From assembly GCA_950097015.1 (NCBI GenBank), contig CATNEN010000037.1:62001-126000 (forward strand): DNA of 64,000 nucleotides. Reading direction: 5' to 3'. The notes below the pieces were generated by a model that worked only from the letters and a program-made list of their open reading frames with translations, did no database searches and was not told the DNA's origin. The DNA comes from Macrostomum hystrix (Eukaryota; Animalia; Platyhelminthes). Below are positions 1 to 64,000 of this stretch, piece after piece. The first letter of the stretch is position 1, and each line of letters begins with the position of its first letter. The translations under genes were made by a program, and so were the position numbers.

Positions 1-3000
1 GTCAGGTTGAGTAAGGCTGTGTTTGGAGTCGGCTGTAGACTGTCCGTGACTTGAACTGACAAGTTGAAAAGGCTGATGCCAGTTGCTGTTAGGACCTGCT
101 TGATGCGAATGTCGCCAGTGAGAGGGTCGATGAAGAAAAAGTCAGTGGTGGATGCGTCGCCTAGCAGCCTGTACTGAATTGTGCCGATCCCGGCCGTCTG
201 GCTGACGCGGATTGAGGCATTGATGGACGAACCCAGGGCCGCTTTTTCCCAGACAGAAATTGAGCTCGTCCCGCCAATCGGGCTAGCAATGCTAAGTGAG
301 CCAGGACTCCACTCAACATTAAGTGAAAAAGTGCGTTGATAGACCTGCTTCGGATAATATGAATCATAGACTTGAACTTGAATCTGCAATGCGGCAATAG
401 AAAACTAGTTTTTATTAAACCGAATGTTTAGTATACGGTTGCATAAACAAACAAATAAGTAGGAAGCATACCAGGTAAGTAGAAAGTTTCAATGGATTGT
501 CCGAAAACGATCTAGACGTAATAACAGTTGCCAAAGAGCCGTTCACAGAGAGGTTGAAGAGAAAGTTCGATGGGTAGGCTCCAATTATTGAGAAAACTGG
601 CGGTCCTCGAAACGAGTCATTGCCAAGAACCATGCCGACGGTCACGCCTGCAGCACTCAGACTGGTAACATTTACTGTTCCGAAGCTTGTCTCACTTGCA
701 GGGCGTCCGTTGATGGACAAAAACGGAGACCCGGAATCCCTGACCACGGTTAGAGTGATGTAGTGCTGCGCTTGCCAACGAGAATCCTTCGCTTCAACGA
801 CGAACTAAATTTAATGAGCGGATTTTTTCGTAATAGGCAAAGTATTACAAAAGATACATGTTTACGCCTGAGCTTGTTTTTATTCATGTATTGCTTCGAT
901 TTCTGGACTGATTACTTACTGTCAAACTAGTGAAAGCTGCCGGAGCTGTCAGCAGCTTTTTTACGGCTAGAAGGCCATGCAACGGATCCATGTAGAAGTA
1001 CTCATTAAGTGTAGTCAGATTCGAAGAGCTCACAATGCTGAACTGGATTGGGTCCTGTAAAGGCATACAATTTTGTCATTCAAAGAAGCGCGTACGAAAT
1101 AAGAAATCAGACATTAATAAATATCTATGGAAAGGTACTCCGCGACTTACATAAGCATCGGGAGCTGAAACATTGAACGAGCAGCAGAAAATGTAACCGA
1201 TGTCAACGACTTCATCCAGCGAGATAGTCAGGTTCTGTTGCGTTAGCTGCACTGGCCGGGCCACTCGAGAAATGTTAACATAAACCATCGCCATCGGAGA
1301 GCTCGATTGAGATGGGTAGCCGCCATCGACTGCGTTGACCAGCATAGTGACATTGGTGACTGCGTATGTCAAGCCAGTGAGAACTCGGTTCAGTGCTAGA
1401 GCTCCCGTAGCTGAGTTCACAGAGAAAAACGCAGCTGCTTCCGCCGGTTGCACACTGAAAATCGAATATGAAATGACATTGTTCGGCGCAATCGGGTCCG
1501 CGTCGGTGGCACTGACCGAGGTTGACAGGCTTCCGGCCGCTTGGCGCTCGTTAGCGTTAATGAAATAGGTAGTCGGAGCGAAGACCGGTGCTTGCAGGCT
1601 GCGGTAGACATTCACAGTCAGAATTGTGACATTTGTTTTCGGCACAAAACCCCCGTCGGCAATCCGAACTCGCAGCTGCAATAGATAGGACAGTAAAAAT
1701 GTATGGTAAAAATCACAAGTGGCAGATGACATTGTATGAATTTTAGAAGCACTTACGGAAAAGACTGTCTGTGTTGTTGTGTTTAGGTTTCCAATGACAG
1801 TAACAACTCCACTGGAAGGACTGATAGCAAAGAAATTGGTTGCCAGATCGTCTCCAATCAGGGAGTAGGTGATCGTGTTGAATGGCACAACTGTATCGTC
1901 GTCTCTAGCCAGGATTTGAGTCACAGAGCTAGTTGCCAATGCCAGATACGTAATGCTCACATTTGTTGGGCTATTAGGCAAAAAGAATGGATTATAAAGG
2001 TTTCGCTGTGTTGTAATATTAAGGGTACGGGTGGGTGTCGACTTTTCTGGAGTGCCGAGATCATACGCGGTGACGCTGAGTGTGAAGATTGTGTCAGTAC
2101 AGGGACTCGCAAGCAGACTGGACTGTAGAAGCACCTGGCCGCTGATGGAGTTGACAAAGAAGCACTGCCTTGCTGTGCTATATGTGAGTCCTTCAAGTCG
2201 GTAACGAACTTGACCGCTTGTGCCAACAGTGTCCCTGTCAGTTGCTTCCAGAGTGTACACCAGGTATCCGGGTCCCCGGTCCTCAGCCATAGCAAGATTC
2301 GTGACGCTAGAATTAGGAAGCACCCAGTCAGGGGCGTTGAGATTTCGATTCACAGTCACTGTCACGAAGCTCGTAGCAGATAGTGGTGGTACACCTCCAT
2401 CCTGGATTACAACTTCGAATGAATAGGACGCCTGCGTCTCGACTGCCACCGACTGTCTCAGATAAAGTGTGCCGTTGTTTGCCACGCCGAAGAAAATCAC
2501 TGAACTTGATGATCCGACGATTGAATAGGTCAGAGTATTAAATGGGGCCTGCAATGGTTGGATAGAGCATTGTAAAATTATACAATCGGACAAAGAGGAA
2601 ATATTTTTCCAACGGGCAGCTTTATTTGTTGCTCACTGTCGTGTCGGCATCTGATCCAGGCACGGTCAAAGGAAGTAGAGACCCAACTGGTAGGGTTTCA
2701 TTTATAACAACCGAGTAGTTAGCCGGCACAGTCGGAGCGAAATTGTTTCGAACAATGGTTATGTTCACAGAGCCTGAAACGCTGAGGCCGCCACCGTCTC
2801 GGGCCATCAGGTTCAGCTGGAATTAAAATAAGTGAGTATATCTACTCGTGTTACAGCTCTATTCATCCTCAAACACTGCCTAAAAAGAAACGAATGTTAT
2901 TTTCCCAGTTCATTACGTACCATGACGTTTGAAACGTTTCGGAACCCGTCGTAAAGCGGCCTCCGTAGGGATAAGAATCCCTGACCGGTCGAGGCATCGG

Positions 3001-6000
3001 AGTAGAAGCGAAAGTAGTCAGAAATGTATGCGCTTGGGGTTTGAAGCGAAACTGTGACTTGGCTCAGAACTCCCTGGAATGGGAAGGTGAAAGCGTAAAA
3101 TTACGAAATATCCTAGCAGTTTTTTATTTCTGTCGATTGACACTTACCGGATCCTTTAGGCAAAGATTCGTCACTCCAACTGACGATATACAGGTGGAAT
3201 CTTCAGTGACATTCAAAATCGAAACGACCTGATTGACAGGTTGCGTCTCCAGCAGGGTAATTTGCAACGCGCTGGCATGAGTCCATTTCGGAGTTTGAAG
3301 GTTTCTATTCACTTGAATGATTAGGTTTGCATCTGTGAAGCGCTGTGTTGCTTCGCAAGCAGTCGGAACTGGGTAGCCTGAGCATGCTCCTGAGTCGTAC
3401 GCACGCAGTTGCATCTAAAAGTATAATTTAGGTTAGAAAAGTCACAGATCTGCTGTCTATTGAGGAAATAGCTGGTGGCTTATATAACTGGAGTCACAAA
3501 CTTACGGAATATTCAGTTGCCGTATCGTTCAGAATCTGATCCGCAACCGATATGAGAACATCGAGTCCGGTTGTGTTTTGTGCGTAGGGAGTTTCAGCTT
3601 TGAATAAAAGTTTTGTTCTGAAGTCGCCCATAATTTCTACGCGGATCTGGCTGTAGAAGTTCTGGCTGTCTGCATCTGTAACTCGAAGACTAAGCAACAC
3701 GACTCCGTTGACGACGGATGCGTTGTAAGTGACAGCTCCTGTGGGGAGTCCGACCCACTGCGGACTGGCCTGATTGGCCAAGATCGCGATAGTCAGTGTC
3801 ACAGATTCACTCCGCAGCGGCGGTGTTCCGAGATCTTCGGCGTACACAGTGACCTTAACAGTGAAAAGTTAAAAAAGCAAATTAGAGCTTAGCTTAGAAA
3901 TCTCGTTTTTTTTCACCTCAGGAAATTACGAGTAGCTAAAGTGGAAATTTTATATTGTTTAGTATTATTGAAGGTTTATTATTTTATGTTCAGCAAAGTT
4001 TGCTTCTAGTTTCTAGTTTCAGCTATTGCGCGGCGCATCTGAAGGCTGCGTACGGCAGTTCAGTCCATAGACAGGGGGACGCCACACCCACCCTCAACTA
4101 CCCAGCTAATGCTGGTACCCATTAAACAGCTGAGTGAACTGAAGCAATGCAAAGTTAATTGTCTTGTTGAAGGGCACAAATTGTTCCAGAGGAGTCGGTA
4201 ATGGAACCCCCGACCTAAAAGTCGTGAGTCTGATGCTCTAACCACAAGGCTAGAAACTCCTAATTAAAAAAACTATGTAAGATAGCTTACGTTTTGTGTT
4301 GTGCCTCTCACAGTCAACAACGATGCGATGGTCGTAATTTGTCCCGTGGTTGAGTTGATTGCAAAATAATCATTCGGAACTATTTTGTAAGTCACATTGG
4401 AATATCCAGGCTGAAATTGGAAATATTTTCATGTAAAGATGTAAAAATGTAAAAACATCGGTCTTGTTCTTACACACCTCGATATCGAAATCTATCGCTG
4501 AAATTGACGCTTCTGTGTTCGAACCAATGACTGCAAATATAAAAATGCTGCCATTTACTCGGCTGGTCACCACTGGTGCAAATAGATTCCGGCTGACTGT
4601 GATGGTCACAATGTTCTCTGCCATCTTGGATGGGTAGCCACCGTCAGAGACACGAATGCGCAGCTGAAAGCTAGTTTCCATGCCAGACAGGGCTCGCGTC
4701 AATGTCACTGTCCCATTGTTCGGATTGATGGAGAAGTATAGTGGAGCACTCCCGTCTCCAATGATGGAGTAGGTCAATTGAGAATATTCAGCGGGCTAAA
4801 ATTTGGTTTTTGAAGAGCGTCAAGAAAGGGCAAATCAATAGAAAAGTAAGCAGTCAAAACAAGTCAGAAAAGTCTCATACGTTTCCCACGATGGTTGAGT
4901 CATTGTCTCTTGCACTGGCTGTTACCAGAACAGTTCCGACGCTTGAATTTCTCGAGAGGGAATGCGACACAGGTAAATTCAAAAGTTCCGGGGTAAACTG
5001 ATTCCTAAGGACATTCACCGATATCTGAGCTACCGCGCTCTCTTTTGCACCGCTGACTCCGGAATCAGTTGTCGTGTAGTTAATCTACAATGAAGTTTAA
5101 AGTAATATAAAATTCTACGTTGTCTTAGACATGCACAACAGAAGTGATAAAAGAATTCAAGTATTTTACCGTGTAGCTCATTGCTGAGGTCGAAGTAAGT
5201 GGCGACTGAATATACAACTTTCCGTCCAGCGATAAGAAAAACAGGCGACCAGCCTCAGACGCCGCGGTAGCGGACGTCATTCGATACACCAGAGTGCTTG
5301 CTGGCTCTCCGCTTGGATCCACATCAGTGGAGTTCAGTGCACCGATTTGGTTGCCCGGTGCCTCAGTCTCCTTGACGGTGAATACCTGGCGATAACTCAC
5401 GGGCGTGTTTAGATTTCGCTCCAAGTCAATGAACACAAGAGTTGTTGCTGTCAGAGGTGGAATCCCAGCGTCGCGCGCACCGACGACCAAGGAGTAGTTG
5501 ACGACTGTGCGATCCAAGCTTAGACTGGAGGCTACGTGGATTTTTCCGTCACTGCTGACGTTGAACCGATGACTACCGTCGATGTAGCCATCGCTGACTA
5601 GGTAGTAGGTCAGGCTCGAGAAGCTTGTCTGCAATTCACAGAATTATATTTTAGCACCCGCTGTGTGAACTTAATAAATCCCGACTCTACATAAAAACAT
5701 TTTTCAGCATTTTTACACTCACCGACCAGTCATTATCGGTAGCTGTTACTTGGCCAACCAAAAAGTTGACTACTGCTGTGCGAGAAACGATGTAGTTGTA
5801 TCTGCTTTGGTTGAACGCGGGGGCGTTCAAATTTCGTGCAACGTTTACTGTGATTGTTGCATTAGCCGAGGCATCCCTTGAAGGAGAGCTGGCGTCGGCT
5901 ACCCCAATGGTGAGCTGAAATCCATATACCAAATTATAAATTTGCGATAGCAATTTCCACTTGAAATATGAACAATTTAAACCAATAGCGTTACCTGATA

Positions 6001-9000
6001 GGAAAGCGTTTTGGCGGCATCGAGTAGTAATGACGCTCTTAGCCGAACTTCCCCTGTATTCTCTACGATGTAAAAGAAGCTCTGTGCCAAAGTGCTCCCC
6101 AGAATTTTGTAGCGGATTGAATTGTACGGCGGCTGCAATGAGTATTTTATCGATCGGTTTAACGGCAGTAAAATTGGAAGGGTAAAATACAAGTGTATGA
6201 ATAAGCAAATTTTTGCTTAACTACAGAATCCTTACAAATAGATCAGAGTCGTTTGCAAACACGTTAAACAGCAAAGAGTCAACACTGGCTGTTTCAAGTA
6301 TGGACACATTGTCTCTATAATTTGGCGCGCCTGGGACGTAAATGATCGGAGCAAACAGATTGCGATCCACCAGCACTGTCACGAGCGTCACATTTGTTCT
6401 GGGCGGATTTCCGCTATCCTTCACCATCACAGACAGATAGAATGTGGTTTGATTTGTGTTGCTCATCAGGTCCCGAGTTGTTACGTCACCAGTGGATGGG
6501 TTCATAGTGAAAAATGCCAACGAGGAGGCATCTCCCAGTAATGAGTACGTAATCGTGTTGAAAGGTGGCGCATCTGCGTCCGTTGCTGTGAGTTTGAATA
6601 CGTTTGTGCCAATTGTGACTGTTCTGCTGAGGGACACTGTTGTGATCGTGCTGGTAATCACTGGAGCGTTCAAGTTTCTCAGTACTGTGATGTTTATGTA
6701 GTAGAGATTCAATCCGGCCTTGCTTGGCGTGCCCTTGTCTTGGATGGCGAACGCCAGCTAAAATTGAATGTTAGAATTCATCCAGTTTTGTCTTGTTGCT
6801 TTAAAGGTTTTATTAGAAAGCCTTTCATTTACCAGATAAGAGGTTGACAAGCTGGCGTCAAGCAGAAGAGAGCGCTTCAAAAAGATGCTACCGGTCATGG
6901 TGACGTCGAAGTACGTCGGCGCGGAACCATTTCCCACAAGAGCGAATGTGAACTCATTATACGGGGCCTGGGTATCATTGTCTCTGCCGGTGAGAAAAGA
7001 TATTACCTCTCCTAGGGATTGTGTCTCTGAGAGAGTCAGAGTAACGCCCGTCGAGTTGATGAACTCAGGTGGGAACAAGTTACGGTTGATAACCACGGTC
7101 AGCAGTGCCTGAGTAGTCTTCGCTGGACTTCCATTATCAGAAGCCAAAATCCGGAGCTGAAATTGTAAAGTACGCAAAACTCACGATTAGATTAGATTTT
7201 ATTTTTTTAAGGAAATGAGAAAGCAAATATTTTGATTCTTACTTGATACTGAGTGGTAGTTTGTGTGAGAATACCGGTCGACGTCAGCCTGATTTCTCCG
7301 GTGACCGAGTCCACGGTGAAGTAGGAGCCGGCATCGCTATCACCGATAAGAGAGTAAGTTACGGCAGACCCAAAGATGGAGTCGCTATCATTTGCGAACA
7401 CTCGGCCGATAGGGCCTGCAGTTCGGGTCATGTCGATGTTAATGGTGCTTGATGTTAAATAAAATAGCGGGGCGGCCGTGTTTCGTCGAACGTTGAGTGT
7501 GAGCTGAACTGTTTTGTTTCTCACTGGGAAGCCTTGGTCCCGAATTCCAATCGTTATCTAAGGTAAAGAAGGAAAAAATATTGCGCTGGGTTTCAGAGGT
7601 TCACAGTTCCAAATTTAGTGGCATTAAAATCTTGAACACTTACATTAAATGAATTTTCTGTCCGAGAGAGCAAATTTTGCTGCAGAAAGATTCCGCCAGT
7701 TGTTGTGAGTCCAATCAGGGGATTTTCCGAGAAGAACTCAATCGAATTCTCCGGAGCGTTTGCGTCTAGATCAAAGGCGCTAACAGTCGCAAAAACTACG
7801 CCAAGCTGTTGCGTCTCGTTAATAGTAAACACGTAGGAGGAGGCGTTGAAGTTGGGCGTATTAAAATTTCTCAAGATGACGATGTTCACTTGCGTCCTGT
7901 TTGTCTTCGGCGGTTTAGCCGTGTCTGACGCGTCAAGCATAATCTATAGGAAAATTATTACGGTGGGAAATACAAATACAACACTTGTACAAGATAGAGT
8001 GATTGCACGACCACAAGGTCTTTAAAGTAGAAAATAATCAACAATAATATGATATGGATATACTCACGAATAATCTGATCGGAACGGCGGGATTGGTAAA
8101 CCCTCCAACAGCGATCAGATGCGTGCCATTGTGGGAGAACAAGTTTGCATATGTGCCATAGATCGCGTACGATAACACGGGCTGGAATTTAAAATACTCG
8201 TAAAATTTTCCATCTCATTTACATTAATACGAAAAATCTGGCATATTAAAAAATCTTAGAATTAGACACTACGCTTTTATTGTTTTGTTACACAACTAAA
8301 AACAAGTATTACACTGTACTGACCGACTCTGCATCTGTAGCCATGATGCTAGCCAGTGGAAGATTGTTGGCATTTCCTGGCACCTCAAGGCTATACTGGC
8401 TGCTTGGGAATTGTGGAAAGCCATTGTTTGTGACCAGATTAACCTGCACTAATGCCGTGGTAGAGCTTAGAGGCGGTGTCCCTTTGTCTTGAGCAGTGAC
8501 TGACAAGTAAAAAAGCTTCAGTGTTGAGTCGACGAGACTACGCCTAGCCATAATCTGACCATTGTTTTGATCAATCATAAAGTAGGTGAGAGCCTCGGTT
8601 TGATTAGATGTCAAAACATATTGCCATGTATTGTAAGGCGCTTGCAAGTCCGCATCGCTAGTGGTGAATGTGGCACCGATGCTTGTGCCCAGCACCTGTT
8701 CCGCTGAAATCGACAAATTCTGATAGGCCGGTGCTATCACTGGTGCATGGAGATTCCTTGAGACGCTCACTGTGACTGTGGAAGTGCCCGCAAGACCCGA
8801 CGGATCAGTGGCAACAACATAGAGGACGTACTCGGTGTCAATGTCTAGACTGAGGTTTCGTTGAAGTGTGATGGCCCCTGTAGAATTGCTAATTGCAAAG
8901 TACGTAGGTCCCTTGTACAGTCCCGTCAAAGTGAACACCAGAGGCGAGTTGAAACTAGATTGTGTGTCCGCGTCAGTCGCATTCATGAGAACAATTTGCG

Positions 9001-12000
9001 TCCCAATAGATGTCAGCATGGAGATGTTTGCTACCCATCTCGCCGGCTGAACCACTGGAGCCTGGGTCGCTCTGGACACGTTTATTATCACACTGGTGCT
9101 AGAAGACAGACTCGGTGTTCCATAGTCGGATGCCAGCACGGTAAGCTGAAATTCCATGCACAGATAAAAAGTATTCACTTTAGCTAAAATAAGGACTTAG
9201 AAGATAGTTTACAATCAGTGCGGACTCACGTTGTAGACAGAAACTAGTCGATTGCTCAATAGGCTGTTTCGAAGTCGAATCACGCCTGTACGTGCATCGA
9301 TGAGGAACACACTTAGACCATCAGCTGGAAGCGCTTCCGCGATGGAAAACTGAACTAACGCATTGACTCCCTGCAGAAGAATGACGCTTGTCCTGAAGAG
9401 CCTCGAACCACTTTACAGCAGTTTTTCTCTATTTATATGCAAAGAAATATGGGACTCACCGAGTCAGCGTCTGAGACGGAAACATTGCCAACAAGTGAAC
9501 CGATTAATTGCGTCTCGAGCGCGCTCATGACTGGGGCTGTTGGTTGCGGGCTGTTGTCATTGACATCCTATAAGATTAAAGAATACGATTTGTCTTATAA
9601 TAAGTTCGCATCTCAAAATTCAATAACTCTCAAGGTAGCAAGGTAGAAATAAACAAACAAGGATTGCGATGGACACTGTTGCTGAAAGTCTGGAAGAGTC
9701 AGCAATCGTGAGTCCCGACTGCTCCGTGGTCACAACCAGCAAGTAGCTCCTGAAACTCTCATAGTCGATGCCGCTGGTCGAGAAGATTTCGCCAGTCGAT
9801 GCATTGATTCGGAAAGGAACTGTAGAATTCACTAATCGGTATGTGATGTTTGGGAAAGAGTCCCCGTCGAGTGCCTGTGCGAAGAATGTAATATGAAATA
9901 ATTAATTTTGTCATACGATACGTAAAAATGGCCGCATGCTGAAGATTTCGGAATGCTCACAGTCACGATGGTGACATAAGTATTGTTAGAATTCTCGGCC
10001 ACACTGCCGCTGAAATATCGAACTGGAAAGTAGGGCGCCATGTCATCTCGATCCTCAACGTTAACAGTGAGAGTCACGGTGGCGCTTCTGGCAGCGAGGC
10101 CAAAGTCACGCGCTGTCACCGTCACGTAGTGCACTGTGCGTGACTCAAAGTCGAGGAACTTTGCGAGCTGGAGCTGGGCTGAAGCGAATCCCGTCGCGTT
10201 GGTCGTTTGGGCGATTGCAAATGAGTTTCTAAAACGGTTAGAAAAGCGTGCGCATCAAATAAATGTCAAAACAGGCAAAGGTACATGCAGTTAAAAATCA
10301 ATGGCAACAATCAGTGACAAGCTCATAGTTTTGCTCACGTCGCCTCATTGACAAAAAACCGAATGAGCGCATTCTGGGCTAGATCGGCGTCTGTCGCGTT
10401 GATTGTCGCAATTGTGACGGGAAATGTGTTCTCCGGAATGGAGAAGTTGGTCGTCAAAACAGCAATGATCGGATCATTGTCGTTAGAATCAAGAAGGGCA
10501 ACGCGAATCTCAGTCACGGCAGTCTAAAAATGTTTTAATAAACGATATATACTCGAAATAGTGATTGAATTCAAGACCAAACGAAAAGATGAGTTGGTGC
10601 TTGCCCTGTTGCCGAGATTGTCTTGAGCACCCACAAACACGCTGTGATACGGAACGATCGGAGACTCCCTGTCCAACGGTGAAGCCACAGTCAGGCTGCC
10701 ATCGCTCGAGTAGGCGAACGCAGATGCGACAGTCTGGTTGATCAGACTGTACCTGATCGTGTCGCCCTCCGGATCAGTTGCTGGGAACTGACCAACAACA
10801 CTGCCAACAGGTGTATCCTCGGCGACTGAGACAGTATAAATCGACGAAGAATAGTAGGGTGGCAGATTGTACATCCTTGTCACTGAAATCTGGATGGCAA
10901 CGTCCGCATTTCGCACGAGACTTGGTTGAGTGTCGGAGTCGCGAACACGAACGGTCAGCGTGAACGCTTGGTTCCGCACCAAGCTTCCGGTAGCACTGAT
11001 CTCGCCAGTCGTGTCATTGATAGAGAATATGGTCGTGTTACCCTCCACAATTGAGTAGCGAAGACCAGCTGTGCCTCGGACTCCGGAGTCGGCGTCGGTG
11101 GCGCGCACCTGACCTACCAAGCGTGAGCCAGGACCCTCAGGAATGATGAATGAATAGTTGAGAGCCTGGAACACTGGCGAGTTGTCGTTGACGTCGAGGA
11201 CCGACACTGAAAAGCTCACCGTTCCGGTGAGGTTCGCCCTTGTGGAATCGATCTCGGTGGCTGTAACCTGCAATAAATGTTTAGCAGTTAAGGATCTGCT
11301 TCTTGAAAACTGTTAAGCTTACGCAAGTTTTCTTAGATCACTAATTCCCAAGCAGTTCGTTTCGTCATTGCAAAGGACGATATGTACAAACAGAAAATCG
11401 TCTTATTAAAAATTTGTAATTGAAAAGCTTTATAGTTTAAAATTTTATTTTTATATTTCAGTTAAGGCAATATCTGTCGAAACATCATGCGGTCAAATAT
11501 TTCTTGGCTCATTAGAGAAACAGAAAACGTGGGTCCAAAGTTGTATGTAAAGCTCCAACTAGAGGTAATGAATTTCTCACAGTTAAATTGATCTTCTTAT
11601 CCACAGGCAAGCTCTCGTAGTCGATCAACATGAAGTTGACAGCGACTGTGCCGTCATCGTTCACTTTGAACCAATCCGTGTTTGTTACGGCGAATTTGTA
11701 CTTCCTCGGAGGATCGGTGGGAAGCTAAAAGGGTCAATTTGTCCACGTTTAGTTTAACGTTTTGTGATTAAATCTAGCCATGTTTTTTCTCAGATATTGC
11801 TGTCCGATCACTACTGCTTACTAAGTCGCGATCCGAAACAATTAATTTAAAAATGGCGCCAGTCGTGTTCATGATGAGCGTGCCGATCGGAGAGTTCTCG
11901 GTCACTGTCAGTTCATCCACTGGCATGTTGAAACTCAAAGTAGGTGCGAAGGAGTCCTGCGCGTCAATGCTAATCACGAGAGCTGCCGTGTCATAAAGGT

Positions 12001-14994
12001 TGTTGTTCGTCACATCTGTGCGATTGGTCCATTCAGAAGCCTGAAAATTAGTATAGCGATTTGCACCTTTGTTTTGATGCAACCAACACAATGATCTATT
12101 ATAAGTAGATTTCTTCCGTTATTGCTAGAAATTCTCTAGAAGCTGCCTGGGCTGAGCTTACCCTGATGATTATTGTAGCTGTCGCGGCTACCTGTCGATT
12201 GATAGGCGCCAACTGAGTCACCTGTCCAGTTATCTCGTCAATAGCGAAACTGGATGAGGAGTTGCCTGTAATTATTTAATGAGATTAGACAGATAGGTGT
12301 CGAAGTAAAGATCACACGATTCACAATTTCTGGTCTCACCTGCTATAATTGAGTATCGAATACTGAAGTTCAGTGCGTCCTGGTCAACGGCCAGAATCGG
12401 TCCTGGTAGAATCGTCAGTGGATTAGAAGCCTGGAATTGAGTTTTTGAGGGATGGTAATTTTTTGCTTCGTCCTTCATCTTCAATATTGGTTTTCAACTT
12501 CTATTTCAAATTAATAACTTCAACTTGGTCCGCGGGAGGGGGATGCTCGTGTGTGTTGTAAAATTGATTTACTCTAACTTGGGCAGGCCGGTCTCGCGGA
12601 CGATCACTTTCTGTGAAAGTTACTAATCGGGTACACACGAGCATCCCCCTCCCCGCGGGCGAAATTGAAGTTACTAATTTGAAATAGAAGTTTAAAACCA
12701 ATAGCAATTTAATTGGAATCTCTTTAAAAATATCTCACGTTGACGTTACTGATGATGCTGGCTGTGTATGTTGGATTGAGACAAACCGACAGGTATTGAG
12801 TGCAGCCGGGAACAATGAACTTCGGAGGCAAATCATCTTGATCAAGAACTCTGAAGACAACAGTAGCAGTGGACGTCAGAGTCAGGGAAACGTTGATTGG
12901 AGAGTCCTGGAAGCGGTAGAAAATAACGGGTTTTCATCTTGAAGCAAAACTTCACATGTATTGAAGTTAACTTGATGAAACAAATTTTCAGGATATTTCG
13001 CTCGTAAGCTGCAATCAAATATTCAGTTTGCTGCTTTCAATTTTCGAATTTCAATAGTAAAATACACTGTACCTTGGCGATAACCAACACGGTGATAGTG
13101 GGCGATGGTACACCAAACGCCTCATAGTCTAGCGGTCGGTTTGCATACAGTCGAACATCATTTCCAGACTCAATAGTTTGAAAGAACGTGGTGTTTGACA
13201 CAGAGACCGTAGCTGCTGAGTTTGTTCCTGCGTCCTTGTCTCGGGCTTGGACACCTTGAAACTGTAGCACCTGGACTGGTGTGTTCTGAAGAAGTAGCGG
13301 AAGTGTGAAAAAATCCACTTTTAACTGCTTCTGCTAAAATAGTTATTTTGATTGGCTTACCTCGCGGACAGAACCGGCATACAAAACTTGAATGCGATTG
13401 GTTGACGTATTATAAAACACGGGGCTGTTGTCATTGACATCGTTGATGGTGATTTTCGCCGTGAAATTCTAAAAAGTGAACGCAAAATACTTCCCTGTGA
13501 CAAAGCAAAATGATGGCTAAAAGTACGGAACATTGACCTTCGAGTCTGTAATATTATACTCAAAGACTACTAAAAAACAATTTTTGTTTGTCATTTATTA
13601 TGTAAAAATTCATGCAGATGTGAACCAGAATAAGCATCATATATCTGTCTCACCCTTGCAGTGAAGCTAGTGCTGTCAGGCTTGCACTCGATGCCGAAGT
13701 CTATGGTAAAGCCAGCTCCAGTTGTTCCGGGCAATCCAGGAATATCATTGTCCATGATCTGCGATCGATTTCAGATTTTAGTCACATGACTGGACTTTCG
13801 TGAGCGAAAATTCCTTTATTTTCTCAGGTAATTAAAGTTAATTATCTAACTGCGTAATTAAAAAACTTCATGTAAATAATATGTTTTCCTTCGCAGGATT
13901 ATGCTAAAATGACTGCTTATCTTTATACACGTCCGAGCTTTTTTTAACGGTAGAAAGACCTCGAGGGTATTTCAAACATGCACATATTTTCTGCATCTCA
14001 TAAACTATTTAAACAATCGGTATGATTTGAAATCCAGTGATTTGAAATACGTGTCGTTCCACAGAGCGGAAACAGCGTAGTCTTTCTACTGTTAAAGAAA
14101 CGCGATTTTCGTGGCAGTTGGATTTTGAACATTCGTCACTCTCTGTTAGATTGTTGGCCTTTACATCTTAGGGGGATTACTTAGCAGTAATTTTAATTTA
14201 TAGAATATAGAAAGGAGTAGCGGGATACTTAAAGACGCTAAAAAGTACATGGAGCGAAATCCTACCTCTCTGTCAATGCCCTGCTTGAGGCTGATGTACC
14301 CTGTCCCGGATCTGACGTTGAGTTGGAAATAGTTGCCTACAGCGCTGAAGCTGGTGCCATTGGAGAACTTGTTGGGGCTGCTGTCAAACAGTCTCAGCTG
14401 AACAGTTTGAGCTCCTGTTGCTTCGCTAGACTGCCTGACTTGGCCAGCGATAACCGTCAGGTTTTGCTCTTCGCCAAGCGTCGGCAAGTGATCGCCGGCT
14501 GCATAAAAGTACCGCAGTTGAAGTTCAAGGTTTTGAAAATAGGCCTATCGAATACACCAGACTAGAAAAACTATTTGAGTTCACTCAGACTCTGCGCCCT
14601 ACCTCCATAGCTCTCCGTGAATGCCAGGTTGACGAAAACGGATCCGGAGCCATCAGAATATTCGCATGGATTGACACCGCTCACCTGGCTGGCCTGGTGA
14701 CCTGTGGGTTCGGAAAATCGTTTTTTCTATTTAAGCTGCGGTGACAGAAGAACCCGCGGATGAAAAGCTATGGCTTTGAAAATTAGAAAAGTTGAGAGCA
14801 GCTTTTAGGAAGTTCGTCGCCCTTGCAATACAATCCTGGGCGAAATAAATGTTACAAATTATCGGACATATGCTAAAAACAGCCTTCCTTTCATGCTTCG
14901 ATGCTATATGGAGGACTACTGGTCGCAAGGCCCGGTGACACTCACCGATGATGATAGATAACAGCAGCAGCAGAGCTACCCTTCTCGCCGTCAT
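1..14994 (-). CDS. Giant Fat/Dachsous-like cadherin (gene A), multi-exon, at least 28 extracellular cadherin repeats; 3' end (TM/cytoplasmic part) lies beyond window start
   Basis: Exon 1 14994-14946 encodes a signal peptide MTARRVALLLLLSIIIG and ends at a GTGAGT donor (phase 1). Exon 2 14701-14603 reads HQASQVSGVNPCEYSDGSGSVFVNLAFTESYG. Then many short-intron exons with cadherin motifs (DVNDNSPVF, LDYE, ATDADSG, AxDxGxPP, IDPxTGxI), and the frame is still open at base 1. Subfamily assignment is by repeat number only. Confidence 0.9.
4025..4253 (-). mobile_element. tRNA-derived SINE-like element in a cadherin intron
   Basis: Minus strand starts with A-box-like TGGTTAGAGCA and B-box-like GGTTCCATTACC. 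The body (GGTACCCATT..CAGCTGAGTGAACTGAAGCAATG..GTCTTG..AAGGGCACAA on plus) resembles conserved invertebrate SINE cores as recalled, not searched. Confidence 0.5.
9640..14715 (-). repeat. Segmental duplication copy 1 (EC1-EC8 of cadherin A), paralogous to 17490-22435
   Basis: Exon-by-exon identity with the second block (e.g. 9990-11325 vs 18025-19360; 12740-13310 vs 20742-21310; 14266-14715 vs 21988-22435); offset about 7.7-8.2 kb. Confidence 0.95.
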
Positions 14995-16401
14995 TTTGTT
15001 GCCGACCGCGCTGTCTCGAACTCACTAGCTGACACGCGAAAGCGGGCTAACGTTTTGTAAATCTCTTGAAGTAAGTTTGGATCCCTTAGAAGGCGATTAG
15101 CATTCGCTTTGGTTCTTTGACGATTATCGAGCGGATTGCAGCGAATATTTTCTCTACAAAAATTGTACCTATTACTTAGCTGCCCCTATCTCTTTAGCTT
15201 TCGATTAAGAGACCAGCACTGCGGGTACCCACCCAGTTACCCACCCATCTTTTTCAGCATTAGCAAGAACATTTTCGAAGCTGGGCGGGATTGAAAAGTG
15301 GGTGCGCCCACAAAAAAAAGAGAAAAAAGTCCTACTGAAGCCGTGGAGTTCCACCCAGCCAGGTCCCAACAAGAGCCACCCGCCCACCTACACATGAGCA
15401 TTGGAGAGCGGGGGTGCTATTATAGTCATAGAGCACTTGCAGGCTGTTACAAGCGTCAACCCTGGTGAGAACTATGACGGCCCCCCTCCCCTGCACCCGA
15501 GTCTGTATTGCACTCTCGGCCAATGCAACAATGCAGAGATAGTAGACACACTTGCTTACCACTGCTTAGGACTGGCGTAGTGGGGAGGTGTCGCCACGTC
15601 GTTACTGGATTAATTTTATTTAAGTTAAAAAACAAACGGATGAACGGTGGCGCATGAAGGATGAATGTTGTGCGTTTTAGAGAGGGGAACCAGAACCCCG
15701 AATCCGACTTGGAGGCTTTTTTATTTTTTTTATTTCAAGCAATCACGCTGACAGGATACTACTATAAGGCAGCTTTATCAGAGACCAAATTCAAGGCAAA
15801 GCCCAAAGTGCAGTTGTTGCCAGTCGCTTAAGTATATTTTGCTCTGTATTTTTTACCATATTGTGATTCGGCCTATTAAGGTAAAGCTGAAGAAGAAATG
15901 ACAGAAAAATTTTCTGTAATTCGATAACTTAAGCTGACACAACTCACAGCTCACGAAAACAAGGAACTAGTACTTCACACCAAATCTCATTCTAGACCAA
16001 CTTTTCCTGAAATTAACTCGGCCAGGAATGTATAAAAAAACTAGGAAAGATTTTATTATATTGGCAATAATATAGTTTAGAAACAGAAAATTAGTTTTAA
16101 TAGTAACTGTTTTTCACTTCTATAACGACAGATTAGTTAAGTAAAATAATTATAATATTGTAATTCTTTACAAGAAAATAGGCAATAACATGGTAGAAGC
16201 TTAAATCAAGCTTAAGTCTTAAAAAACCTGCATAGGCATTTCCAGCGCCCTGCTGAAATTTATACATATGCAAAAGTAAAAAATACTGTAGTAGAGCAAA
16301 AAATATTGAACAAATACTTTGGAGAAACAGGCCTCCGAAAAATGAGTTTGATATGAAAAAAGTTATCTCAGCTTCCAGTAGCAAATTTCGCAACTGCATA
16401 A

Positions 16402-19400
16402 TTATATTTCGCTAATGCAGTGCAAGCCAATAGGAAAAAGTAAAATAGACAATGTGGGCAGCAAACGAGAAGCCAAAGAAACCTCCTTGTCACCACTGTT
16501 GCACTCCAGAATATTAGCGCGAATTTCAGCCGCGGAAATCTAAAATAGAAAGCCAATTTGGTCAATTCAAGCTCATTGTGCGGTAAAAATGGACAATAGT
16601 GTCGGATAGCTTGGCAGAAGTACCATTTGCGAGCCACTCAATAGCAGTTAGTTAGTTTATTTGTCATTTCAATGCTCGCTATTTACTATCCGCATGGCTA
16701 TAGTTCTTGTGCACCCATGTCACCCCACTGTACTGTCTTAGATTTTCAATGCTTACCATCTCTCACTGATGCAAGGCGCTGTAGCACCCACCCCTAATCC
16801 TTCTAACAATGCTGAGTCATCCATTGAGTCATGCGAGTACAATAAATATGACTGCGCGGACGCTAGTGAACGCGTGCTGGCTTTCTACTCCTAACTTACT
16901 CGTCTAAGAACTCAGAATTTCACATTACACATGTAATATTTCACATTACCTTGCCGTTGACATTGTCACGAGCGCCAACAAATATGCTGTGCTCGGAAGC
17001 CTTAAGGGACTTCTTGTCTAACTGCGATGCAACTTTCAGAATGCCATCGCTCGAGTAGGCGAACGCAGATGCGACAGTCTGGTTGATCAGATTGTACCGG
17101 ATCGTGTCGCCCTCCGGATCAGTGGCTGGAAAATGGCCCACAATGGCGCCTACTGGGGTGTTCTTTGCAACTGAGATGTTGTAAACAGCGGCGGAGTAGT
17201 ACGGCGGCTGGTTTGCTGAGGCTGCTGTTGTTGACGATATTCCCGAAGGTGAGCCTGTGGACGTGTGGGTTGTTAGCCCTGTCGAAGAGGCTGAGGTGAC
17301 AGCGTTGATAGTTGTGCTGGAAATTTGCACGACAGAGTCTGTAGTTCGCAGCTGCTGACTCGTCTGCAGACATGTTTTTTCGGTTTGAATTGTAAGGTAA
17401 GGTAAGGTAATACATGTCTCTAAATTTTTCAGTTCATTGCACAGACTTCAGATAGAAAACCGTTTTATGATGTAATGTAGGAGACTCTCACACAAACTGA
17501 AACAACCACTTTAGATGACAGAAGCGCGGAATCCGAGATCTTAAGTCCAGTTTGCTCTGTAGTTACAACTAGCTCGTAGCTCCTGACACTGCCAAAGTCA
17601 ACGCCGCTGGTCGTGAAGATTTCGCCAGTTGATGCGTTGATTCGAAAGGGCACTGAAGCGTTTGCAAGTCGGTATGTTATGTTCCGAAAGGAGTCCCCGT
17701 CAAGTGCCTGCGGAACGCGATTGAATTATTGGTTTAAAAATACTTAAAAATCGTTCATTTCGTACATACTGTACGTCTAAAGTTATACGTAAAAACGGCT
17801 AAAGTTGTTAGTATTTTTGGATTCTTAACCAGGGCCTATCAAAATTTGGGGCAATTTAGACACAAAACAGTTAAGGCGTAGGGTGGAGACAAATACGAGA
17901 TGTGATCAATATCTCTACTGATCTCTCCGTATTTGACCGTATCAATCTGTCCATATTCAAGTACTTTCAAAACTTCACCCCACGTCTGACTACTTACAGT
18001 AACAGTGGTGACATATACGTTGCTAGAATTCTGGGCCACACTGCCGCTGAAATATCGAACTGGAAAGTAGGGCGCCATGTCATCTCGATCCTCAACGTTA
18101 ACAGTGAGAGTCACGGTGGCGCTTCTGGCAGCGAGGCCAAAGTCACGCGCTGTCACCGTCACGTAGTGCACTGTGCGTGACTCAAAGTCGAGGAACTTTG
18201 CGAGCTGGAGCTGGGCTGAAGCGAATCCCGTCGCGTTGGTCGTTTGGACGATTGTAAATGAGTTTCTAAAACGGTTGGAAAAGCGTGCACATCAAATAAA
18301 TGTCAAAACAGGCAAAGGTACATGCAGTTAAGAATCAATGGCAACAATCAGTGACAAGCTCATAGTTTTGCTCACGTTGCCTCATTGACAAAAAACCGAA
18401 TGAGCGCATTCTGGGCTAGATCGGCGTCTGTCGCGTTGATTGTCGCAATTGTGACAGGAAATGTGTTCTCCGGAATGGAGAAGTTGGTCGTCAAAACAGC
18501 AATGATCGGATCATTGTCGTTGGAATCAAGAAGGGCAACGCGAATCTCAGTCACGGCAGTCTAAAAATGTTTTAATAAACGATATATACTCGAAATTGTG
18601 ATTGAATTCAAGACCAAACCAAAAGATGATTTGGTGCTTGCCTGTTGTCGAGATTGTCTTGAGCACCCACAAACACGCTGTGATACGGAACGATCGGAGA
18701 CTCCCTGTCCAACGGTGAAGCCACAGTCAGGCTGCCATCGCTCGAGTAGGCGAACGCAGATGCGACAGTCTGGTTGATCAGACTGTACCTGATCGTGTCG
18801 CCCTCCGGATCAGTTGCTGGGAACTGACCAACAACACTGCCAACATGTGTATCCTCGGCGACTGAGACGGTATAGAACGAAAATAAATATTAGGGTGGCA
18901 GATTGTACATCCTTGTTACTGAAATCTGGATGGCAACGTCCGCATTTCGCACGAGACTTGGTTGAGTGTCGGAGTCGCGAACACGAACGGCCAGCGTGAA
19001 CGCTTGGTTCCGCACCAAGCTTCCGGTAGCACTGATCTCGCCAGTCGTGTCATTGATAGAGAATATGGTCGTGTTACCCTCCACAATTGAGTAGCGAAGA
19101 CCAGCTGTGCCTCGGACTCCGGAGTCGGCGTCGGTGGCGCGCACCTGACCTACCAAGCGGGAGCCAGGACCCTCAGGAATGATGAATGAATAGTTAAGAG
19201 CCTGGAACACTGGCGAGTTATCGTTGACGTCGAGGACCGACACTGAAAAGCTCACGGTTCCGGTGAGGTTCGCCCTTGTGGAATCGATCTCGGTGGCTGT
19301 AACCTGCAATAAATGTTTAGCAGTTAAGGATCTGCTTCTTGAAAACTGTTAAGCTTACACAAGTCTTTGTAAACTCAAGTGCAAATGGGTTAAAGCCATT

Positions 19401-22400
19401 AATAATTACGAAATTCGTTCACAGAAAATTGCCTCAATGGTACAACGGACAGAACATGAAAATCCGTATATTGCGATACATGGTGGCGCAAGATGCTTAG
19501 CTTGATATGAATGCTGCTATTTTATGCCACTGTTGTCTTTCTTTTTCGATGCCCTCGTGCTTCATCCTGGCAACAATTTCTTGGCCTATTAGGAGCAACA
19601 AAAGAACATGGGCCCACTGACGTCTATAAAACTCCAACCAAACGTGACGAAATTCTCACGAGGGCATCTTCGATGGCCCTCGTACATCATGCGGGCAAAT
19701 ATTTCTTGGCTTATTAGAGAAACAGAAAACGTGGGTCCAAAGTTGTATGTAAAGCTCCAACTAGAGGTAATGAATTTCTCACAGTTAAATTGATCTTCTT
19801 ATCCACAGGCAAGCTCTCGTAGTCGATCAACATGAAGTTGACAGCGACTGTGCCGTCATCGTTCACTTTGAACCAATCCGTGTTTGTTACGGCGAATTTG
19901 TAGGCTCGTACTTCCTCGGAGGATCGGTGGGAAGCTAAAAGGGTCAATTTGTCCACGTTTAGTTTAGCGTTTTGTGGTTAAATCTAGCCATGTTTTTTCT
20001 CAGATATTGCTGTCCGATCACTACTGCTTACTAAGTCGCGATCCGAAACAATTAATTTAAAAATGGCGCCAGTCGTGTTCATGATGAGCGTGCCGATCGG
20101 AGAGTTCTCGGTCACTGTCAGTTCATCCACTGGCATATTGAAACTCAAAGTAGGTGCGAAGGAGTCCTGCGCGTCAATGCTAATCACGAGAGCTGCCGTG
20201 CTATATAAGTTATTATTTGTCACGTCCGTGCGATTGGTCCATTCAGAAGCCTAAAAAGCAATAAAAAATTCTGAATTCGTAGATTTCAAGCTCGTATTCA
20301 CTCATCCGCAAAATATTCTGGATGAAAAATTATCCTTGATAATGGCAGAGCTCACCTTGATGACCATTGTTGTTGTCGCAGCTACCTGACGATCGATAGG
20401 CGCCAACTGAGTCACCTGACCAGTTATCTCATCGATAGCGAAACTGGATGAGAAGTTTCCTGCAAATTCCAAAACATAAGAAATGTTGCATGAGAAGAGA
20501 ATTCTGAGACTAGCACAGCCATGACCATGGATTGCACGTGTTTCTCTCGTCTCACCAGCTACAATTGAGTATCGGATGCTGAAATTCAGAGAGTCCTGGT
20601 CAACAGCCAGAATCGGTCCCGGCCGGATGGACAGTGGACTGGAAGCCTACCATTTCTTGAGTTTTTTAAAGACTGCTTTAGTTCGTACATTTTATTCTAG
20701 AAAATGCCATGGAAACCAACTTGTAGTCAAATAAAGATCTCACGTTGACGTTGCTGATGATGCTGGCTGTGTATGTTGGATTGAGACAAACCGACAGGTA
20801 TTGAGTGCAGCCGGGAACAATGAACTTCGGAGGCAAATCATCTTGATCCAGAACTCTGAAGACAACAGTAGCAGTGGACGTCAGAGTCAGGGAAACGTTG
20901 AGTGGAGAGTCCTGGAAGCGGTAGAAAATAACGGGTTTTCATCTTGAAGCAAAACTTCACATGTACTGAAATTAACTTAATGAAACAAATTTTCAGGATA
21001 TTTCGCTCGTAAGCTGCAATCAAATATTCAGTTTGCTGCTTTCAATTTTCGAATTTCAATAGTAAAATACACTGTACCTTGGCGATGACCAACACGGTGA
21101 TAGTGGGCGATGGTACACCAAACGCCTCATAGTCTAGCGGTCGGTTTGTATACAGTCGAACATCATTTCCAGACTCAATAGTTTGAAAGAACGTGGTGTT
21201 TGACACAGAGACCGTAGCTGCTGAGTTTGTTCCTGCGTCCTTGTCTCGGGCTTGGACACCTTGAAACTGTAGCACCTGGACTGGTGTGTTCTGAAGAAGT
21301 AGCGGAAGTGTGAAATATAAGTAAAAAAATGTTTTTCGAATATTTTGATTGGCTCACCTCGCGGACAGAACCGGCATACAAAAGTTGAATGAGATTGGTT
21401 GACATATTGTAAAACGCAGAGCTGTTGTCATTGACATCGTTGATGATGATTTTTGCCGTGAAATTCTAAAAAGTGAACGCAAAATACTTCTCTGTGACAA
21501 AGCAGAAATTCTAAAAATTGTGCGCAAACTATTTTATCAACAGCAAACTAATAATGTAAGTATTATTCTACACTACAAGCCACAAGTAATTGAGTTTGTC
21601 GTTTTCAATGAACATTGTGTCTGTCTCACCCTTGCAGTGAAGCTAGTGCTGTCAGGCTTGCACTCGATGCCGAAGTCTATGGTAAAGCCAGCTCCAGTTG
21701 TTCCGGGCAATCCAGGAATATCATTGTCCATTATCTGCGATCGATTTCGGATTTAGTTACATGACTATACTATTGAGAGCGAAAATTGCATGTCCATTCA
21801 CTCATTCTTTTGTAAAAAAATATATTTTTTGTCTGCCAATGGATTTTAATAACTATATCGTAACTCTTATCGCTCAATGTAACCGAGTTTTAATCAAATA
21901 GCTTAGGTTTCATACATTTTATATTTTGTATAAAGTATAACGTATAACGTATAAAGTATAACGTATAACGTATAAAGTATAACGTACCTCTCTGTCAATG
22001 CCCTGCTTGAGGCTGATGTACCCTGTCCCGGATCTGACGTTGAGTTGGAAATAGTTGCCTACAGCGCTGAAGCTGGTGCCATTGGAGAACTTGTTGGGGC
22101 TGCTGTCAAACAGTCTCAGCTGAACAGTTTGAGCTCCTGTTGCTTCGCTAGACTGCCTGACTTGGCCAGCGATAACCGTCAGGTTTTGCTCTTCGCCAAG
22201 CGTCGGCAAGTGATCGCCGGCTGCATAAAAGTACCGCAGTTGAAGTTCAAGGTTTTGAAAATAGGCCTATCGAATACACCAGACTAGAAAAACTTTTATC
22301 AGACTCCGCGCCCTACCTCCATAGCTCTCCGTGAATGCCAGGTTGACGAAAACGGATCCGGAGCCATCGGAATATTCGCATGGATTGACACCGCTCACCT

Positions 22401-22585
22401 GGCTGGCCTGGTGACCTGTGGGTTTGGAAAATCGTGCAGGTTGCGTTGGCAGAAGAACTTGTTGACAAAAACTAAGAGCTGTACTCAATTCATGTATTTC
22501 AAGCCATTGGGAAAATTTGAGGCACAAACTGCTTACCGAGCAGGGCTGATAGCACAAGCAGAAGGGCTGCTGCAACTAATGCCAT
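16402..22585 (-). pseudogene. Short paralogous cadherin (gene B): signal peptide, EC1-8, Ser/Thr linker, EC6-like repeat, hydrophobic C-terminal tail; ORF disrupted in this sequence
   Basis: Own signal exon 22585-22537 (MALVAAALLLVLSALLG, GTAAGC donor), exon 22415-22317, exons paralogous to gene A, unique exon 17363-16950, terminal exon 16539-16402. Lesions relative to A: 8-nt insertion 19903-19910, in-frame TAA 18890-18892, 1-nt loss near 18640. Confidence 0.75.
21935..21987. repeat. 7-bp microsatellite (TATAACG/TATAAAG) directly after a donor site of gene B
   Basis: Visible tandem units; absent from the paralogous intron of gene A. Confidence 0.85.
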
Positions 22586-24329
22586 TAAGCTGTTCTTTCT
22601 CGCTCTGTTTTCTATTTTTTCTCGAGTTGTCTAAAACACTCTTTTGGCAGGGTCCGGTAGTGCAAATTATACTATTCTGTTATTTACATCGCTGTATGAG
22701 TAATGCAATCCGACAGCCGGACAACGACTGAGCTTGGAGCCAAAAAAAACTTTTCCGTAGTGAGTGTAAAGAAAACCAGAATCACACAAATGATGGTACC
22801 TTATTATTCAGCGCGGTTCTGCACGGCGCCCGTGTCAAATACGTTATTAGGCTGCTTCATTTTCTAGCTGCACAATGTCAACGGTGTTTTTTGTATTGTT
22901 TTTTCGTGACAATAATAAGCTGAATAGGCTAAAAATGAATATACAAGTTTCACATTTTTTGGACTCTCCCACCCACGCGTTAAGATGGTGGTTTTCTGTG
23001 TTAGAAACATCGACATGATAGTTACTCGTATAAATAATTAATTCACCTGCTCAATTAGATAAACGCATTTTAGAAGGAAATTAGGCCGAGAAAACCAGTT
23101 GATGCAGCGATTATAGAACAAGGACTATACTACGAGTAGAAGGACGCGAAATGACGCTTCTAGAATGCTCTTCGGAGATAGGAGATTTTAGCAATTTTGT
23201 GCATTTAAATAATGATGCTAGTTTAAGATGTTGCTCTAACGAATTTTACAAAGCTTTATTCCAGAAAATTAGGTCTTCATACCATTTTTATTAGGTCTAA
23301 AGTAATGCTATTAATTGGTTCTAAGCATAGAACAAGAAATAAGGCTAGAGTCCCGGCAGTTATTTTACGAGCGTACAATAGATTTATGCTATTAAATTAC
23401 CGTGATCTCTCTATGATCAGAAAAAAGGAAACGAAAAGCTAGTTTACGAGCGTAAAAGTGCTTTTGTTATTTCAATACCTTAATGCATTTTATAAGGCTA
23501 TGAAAAAGAAAATTTATGCTAAAAGATAATCATTCAACCACAATCTATCACTAAATTTGGGGAGAAAAAGTGAAAACTTATCATCTCCGTAGTGTATTTT
23601 TTTACGAAAACCAGCCTCCTAAACTATTTCTAAGATACATAATTTTCCGTCCTTCTTTTTCTAGTGTTCGTTGTTATAAGAGCCCGCGAATATGCGTATG
23701 TATGTATATTTTACCTGAGAGACCTTATAGGTTGGCACGTTGTTTTTCAGTTCACCACAAAAATAAATGAAAAGCATTACGACAATAGTCAATCGACTTT
23801 TATGAATTAACTACTGCAAGTAGCATTGTCAGCGCACGCAACTCTCTTTTAGGTGCAGATGTTGCTAATCGCTGAAGAAAGCAAAACTAGAAAAACATTG
23901 CACAGGTGTATGAAGCAGACAGAGACAAAAATGACACCGAATGCAGTTGGGTCGGATGTACGGCCAGCGGCAAGCATTCAAAGGCTGTGTACAAGCGGTT
24001 CAGTCCACGGACTGGAGGGGTCTCCAAAAACTCCAATCGAAAAGCGTTTTTTCAGCATTTTGAGCACAGAGTTCACCCAACCACCCACACACCCACTAAC
24101 AGAGCTATAAAACTGAGTCGGCCATAAACTGCTCATAAATTTTGCTTAGCACCTGGCAGAGCCCCATAAATAATTAATTACCTTTTGGCCATTAATGGGC
24201 TAAGACAGTCTCAGATACCATCCATATACTGTTAATTGGCATTAGTTCACACGATCGTTCATATGGCTAATATGAAGAACTTTGCTTGCCCAGACCTGCC
24301 AAAACAGACGGAGACGCAGAAAGAGGGAG

Positions 24330-24480
24330 TGAGAGAGACTTTCACCTTTCACAATGGACCAGAGGACTAAAATGAAAGCAGACAGAATTAGGAGAAGATG
24401 GACAGACATTGGGCGGTTGTGGCTCTCGAGATTTCACTGCAGCTCTCCATTAACGCTGTAAGACCCACCGGGCAAAAGCA
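24330..24480 (+). mobile_element. Possible degenerate RTE-type LINE 3' fragment
   Basis: One frame reads RRRWTDIGRLW, resembling the RRRWxDxI motif at the end of RTE ORF2; surrounded by stops. Confidence 0.25.
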
Positions 24481-24829
24481 AGCCCGCGCCCAGATTTAGT
24501 CGAGAAAGTATAGATACCAAATATAATTGGCGATATGCTGTAAGACACCAAACTGCTGTGTATCGCGCATTGTCCCCTATTCGAGTACAACCTGTTTACT
24601 TAGCGTGGTGTTCAAACAGCACGCCGCCACTCCACCCTAATTAGCTAGATCTATTAAACAAACCTTATAAAGTGAAACATTCTGTTGGGATTGAGTAGAC
24701 CTGTGCTCAAACTTTGGGTCGGAATTATTAGTAACCATTGTTCCAAAACTTGCAACAAAATTTCCTCCTTGCTTTAGAACTAGCCAAGATTTGGTAAGTG
24801 TTTCGATACTTTGAAATGCTTCGCTTCTG

Positions 24830-26370
24830 ACTGTGTTAGCCCCAGATTACCTAAATTATACTGTGTTAGCCTTTGATTACCCCAACTGTGTTAGCCTTTG
24901 ATTACCCCAACTGTGTTAGCCTTTGATTACCTCAACTGTGTTAGCCTTTGATTACCCCAACTGTGTTAGCCTTTGATTACCCCAACTGTGTTAGCCTTTG
25001 ATTACCCCAACTGTGTTAGCCTTTGATTACCCCAACTGTGTTAGCCTTTGATTACCCCAACTGTGTTAGCCTTTGATTACCCCAACTGTGTTAGCCTTTG
25101 ATTACCCCAACTGTGTTAGCCTTTGATTACCCCAACTGTGTTAGCCTTTGATTACCCCAACTGTGTTAGCCTTTGATTACCCCAACTGTGTTAGCCCCAG
25201 ATTACCCCAACTGTGTTAGCCTTTGATTACCCCAACTGTGTTAGCCTTTGATTACCCCAACTGTGTTAGCCTTTGATTACCCCAACTGTGTTAGCCTTTG
25301 ATTACCCAACTGTGTTAGCCTTTGATTACCCCAACTGTGTTAGCCTTTGATTACCCCAACTGTGTTAGCCTTTGATTACCCCAACTGTGTTAGCCTTTGA
25401 TTACCTCAACTGTGTTAGCCTTTGATTACCCCAACTGTGTTAGCCTTTGATTACCCCAACTGTGTTAGCCTTTGATTACCCCAACTGTGTTAGCCTTTGA
25501 TTACCCCAACTGTGTTAGCCTTTGATTACCCCAACTGTGTTAGCCTTTGATTACCCAAACTGTCTTAGCCTTTGATTACCCCAACTGTGTTAGCCTTTGA
25601 TTACCCAACTGTGTTAGCCTTTGATTACCCCAACTGTGTTAGCCTTTGATTACCCCAACTGTGTTAGCCTTTGATTACCCAAACTGTCTTAGCCATTGAT
25701 TACCTCAACTGTGTTAGCCCTTGATTACCTCAACTGTGTTAGCCTTTGATTACCTCAACTGTGTTAGCCTTTGATTACCTCAACTGTGTTAGCCTTTGAT
25801 TACCCCAACAGTGTTAGCCTTTGATTACCTCAACTGTGTTAGCCTTTGATTACCCCAACAGTGTTAGCCTTTGATTACCTCAACTGTGTTAGCCTTTGAT
25901 TACCCCAACTGTGTTAGCCCTTGATTACCTCAACTGTGTTGGCCTTTGATTACCCCAACTGTGTTAGCCCCAGATTACCTAAATTATACCGCGTTAGCCT
26001 ATGATTACCCCAACTGTGTTAGCCTTTGATTACCCCAACTGTGTTAGCCCCAGATTACCTAAATTATACCGTGTTAGCCTATGATTACCCCAACTGTGTT
26101 AGCCCTTGATTACCCCAACTGTGTTAGCCTTTGATTACCCCAACTGTGTTAGCCCCAGATTACCTTAATTATACCGTGTTAGCCTATGATTACCCCAACT
26201 GTGTTAGCCCCAGATTACCTAAATTATACCATGTTAGCCTATGATTACCCCAACTGTGTTAGCCTTTGATTACCTCAATTATCTCGACCGTGTTAGCTTA
26301 TGATTACCCCAATTATCCCGACCGTGTTAGTCTATGATTACCCCAATTATCCCGACTGTGTTAACACGGC
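24830..26370. repeat. 25-bp tandem satellite (CTGTGTTAGCCTTTGATTACCCCAA), about 60 copies, intergenic
   Basis: Period 25 read directly; variant units (CCCAGATTACCTAAATTATACC) cluster at both edges. Confidence 0.97.
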
Positions 26371-26962
26371 TTTGTTTGCCACTACGTGTATGTACTTGTA
26401 CTTGAATAATAATAAAAAATCCTATAAGAAGTTTTTGTTGAATACAATTTAATTTTTCTAATGCCCGTATTCAGACAGAAGACAAATATTACGCTGAACA
26501 AGTTGTAAAAGCAGAAGGGAACAGTATTTTTCTGTAGATTTTTTTATTTAATTAATAAATTCTTTCTTAGAAAATAAAACACATTGCGCCCTCGAGACAC
26601 GATGTTGTAAAAGCTAGCAATTAAAGCATTTAAACAGTGACCAGAAACACAAGACCATCCAATTACGAGCTACAAAGTTTTTTTAATACGAATATCTTGG
26701 GTCCCAGCTAAGGCTTGAAATCGTGACAAAATTGCTCTGCGGCACGAAAACACGTTGAGTTCTCCAGCCAAGAACTGGTTCACTGCATTCTCTCGAATCC
26801 TCTGTTGGTCGAATATGGGATCCGTTTACTGAAGACACTATTTAAATAGATACAACTAAACACAATAAAATCCCAGCCCTAAAGCAATTGAATTTACTAA
26901 ATTAGACGCAGAAAAAAGCACCACAATTATATATATTTTTAAAAAGGACGGCAAAGTTAACG

Positions 26963-29900
26963 ATGCGATGCTTTGGAAATCTTCTATGGCTGCTGCTGCT
27001 GCTGCTGCTGTGCGCGCAGTCAACTCTGGCTGCGAGTGTGTCCAGGGCTGCCGGCTTCAACAATATTGGCATCAGCAGCGGAAATCTTCCAGAGGGACTC
27101 ACTCAGTCAGGTGAGAATCGTTTTGGCAGTTAGCTTTAACTGTAGCCCAGTTGTTGCTGGTAGGCAGGTTGAGTAGGGAAAGCAGATTGGGTATGGAAGG
27201 CAGATTGGGTATGGAAGGCAGGTTGGGTAGGGAAGGCAGATTGGGTAGGGAAGGGAGATCGGGTAGGGAAGGCAGATTGGGTATGGAAGGCAGGTTGGGT
27301 AGGAAAGGCAGATTGGGTAGGGAAGGCAGATTGGGTAGTGAAGGGAGATTGGGTAGGGAAGGCAGGTTGGGTAGGGAAGGCAGGTTGGGTAGGGAAGGCA
27401 GGTTGGGTAGGGAAGGCAGATTGGGTAGGGAAGGGAGATTGGGTAGGGAAGGCAGATTGGGTAGGGAAGGCAGATTGGGTAGGGAAGCCAGATTAGGTAG
27501 GGAAGGCAGATTGGGTAGGGAGGGCCGATTGGGTAGGGAAGGGAGATTGGGTAGGGAAGGCAGATTGGGTAGGGAAGGCAGATTGGGTAGGGAGGGCCGA
27601 TTGGGTAGGGAAGGGAGATTGGGTAGGGAAGGCAGATTGGGTAGGGAAGGCAGATTAGGATTTGGAAGGGAGGGCAGATTGGGTAAGCAGATCGGGTAGT
27701 GAAGGGAAGGATAGACACGTGAGGCAGTGGAATCGCTATCAGGTATTTAATTACAGCAGAGTAGCATGAAAATGTGAACGCTATTTTTCTAATCAGAATA
27801 AATGAAAATTAGATGAGCTAAATTCTGCGATCTGATGAATTGCTGCTCATGTCTCGAGTTTATTGTAGAAATGACTCAAGAATGACAGTCAAAGTAGATT
27901 CACATGGATTGCTGTTGCTTTATGCTGAGCGGTGCTTGGCATTTTTACATTTCTGGCGTTTTGGTTGTCATGGAAATACCCCGGCGAATTGTTTTTTTCT
28001 CTCGCTTTCCTCGGTTTTTTTTAACCCCGATATCTCTGCTCAACCCGCACATTCTGCGGAGATGGGACTGGGGGAGAAGAGGAGCGGCTCACTGGTGGGG
28101 TGGGGCTGGGAGGAATTTTTCAATTCGATTTTAAAGTGGCAACTCGAGACAATGAGTCAGCCGCTCCCGGCTTCTAACTGCAAGCGGCAAGCAATGATCC
28201 TTAGCATTTGCTACTCAATTTCTGCTCTGCTGCTGCTGCCGACGTTGCTTCTGGAAAACGGTAAGTCTCCTTTTGAGTACATAATCTGTACAATTGAATC
28301 TGGTGTCTGTCAGATGGAATCTGGTGTCTGTCAGATGGAATCTGGTGCCTGTCAGATGGAATCTGGTGTCTTTCAGACGGAATCCGGTGTCTGTCAGATG
28401 GAATCTGGTGTCTTTCAGACGGAATCCGGTGTCTGTCAGATGGAATCTGGTGCCTGTCAGATGGAATCTGGTGTCTGTCAGATGGAATCTGGTGCCTGTC
28501 AGATGGAATCTGTTGCCTGTCAGATGGAATCTGGTGTCTGTCAGATGGAATCTAGTGTCTGTCAGATGGAATCTGGTGCCTGTCAGATGGAATCTGGTGC
28601 CTGTCAGATGGAATCTGGTGCCTGTCAGATGGAATCTGGTGCCTGTCAGATGGAATCTGGTGCCTGTCAGATGGAATCTGGTGCCTGTCAGATGGAATCT
28701 GTTGTCCGTCAGACGGAATCTAGTGTCTGTCAGATGGAATCTGGTGTCCGTCAGACGGAATCTGGTGTCTGTCAGATCGTATTCAAACGGTCCAGTTTGA
28801 CATCGCAGGCATCGCCACGGCCAGCCCATGCGGCACCAACTGGACCTACGATAGCGCCATCGGCTGGTGCCTGAGGCAGTACCAGCTGAAGCTGAACTGG
28901 ACGGACGCCAGGGCCTACTGCGACAGCCAGCGTGGCGCGGCTGTGGGCGCCAGAACTGCCGGATCTCGACTGGGAACTGCGAACTTCGCGAACGAGTCAG
29001 CCGCTATGAGGCAATTTCTGACCCGGCTGGGCAACTATGCGGACATCTGGGTGGCCGGCAGACGAGGTGGGTGTCCGGATCGTTGGTTTGAGGTGTCCGG
29101 GGCAAACTATATTAAATTTAATGAAAAAAAACTATTTTTCAGAGAGCGCAAGCTCGCCCTACCTATGGATTGATCGTTCGCCGCCAAACAATGTGACCTC
29201 CAGTTGGACGGCAAATCCAGGAAATAAAAATTGCATCTACATGTCACTGGTAGACTCAATGGACGGCTCAGAGTGGAGAACAGAAGTACTTCTGAGCACA
29301 GCCGATTGTTCAGAAACCAAGCGATTTCTCTGCTACTACGAAGGTGCGGAAGTAATGATCAGTTAGTCTAGTGTCAGTTAACATTCATTATCAGTTCCTA
29401 ATCATCCCCAGATCAGGTCCTCATGATTCTCAGACCAGGATCTTACGATCCTGAGACCAGTTTCTCATGATGCTCATATCAGGTTCTCATGATTCTCAGA
29501 CCAGGTTCTCATGTGTCAGACTAAGTTCTCATGATTCTCATATCAAGTTCTCACGATTCTCATATCAAGTTCTCACGATTCTCATATCAAGTTCTCACGA
29601 TTCTCATATCAGATTCTCATGATACTCATATCAGGTTCTCATGATACTCATATCAGGTTCTCATGATACTCGTATTAGGTTCTCAGGATTCCCATATCAG
29701 GTTCTCATGATTCTCATATCAGGTTCTCATGATTCTCAGACCAGGTTCTCATGATGTCAGACCAGGTTCTCATGATGTCAGACCAGGTTCTCATGATGTC
29801 AGACCAGGTTCTCATGATGTCATACCAGGTTCTCATGATGTCAGACCAGGTTCTCATGATGTCAGACCAGGTTCTCATGATGTCAGACCAGGTTCTCATG

Positions 29901-32900
29901 ATGTCAGACCAGGTTCTCATGATGTCAGACCAGGTTCTCATGATGTCAGACCAGGTTCTCATGATGTCAGACCTGGTACTCATGCCCTGGCAAATCCGGT
30001 ATTTGCAGCCAAAAGTTGCAATCTGCTCAATCTGGTGGGCTACAATCCGGACTCCATGAACCTCCAGCCGCGGGCCGCTCACATCGGCGAAGCCACAGTC
30101 GCCAACTGTCGCGAAGGCTACTACCGCCGCTCGGCAATGGAAGCGGCCGCCTTGGCCGCAGTGTTTGGCAGCAGGCTGCTCACAACGACAGCTTCTCCGG
30201 ACAATCTGCCAGCGCCTAACAGCGTCAACTGCACGGACGCTGCACGCAGCGACGATCCAGAACTGGTGTCGCCGACTTGGATTCAGGGCACCATCGAACA
30301 GTGTCTGCGTGAGTGCCACGAAAGACTATTTTTGGATTGGAGAGAAAATAGACCCTACACAGCCTACTAAAAGTAGACGAAAAGCTAAATAAAAAGGGAT
30401 GTCAACTAAGGGCTCTAGAGGTCAACTAGAGGTCAATCCTAGAACCAAACCGACTGAGATCAGTAGCTGGTCAATCAAGGTTAACCACTCTGGCACTCAC
30501 CTCCCTCGCATAGCCTGATATCTCGGCTCTCCCGCAGTGGTTGGCTGTCCAATCGACCCCCTGATCGAGCTGGGCATCGACAACTCCCTGGCCTTCAGCG
30601 ATGCCCTGACAAAAACCGGCTACAAGTTCGGGGAGGGCTTCAACGTGACCTGCAAGCACGGCTACGTGGCCTCGGCGGATCCCAGCTCCAAAGTGGCCAG
30701 GGTCACCTGCTTCCAGGATCCCAGCCTGCCCTGGCTCGGCCTCTGGCTGCCTTCGGCTTCGAATGTCTGCGCTCCGATCAAATGCACCGACATTCGCACA
30801 GTGCTGGCCAACTATAGCGGAGTGCACCCCGCCAAGGCCTACAACCAGGAACTGAACCGCTGGTTTTCGGAGCTGGAGGTCAACAGATTCTCTACTTATT
30901 CGTCGGAGGTGTACATCACCTGCAACTCGGTCGGCTTGTTCTTCCAGGACCAGAAATACGAGAGACAGCTGGCCTGTCTGGCCGAGAATGACTCCAGCAC
31001 AACGGCCAACTGGGTGGGCGTTCGGGGCACATTCAGCATTGGAAACGTCATTCAGAATATTCGCTGCATTGGTGAGTCCATCAAGAGCATGGTCCTGTTT
31101 TTGTTATCATGGGGGTGCAAATAGTACGACAAGCCTCCCAAGTCTTCTCTCCTCTTAACAAAAGCCACAAATATTGGCTTTCTATTGAGTGTAATGTTAG
31201 TTTTTATATTATTGAACCAATATCGGTTGTCGTTCTGAGCAGGGCCTTCGACAGAAATAATCGCTGAATATCTCGACAATGCTGACGTCGGACGGCATTG
31301 AAAGTTAGTTCATCGTGAAGGGCCGAAAAGTTGAATACAATGTGGTGGACTTTAATCGGTCATTCGGTTTGGGAGCTATCGGCACTGGGTGTTAACGTGG
31401 TCCTGGAGATAACGTGTTCTCAATACTGTTAATCTGAGCTAAGGATTTTTGGTCCGAGAGTGGCCTATTTTTCTAAGCTTTATTTTTCCCAATATTAAAA
31501 TACTTTTTTGCAGAGGTGGTTTGCAACCTGGTGGACCTATTCCATCTCATGGAGGAAGGCGGCTCAGTGGTGGACCTACTGGTTGGCTACCACATCAACG
31601 AGGGCATTATGATGTATGACGCTCGAACCAATACGCTGAACAATCTCACCCGATTCCAAATGAGCTCAGTTGGTTCCCTGCTATTTGGCAGCTATATTTC
31701 TGTCACCTGTCCACCAGACAGACTATTTGTGCAGTCTGGCACAGACCAGATCAATCTAGTTCTTAACCTGGTTCAAATGACCATTACCTGCTCCAAGACT
31801 GGCAAATGGAATCAAACGATTGGAATGTGCATTGGTGAGTAGTGAAATTTAATTCTAGCTTACTTAAGGCTAGATTAATGATGCCAGCATTTTAGGTGTG
31901 ATTTCTATTGGCTGACAAAGGATAGAGTTGTAGCTCAGTTCCGATTGGCTGATGGGGTAAAGAGTTTTAGCGCGATATTTATTGGCTTAGAGGTAGAAAG
32001 TTTGGGCACGATTTCTATTGGTTGATAAGAGATAAAATTGACGCTCAGTTTTGATTGGCTGATGGGGGTGACGAGTTTAAGCGTGTTTTTTGTCAGAGAA
32101 GGGGCAGAAAAGTTAGCACAGGATTTCGATTGGTTGATGGTGGGGTGGATTGAATTAAAGTAATGCTTTCGATTGGTCGATACTAAGGTTGGTCAGAAAG
32201 TTAAGCACTAATGTTTTCAGTAAAGGAACACCTCTGTTTGCTTTCCAGAGAAGACAGCCGCAATTCAACTGTCGGGCCGACAGAAGCAATACGTTCCACC
32301 GGCTAAGGAGGCCACAGCAGCTTGGCAGATGGGCATGGTCACCATCAGCATAGTGATTGTGTTCTTCGCTTGCATAGTGATTCTAGATCTGGCCACTATT
32401 AAGCGAGATTTCAGCCTGCTCAAGACTAACGTGTTCTATCTGAGAATGCGACTAAAGCAGATTTAAATTCGGCTAGTCGAAGAAACAATATTATTGATCG
32501 AGAGGAAACAAAAACGTCAAAGTTTTATTAAAATCCTACTTTAAAATCCTACTACCGCCGAAATAAAAAAAAAATCTTAAATATCCTTATCCCAAATTAT
32601 CTAAATATACGGTACAATCATATTTCCTATAGAAACACTCTTTTAGATGAAACTGCCTTCGCAATTGCAGCTATCCAGTATTGAGAGTTTTGTCTTGCTT
32701 ATTTTCTGTGCTCTTATTTCAGAATATGTTTCGTCTATTTTAACTGTAATTAAAAAATTCAATTCTAAATGCATATCTTTATTTAAACATGCTTTGCAGG
32801 CAGGCTCAGAGCGTTTCTAGTGTGCCGGAAGGAGTGCATTGCCAAGTGTGACCGACTCGTGTATATTTACTCAGAGAAGAAGGTGAGTAAGCGATTTTTA

Positions 32901-34644
32901 TCGATTTGTAACAATTTCTTAGAAGGTTCTATGATTGGTCGCTGACAAACAATCTGTAGCCAATCAAATTTTAAAGGTTGATTAAAACTTAAGTTGGTTC
33001 CTAATATTTTTTGTATTACATGTCGATCCAACACTTGAAATGTAGTATCTAAATTATCTAAAATAATTTTTTAGGAGTTCTGCCACGAATGCCTGAAGCA
33101 ATGCATCTCGGCTGTGGTGCAGCAGGCGCGCAGTTTAGGGGTGAGTCACCAATTCTTAAACTATCCGAGTCTATAGAATATGTGTGAATCAAGAATATGT
33201 GTGAATCTAGAATATGTGTGAATCTAGAATTTGCGTGAATCTAGAATATGTGTGAATCTAGAATATCTGTGAATCTAGAATATGTGTGAATCTAGAATAT
33301 CTGTGAATCTAGAATATGTGTGAATCTAGAATATGTGTGAATCTAGAATATCTGTGAATCTAGAATGCCTGTGAATCTAGAATATGTGTGAATCTAGAAT
33401 TTGCGTGAATCTAGAATGCCTGTGAATCTAGAATATCTGTGAATCTAGAATATGTGTGAATCTAGAATATGTGTGAATCTAGAATATGTGTGAATCTAGA
33501 ATATGTGTGAATCTAGAATATCTGTGAATCTAGAATGCCTGTGAATCTAGAATATGTGTGAATCTAGAATTTGCGTGAATCTAGAATGCCTGTGAATCTA
33601 GAATATCTGTGAATCTAGAATATGTGTGAATCTAGAATATCTGTGAATCTAGAATGCCTGTGAATCTAGAATGCCTGTGAATCTAGAATGCCTGTGAATC
33701 TAGAATATCTGTGAATCTAGAATATCTGTGAATCTAGAATATCTGTGAATCTAGAATATTTGTGAATCTAGAATATCTGTGAATCTAGAATATCTGTGAA
33801 TCTAGAATATCTGTGAATCTAGAATATCTGTGAATCTAGAATACCTGTGAATCTAGAATATGTGTGAATCTAGAATATGTGTGAATCTAGAATATCTGTG
33901 AATCTAGAATATCTGTGAATCTAGAATACCTGTGAATCTAGAATATGTGTGAATCTAGAATATGTGTGAATCTAGAATATCTGTGAATCTAGAATATCTG
34001 TGAATCTAGAATATCTGTGAATCTAGAATATCTGTGAATCTAGAATATCTGTGAATCTAGAATATCTGTGAATCTAGAATACCTGTGAATCTAGAATATC
34101 TGTGAATCTAGAATATCTTTGAATCTAGAATATCTGTGAATCTAGAATATCTGTGAATCTAGAATATCTGCGAATCTAGAATACCTGTGAATCTAGAATA
34201 TCTGTGAATCTAGAATACCTGTGAATCTAGAATATCTGTGAATCTAGAATATCTGTGAATCTAGAATATCTGAGAATATAGAATATCTGTGAAGCATGTT
34301 CAACTTAAATTCTCCACCCACAGGTGGACCTGAACGAGGCTGACAGCAGCCTGGAGCCGCAGCATCGACCCCAGATGTTCTCTGACTCGGCCTCCTTGTC
34401 GACATCAGCCGCAGCGTTTGGCATTGGCGGCGGTGGTCGTCGCGAGCGTCGCGATAAGGACAGGGACAGGCAGCGCGAGGAGCGGCGGCGCAAGCGACGT
34501 CGTCAGCGTCAGCGGGAGAGGGAGAGGGAGAGAAACAGCCGTAAACGACGTCGCGGCGCCGAAGACGGTGGAGGAGCAGCTGGCGGAAGCGGCGGCGCAG
34601 CGGCAGCTCAGGGCGGCCTGCTGAAGAACTGCATCGTGCACTGA
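26963..34644 (+). CDS. Small secreted 6-Cys protein with Arg/Glu-rich tail (205 aa); exons 26963-27110, 32800-32882, 33075-33140, 34324-34644
   Basis: Exon 1 MRCFGNLLWLLLLLLLCAQSTLA... ends G|GTGAGA (phase 1). Exons 2-4 have canonical AG/GTGAGT ends and phases 1-0, 0-0, 0-stop that join without stops: ...GRLRAFLVCRKECIAKCDRLVYIYSEKKEFCHECLKQCISAVVQQARSLGVDLNE... Linkage of exon 1 to exon 2 across the lectin gene is inferred. Confidence 0.6.
27160..27700. repeat. 18-bp G-rich minisatellite (GGGTAGGGAAGGCAGATT), about 29 copies, intronic
   Basis: Direct reading; source of the spurious GREGRL / PYPICL ORFs. Confidence 0.97.
28194..32466 (+). CDS. Type I membrane protein: signal peptide, C-type lectin domain, four sushi/CCP-like domains, TM, short tail (632 aa); exons 28194-28260, 28809-29066, 29143-29343, 30009-30308, 30538-31071, 31514-31834, 32249-32466
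   Basis: All six introns GT-AG and phase 1; internal exons are multiples of 3 (258, 201, 300, 534, 321). CTLD motifs CGTNW..WCL..WTDARAYC..L..IWVAG..W.DRS..C..W..DCSETKRFLC. Sushi-like NCREGY..C..W..C, GEGFNVTCKHGY, ITCSKTGKWNQTIGMC. TM WQMGMVTISIVIVFFACIVIL; stop TAA at 32464-32466. Confidence 0.85.
28296..28776. repeat. 21-bp minisatellite (GAATCTGGTGCCTGTCAGATG), about 23 copies, fills intron 1 of the lectin gene
   Basis: Direct reading; lies between donor 28261 and acceptor 28808. Confidence 0.97.
29400..29975. repeat. 21-bp minisatellite (TCAGACCAGGTTCTCATGATG), degenerate at the left end, fills intron 3 of the lectin gene
   Basis: Direct reading; between donor 29344 and acceptor 30008. 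Confidence 0.95.
31240..31400. repeat. Dispersed repeat, second copy at about 37730-37880
   Basis: Shared GCTGAATATCT..ATGCT(G/A)ACGTCG(G/A)ACGGCATTGAAAGTTAGTT(C/T)ATCGT..GGTGGACTTT..AATCGGTCATTCGGTTTGG at both loci; class unknown. Confidence 0.75.
32562..32567 (+). terminator. Candidate polyadenylation signal AATAAA of the lectin-sushi gene
   Basis: AATAAA 95 nt after the stop codon and 230 nt before the next exon acceptor (32799). Confidence 0.45.
33175..34290. repeat. 17-bp minisatellite (GAATCTAGAATATCTGT), about 65 copies, fills intron 33141-34323
   Basis: Direct reading; each unit contains palindromic TCTAGA. Confidence 0.97.
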
Positions 34645-34794
34645 GCTGTGCTTGAGCTGAACTTGGTTGCCAAAACTCAACTCACTCTCTTCATTTTTGG
34701 AACATCTTTGAGTTGTGAGTAGCAGAGAATTCTTTGATAGCCTGTCTGATAGATGGATGTAATTCAAATCTAACCCAGGTAAAAATTTTCAGTC

Positions 34795-34870
34795 CATGAC
34801 CTATGAGACTCGAACCAATGACCTATCAGTTAAGATTTTGCAACTATAAACCAACGGGCTAATACCCTAC
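34795..34870 (-). ncRNA. Degenerate tRNA-like sequence (tRNA pseudogene or SINE head)
   Basis: Minus strand GGGTATTAGCCCGTTGGTT...CTTAACTGATAGGTCATTGGTTCGAGTCTCATAGG has A-box and T-loop (GGTTCGAGTC) motifs, but stems pair poorly; not called as a functional tRNA. Confidence 0.3.
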
Positions 34871-35486
34871 TGAGTAAATCCGCTATCGACAGACTTTACT
34901 AATAACCTGTTACACACAATCAGTTACAGATACCAACTGTTTGTTTTTTTCATACTTTCTGCTATCATAATTGTTTAATTATTTTATACTCGCAATTTAA
35001 GTACTTAACTGTATATTTACTTAATGTCATACATCACACACAATATCTTGATTTTAAGTCGTAAAATTCTAAACGCTAATTCGATGAAAAAGTTATAGAA
35101 AGCTCTTTTTGACACATTTCTGACGTGAAAATTATTTTCTGATTTACAATGCAAAGTACAGACGCAACATCTATGAATGACACGCTTGCTTATCTCGAAC
35201 TGTTTTAATCTATAAAAAATATTATTAAGACATGATGCAACACGACACAATTACCATTTTCTTAGAAACAAGCTCAATAAACGAATTAAAAAAGTCACTT
35301 TTTAACTCACTCTCACTCTCACCGAAAAAATGCCAAATAGACAAATAAGTAAAAAAGTAAAAAAGAAGAAGAAAATCAATAAATAAATAAGTGTACACAC
35401 GCTTGTACATATTAATAAGGCTAAAATTCGAAGAATTTGTGAAAAAACGATCCAGCACAGTTTTACTCATTCTGCCTTAAAAACTA

Positions 35487-36764
35487 TTAACTAGCCTGCT
35501 GCGAAGCCTTAAAGGCCAAGTAGTTTGCCTCCTCTAGCTCCGTCATCAGCTTGTTCAGCGCGTAGATCTGGAATCGGCAACCAACAGCATCAGACAGCAG
35601 CCAACAGCATCAGACAGCAGCCAACAGCATCAGACAGCTACCAACAGCATCAGACAGCAGTCAACAGCATCAGACAGCAGTCAACAGCATCAGACAGCAG
35701 TCAACAGCATCAGACAGCAGTCAACAGCATCAGACAGCAGTCAACAGCATCAGACATCTGCCTACAGCATCAGACAGCTACCAACAGCATCAGACAGCAA
35801 CCAACAGCATCAGACATCTGCCTACAGCATCAGACAGCTACCAACAGCATCAGACAGCAACCAACAGCATCAGACAGCAGTCAACAGCATCAGACAGCAA
35901 AAACAGCATCAGGCAGCTACCAACAGCATCAGACATCTGCCAACAGCATCAGACAGCTACCAACAGCATCAGGCAGCTACCAACAGCATCAGACAGCTGC
36001 CAACAGCATCAGACAGCTACCAACAGCATCAGACAGCTACCAACAGCATCAGACAGAAACCAACAGCATCAGACTGAAGTCAGCAGCATCAGACAGCTAT
36101 CAACAGCACTAGACAGCTGCCAGCAGCATCAGACAGCACAACAGCATCAGACTGAAGTCAGCAGCATCAGACAGCTATCAGCAGCATCAGACAGCAACCA
36201 ACAGAATCAGACAGCAGCCAACAGCATCACACAGCTCACCTGACGCCTCTGCTGACACCGCTCCTGCGTCGCCCAGACGCTATCATTGGAGTCCATTGTC
36301 CAGCTGTTAGCCGCGCTGGACCAACGGCCAGCGACAGCAGTGGCTCCGCGTTGCGCGCCGGACCTCTCAGCGAAGCGTCTTGGAGGCGAACGCGACGCGC
36401 CGTAGACGCTGTTGAATTGCTCCATCGACTGCCGCTGCCGAATCAGCAGACTGCGAGACGGCGAAGATGACAAAAGCGGTGCGGCCGCAGACAATGTCGG
36501 CTGCTGGCGCAGTTTTGAGGACCTCGGCAGTGGCATGAGTGGCTGACGGTACTGGGGTTGCTGGGGCGGCAGCCTGTTGTTACTGACTGAATTCAATTCG
36601 ACAGTTGTCTCAGCTCTGCGCAACTGTGGCACACCTGCTGTTACTGACTGCGTTTTAGCTGTTAGCGTTTTCACCTGCTTGCGCTGCTGCTGCTGCTGCT
36701 GCTGCTGATAATGAGTTTTGCTGGGCCGGTACTCCAGCAGAAGCAGACGGGTGGCGCCGGACAT
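35487..36764 (-). CDS. SVBP: SVBP (small vasohibin-binding protein/CCDC23) motif protein with long low-complexity N-terminus, 201 aa; exons 36764-36240 and 35567-35487
   Basis: The splice CAG|GTGAGC to TTCCAG|ATC (phase 0) gives QERCQQRRQ-IYALNKLMTELEEANYLAF, matching the vertebrate SVBP core [30 protein letters not shown] as recalled. An in-frame stop just upstream supports ATG 36764. Confidence 0.75.
35578..36232. repeat. 20-bp minisatellite (CCAACAGCATCAGACAGCAG) forming essentially the whole SVBP intron
   Basis: Direct reading; same family as 38238-39075. Confidence 0.97.
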
Positions 36765-36866
36765 CCGATTTTAGCAACTGTCACTGCCCAGCAACTGAAA
36801 GCTGAGAACTACAGTTTAGATTTTTTAATACTCCATATTTAGTGATAAGCACCTGAGGATCTAGAG

Positions 36867-37525
36867 CAGGGGTCGGGAAACTTATTAGCTAGTGGGCCAA
36901 AAAGAGAACCTAAGAGAAGATAGCGGGCCGCATTGACTGTAGAAATATGAGAAAAGGGAGAGATAAGACACGGGAGAGATGAGACACGGGAGAGATAAGG
37001 CAGCGGAAAGATATAACGGCGGAGAGATGAGACACGGGAGAGATGAGACACGGGAGAGATGAGACACGGGAGAGATGAGACACGGGAGAGATGAGACAGC
37101 GGAGAGATGACACAAATGAGAGATGAGACCGAGGAGAGATGAGACCGAGGAGAGATGACACACAGGAGAGATGAGACCGAGGAGAGATGACACGCGGGAG
37201 AGATGAGACATGGGAGAGATTAGAAGGCGGAGAGATGAGACACAGGAGAGACGAGACAGCGGAGAGATGACACAAATGAGAGATGAGACCGAGGAGAGAT
37301 GAGACCGAGGAGAGATGACACACAGGAGAGATGAGACCGAGGAGAGATGACACGCGGGAGAGATGAGACATGGGAGAGATTAGAAGGCGGAGAGATGAGA
37401 CACAGGAGAGACGAGACAGGGGAAAGATGAAACAGGATACTGTAGGTGTCGGAAGGGGCAACGGGCCGGATTTGGGAGCTTCGAGGGCCGCATCTGGCCC
37501 GCGGTCCGGAGTTTGCCGACCCCTG
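36867..37525. mobile_element. Non-autonomous hAT (Charlie-like) MITE, 659 bp, with internal 16-bp minisatellite (GGAGAGATGAGACACG)
   Basis: TIRs CAGGGGTCGGGAAACT / AGTTTGCCGACCCCTG; perfect 8-bp TSD ATCTAGAG at 36859-36866 and 37526-37533. Confidence 0.92.
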
Positions 37526-38237
37526 ATCTAGAGCCTTGTTGCATTTCTTGTATGAGACTGCTAGGGGGTCAGCGCACCAAGGTCCCTGAGCCCGATTCCG
37601 CGGCGAGGCCACATTTATTTGGGGCATTTATTTCTCACAAGACATCGGCATCGTCGATATATTTAACGATTTTTGTCGAGGCAACTTAAACGCCATGGAG
37701 GTTCATACAGGAGCAATGTTAGCTGTCCTTTTCACCAGTGTCTTCGACAAGAACCGCTGAATATCTTGAAGATGCTAACGTCGAACGGCATTGAAAGTTA
37801 GTTTATCGTAAAGGGCAGAAAACTTTCTTCCATATGGTGGACTTTCCCGAAAATCGGTCATTCGGTTTGGTAGTGGGTATTCGCTTTCGTGAAGTAGGCA
37901 GTGGGTATTCGAAATATCCACTTGGTCTTTCACCTACGGGGGGGAAATAGGGTGGTCTTTGTACTTTTAATCAAGCTTCAAAAAAAGACGAAAGCAATAA
38001 CGAGTTCAAATTCATCCACCTGGGACTTGATTTGTGCACATCTATTTATGGCGCAGACAATAAATTAAACAAACAAATCAAAACGACAAAACACAAAAAT
38101 CTAACATGAAAACAACTGCGAATGACTTAAACTGAGCTGAAAGTATGAGCACAATATTGAAACAATTTGTAATACCGACTGACTGGAGCAACACCTGCCT
38201 ACAAAGAAGACTAAGCTAAATTATAGCTAAACTATAC

Positions 38238-39075
38238 AGCAACCAACAGCATCAGACCGCTGCCAACAGCATCAGACAGCAACCAACACCATCAGACAGC
38301 TACCAACAGCATCAGAACGCTGCCAACAGCATCAGACAGCAACCAACAGCATCAGACAGCAACCAACAGCATAAGACAGCTACCAATAGCCTCAGACTGC
38401 TGCCGACAGCATCAGACAGCAACCAACAGCATCAGACCGCTGCCAACAGCATCAGACAGCAACCAACAGCATCAGACAGCAACCAACAGCATCAGACAGC
38501 AACCAACAGCATCAGACAGCAACCAACAGCATCAGACAGCAACCAACAGCATCAGACAGCAACCAACAGCATCAGACAGCAACCAACAGCATCAGACAAC
38601 AACCAACAGCATCAGAACGCTGCCAACAGCATCAGACAGCAACCAACAGCATCAGACAGCAACCAACAGCATCAGACAGCAACCAACAGCATCAGACAGC
38701 AACCAACAGCATCAGAACGCTGCCAACAGCATCAGACAGCAACCAACAGCATCAGACAGCAACCAACAGCATCAGACAGCAACCAACAGCATCAGAACGC
38801 TGCCAACAGCATCAGACAGCAACCAACAGCATCAGACAGCAACCAACAGCATCAGACAGCAAAAACAGCATCAGACAGCTACCAACAGCATCAGACAGCA
38901 ACCAACAGCATCAGACAGCAAAAACAGCATCAGGCAGCTACCAACAGCATCAGACATCTGCCAACAGCATCAGACAGCAACCAACAGCATCAGACAGCTA
39001 CCAACAGCATCAGACAGCAGTCAACAGCATCAGACAGCAACCAACAGCATCAGGCAGCTACCAAAAGCTTCAGAC
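38238..39075. repeat. 20-bp minisatellite (AACCAACAGCATCAGACAGC), about 41 copies
   Basis: Direct reading. Confidence 0.97.
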
Positions 39076-39729
39076 AGAAACCAAGGGCATTGGGCTCGTA
39101 TGAACACCCATTTTTCATTTGCTGTAATCATGAGGTAAACAGTTATATTGCCGAATCAACTTATATTATTGAGCGCTAATATCTTTCGAATCGAATTGCT
39201 AAACTGCTTAACTTTTAAGCTTGATTTGGTCAAGAAGTCAGGAAACAGATATTGATTGCACGACATTTCTTGCTTGTTAATAAAAAATAAGCAAGTTATA
39301 ATAATTACACTACTGACCAGGCCGTAATAACTGAGTAGTGCATGAGACAAACTACATTTAATAAACAGGTTAACAAAAGGTATGTGACTACTTAACCTAC
39401 TAAAATGAGTATAAAGCACCAAAAAATTACTTTGACTCGATTTGATTTTTAAACGCCTGATGAAGCTGCACTGACTCTATTGAAGAACAAAAGCTGAAAA
39501 TCACATTTTCTCTTTCTCTAAAAATTGAGTAACTGTCATTAGGAAAAGCTAAAGCTTTTTCTATCGAAAAGCGAAAAACGAAAAAGTTCAATTGCGAAAA
39601 ATCACCCTTTGAGAGAAAGAGAAGTAAATATACTTTTATATCGCAAAAAAGTTACGCAACAGACAACCTAGTTACAATGGAATGTAGCCAGTGTTTTAGC
39701 TTGGCTTGCCAGTTAGTACTCGCTGTGTT

Positions 39730-42700
39730 TCAGAGTATCTCTTCACTGTTCCAGCCGTTGCGACCCGCTCCGAGACTTGAACCAACGACTGCAAATACAA
39801 AATTATTTTGAATTAAAAGTGCTGAGCTATTTAGATACTAACTGGGTCATTAAGGTACAAACTGGGTCATTGAGGTACAAACTGGGTCATTGAGGTACAA
39901 ACTGGGTCATTGAGGTACAAACTGGGTCATTGAGGTACTAACTGGGTCATTGAGGTACTAAATCGGTCATTGAGGTACTAAATCGGTCATTGAGGTACTA
40001 AATCGGCCATTGAGGTACTAACTTGGTCATTGAGGTACTAAATCGGTCATTAAGGTACTAAATCGGTCATTGAGGTACAAAATCGGTCATTGAGGTACTA
40101 AATTGGTCATTGAGGTACTAAATCGGTCATTTAGGTACTAAATTGGTCATTGCATGTACTAAATCGGTCATTGTAGGTACTAGCTGGGTCATTGTATATA
40201 TAAGCTGGGTCAGAGCTCACCGCCCGTGGTCTCCTTTGACGTCAGCGGCTGCTGTTTCGGCACTCGAAGGCCGCGGCCGCTGAGAAGACGCCGCAAGCTG
40301 CTACTGAGACCACCGCCAATGTGACCACCTGGCAACTGCTGCTGCTGCTGCTGCTGTTTGCCTGACAAAGCTGATGGTACAGCGGAATCACCACGCTCTG
40401 TGCTGACTGGTCGTTTGCTGCTGCTGCTACCGCCAGCACCGAATGCCTTCCGCAGTCGGCTGGCAAAACTGTGCGACCTGCCGGCTGCGGGCTTGACTGT
40501 CAGCGGGGATAAATTCGATGGGAGATTTTCGAGAAGGTGAGAAAATCGATGGGAGATTTTCGAGAAGGGAAGAAATTCGATGGGAGATTTTCGAGAAGGG
40601 AAGAAATTCGATGGGAGATTTTCGAGAAGGGGAGAAAATCGATGGGAGATTTTCGAGAAGGGAAGAAATTCGATGGGAGATTTTCGAGAAGGGGAGAAAA
40701 TCGATGGGAGATTTTCGAGAAGGGAAGAAATTCGATGGGAGATTTTCGAAAAGGGGAGAAATTCGATGGGAGATTTTCGAGAAGGGAAGAAATTCGATGG
40801 GAGATTTTCGAGAAGGGGAAAAATCGATGGGAGATTTTCGAGAAGGGGAGAAAATCGATGGGAGATTTTCGAGAAGGGAAGAAATTCGATGGGAGATTTT
40901 CGAGAAGGGGAGAAAATCGATGGGAGATTTTCGAGAAGGGGAGAAAATCGGGAAGAAATTCGATGGGAGATTTTCGAGAAGGGGAGAAAATCGATGGGAG
41001 ATTTTCGAGAAGGGGAGAAAATCGATGGGAGATTTTCGAGAAGGGGAGAAATAAGACTCTACATTTTTTAGAACGATCCCAGCTGTTGCTGACCTTTTGG
41101 CTTGGCACTGTTGCTTGGCTCCTGTGCATTGGACACCTAGTAATGGTTCAGATTTTGGATTTGAATGTTTTTATAGACGATTATCGACTTGCTTTAAGAC
41201 AATGAGCATTTGTGCTTTGACATGCTTATCAATGCAGAATAATATCTATCAATCTAGCACCACAACAGCAGCAGAGAGTGCAAGATGTTTAATCAATGCT
41301 TCTGTTTTCTAAGCACCAATAATTAATGGGATACATAGAAATATTATAGACAGAAAAAGTTAAGTCTTTTCAATCTAACTTCCTCGAAATATTCAGTTAT
41401 CACAATTTTCACAAAGAGTAACGTAAAATCGAATTTTTCCATTTTCCAACTTTAGGAAACATTTTGGAAAAAAAAACTAAAAAAGGTTAGCCTAGGAATC
41501 CTATTCTCACAAAAATCCCTATATTCACAAAAATCCCAATATTCACAAAAATCCCCATCATTTACAGAAATCCCAATATTCACAGAAATCCCATTATTCA
41601 CAGAAATCATCATAATTCAAAGAAATACACATTATACACAGAAATCCCCATTATTCACAGAAATCCCCAATATTCACAGAAATACCCAATATTCACAGAA
41701 ATCCCCATTATTCACAGAAATCCCATTATTCACAGAAATCCTAATATTCACAGAAATACCCAATATTCACAGAAATACCCAATATTCACAGAAATCCCCA
41801 ATATTCACAGAAATCCCCAATATTCACAGAAATACCCAATATTCACAGAAATCCCAATATTCACAGAAATCCCCATTATTCACAGAAATCCCATTATTCA
41901 CAGAAATCCCATTATTCACAGAAATCTCTGTATTCACAGTAATCACAGTATTCACAGAAATCTCTGTATTCACAGTAATCACAGTATTCACAGAAATCAT
42001 AATATTTACTGTAATCCCAATGCTCAAAGAATGCCAAGTGTCAGTGACCCAGCCGAAAGCTTCTATGTACAGCTTCTATGTACAGCTTCTGTGTACAGCA
42101 GTTCAGTTCATCGAACGCCACCACACTAACCCAAATTTTTAACCCATAAATCCACCCCAGGTACCTCACTTTAGCACGCCGGCAGCAATGTTTTTGGTGC
42201 AATAGCTTAATAAGACAAGAATTGTGCATATTCATTAACAGAGTATTTTTATTAATTAAAGTCGATTCACAAAGAACGACAGGCAAAGGACTGGTAGAGA
42301 CCTGGAACTGACAGCACTATTTAGCTTTGGACTCATGCTCAGATTCGATAAATCTTTAATACGTAAATATCACTTTTAAATAATATATAATTTAATTCAA
42401 ATAATATACGTTCCAGGAAACTACTGAAACCTTTTAATATTCGCTTTGAAATTTTATAGATCACGGTATGCAATAACAGAGATAAAAGAATACTTTAAGG
42501 AAAGTTTGACCGGCACGCCAGGTGGATGAGCAGGGGGGCAGGCGGGTGTGCTTCTCACCAAAGCATCAGCTGATCGATGCTGAACTTTAGCAGGGACGCT
42601 TGTCTGAGTCACTGGATACGATTCAACAAGTTATTAGAGATAAGATTGCCGTTAAAAATGGACCGCATCATTGTGTTCCTGTTAATAAACTGGACCGCAT

Positions 42701-45700
42701 CATTGTGTTCCTGTTAATAAACTGGACCGCATCATTGTGTTCCTGTTAATAAACTGGACCGCATCATTGTGTTCCTGTTAATAAACTGGACCGCATCATT
42801 GTGTTCCTGATTACAAACTGGACCGCATCATTGTGTTACTGATAATAAACTGGACCGCATCATTGAGCTCCCGATAATAAACTGGACCGCATCATTGTGT
42901 GCCTTATAATCAACTGGACCGCATCATTGTGTGCCTTATAATCAACTGGACCGCATCATTGAGCTCCCGATAATAAACTGGACCGCATCATTGTGTTCCT
43001 GATTATAAACTGGACCGCATCATTGTGTTCCTTATAATCAACTGGACCGCATCATTGTGTTCCTCAGTACAAACTGGACCGCATCATTGTGTTCCTCATT
43101 ATAAACTGGACCGCATCATTGTGTTCCTTATAATCAACTGGACCGCATCATTGTGTTCCTGATTATAAACTTGACCGCATCATTGTGTTCCTCATTACAA
43201 ACTGGACCGCATCATTGTGTTCCTGATTATACACTGGACCGCATCATTGTGTTCCTCATTACAAACTGGACCGCATCATTGTGTTCCTGATTATAAACTG
43301 GACCGCATCATTGTTTTTTATAAAATTATAGCTGAACTGTTTAGGAAATCGAATTTATATACAGGCTATGAGAGATATCAGGCATTGCCATAACGGTAGG
43401 CAGCAAAATTTATTAGTCAAGCGTAGAAGCTGATTGTTTGGCATGCGATAAGAAATCTCGCTAGCTATAAATTTTATAGCTCTAAAGCCAGCATATCGAT
43501 TTTTAATGCTCTGTAATGTTGATTTTAATAGTAATTTGTCGCACCATTATCGGAGGTACTAAATCAATGGTTGCCATGGAAACAGCGGGCAACATTTCGA
43601 TTGAAGAAGATTGACTGCTCTTCTGGCTAATAACAGAGTCGGATGGTGATTCCACTGCAATAATATCTGAAGGTGAAAGTTGGAAGTTTTCAAACCTGAA
43701 AACTTTGATGAATCATACATTTCGTAGTATCACTGCAATTACAAAAAATTACCGATAGTTTAAGCTGAACCGAATGCTTAAGTAGCGCATGCAATAACGC
43801 AGTCAATTGTTAGTTAGTTTTATTAGGCTTTAAACAAAACCTCTTTTCTGGCAAATACTAAGTTGAAGAGGCCGAGAACAACAAACAAAAATGTGTAGAA
43901 GAAACGTGCTTTACTATTTTCTGGCAGTTGTTCCATTTTTTAGACTATTTCTGCCACTATTTTGTCCTTACTAGAGCAGACAAATGCTCTCTTCGCTGTT
44001 TGACCAGCAAGTCAGGCCAATCGTCTGGCACAATCAGAGTCTCGACGGTCAGGTACAAGGCGCTTCCGACACCGCTGGGTTGGTCGCTGCTATTTCAGCT
44101 TGTTCATTGTAAATAGAAAAAAACATTCACGAAACTATTTAGAAATCGATAGATTTGTCATCATGCTACTGATCATTGAATGGCAAAAGTAGTATCTATT
44201 CAGTAATATATGTAGCTTGTTGTACGAGTATGTCGATACATATTCTTTTTGAAAAATGATACAAGAAAAAAATAAATAGCAATTGTGAACAATTCACTCT
44301 ACTATAAGTAGAACAGTGAGAAAATGTGATAAAAACGCATATAATTTGTATAACTCACCGCCAGTATCATCGCTATTCGTCTGATTTCGATCGACTTCTC
44401 GGTTGCTATGACTACGGGCTGGAGCCGAACCGCGCGGAGGAAAGTTTTTAAGCTGCTGCTGCTGCTGCTGCTGATGCTTATTCGCCGTCAGATCACCCAG
44501 AGCTCGAGACAAGGATGTGTCTGCATTATTTAAAAATAAGAATGTTGAGTTGAATTGAGAGTTGATAAATTTTTTTTCGACCATAATTAAATTATATAAT
44601 TATCATTGCATTTAGCCCATTTAAATAATTAGTGCTCGATTTTTATCTCTTAGGCATGCAAATAAATTTATCGCATTGTTTAAAAAAAGATCTCATGTTT
44701 TGATTGATGGGTAACATGCAAATAGGACAACGAGTTTACGAACACGTTAGTCAAACTTTTCATAACTTTTATAAAGACTAGGAAGCTCTTTGAAAAACAT
44801 TGAAAAATTAACTGGACCGCATCATTGTGTTCCTGATTATAAACTGGACCGCATCATTGTGTTCCTGATTATAAACTGGACCGCATCATTGTGTTCCTGA
44901 TTATAAACTGGACCGCATCATTGTGTTTCTGATAATCAACTAGACCGCATCATTGTGTTCCTGATTATAAACTGGACCGCATCATTGTGTTCCTGATTAT
45001 AAACTGGACCGCATCATTGTGTTCCTGATAATCAACTAGACCGCATCATTGTGTTTCTGATAATCAACTAGACCGCATCATTGTGTTCCTGATTATAAAC
45101 TGGACCGCATCATTGTGTTCCTGATTATAAACTGGACCGCATCATTGTGTTCCTGATTATAAACTGGACCGCATCATTGTGTTCCTAATATAATAAGCGA
45201 AACACTGAAGTCAGTATACATTTTTAGCATCAGTTATAAAATGGTAATAAATATGGAACGCTAATTTGCCCATCTAAAACCATTAATCAAACAAGAGAAC
45301 AAAACAGAAAAAGCAACCTATACTTCAGGAACCTGTAGTAACTCTAATACGATTATCACCGTTAGTACAGATATTAGCACCAGGGTACCATGAATAAAGC
45401 GAATCGATAAAATTGCATAGTCTAAGTTTAAAAAAAGCTTTTAAGCCCGTTAATCCGTTAGAATTCATTGCAGAATTAGCATTGCAACATGCGTATGATA
45501 TGAAATCCCCACAATTATTCCTAATCTGCCTTCTTTAAACTGTTTATTTGTGCAAATGAGAAAAATAACGCCTTTCAAAGGCCTTTCAAAGAATCATCCC
45601 TGAGAACCGTGATTCAACACTGAAGCCCCCTTTTTACGCCTCCCTTATCAAACATGGTTAAATAACCCACAGGAGCGACGTATTATGCTGCCCATCGATC

Positions 45701-48033
45701 TGTCGGAGGAGGATGGGGTGGGGCTCGGGGCCGCATGCTCGGCTCCGATTGGCTGCCGGCGATGGCTACAATAAATATCGTCCGAGAAGCGCACGGACTT
45801 TGTTGACTGACCGCCAACGCTTAGAACTCCTGCGAGCGAGCGAGCGGGCGAGCGTTCAGAGTCTGGGAACTTGGACCAATCAGATACTAGGCCGATAATT
45901 TGCTTGACCAATCAGACACTAGGCTGCTTATCTACGAGTTACTGACCAATTACACACTAGGCTGCTTATCTGATTGACCAATCAAGCACCAGGCTGCTTA
46001 TCTAATTAACCAATCAAGTACTAGGCTGCTTATCTGATTGACCAATCAGACTCTTGGCTACAGCTATGCTTGACCAATCAGACTCTTGGCTACAACTATG
46101 CTTGACCAATCAGACTCTTGGCTACAACTATGCTTGACCAATCAGACTCTTGGCTACAACTATGCTTGACCAATCAGACTCTTGGCTACAACTATGCTTG
46201 ACCAATCAGACTCTTGGCTACAACTATGCTTGACCAATCAGACTCTTGGCTACAACTATGTTTGACCAATCAAACTCTTAACTCCAATGATCTATTAAAA
46301 CACCAGTTTAGAGTTTTCATGAAGCAAAACAGTGCCAATCATGCATAATTGCTAAATAAACTTTACAGTCTGATCATAGAGTTTAACATGCCCGCCTGCC
46401 AGTAGATCATATTCCTTTACACCAACCTCCGTTAATCCTATCGGATCTCGCCAGTTCCAAATCTGTGGCTGAAGGCCATTCAACGCTAGCCGGCGACACA
46501 AACAGAAACTCGGCCGTCAAAGTGGCTGTCGGCAAGCCGGCAGTCGTCGGATTGTTCGACGGGTCGTTGATAGCAACGCGAGACGGTCGCCTCAGCGGCT
46601 GCATGATGCGGGCACCCAGAGGGGGTAGGTCGCATAGGCGAACACTGGCTGAGCCCAGAAGGCTGTCAGACCTACCCGACCGGTCGAACACGTGCAGCGA
46701 CAGGCGAGCGGAGTGTCTGTTCAGATCGCTGGCGATCGCGTGGGTGGGGATTTCAATAGGTAGGGAATTCTAGGAATATTCTAGTCAGTGTGGATTTTTA
46801 GGGATTCTACTACTTCGGATTATAATCAGTGCGGATTCTACTGAGTGGGGATTCTATTTGATGGGGATTTTAATGAGTGGGGATTACAATGAGTAGGGAT
46901 TATTTTTAGTGGAGATTATTTTTAGCTCGTAGTGGGGAATATTTTTACTGAGGATTATTTTTAGTGGGGATTTCTCAAGCGGGGATTCTACTAAGTTAGG
47001 ATTCTGCTGAGAGGGATTATACTGAGTGGGGATTCTACTGAGTGGGGATTATACTGAGTGGGGATTCTACTGAGTGGGGATTCTACTGAGTGGGGATTCT
47101 ACTGAGTGGGGATTCTACTGAGTGGGGATTATACTGACCTAGGATTTTACTGAGTGGGGATTATACTGAGAGGGGATTCTACTGGGTGGGGATTCTACTG
47201 ACCTGGGATTCTACAGGTTGGGGATTCTACAGAGTGGGGATTCTACAGAGTGGGGATTCTACTGACCTGGGATTCTACTGGTTGGGGATTCTACTGGTTG
47301 GGGATTCTACAGAGTGGGGATTATACTGAGTGGGGATTCTACTGACCTGGGATTCTACTGGTTGGGGATTCTACTGAGTGGGGATTCTACTGAGTGGGGA
47401 TTCTACTGACCTGGGATTCTACTGGTTGGGGATTCTACTGGTTGGGGATTCTACAGAGTGGGGATTCTACTGAGTGGGGATTCTACTGACCTGGGATTCT
47501 ACTGGTTGGGGATTCTACTGAGTGGGGATTATACTGAGAGGGGATTCTAGGACTTGCAGAATAGGGATTCTACTGAGTGGGGATTCTACTGACTGGGGAT
47601 TATACTGAGTGGGGATTTTACTGAGTTGGGATTTTGCTGAGAGGGGATTCAAGGTTATGGATTATGGAATGGGGATTTAACTGTGTTAGACGCATAATCC
47701 AGTCTACTAGCAGTGCAGATTTTCTCGCAGCCTGTAACTCACAACATGTAGTGCTGATCCCAATAGGGATTAGCCGAGCCGAAAACGCTGCCAGTCACGT
47801 GACGCTGGTAGGGCTCATCCAGTTCCAGACAGGCGTAGGCGTTCAACTGGCGTTGCGGCGCAAAGTTGGTCGCCTCGCCGACAGCAACTGGCTGTGTCGG
47901 GGTTTCGGCTGAAGGCAAGAGCAAGCTGGATGCTTTGATTACCTTCACCAGCAGGCGAGCATTGCCTAATGATGTAGATTTTTGTTGATTGGCAACCGTT
48001 GCCAGGGGAAGAGGAGTCATTTTCATTGTTGCT

Positions 48034-48078
<45 letters not shown>

Positions 48079-51000
48079 TTATGGTGATGATGATGATGAG
48101 GCTGATGCCGGCGGGTAGCTCCAGTAGTGACGGTAGTTACCTGAGAATTCCGAAACTACAATGTTCAACCTCTTGTAATGCGATTCCTGTAATGTGACTC
48201 CTGTAATGTGACTCCTGTAATGTGACTCCTGTAATGTGACTCCTGTAATGTGACTCCTGTAATGTGACTCCTGTAATGTGACTCCTGTAATGCGATTCCT
48301 GTAATGTGACTCCTGTAATGTGACTCCTGTAATGTGACTCCTGTAATGCGATTCCTGTAATGTGACTCCTGTAATGTGACTCCTGTAATGTGACTCCTGT
48401 AATGTGACTCCTGTAATGTGACTCCTGTAATGTGACTCCTGTAATGTGACTCCTGTAATGTGACTCTTGTAATGCGATTCCTGTAATGTGACTCCTGTAA
48501 TGTGACTCCTGTAATGCGATTCCTGTAATGTGACTCCTGTAATGTGACTCTTGTAATGCGATTCCTGTAATGTGACTCCTGTAATGTGACTCCTGTAATG
48601 CGATTCCTGTAATGTGACTCCTGTAATGTGACTCCTGTAATGCGATTCCTGTAATGTGACTCCTGTAATGTGACTCCTGTAATGCGACTCCTGTAATGTG
48701 ACTCCTGTAATGCGACTCCTGTAATGTGACTCCTGTAATGTGACTCTTGTAATGCGACTTTTATTATACCTACCTCATGTTGATTTTGCTGCTGCTGCTG
48801 CTGCTGCTGCTGCTGTGCATTAGTATCGGTGGCCTGACTTTTCGCCGCAGAAGCCGCAGGCGCACCAGTTTCAGCCATAGACAGTAAGGTGACCGCTTTC
48901 TCCAGAGCAGCCCTAGTGAGCTTCGAGATAACAGCCAAGTCGGACTCGCTGATGCCTGCATGGCAACTGCCAGTCTTCAACGCCTTGGCTTCGACGCGAA
49001 GGCTGGGCCGACTCGACAGCCGAAGCGAGGCGTCAAAGCCACGTGGGCAAAGGCGCAGATTTAGGGAGGCCTTGAATGTAAATATTGTTTTGTTGGCAAT
49101 GAGCTGACATGTTAGACACAAGCGAAACTGTTAGATATGTTAGACACAAGCTCACATGTTAGACACAAGCTCACATGTTAGACACAAGCTCACATGTTAG
49201 ACACAAGCTCACATGTTAGACACAAGCTCACATGTTAGACACAAGCTCACATGTTAGACACAAGCTCACATGTTAGACACAAGCTCACATGTTAGACACA
49301 AGCTCACATGTTAGACACAAGCTCACATGTTAGACACAAGCTCACATGTTAGACACAAGCTCACATGTTAGACACAAGCTCACATGTTAGACACAAGCTC
49401 ACATGTTAGACACAAGCTCACATGTTAGACACAAGCTCACATGTTAGACACAAGCTCACATGTTAGACACAAGCTCACATGTTAGACACAAGCTCACATG
49501 TTAGACACAAGCTCACATGTTAGACACAAGCTCACATGTTAGACACAAGCTCACATGTTAGACACAAGCTCACATGTTAGACACAAGCTCACATGTTAGA
49601 CACAAGCTCACATGTTAGACACAAGCTCACATGTTAGACACAAGCTCACATGTTAGACACAAGCTACAGGAAGACTTACCTCAGCTTCAACATCCAGCAG
49701 GGCGACTTCGCACGAAGTTTCGTCCCCAACGCCGTTGGAACGCAGCTTGGCCAGCAGGCGAACCTCGTCCGCCCGCAGCTTCAGCCGGATCTGCAGCTCG
49801 TGAGTGTCAACGCAATGTCCGGCCCCGGCCGATTGAATCTGTGGCGGCAGACTGCCGACTAGTAGGGCTTCGAATCGCAACGGCTGTGAGAAATTAAAAC
49901 AAAAATCAACTCTCAACAAAGCGTTTTGACATTCGAATATGAAAAAAACATCGTGTTTTCGAGAGCAGAAAGCAGAAAAAGAAATTAATTCTTTCAATAT
50001 CAATTATACGATCTAAAAAAACATTGCGAATTGTCTTCCAACCCCAACGCAACAGACTAAACTATTAACGCACCTGGGACCAGTCAGACATGGAAGAGTG
50101 ACACTGCCATCCCTGTCTGTCCGAACTGTTATCCCAGACCTACAGACCTGTATCGTCTTAATCTGAAGGATTGCATTCCATAATCTTGGGTGGAGGAGAG
50201 AAAAGTTGGTCGCGGTGTTATTTCTGTCCACAATTAGTGCAGTCCAAGAAATGGCTGCAATCCGTCTATAAGAAGGAGCTCAATGGTTCACTCCGATTCT
50301 GCCTAGCAACCACCTGACTAATTAACTCAGAGCCCTTCCGAGTGATTCAGTTTTGAACCAACCTTCTAGTAGCTGCATGCGTGCTGAAGGCATTGTATTT
50401 TTGCCTGTACAGTTTTCTTTCTATCTGCACTGCTGAAATCATGTGGTTGTCGACATATCACATGCTTCAATCATGTCACACATACTGTTATCATGTCACA
50501 CACACTGTTATCATGTCACATATACTGTTATCATGTCACACATACTGTTTTCATGTCACACATACTGTTATCATGTCACATATACTGTTATCATGTCACA
50601 CATACTGTTTTTATGTCACACATACTGTTATCATGTCACACTACTGTTTTCATGTCACACATACTGTTATCATGTCACACTACTGTTATCATGTCACACT
50701 ACTGTTATCATGTCATACTACTGTTATCATGTCACACTACTGTTATCATGTCACACTACTGTTATCATGTCACACTACTGTTATCATGTCACACACATAC
50801 TGTTTTCATGTCACAAATACTGTTATCATGTCACACATACTGTTATCATGTCACACATACTGTTATCATGTCACATATACTGTTATCATGTCACACACAT
50901 ACTGTTTTCATGTCACACATACTGTTATCATGTCACACATACTGTTATCATGTCACATATACTGTTATCATGTCACACATACTGTTTTCATGTCACACAT

Positions 51001-52780
51001 ACTGTTATCATGTCACACTACTGTTATCATGTCACACTACTGTTATCATGTCACACTACTGTTATCATGTCACACATGCTTCAATCATGTCACACTACTG
51101 TTATCATGTCACACTACTGTTTTCATGTCACACTACTGTTATCATGTCACACATGCTTCAATCATGTCACACTACTGTTATCATGTCACACAAGCTTCAA
51201 TCATGTCACACTACTGTTTTCATGTCACACATGCTTTAATCATGTCACACATACTGTTATCATGTCGCACATACTGTTATCATGTCACACACACTGTTAT
51301 CATGTCACACATACTGTTATCATGTCACACATACTGTTATCATGTCACACACACTGTTATCATGTCACACACACTGTTATCATGTCACTCTGCAGTCCTC
51401 ATAAAAACCAAGGGCAAAGAAATAATGAAAAAACTAACTCAAATATCGGGACATGGATAGTTAAAAATCTCAAAAATAAGGCTACGAAAACAGTGTCCAG
51501 TTACCAAATGCGATTCGAGAATCCGAAAATTGAGAGAATGATTTATCTGCGTTGCCTTGGCAACAAGGCTCAAGCCAGCTTAGGAGAAGGATTCTGCTTT
51601 ATCTCGTAGGAATGATTGAGGGGGGTGTTCGGTTAGCTTATCGCGGGGTCGAGGCCGATAAGACGGTAGACTTGATGCAGAGGCCTGGCTTTAATTATGG
51701 CATCCTACAAAATATCTTTACAGATAGAGGCATAGAAGGAATAAAAGGGGAGAATTCAAGTCCAACTGCATTCGCTTCAAGTACTTTAGGGTGCCTACAA
51801 AACAGCTGTCTTTGGTCAACGCCGAACAGATATCGATAAGCGCAAAGATTTCACTAGTGCAGGGTCGGCAAACTATTTAGCAAGCGGGTCATAGTGAAAA
51901 CCTAAAAAACGACTGCGGGCCGCATTTACTGTAAAAAATATGAGAAAGGGGAGAGATCAGACCGCGGAGAGATAAGACATGGAATATATGATACAGCGGA
52001 GATATGTGACACGGGAGAGATAAGACAGGGGGAGATGAGACAGGGGGGAGATGAGACAGGGGAGAGATGAGACAGGGGAGAGATGAGACATGGGAGAAAT
52101 GAGACACGGGAGAGAAAAGACAGGGGAGAGATGAGACGGGAGAGATGAGACGAGACCATGGAGAGATAAGACAGGATACTGTAGGTATTAGAAGGGGGCC
52201 GGACTTTGGGAGCTTCAAGGGCCGCATCTGGCCCGCGGGCTAGAGTTTGCTTACCCCTGCACTAGTGCTTTTATGATCCTATCCTATTCACTGTTATCAA
52301 GATCAACGAGAGTATGAACACACGCGCACTCTCTCTTACATTAGCAACCTTGGCGCAACCGTCGCCTTCGTTGGCGAGCTCCGCCATCGCGACATTCAAC
52401 GCCGACAGCCAACGAGCCTCTAGCAGGCGTGGAATGGCATTGATATTGCCGACGCCGACTTCGTCGGTACCGATGGATTGGCGAGCCCCGACTGCGGCCT
52501 TGTTCAAAAAGAACCACGTGACCAGGGCGTTAAGCCAATCGCAGGTTTCTCCGCTAGCTGTCTCAGTATAATTGGAATCGGCTTTCACCGTTGGCGCTCG
52601 CCTGCGACCGCGTTGCCATGACAACAAAATAGCCAGCAGAATAAGGATAGAGCCGATCAATAGAATGACGAAGAGGGCAATTGATGCTGACATGGCTGCA
52701 GCTGCCGCAGAGGTGACACTGCGAAAGCTGCCACCTCCGCCAAAGCCAGCGGAAGCAACTGGCTTAGGTTGATGCAGCAT
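39730..52780 (-). CDS. C2CD2L: C2CD2/C2CD2L (TMEM24)-like ER-anchored lipid-transfer protein: N-terminal TM, SMP domain, C2 domain, low-complexity tail
   Basis: Phase-consistent exons 52780-52349 (TM IALFVILLIGSILILLAILL; ETCDWLNALVTWFFL), 49883-49680, 49103-48774, 48140-47743 (RLLVKVIKA..AYACLELDEPYQRH..NPYWDQHY), 46728-46427 (FDLN..LHVFD..LLGSASV..TLTAEFLF), 45862-45671, 44520-44359, 40497-40220, and a tentative last exon 39788-39730. Extra candidate exons near 43667-43546, 42613-42557 and 41139-41097 are unresolved. C2CD2 vs C2CD2L cannot be separated. Confidence 0.78.
39832..40205. repeat. 20-bp minisatellite (ACTGGGTCATTGAGGTACAA)
   Basis: Direct reading; fills the intron between exons ending 40220 and starting 39788. 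Confidence 0.95.
40512..41050. repeat. 31-bp minisatellite (CGAGAAGGGAAGAAATTCGATGGGAGATTTT)
   Basis: Period 31 read directly; source of overlapping FREG/WEIF/SPIEF ORFs on both strands. Confidence 0.97.
41500..42000. repeat. 17-19-bp degenerate minisatellite (ATTCACAGAAATCCCAAT)
   Basis: Direct reading. Confidence 0.92.
42658..43315. repeat. 32-bp minisatellite (AAACTGGACCGCATCATTGTGTTCCTGATTAT), array 1
   Basis: Period 32 read directly. Confidence 0.97.
44808..45190. repeat. 32-bp minisatellite, array 2 (same unit as 42658-43315)
   Basis: Same consensus, in the intron on the other side of exon 44520-44359. Confidence 0.97.
45890..46280. repeat. 32-bp CCAAT-containing minisatellite (TTGACCAATCAGACTCTTGGCTACAACTATGC)
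   Basis: Direct reading; more degenerate at the left end. Confidence 0.93.
46840..47650. repeat. 16-bp G-rich minisatellite (AGTGGGGATTCTACTG)
   Basis: Direct reading; fills the intron splitting the C2 domain. Confidence 0.96.
48170..48760. repeat. 14-bp minisatellite (CTGTAATGTGACTC), about 42 copies
   Basis: Period 14; fills intron 48141-48773; source of the TLQESHYRSHITGV ORF. Confidence 0.97.
49108..49665. repeat. 19-bp near-perfect minisatellite (ATGTTAGACACAAGCTCAC), about 28 copies
   Basis: Direct reading; fills intron 49104-49679. Confidence 0.98.
50455..51390. repeat. 19-20-bp minisatellite (CATGTCACACATACTGTTAT)
   Basis: Direct reading; source of three overlapping His/Cys-rich ORFs. 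Confidence 0.97.
51860..52259. mobile_element. Second copy of the hAT MITE (400 bp) in intron 1 of the C2CD2L-like gene
   Basis: Ends CAGGGTCGGCAAACT / AGTTTGCTTACCCCTG; perfect 8-bp TSD CACTAGTG at 51852-51859 and 52260-52267; same subterminal sequences and internal GAGAGATGAGAC repeats as 36867-37525. Confidence 0.92.
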
Positions 52781-55700
52781 GGCGTTTTGCTGTCTGCCTT
52801 ACGCTGATTCGAAAAAAGCACGCAGCATTGGATCAGATGGATTAGGCGAGCCAAAAAATAACTGAAAACTGAAAATTTTCTCGCTTGAGCAATTTGCTCG
52901 TTAGAACAAAGCGGCCCCAAATTCTGCCCTAGGCTAGAATTTTTAGTTTCATGTCCAAATGAGCAACTGGGGCAGGGTAGGAGAAAGAAAGAGGGATAGA
53001 TAGGACAGGGGGAAGAGGGAGAGGCCAATGAGAGATGCTTCTGGTGAATGCTGCACTGAACTGAAACAGCAGACTCCTACTCTTTTTTCTCTCCTATTTT
53101 GTCTGCAAATGAGCCAAGGGGGAATACATGCATTTTTACGATTTTTAGCTATTTAATTTTTAAGTACCCACGGTACATATTTCTATTGGCCATCATGACG
53201 ACTGTTAGATTTGCTTAAGGGAAGAGAAATGTATATTATAGAAGTGGAGACACGTGGACAGCAGATAGAGATTGGACATCAATTAGGATTAGGCAAATAA
53301 TGTCTGACTTGTACTTCTCTTAAAGTATAAATGTCTGTCTACATTTAGCGATTGAAATCACTTCTTTAAAGGCTGAATGTGAATAAAGTGCAGATTTTCC
53401 AATGAAGCAATTAGCAATAAACTATTGTGATGGATTTAAGTGCTAGCTCCTATTTACTATCAATGTCAGAATCATAGATTCTGAAGGGTATAAAATAAAT
53501 AGTTGTATAATTCTTTGTATAGTTGATTATAATGAAAGTGCAGACTTTTAGCAAAATAAACTAATCAACTCAGTTTTTCATACAATGATTACATTCTTAC
53601 AATTCATGTACCGCCATAACCGCCATTAGATAAAAAATATGCTTGGCATGTATCAGTTCACTAGTTGGTATTAATATCTCATAGCTGCATTGCAAAGGTG
53701 TTACAAAACAGGATCATATAGTCACAACATAGAAGATAATTTTAAGAGAATAAAAGAGAATTAAACCTTATCAGTTCTAAAACATAATAAAAACACGGTT
53801 CTATGTGTGAAATATATATAAAACAAATATGAATGATATTGTCTTTTACAGACATGTTAATCTTCTTTTGAGTTATTGAAGTACAGAAACACAATATACT
53901 TTGTGTTTGGCGAACTTGCTAATAAAAAATGGCAATTTGAGCAATTACATATGTAAAATTTTATTTTCATTTTTCGATTGAACAATGAAAATTTATTGCA
54001 CTCGAAGTTAGTTTCTTTCGTGTTGCATATTTGCCAATTAATTAATGCAGACAACGAAAGTATATGGAGAAGGGAACATCTAATGTGTAACACACTAGAG
54101 CTCTATTACATATAAAAACGAACATGTTAAGCATAGAAAAGAAGTTCTGTTTAATAAATCATACGGATCACTGCAACTATTCCGGATGCAAAGAAAATAA
54201 ATATGATTCACATCGATTTTGTGATAGAAGTTCACAGCCGATTATATTATCGCTTGCTTTAAAATTAACATGCAATTCTTGGTTTCAGATTTCGTAGAAA
54301 ATACAGCATTTTGAAGAGACTTGATTACTTAATTATCATATTTTACTTCGAGGACATTTATCATTAATTGTGACACTGTAAAATCTTTTAAGACGCAAAA
54401 ACCAACTAATAATACATACATTCTCATTTACGAAACTTCTTTAGAAACCTTTGTTAAGTTATGTAAAGGCAAATGCTCTTCCCAGGAAACGATTACTTGT
54501 ACTTGAAAAAAAAATGCTTTTAGATTGTAAACGTAAACTTTTTTCACATCTAGCAACTATGCTAAACAGCTTACAATGCAATTATTTTTTCTCCTATATA
54601 GTAGGAAACTATATAGGTATGAAACTATGAAACTATATAGGCCCTAGGTAATAAAAATATACTAAACATTTTTGTCATTAAGAGTCTTAGGACCGTGAGC
54701 ACTGCCATTGGCGTGTCATTTAGTGACCAGTAGTTACTGTAGCCTGTAGGATCCTAGACACTTCGTCATCTTACAACTTCGTCATCTTACAACTTTGTCA
54801 TTCACTTGGAAGGTAGGACACTTCGTCATCCAGCCAATTGGCATGCTTTAAAGTTTTGGACAGATATTGGATATAAATTACATTAGGCCTACAAGCTCCC
54901 AACCTTTCTCTTTGTGGCTGCGAACCAAACTATTTTGGCCTTGATGTGGAATCAAGCTTGGCAACTTTGGTACAACAGTCCTCAGTGTGAAGCAAGTTGT
55001 AGGCCAACCAGGCAAAGTTAGACTTGTATTTTTGCTTCTTGGTAGTGCTTATCAGCACAGTCCTGTGTTTTAGAGCCATCTTTATCCACATGCAACTGTA
55101 TATCCTAGCCATGTGAATGCCCAAATTTTCCAAATAAATTGATTTTAGTAGGCCTAGTTTCTTTACTTGATTCAATCAAGCATTTTTGACAGTTTACAAT
55201 TGAGCTTATTGGAGTTATATATTTATTAAACCCAAAATAGTAAATACAATGTGGTGGTCTATTCTAGCAAGCTGCCATGCAGATAAGGTAGAAACTATTG
55301 ACATGGATCAGTGTGAATAAAGTCTGCACTATTTGCATGGGACTGCACCAAAAAGCACTGTCTTCTTAAATGCAATTTATAATTTCACAGTTTCAAAACT
55401 ATTACATTTTTCTTTTTTTGTAATTTTATATGAAAATCATGTATTTAATTAGCTATCAAGATGACAAATTCTTGATAACTGAGGATATCAAATAGTGAAT
55501 TGTGAATATGTCTAAAGTAAATAGTTTTAATTAAGTTTAAATCTGTGCATATAATCCTTTTTTTGTTTTCAAGCCTAAAAAATTTTGAACCATTAGTAGT
55601 TGTTACTAGATTTTAAACTTAATAATGCATGTAGTAAGGAAATATATATATATATATATCATTGGTCTACTTATTTTATCATAGGTCTATAAGGAAATTA

Positions 55701-56195
55701 TAAATGATTTGATAATTAAATTGGTGATAGTTAATTTTTATTATGTTAGGTCAATTCAAACAATGATTGAAAAAAGAAGTGTTAGTTCATATTAAGGCCA
55801 TTAGTTTAAAGTTTCTTGAAAATCAAGACACTTACAAGTAAATCTTTAGTTTTTTACTAGAGGATCATAGAAAAAAATTCTATCTAGCTCTAAAATTATC
55901 TAGTAATATAGTATCTAGTAGTATATGTAGTAACAACTGGCCTTTTGGCTATTGAAAGTTAGGATCAACTTGTCAATTAGTTTCATGTTTTAGGGAATCT
56001 CGAAAACCATTGTAATGTTGCTTAGTATATGCAATGGTCTACAGGCACTCTAGTTAACATAGTGATGACTACATAAATTCCTAACGAAATCCTAAGAAAA
56101 GTACTTGAAATTTTTGTAGGTAGGTTTGTTTGTAGGTAGGTAGGTATATTTCAGATTTCAGCATCTCAAATTTCAGATCTCAACCGCAAGCAAAC

Positions 56196-59100
56196 ATGTC
56201 CACCAATCTTGAGAAGCGATTATCTCGTGTTCTCGAGCCAGACATTGCTAGCCATGTGGCCGGCTACATGGCTAACATGCCTGACAGATCTGACGCCTTG
56301 GAATATCTGGCAGAATTTATTGATCGTTCAAATTCGCGACACATCGCCCTGCTGGCCGAACTTCGCGCCGAATGGCTTCCAAATCCTGCTAGCGCCACTG
56401 TCCAGCTTACCCCGGAACTAGTTCAGGCTGCCTCAGTTGGCCTAGATAAAAAGAGACAAATCGCAAAATCATCTTCTGCTTCCGCCGGTTCGGCAAATTC
56501 TACTACTACTTCTAGTAGTAGACGCAGTGGCGACAAATTTGTGCCACTATTTAGCGAACTTGGCGATCAGATAGCGGTTGCTATGCTGCCCGGTAGGCAC
56601 CACTGCGACTGCGTTGCCACAAAGCACAGCCTGGTTAATAACTGCATGAGCTGCGGCCGCATTGTTTGCCAACAGGAGGGCTCTGGACCGTGCATGTTCT
56701 GCGGGGAACTGGTAGCTAGTAAAGAACAGACTGAGGTTAGTTTGCTTTGTTTATCTGTGCTTGAAGTTGGAAACTGTTATTATTAGATTTCATGGAGGTC
56801 GAATTTCATCCCAAAATGAAAAATTGGATCCGAGATTCAACCAGCTATAGAATGGGTTCAGCGTCAGCTAAAGTACGAATCTGCGTGGGTGTTGCCCTCC
56901 TAGTCCACGGACTGAAGGCCCCACTCAATAGCTGTGGCTGGCAGTGTGACCACAGTCCATTTTGAAAATAATTGAGCAGGACTAATTTTTTTGAGCATCA
57001 ACATTAGGCATTGTTTTTGGGAAAAAACCGCTTTATATAAAATAAAATAATAAACAAAAAAAACAAAAATTTTACTTTTTAAGTCACAAAAACCTTAAAA
57101 ACATTTTTTATCCAGTGATGTATGATTTTTAACTCAGGCAACGGCCCTGTGACACTGACACGCTTTTCATGTATTTCCAAATTCCAGACTTCCCACTTCA
57201 CTGCGCCGGTTTGAAATCAGTCTCAAATCGTATCTCAAATCATGTCATGTCTTAAAATACGAGTAAAATCTAATTATTATAGACGTTAAGTTTCCACTCA
57301 TATTATCGTCCAGCGATTCACTTCTTTTTCTTCTCAGCTGGCGCTTTTTTAGCTCGGCTGCTTTGGCGCTTCCGCAGTTGTTGATCTTGTTGATACGCCT
57401 TTTGGAGCATCTCCTGTGCCATCTTTCGCATTTCGTCGATTACCTTAAGCTCAGCAGCTTCGTCCTCTTGTTTTTTGTCTTTTCCCGCTCATTGGCCTTC
57501 TGACGCTGCATGTTTAGCCCCTTCTGAAGCCGGTTCATTGTTTCTTCACGCTCCTTTGCCTTAGCACGTGCTTCGGCGGTTGCACGGGCATCGAAGCTGA
57601 GGTCCAACAGCGAGCGGTCAATGCAAAAATCGGATGGCTCTTTTCCGAAGGCCTTTAGCCAGGACTTGTTGGACAAAAGACAGTCCAGTGTATAATCGGC
57701 CAGCTGGTTTCGCTGCTTCGTGAGATTGTTGGCAATCAATTTGATGACCCGCTCACTGTCGGCGTTTCCATGCGGTAGGCTGCATGCAGCACGACCAAGC
57801 CGGGCCAGCAGTGGAAATTCCTCACACGGCAATGCGGCCCAGAACTTTTCCGGTTCTTTGACTCTAGCGAGCTCCTCAATCGAAGCGACACGCAAGCGCA
57901 ACTGAATGACTTCCAGTCGCAGGTCGTCTAGACGAGCGGGTTCAATTACAGTCGGCATAGCCTTAGCAATCAGAATGACCGTCTCTTCCAAATTCAATTG
58001 GTGATCGAGCAGTTTATTTGGGTCAACAAAGCGCAAGCCTCGTAGAAGTTTGCTTTCCAACGGCAGGTAGGCAAAGAAGCGACTGGTGAGCTCAACATAA
58101 AAGTCTCGTACTGCCTTAAAAAACCCACTCGATCGATTTTGGGCAGGCGGCCAATAGTGGTCCTGGTGTTGGCTCCTATTATCAGGTCAGCGTTGACTAG
58201 CTGGTTAGAGCGATCTTTTGCAGCAGTGAAGAGATCGGAGAGTGATGTTGCCGCCTCCACCACGTCAGGACGAACAAATCCGAGCAGCATGTCGCTACAA
58301 AGCTGGTCAAGAGCGGCTGATAGCAGGTGGATTTGCGTAGCTTCACGCTGAAACAACTTCTGGACCTTTTCACAGTGCGGCAGCGTCTGCTCCAAAAACT
58401 GTAGTCGTACCAGCGTTCGGTCGTGAAGATTATTTTTTATTCGATCTGCAGTGGGCTTCATCTTACAAACTGAGGTCACTGGCTTGCTGAAGTACTCCTT
58501 GAGTGCATCCCACTGCTCTAGCACACGCCTGACAACTGCTAGCACTTGCAGCCACCGAGTTTCCACTCGCCTAAGAAAGACGTGCTGGGACAGCTCCATT
58601 GAGTCCTGAAGCTGGATGTGAAAATAGTATTGATGTGCTACTGTGGTGGGGATGTCTGTATCTAATTTCTATTACTGTTAATTTGAAGGACTACTATACC
58701 TCTTGGAAACTGTGGCGGCGTCCAGAGTAGCGGAAGAAATTGTATATGTCTTCCACAAGGGCTTCCACTGCACAATCGTCGTCAAATGCGCGCACAGCGT
58801 ACTGTACACTGTTATGAATATGGTGAAGGCTACAGCCCCAACGTCAATAAGATGGTGCATGTCGGCATCGGCACGCAGCTTCATCACCAGGCCACCGCGG
58901 GATCCTGAAGTGAAAAAACACAAGAGTTGATGAGTTAGACTTAAATAAGAACACTGGGGCATAATGTTAATCGCTGTTACTTACCTCGCATAGCATTGCA
59001 GTTGTCTGTCATAATGGACATGACGTTCTCGGTCGGCAAATGGTTGTCCTTGAGCATTTTCAGGACCAATCCTTTCATGCCATCGGCAGTTGAGTCAACC

Positions 59101-62100
59101 AGCTCCTCTGTTAGTACCTTCTGGTGCTCAACTGAGAATACTCGACCTAGTACAACCAGCCAGGAGCGATCTCTTCGCGTGCCTTCGTCAAGCAGGATTG
59201 AGAACGGCGCAGTTCTCAACTCCTCGGTCATCGATTTTTTCGCATAAGGTCCTAATGCCTCGCATATGATGTACGCTGTTTTTGTTCTGCAGCAGGAGTA
59301 ATCCTCAGCAATTTTGCTGTCTGAGAACGCAACAGGAAGTACCTTGGCCAGCTCATCCATGAAGCGAAAGGAAACATCCTTCTTGACGATTGTAGTGCAC
59401 AACCGAAGGCATGCCTCCATCTGCTGATCAGAAGCTTTGTCGCGTCTTGACTCGCCAGCATAAGCAAAAAAAGATGTGATTGACTGTTGCTGGTTGCTCT
59501 TGCCCATTGGGTTTTGCAGATGACCGGCGGCAGCCTTGTGCTTCGCCCCATCAGCATGCTGGCGCAATGTACTTATTCCGTGCAACGAAACTACCACGGT
59601 CTTCTGGCAAACGTTGCAGTAACCTTCGTCCAGCTTTTTCACTTGGGCGTCACAGTTTTGTAGGCACCATTGGCCAATTTCTAGACCATTTCAGTCTTTT
59701 TCTCTTAGCCAAGATTCAGAAAACTTAGTTTTACGTTGATAATCCGAAGCAATACTCATTGATTGGCTGAAATTTGAATCAGATGGCATTAGAAGTTGGA
59801 ACTGCCAACAAAAGACCATGGTATACACGCAGACTTAACATAAACTGAATGTAAATTATTGAAAAGAATGTTGATGATATGTTCAAATTGTCCAAAAAGT
59901 GTTTTTGAGCAGATAGTGACATTTATTAGTATATTTCAAAAATAGTGCAGGTGTCGTCACACTGGTGGCTGGCAAACATCTAGAGATAGGTGTCATTAGC
60001 CGTCCTATCGGGATCATCTTTAAGATTTTCTCAACTTTATTCAGAATCCAGAATTTTTTTAAAAGTCTTGAATATTTCACAAACCAATAATAACGATAGT
60101 ATTTACAGAAGGGCTGTAGGAAATGATGGCATTCACATAATTTAGTGACAGTTGACCCGCTGCCAGCGAGGAAGCAATTCTGCCCCATTCCACTGACTCC
60201 TGAGCATCCATACTTTACGCAGGCACTCGCTCACACAGGTGTGTACATCTGCTCTCATCGTCAGGCAGTGTACACTCTCACTTTGCTTTGGAGGTTGGCC
60301 CTCAAGGTCGTAAAATTTCACGACAAGCCCCCAAGCCTTCTCTCCGAGGCTGCGCCCCAAGTGAATGCGGCCTCACCGTGGAATCGAGCTTAAGGACCTT
60401 GGTCCGAGATGCACACGCGTTAGGTTTATAATTGATCGTCTGTGAATATAATTGTTGTTTGTTTAAGAGCAATGCAAATTTGAGATAAGTTTTCATCGTT
60501 ATCTTAGATCGGTATTTTTTATACTGGACTTGCAGTACGCAGAAAATTTATTATATTTTTAAGGATACATGATTTTACGATGGTTGGCAGCTAGGCAATA
60601 TAATCCAGTTCTTGTTGAATTTACCGGCTAGGAAATATTCAGATGGACAATAATCGTTATCTTTCCTCTAGTGCATTTTCATCCTTTTTTATTTCGTGAC
60701 CTTGGTCGGCTAGTAATAAACATGCAGTCTAACAATCTGCTTCTATTTACAAGCTGCCAGCGTTTATAAAGCAATAAAATAGGAATGGAAAATGAATAAA
60801 ACACTTGCATAGGTGGTTGCTGATTTAAACAACTCTTGTTTGACTAGGCATCTGTCCAAGGCAAGGCACATTGTGAAAGAATTTACGCAATGAAGCTAAT
60901 CGCTGTTTTAACAATGAGCCTGTTGTTGACATATGCGTCAGGCTGCGGCAGACGTTGGTGCAAGTACAGACCGCTTTTGAGGCCTTGTTTAAACGACAGC
61001 CTGTCGTCAACTCGATGGTACTCGCCTAGCTTGCAAAGCTGCGCGTTGAAAGTCAAGACCAGCTGGCCAGAGGATCCAGTGTTACAGTGGAACAGTGGTA
61101 CAGGTGTTTGCTCAATATTTCACTACCAGCAGGTTTGTCGTTTGATCCGAGCGACAGTCGAGGCCGTCACTAGTAGCTGTATGATCTATCGAGCCAGTGC
61201 ATTGGCTAGTTGCGGCGCATTGATGATGCTGGACACTCAATTCCTTGGTGTCTGGTTGGCTGGTGGCAGCTGGCAGTTCAGCAATTTGATTTGCCAAGAT
61301 CTGGATAGCGATTATCGTATGCAGGCTGTTAACTTGCAGTGGACTGGTGAGGGCGCCTTATTTGACGGAGTCTCGTCTTATGCGCTAATTAACGACAGTC
61401 GCTTAGTTTCCAACGCTACTGCATCGCATTTCACTTGGCTAATGCGACTCAAGAGGGAGCCCAGAATTCAGCCATTCTTGGAAGCCGTTTCGTGCTCAGA
61501 TTTTACGGCATTTTTTCCGCATCTCTGGGAATTCGACACACCCGGCCGGCTGGACTTTAGTAAGCGCGGGCCGGCGTCCGAAGAGGCTAATTACGTCATA
61601 CTTTCCAACCAAAGTCTCTTGCCGGTTGATAATAACGCTTGGTTAAATATTGGAGTTACTGTCGGCCCAACCGTGGCGGCCACGCATTTCTTTGCTAACG
61701 GCGCCTTACATTCTGCTGGCGAAATCTTTATAGAAGTCAGCCGAGTTTATCCGTGCCTGGTGATGTCCGTTGGTCGCAGGTTCGCTGGCCAAGGCATCTC
61801 ATTGAAGGGTGTTGTTAGGGCTGTTGCCATTGCCAACGAGTCCATGTCGGAGCAGCAGATTCGAGACTTCTTTAACGCTTTGCCTTGAAAATCTGAATTT
61901 AGTAGTTTTTTCTCACTCGGTTTTATTTCGTCTTTGCCCATGCATTCTAAACATTCTACGCGCTAACAAAACACAGATCTTGGCTCGCGGATCTAAAAAA
62001 AGCGAACAACTCCGACGTCAGCTGATGTCGGCTGGCTGTGCGGCTGCCGACGAATCATTAATAAGTTCGACCGCGTCAACAACTGACCCTGCAGGCTTAG

Positions 62101-63566
62101 ACAAAGCTCTCGCAATCAAGCAGAAACTGCTAGAGTACGATCGCAATAGCGCTCGTCGCACTAAAGTCATCGACGACCAGATGGACTATTTTGAAACTGA
62201 TGCCGTCTGGCTTTCAGACGCCGAGCGGTCTAAACTGCGCCAACGCGAAAATGCCCTCCATCAGCAGAGACACAAGTCTCGACTGGAGCGTCGGCCAGTG
62301 TACGACTTTGCCGGCCGACGCCTCGTGGAGGACTCTGATCCAGCAGCTATGGGACACATCGACCCGGAGCAGGACGCTGTGCTGCGCGAGATTGCCGAGG
62401 CTAGAACTAGGGCTGGTGAGTACACTACTACTAGTAGTTTTATTGCTACAGCCTTTGTGGCGCTCCATTGCACTATTATTTAGCTAAATGTTGATTTTCT
62501 GTAGGATGTCTAAAGCAGATTTCTGTAGATATCTGTGGGATTCTGTAAATTTCTGTAAATTTCTGTAGATATCTGTGGGATTCTGTAAATTTCTGTAGAT
62601 ATCTGTGGGATTCTGTAAATTTCTTTAGATGCCAGTGATAATCAGTGTATTTCTGTAATGTTTGTATTATTCTGTAAATTTTTGTAGATGTCTGTAGCAT
62701 TTTAATCTTCTAAGGATTATGTTGTCAATGTTTGTATGTTCTGTAGGGTTCTGTAAAATTCTGTAAACGTCTGTCGGTCGCTTCGCTCTACAATTCTGAA
62801 GGTATTCAGTAGATTGTAGGAATTCTTATATCTCTATAAGTTGTGTCTCTAAAATGCCTTTAGAGTTTTAGTAGAAGTAATTTTCTAAGTTTTATAGTAA
62901 ACTAATCTGTGGGATAAGTTTTTTTGCTTGCGTTGAAATTTGTAAAAATAAAATTACAAAAAGTAGCTAATAACCGAAAAGCTTATATTTCTACTGCCAG
63001 TAGCTTATATAGCATTTTCTTAATTCAACCACCCAGCTCAAGGCCATCGGGCAGCCGCAGGCGCCGCCGATGATGCTGCCGCCGCCGCCGGTCCGAACTG
63101 GTCTAGCGAAGATTTCCCGTTGGCCAATCCGGCCGTCTCCTGTCGGCCCGAGTTTGTCGCCGACGTTAAGAAAGACGGCCGGGACAAGCAACGGGAGCCT
63201 GGTGTTGTCAAGCAAACCGCGCCAGATTCCAAGCGGGCTGCCCTGCGCCTCCAGGATGGCGATCTGCGCGAACTGCGCGACGACGGCCTCTGCCTGAGCA
63301 TGCACCAGCCGTGGGCCTCCCTCCTAGTCCTGGGCATCAAGCTGCACGAAGGTCGCAGTTGGTATTCAGCGCACCGGGGCCGGCTCTGGATCGCCGCCAC
63401 CGCCAGGCGACCCAACGACGATGAGGTGGCAGCCGTGTTGGCCGACAGTCGGCTGAGAATGCCGGAGGCTAACTTTCCGTCCGCATTTCCAACCGGCTGC
63501 CTGCTTGGCTGCGTTCACGTCGACGAGGTGCTGCCACAGGACGAGTATAGGGAGCGATTTCCGCAG
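56196..63566 (+). CDS. TRIP4: Activating signal cointegrator 1 (TRIP4/ASC-1); exons 56196-56735, 61977-62415, 63037-63566; last exon(s) beyond the window
   Basis: zf-C2HC5 motif GRHHCDCVATKHSLVNNCMSCGRIVCQQEGSGPCMFCG; KLLEYDRNSARRTKVIDDQMDYF; ASCH domain CLSMHQPWASLLVLGIKLHEGRSWYSAHRGRLWIAAT..PTGCLLGCV. Phases 0, 1, 0 consistent. Confidence 0.95.
56942..59964 (-). mobile_element. Full-length hAT DNA transposon (3023 bp) in TRIP4 intron 1
   Basis: TIRs CAGTGTGACCAC / GTCGTCACACTG (11 of 12 match); perfect 8-bp TSD GTGGCTGG at 56934-56941 and 59965-59972; internal transposase. Confidence 0.93.
57440..59789 (-). pseudogene. hAT transposase with two introns, disrupted
   Basis: N-terminal zinc finger (YCNVCQK..RQHADGAKH), SILLDE, IMTDNCNAMRG, CSLHHIHN, VETRWL, C-terminal dimerisation motif SLPHGNADSERV. 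In-frame TGA at 59691-59693; frame switches at homopolymers near 58836-58839 (G run) and 58116-58122 (T run). Introns after MRG and after SFQE. Confidence 0.85.
60890..61888 (+). CDS. Intronless secreted protein (332 aa): signal peptide, PAN/apple-like Cys segment, LamG/concanavalin-A-like domain; nested in TRIP4 intron 1 on the same strand
   Basis: 999-nt non-repetitive ORF in AT-rich intron; MKLIAVLTMSLLLTYASG signal; SLQSCA..WNSGTGVCSIF; LamG_3-like motifs FDGVSSYALI, FTWLMRLK, WLNIGVT, HFFANG, VGRR..LKGVVRAVAIANESMSEQQI. Domain names are by eye. Confidence 0.8.
   Translation: MKLIAVLTMSLLLTYASGCGRRWCKYRPLLRPCLNDSLSSTRWYSPSLQSCALKVKTSWPEDPVLQWNSGTGVCSIFHYQQVCRLIRATVEAVTSSCMIYRASALASCGALMMLDTQFLGVWLAGGSWQFSNLICQDLDSDYRMQAVNLQWTGEGALFDGVSSYALINDSRLVSNATASHFTWLMRLKREPRIQPFLEAVSCSDFTAFFPHLWEFDTPGRLDFSKRGPASEEANYVILSNQSLLPVDNNAWLNIGVTVGPTVAATHFFANGALHSAGEIFIEVSRVYPCLVMSVGRRFAGQGISLKGVVRAVAIANESMSEQQIRDFFNALP
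62495..62625. repeat. Short degenerate tandem repeat (TTCTGTAGATATCTGTGGGATTCTGTAAAT) in TRIP4 intron 2
   Basis: Three to four visible units. Confidence 0.8.
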
Positions 63567-63804
63567 GTAGAACTGTGTTCGAATTCTTTTTCAATTCTAA
63601 CCTGTCAAAATTGGTATACTTCTCACTTTTTACTTTATCCCTGTTCTTTCTATTACGAATTTCCCTCCTGTTGAAATTTCATTCCATAAATCAACAATTT
63701 ATCAGTTTCTTTAAATCTCCTAATTCTCATATTATATTCTATCACACGCTCCAATTATCTCTCTTTTCTCCTGTTTCATAAATCTCCTCTTTCTCACCTT
63801 CTAA

Positions 63805-64000
63805 ATATCTCCCATTGCTCACATTCCATAAATCTCTCATTGCTCACATTCCATAAATCTCCCATTGCTCAAATACCATAAATCTCCCATTGCTCACATT
63901 CCATAAATCTCTCATTGCTCACATTCCATAAATCTCCCATTGCTCAAATACCATAAATCTCCCATTGCTCACATTCCATAAATCTCTCATTGCTCACATT
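63805..64000. repeat. 25-bp minisatellite (CTCCCATTGCTCACATTCCATAAAT) in TRIP4 intron 3, runs off the window
   Basis: Period 25 read directly. Confidence 0.95.

Follow-up and report, generated by a model that had tools for sequence, protein, structure and literature searches.

Same-strand nested protein-coding genes have been catalogued in mouse and human and are common in mammals (PMC11694760). In Drosophila melanogaster 71% of guests lie on the strand opposite to their host, and of the same-strand guests 72.5% have no intron, the remainder having a median of one (Lee and Chang 2013, PMC3814207). Guests with many introns are strongly depleted there. Same-strand nesting is regarded as costly, since a guest brings splice and poly(A) signals that can derail its host. 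A preliminary description of a locus in Macrostomum hystrix, within a window of 64,000 nucleotides (the whole stretch of DNA analysed), took it, in its simplest reading, for a complete seven-exon receptor gene nested in the same orientation within the first intron of a small secreted-protein gene, and called such nesting rare. The rarity holds for Drosophila, where these nests are depleted and their guests mostly intronless (PMC3814207), but not for mammals (PMC11694760). The reading itself is supported by a paralogue of the small gene with an empty intron and by the match of the inner exons to a complete member of a protein family.

We think it probable that the locus holds two separate genes on the + strand, with the first intron of a small secreted-protein gene enclosing the whole of a seven-exon lectin receptor gene. 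All exons, phases and signals lie where they had been placed, to within one or two bases, and eleven exons have canonical AG/GT borders. Two signal-peptide exons (26963-27110 and 28194-28260) both end in phase 1, and two 3' ends, a transmembrane (TM) exon with AATAAA and the Cys-rich exons at 32800-34644, both start in phase 1; the five lectin/sushi exons in between are all phase 1-1. Named according to the nested reading, the features are:

26963-27110, + strand: host exon 1, with start codon, signal peptide and 25 more residues to LPEGLTQS; ends in phase 1, donor GTGAGA
27111-32799, + strand: host intron 1, 5,689 nt, with the entire nested lectin gene inside
28194-28260, + strand: nested gene exon 1, a short signal-peptide exon ending in phase 1, with consensus donor GTAAGT
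28809-29066 and 29143-29343, + strand: nested gene exons 2 and 3, a single C-type lectin-like domain interrupted by a 76-nt intron
30009-30308, 30538-31071 and 31514-31834, + strand: nested gene exons 4-6, four Cys-bounded modules
32249-32466, + strand: nested gene exon 7, with stalk, TM helix, short basic tail and stop codon
32527 (ATTAAA) and 32562-32567 (AATAAA), + strand: putative poly(A) signals of the nested gene
32800-32882, + strand: host exon 2, hairpin arm one, C-x3-C-x3-C; 83 nt, phase 1 to 0
33075-33140, + strand: host exon 3, hairpin arm two, C-x2-C-x3-C; 66 nt
34324-34644, + strand: host exon 4, with a disordered part, an Arg/Lys-rich block, C-terminal LLKNCIVH and stop codon
35276-35281, + strand: first canonical AATAAA 3' of the host stop codon, the candidate poly(A) signal

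The guest coding sequence (28194-32466; seven exons, 632 codons plus stop) and its poly(A) signals, to 32567, lie wholly within 27111-32799, with every exon on the + strand. Its predicted product is a 632-residue type-I membrane protein with a signal peptide, a C-type lectin-like domain, four sushi/CCP-like modules, a TM helix and a short tail. Full-length homologues from Macrostomum lignano, Fasciola and Heterobilharzia are covered collinearly by the seven exons, from signal peptide to TM tail. These homologues have 19-37 residues ahead of the first Cys and end just after the TM tail, and exon 7 aligns to the C-terminal end of all of them. Judged by this tiling, the inner exons are a complete coding unit and represent one complete member of a flatworm-wide protein family, found also in flukes, tapeworms and monogeneans. 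The nearest relatives are both fragments from M. lignano; one is 62% identical and the other (P0002), which unites the equivalents of exons 5, 6 and 7, is 91% identical. Identity to the full-length paralogues is about 30%, and one guest exon by itself matches flatworm proteins with E-values of 1e-13 to 1e-20. The flatworm proteins with this domain order (among them M. lignano PAA63236.1, P0004, and Fasciola gigantica TPP65518.1, P0008) have a stalk/TM/tail motif in common with the guest, YVPPAKEA ... LDLATI.RD ... LLKTNL. Their only annotation is 'Sushi domain-containing protein'.

The lectin and sushi identity of the guest exons, as judged from profile matches, appears real though divergent. 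Against the Pfam C-type lectin family (PF00059, cut-off 22.6 bits) the window exon alone scored 16.4 bits, the domain being spread over two exons, each searched on its own, and the Fasciola homologue scored 29.8 bits. Against Sushi/CCP (PF00084, cut-off 20.7 bits) the window exons, searched singly, scored 15.5 and 15.7 bits and the homologues 39.8-44.5 bits. Of the four Cys-bounded modules only the last, in exon 6, clearly resembles Sushi/CCP. The family profile matches solved C-type lectin domains over positions 27-164 (E 4.5e-7) and complement receptor 1 (E 2e-26), and the ESM Atlas gave 0.96 to Sushi clusters. Pfam found no EGF-type family in any window exon or homologue.

In the 2.8 kb upstream of 28809 only 26963-27110 and 28194-28260 are ATG-started hydrophobic open reading frames that reach a phase 1 GTRAG donor. 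For the latter, two more ATGs in the same frame, at 28152 and 28062, offer alternative starts, and two of the four paralogues scanned have candidate short signal exons with phase-1 donors 5' of the lectin-domain exon. The two signal exons could instead both feed the lectin exons, with both 3' ends following exon 6, a single complex locus producing the lectin at appreciable levels in a membrane form, in a soluble form and fused to the hairpin, besides or instead of the small protein. As all the junctions involved are phase 1, any such combination would be in frame, and 28809 is the first in-phase acceptor past the donor at 27110. Phase 1 is, however, the usual phase of signal-peptide and extracellular-module exons, as is well established for exon shuffling, and compatibility of this kind is the default expectation. 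The GTAAGT donor at 28260 is both closer and stronger than the donor at 27110. The full-length homologues retrieved all end after the TM tail; none continues into a hairpin or opens with a long first exon. In the host paralogue the outer exons form a self-contained gene. We therefore consider a complex locus unlikely.

The paralogue (G000:C38:15855350-15859396, minus strand) has four exons, of 199, 83, 66 and 213 nt, homologous to those of the host. Intron positions and phases (1,0,0) are identical in the two copies, as are the lengths of exons 2 and 3. Its intron 1, of 2,725 nt and GC 0.36, contains no open reading frame of at least 62 aa and no lectin homology. The mature part of host exon 1 aligns to paralogue exon 1 with a score reached by 6 of 2000 shuffles; both copies end in LPEG(L/I)(T/S)QS directly at the phase-1 donor, and the best tblastn match of host exon 1 in the paralogous locus falls exactly on paralogue exon 1. 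Identity is 81% over 27 residues in exon 2 (18 synonymous and 6 non-synonymous differences) and 59% in exon 3. Exon 4 opens with (V/I)D(L/F)N in both copies, and they have its last eight residues in common; in the middle no similarity can be recognised any more. The downstream convergent C2-domain gene was duplicated together with the host, so the two loci are true paralogous segments. No conserved promoter block scoring above shuffles was found upstream of the two copies of exon 1. By comparison with this paralogue, exon 26963-27110 and exons 32800-34644 belong to one gene.

Owing to divergence, genome searches with host exons 1 and 4 did not pick up the paralogue. Searches with the short hairpin exons did, and a profile of the hairpin exon found just two copies in the M. 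hystrix genome. Beyond the host and its paralogue, the signal exon, hairpin exon 2 and exon 4 were found nowhere else in that genome, and thus do not adjoin any other lectin paralogue.

The four host exons encode a product of about 205 residues (186-205 aa expected), with a signal peptide followed by a putative helical hairpin, probably stapled by three disulfides. Next come a polybasic stretch with many convertase-type sites and the conserved C-terminus with a seventh Cys. Codon-usage likelihoods are clear for the lectin exons and for exon 1, where the coding frame scores highest of the six. They carry no information on the two short hairpin exons or on the basic, GC-rich part of exon 4. The exon 4 region is open in all six frames, so the open reading frame is little proof by itself. 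A word search with exon 4 gave no match among the proteins covered, of 58-185 aa, which says little as the expected product is larger. Single host exons searched against Pfam, PDB and the ESM Atlas gave no sequence match for the Cys hairpin, and the small secreted Cys-hairpin protein family is so far known from the M. hystrix genome alone. As an alternative start exon nearer to 32800, the sole candidate was a 10-codon open reading frame with a poor donor and no signal peptide, and it was rejected.

Between the two copies, hairpin exons 2 and 3 have a pN of 0.16 and a pS of 0.87, synonymous sites being saturated. This points to strong purifying selection on the hairpin exons, in a signal that spans all the time since the old duplication and is not specific to the period after the guest arrived. 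Alternatively, the host might be a relic, silenced once the lectin gene had landed in its intron, with its exons intact by chance or only 32800-34644 kept as an alternative end of the lectin gene. Same-strand guests with introns are deleterious to Drosophila hosts (PMC3814207), and M. hystrix has a second, functional copy to which the role could pass. Yet the host retains its start codon and signal peptide, all six splice sites and an uninterrupted reading frame, and neither the C-terminal motif nor any of the six Cys of the hairpin has been lost. Non-coding DNA at such divergence is at chance identity, as seen in the introns flanking the hairpin exons (25-38% between the copies), so decay of the host would show unless the insertion were very recent. 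Silencing of the host thus seems very improbable.

M. hystrix trans-splices, with spliced leader RNA genes present in its genome, and in M. lignano operons account for 15% of genes, the gaps being under 1 kb (PMC8629364). Another reading is that 32800-34644 and the lectin gene are two cistrons of one pre-mRNA, with the spliced leader added at 32800. Exon 2 begins 333 nt after the lectin stop codon, within the distance criterion of that study, and the acceptor TTGCAG (32794-32799) agrees with the published trans-acceptor motif (PMC8629364). The operon reading fails, however, on the predicted reading frame. The leader encoded by the spliced leader RNA ends in an ATG immediately ahead of a GTAAG donor, and this ATG joined to 32800 reads GCA GGC TCA GAG CGT TTC TAG, so that translation would stop six codons on. 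The frame conserved in the hairpin, phase 1, lacks an ATG over 66 codons (there is none before 34375), and a message capped by the leader would thus be unable to encode the part under selection; in the paralogue it is the upstream signal exon that supplies this frame. An operon is scarcely credible here.

The nested reading has its own difficulty: in Drosophila, hosts with in-phase exons and a poly(A) site in an intron are selected against (PMC3814207), and here there are seven such exons. How the host could be expressed nevertheless can be pictured from the arrangement of signals. The guest would have a promoter of its own, somewhere around 27.7-28.15 kb, as well as a poly(A) site, which host transcripts would read through. 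Each guest acceptor would be used by the guest's own nearer donor, the first of these a perfect GTAAGT, leaving the host donor at 27110 free to be spliced to 32800. Mis-pairing would produce secreted or membrane chimeras rather than broken messages, as every junction is phase 1 and the chimeras would stay in frame. It may be this outcome that makes the same-strand nest tolerable.

A further step, which we regard as distinctly doubtful, would be that the nest is a gene fusion in progress, with regulated cross-splicing giving either a soluble lectin with the Cys hairpin at its end or a membrane lectin that starts with the host signal exon. If so, the locus would be a live case of exon shuffling through same-strand nesting, and the paralogue with its empty intron would represent the ancestral state.

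At this locus the guest has six introns, and the animal is a trans-splicing flatworm amenable to laboratory culture that also carries an old host paralogue without the guest. Comparing expression and splicing fidelity between the host copies with and without the guest would gauge the cost of nesting directly. The analysis also fixes the annotation of two uncharacterised families, the flatworm lectin-sushi membrane protein and the small secreted Cys-hairpin protein.

Set beside known proteins, the guest is like the selectins and other vertebrate CTLD and CCP membrane receptors in that an N-terminal C-type lectin-like domain is followed by repeats of the sushi type and the chain ends in one TM helix with a short tail. 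Selectins, however, have an EGF domain separating their lectin domain from the CCP repeats, which places the guest outside the selectins; its lectin domain is very divergent, below the Pfam cut-off in the window, and only its last repeat is a good Sushi match. From these comparisons the likeness is one of domain architecture and gives no hint of orthology. Helical hairpins stapled by disulfides are known in the plant alpha-hairpinins, the scorpion Cs-alpha/alpha toxins and the twin-CX3C proteins. The Cys spacing of the host, i, i+4, i+8 on one arm and j, j+3, j+7 on the other, would fit two antiparallel disulfide-linked helices of this kind, with three Cys pairs rather than their two.

As an arrangement, same-strand nesting is known, and a guest with six introns is an uncommon example of it. 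Like the nests catalogued in Drosophila, mouse and human, the M. hystrix locus has a guest that is complete, down to a start, a stop and a poly(A) signal of its own, in one host intron near the host 5' end, and host and guest are unrelated in sequence. Unlike the Drosophila nests, its guest has six introns, all in the phase of the host intron, and unlike the catalogued nests in general it has, in the same genome, a host paralogue whose empty intron provides a natural control.

Translating the + strand across 26.8-34.8 kb of the window and tabulating every exon border gave two predicted genes, one lying within intron 1 (27111-32799) of the other.

Exons of the outer (small) and inner (lectin) genes
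26963-27110, + strand, outer exon 1, signal exon
28194-28260, + strand, inner exon 1, signal exon
28809-29066, + strand, inner exon 2
29143-29343, + strand, inner exon 3
30009-30308, + strand, inner exon 4
30538-31071, + strand, inner exon 5
31514-31834, + strand, inner exon 6
32249-32466, + strand, inner exon 7, transmembrane (TM) exon
32800-32882, + strand, outer exon 2, hairpin exon
33075-33140, + strand, outer exon 3, hairpin exon
34324-34644, + strand, outer exon 4

All eleven exons named in the preliminary description are present with AG/GT borders and the phases it gave: phase 1 is found at the end of both candidate first exons, on both sides of the five middle exons, and at the start of the TM exon and of the first Cys-rich exon. 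Three exon ends (29066, 31071 and 32882) are 1-2 bases away from those it implied. The AATAAA that it noted with the TM exon lies at 32562, past the stop codon, with an ATTAAA at 32527. In the 2.8 kb upstream of 28809, no ATG-started hydrophobic ORF other than the two signal exons ends at a phase-1 GTRAG donor. Nearly every intron of the locus holds a private minisatellite (units of 16-25 bp, 23-66 copies, 79-93% matches), and translation of these repeats yields long false ORFs in several frames.

Minisatellites, one per intron or spacer
24860-26278
27162-27656
28296-28777
29409-29984
33174-34293
35577-36235
36947-37434

Searched singly against Pfam, the inner gene's exons gave only sub-threshold matches to Lectin_C and Sushi. 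With the 177-residue exon at 30540-31070 as query, an exhaustive HMMER search returned 16 proteins; the sequence-specific matches were flatworm throughout (Macrostomum, Fasciola, Heterobilharzia, two monogeneans and two tapeworms), and the last two were a sea-urchin sushi-repeat protein and an unnamed ENA protein. Among database proteins, those from M. lignano are the closest. Full-length homologues have about 600-630 residues: a short signal peptide comes first, then a C-type lectin-like domain, several modules bounded by Cys, and finally a stalk, TM helix and basic tail that are highly conserved and with which the proteins end. In Pfam the homologues score above the Sushi cut-off, and the one from Fasciola also above that of Lectin_C; among solved structures, the family profile matched CCP proteins at E 2e-26 and C-type lectins at E 4.5e-7. 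Inner exons 2-7 tile these homologues collinearly, with 32249-32466 matching their C-termini, and in a 91% identical M. lignano fragment the counterparts of exons 5, 6 and 7 are joined. The M. hystrix genome carries several diverged paralogues; two of the four scanned have a short candidate signal exon that ends at a phase-1 donor and resembles 28194-28260, not 26963-27110. Taken together, 28194-32466 thus makes up a complete 632-codon gene, the seven-exon receptor gene originally proposed. In one M. lignano gene model (UniRef100_A0A1I8JEL3), a lectin paralogue continues from its TM exon into unrelated Cys-rich downstream sequence; the annotation has probably fused two same-strand neighbours.

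The outer gene was resolved by a paralogue. Searching the M. hystrix genome with its exons 1 and 4 detected no second copy, and a word search with exon 4 gave zero matches among proteins of 58-185 residues. The two short exons of the predicted hairpin have a second copy, 81% and 59% identical, on the minus strand of contig C38 (15855350-15859396). The paralogue has four exons (199, 83, 66 and 213 nt; intron phases 1, 0, 0), the second and third equal in length to those in the window. A signal peptide is encoded in its first exon, whose last residues, LPEGISQS, lie directly before the phase-1 donor, the position at which 26963-27110 ends in LPEGLTQS. The score of the aligned mature parts of these first exons was reached by 6 of 2000 shuffles, and the best match of 26963-27110 within 19.5 kb of the paralogous locus is paralogue exon 1. 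In both copies exon 4 begins with (V/I)D(L/F)N and closes with LLKNCIVH, with a polybasic block in between. Intron 1 of the paralogue serves as the main control: in its 2,725 nt (GC even at 0.36) we found no ORF of at least 62 residues on either strand and no similarity to lectin exons. With that intron empty, the homologue of 26963-27110 can splice only to the hairpin exon, which gives the gene structure of the family. This comparison establishes that 26963-27110 belongs to the small gene together with the Cys-rich exons, as in the simplest reading of the preliminary description.

Over 49 hairpin codons the two copies show 26 synonymous and 19 non-synonymous differences (~30 and ~117 sites), giving a saturated pS of 0.87 and a pN of 0.16. 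Over 60 nt per side, the flanking introns share 25-38% identity, the level expected by chance. The low pN against saturated pS, with introns at chance level, shows that the hairpin exons are coding in the frame given here and under constraint.

A multi-exon C2-domain gene (35490-49100, minus strand) converges on the small gene's 3' end, and its paralogue on C38 (15.84-15.855 Mb) is in the equivalent arrangement beside the small-gene paralogue, the copies being 53-65% identical in three exons. As this gene was duplicated along with the small gene, the two regions look like an old segmental duplication. Elsewhere in the window are a 346-residue open frame (60848-61885) and three adjacent ones of 224-248 residues (57443-59690, minus strand), the latter presumably resembling hAT/ZBED-type transposase.

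Macrostomum adds a 35-nt spliced leader (SL), with an ATG at its end, to 20-30% of mRNAs; in M. lignano, about 15% of the genes belong to operons whose gaps are below 1 kb (PMC8629364; PMC10468722). The M. hystrix genome contains SL RNA genes in which the leader's terminal ATG abuts GTAAG; the canonical leader end occurs in 19 exact copies, most of them ~11.7 kb apart on C15, C17 and C42, and one on C1. On C39 (12,667,898-12,753,120), over 70 units of about 927 bp each stand in tandem and carry a second SL-like 3' end, ...CTCTCTTTTTTGCATG followed by GTAAG; they may be a second SL RNA class. A leader-like 24-mer in ordinary DNA 62 kb right of the window (C37:188173-188198, minus strand), which has no GTAAG donor after it, may derive from retroposition of a trans-spliced mRNA.

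An operon, in which the lectin gene and 32800-34644 are two cistrons and the second receives the leader at 32800, had to be weighed because the acceptor there matches the published trans-acceptor motif and lies 333 nt past the lectin stop codon. However, a leader spliced to 32800 reads six codons and then TAG, and the conserved hairpin frame is that of phase 1, with its first ATG at 34375 or later. The part of the protein under selection could therefore not be made, and the operon is very unlikely. The single trans-acceptor-type motif upstream of 28194 lies at a distance of 437 nt, and the ATGs after it are out of frame; this weakly favours a putative promoter of the inner gene's own.

In the nested arrangement, transcripts of the outer gene would have to pass through the inner gene's poly(A) site. 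Because every inner acceptor has an inner donor closer to it than 27110, the first being a perfect GTAAGT at 28260, the inner introns could be removed within the outer intron, leaving 27110 to pair with 32800. Cross-pairing between outer and inner junctions would preserve the frame, as the preliminary description noted in suggesting a combinatorial locus. Phase 1 throughout is the expectation for exons encoding signal peptides and extracellular modules under exon shuffling, so on its own it does not point to designed combinatorial use.

Over a tenth of mouse and human genes belong to host/nested pairs, with same-strand and antisense guests at about equal frequency (PMC11694760). Of the guests in Drosophila, 71% are antisense; 72.5% of those on the same strand are intronless, the remainder having a median of one intron, a pattern explained by selection against mis-splicing (PMC3814207). 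Unlike those same-strand guests, the M. hystrix guest has six introns. Set beside these surveys, it counts as an unusual case within a known class of nested genes rather than a new class.
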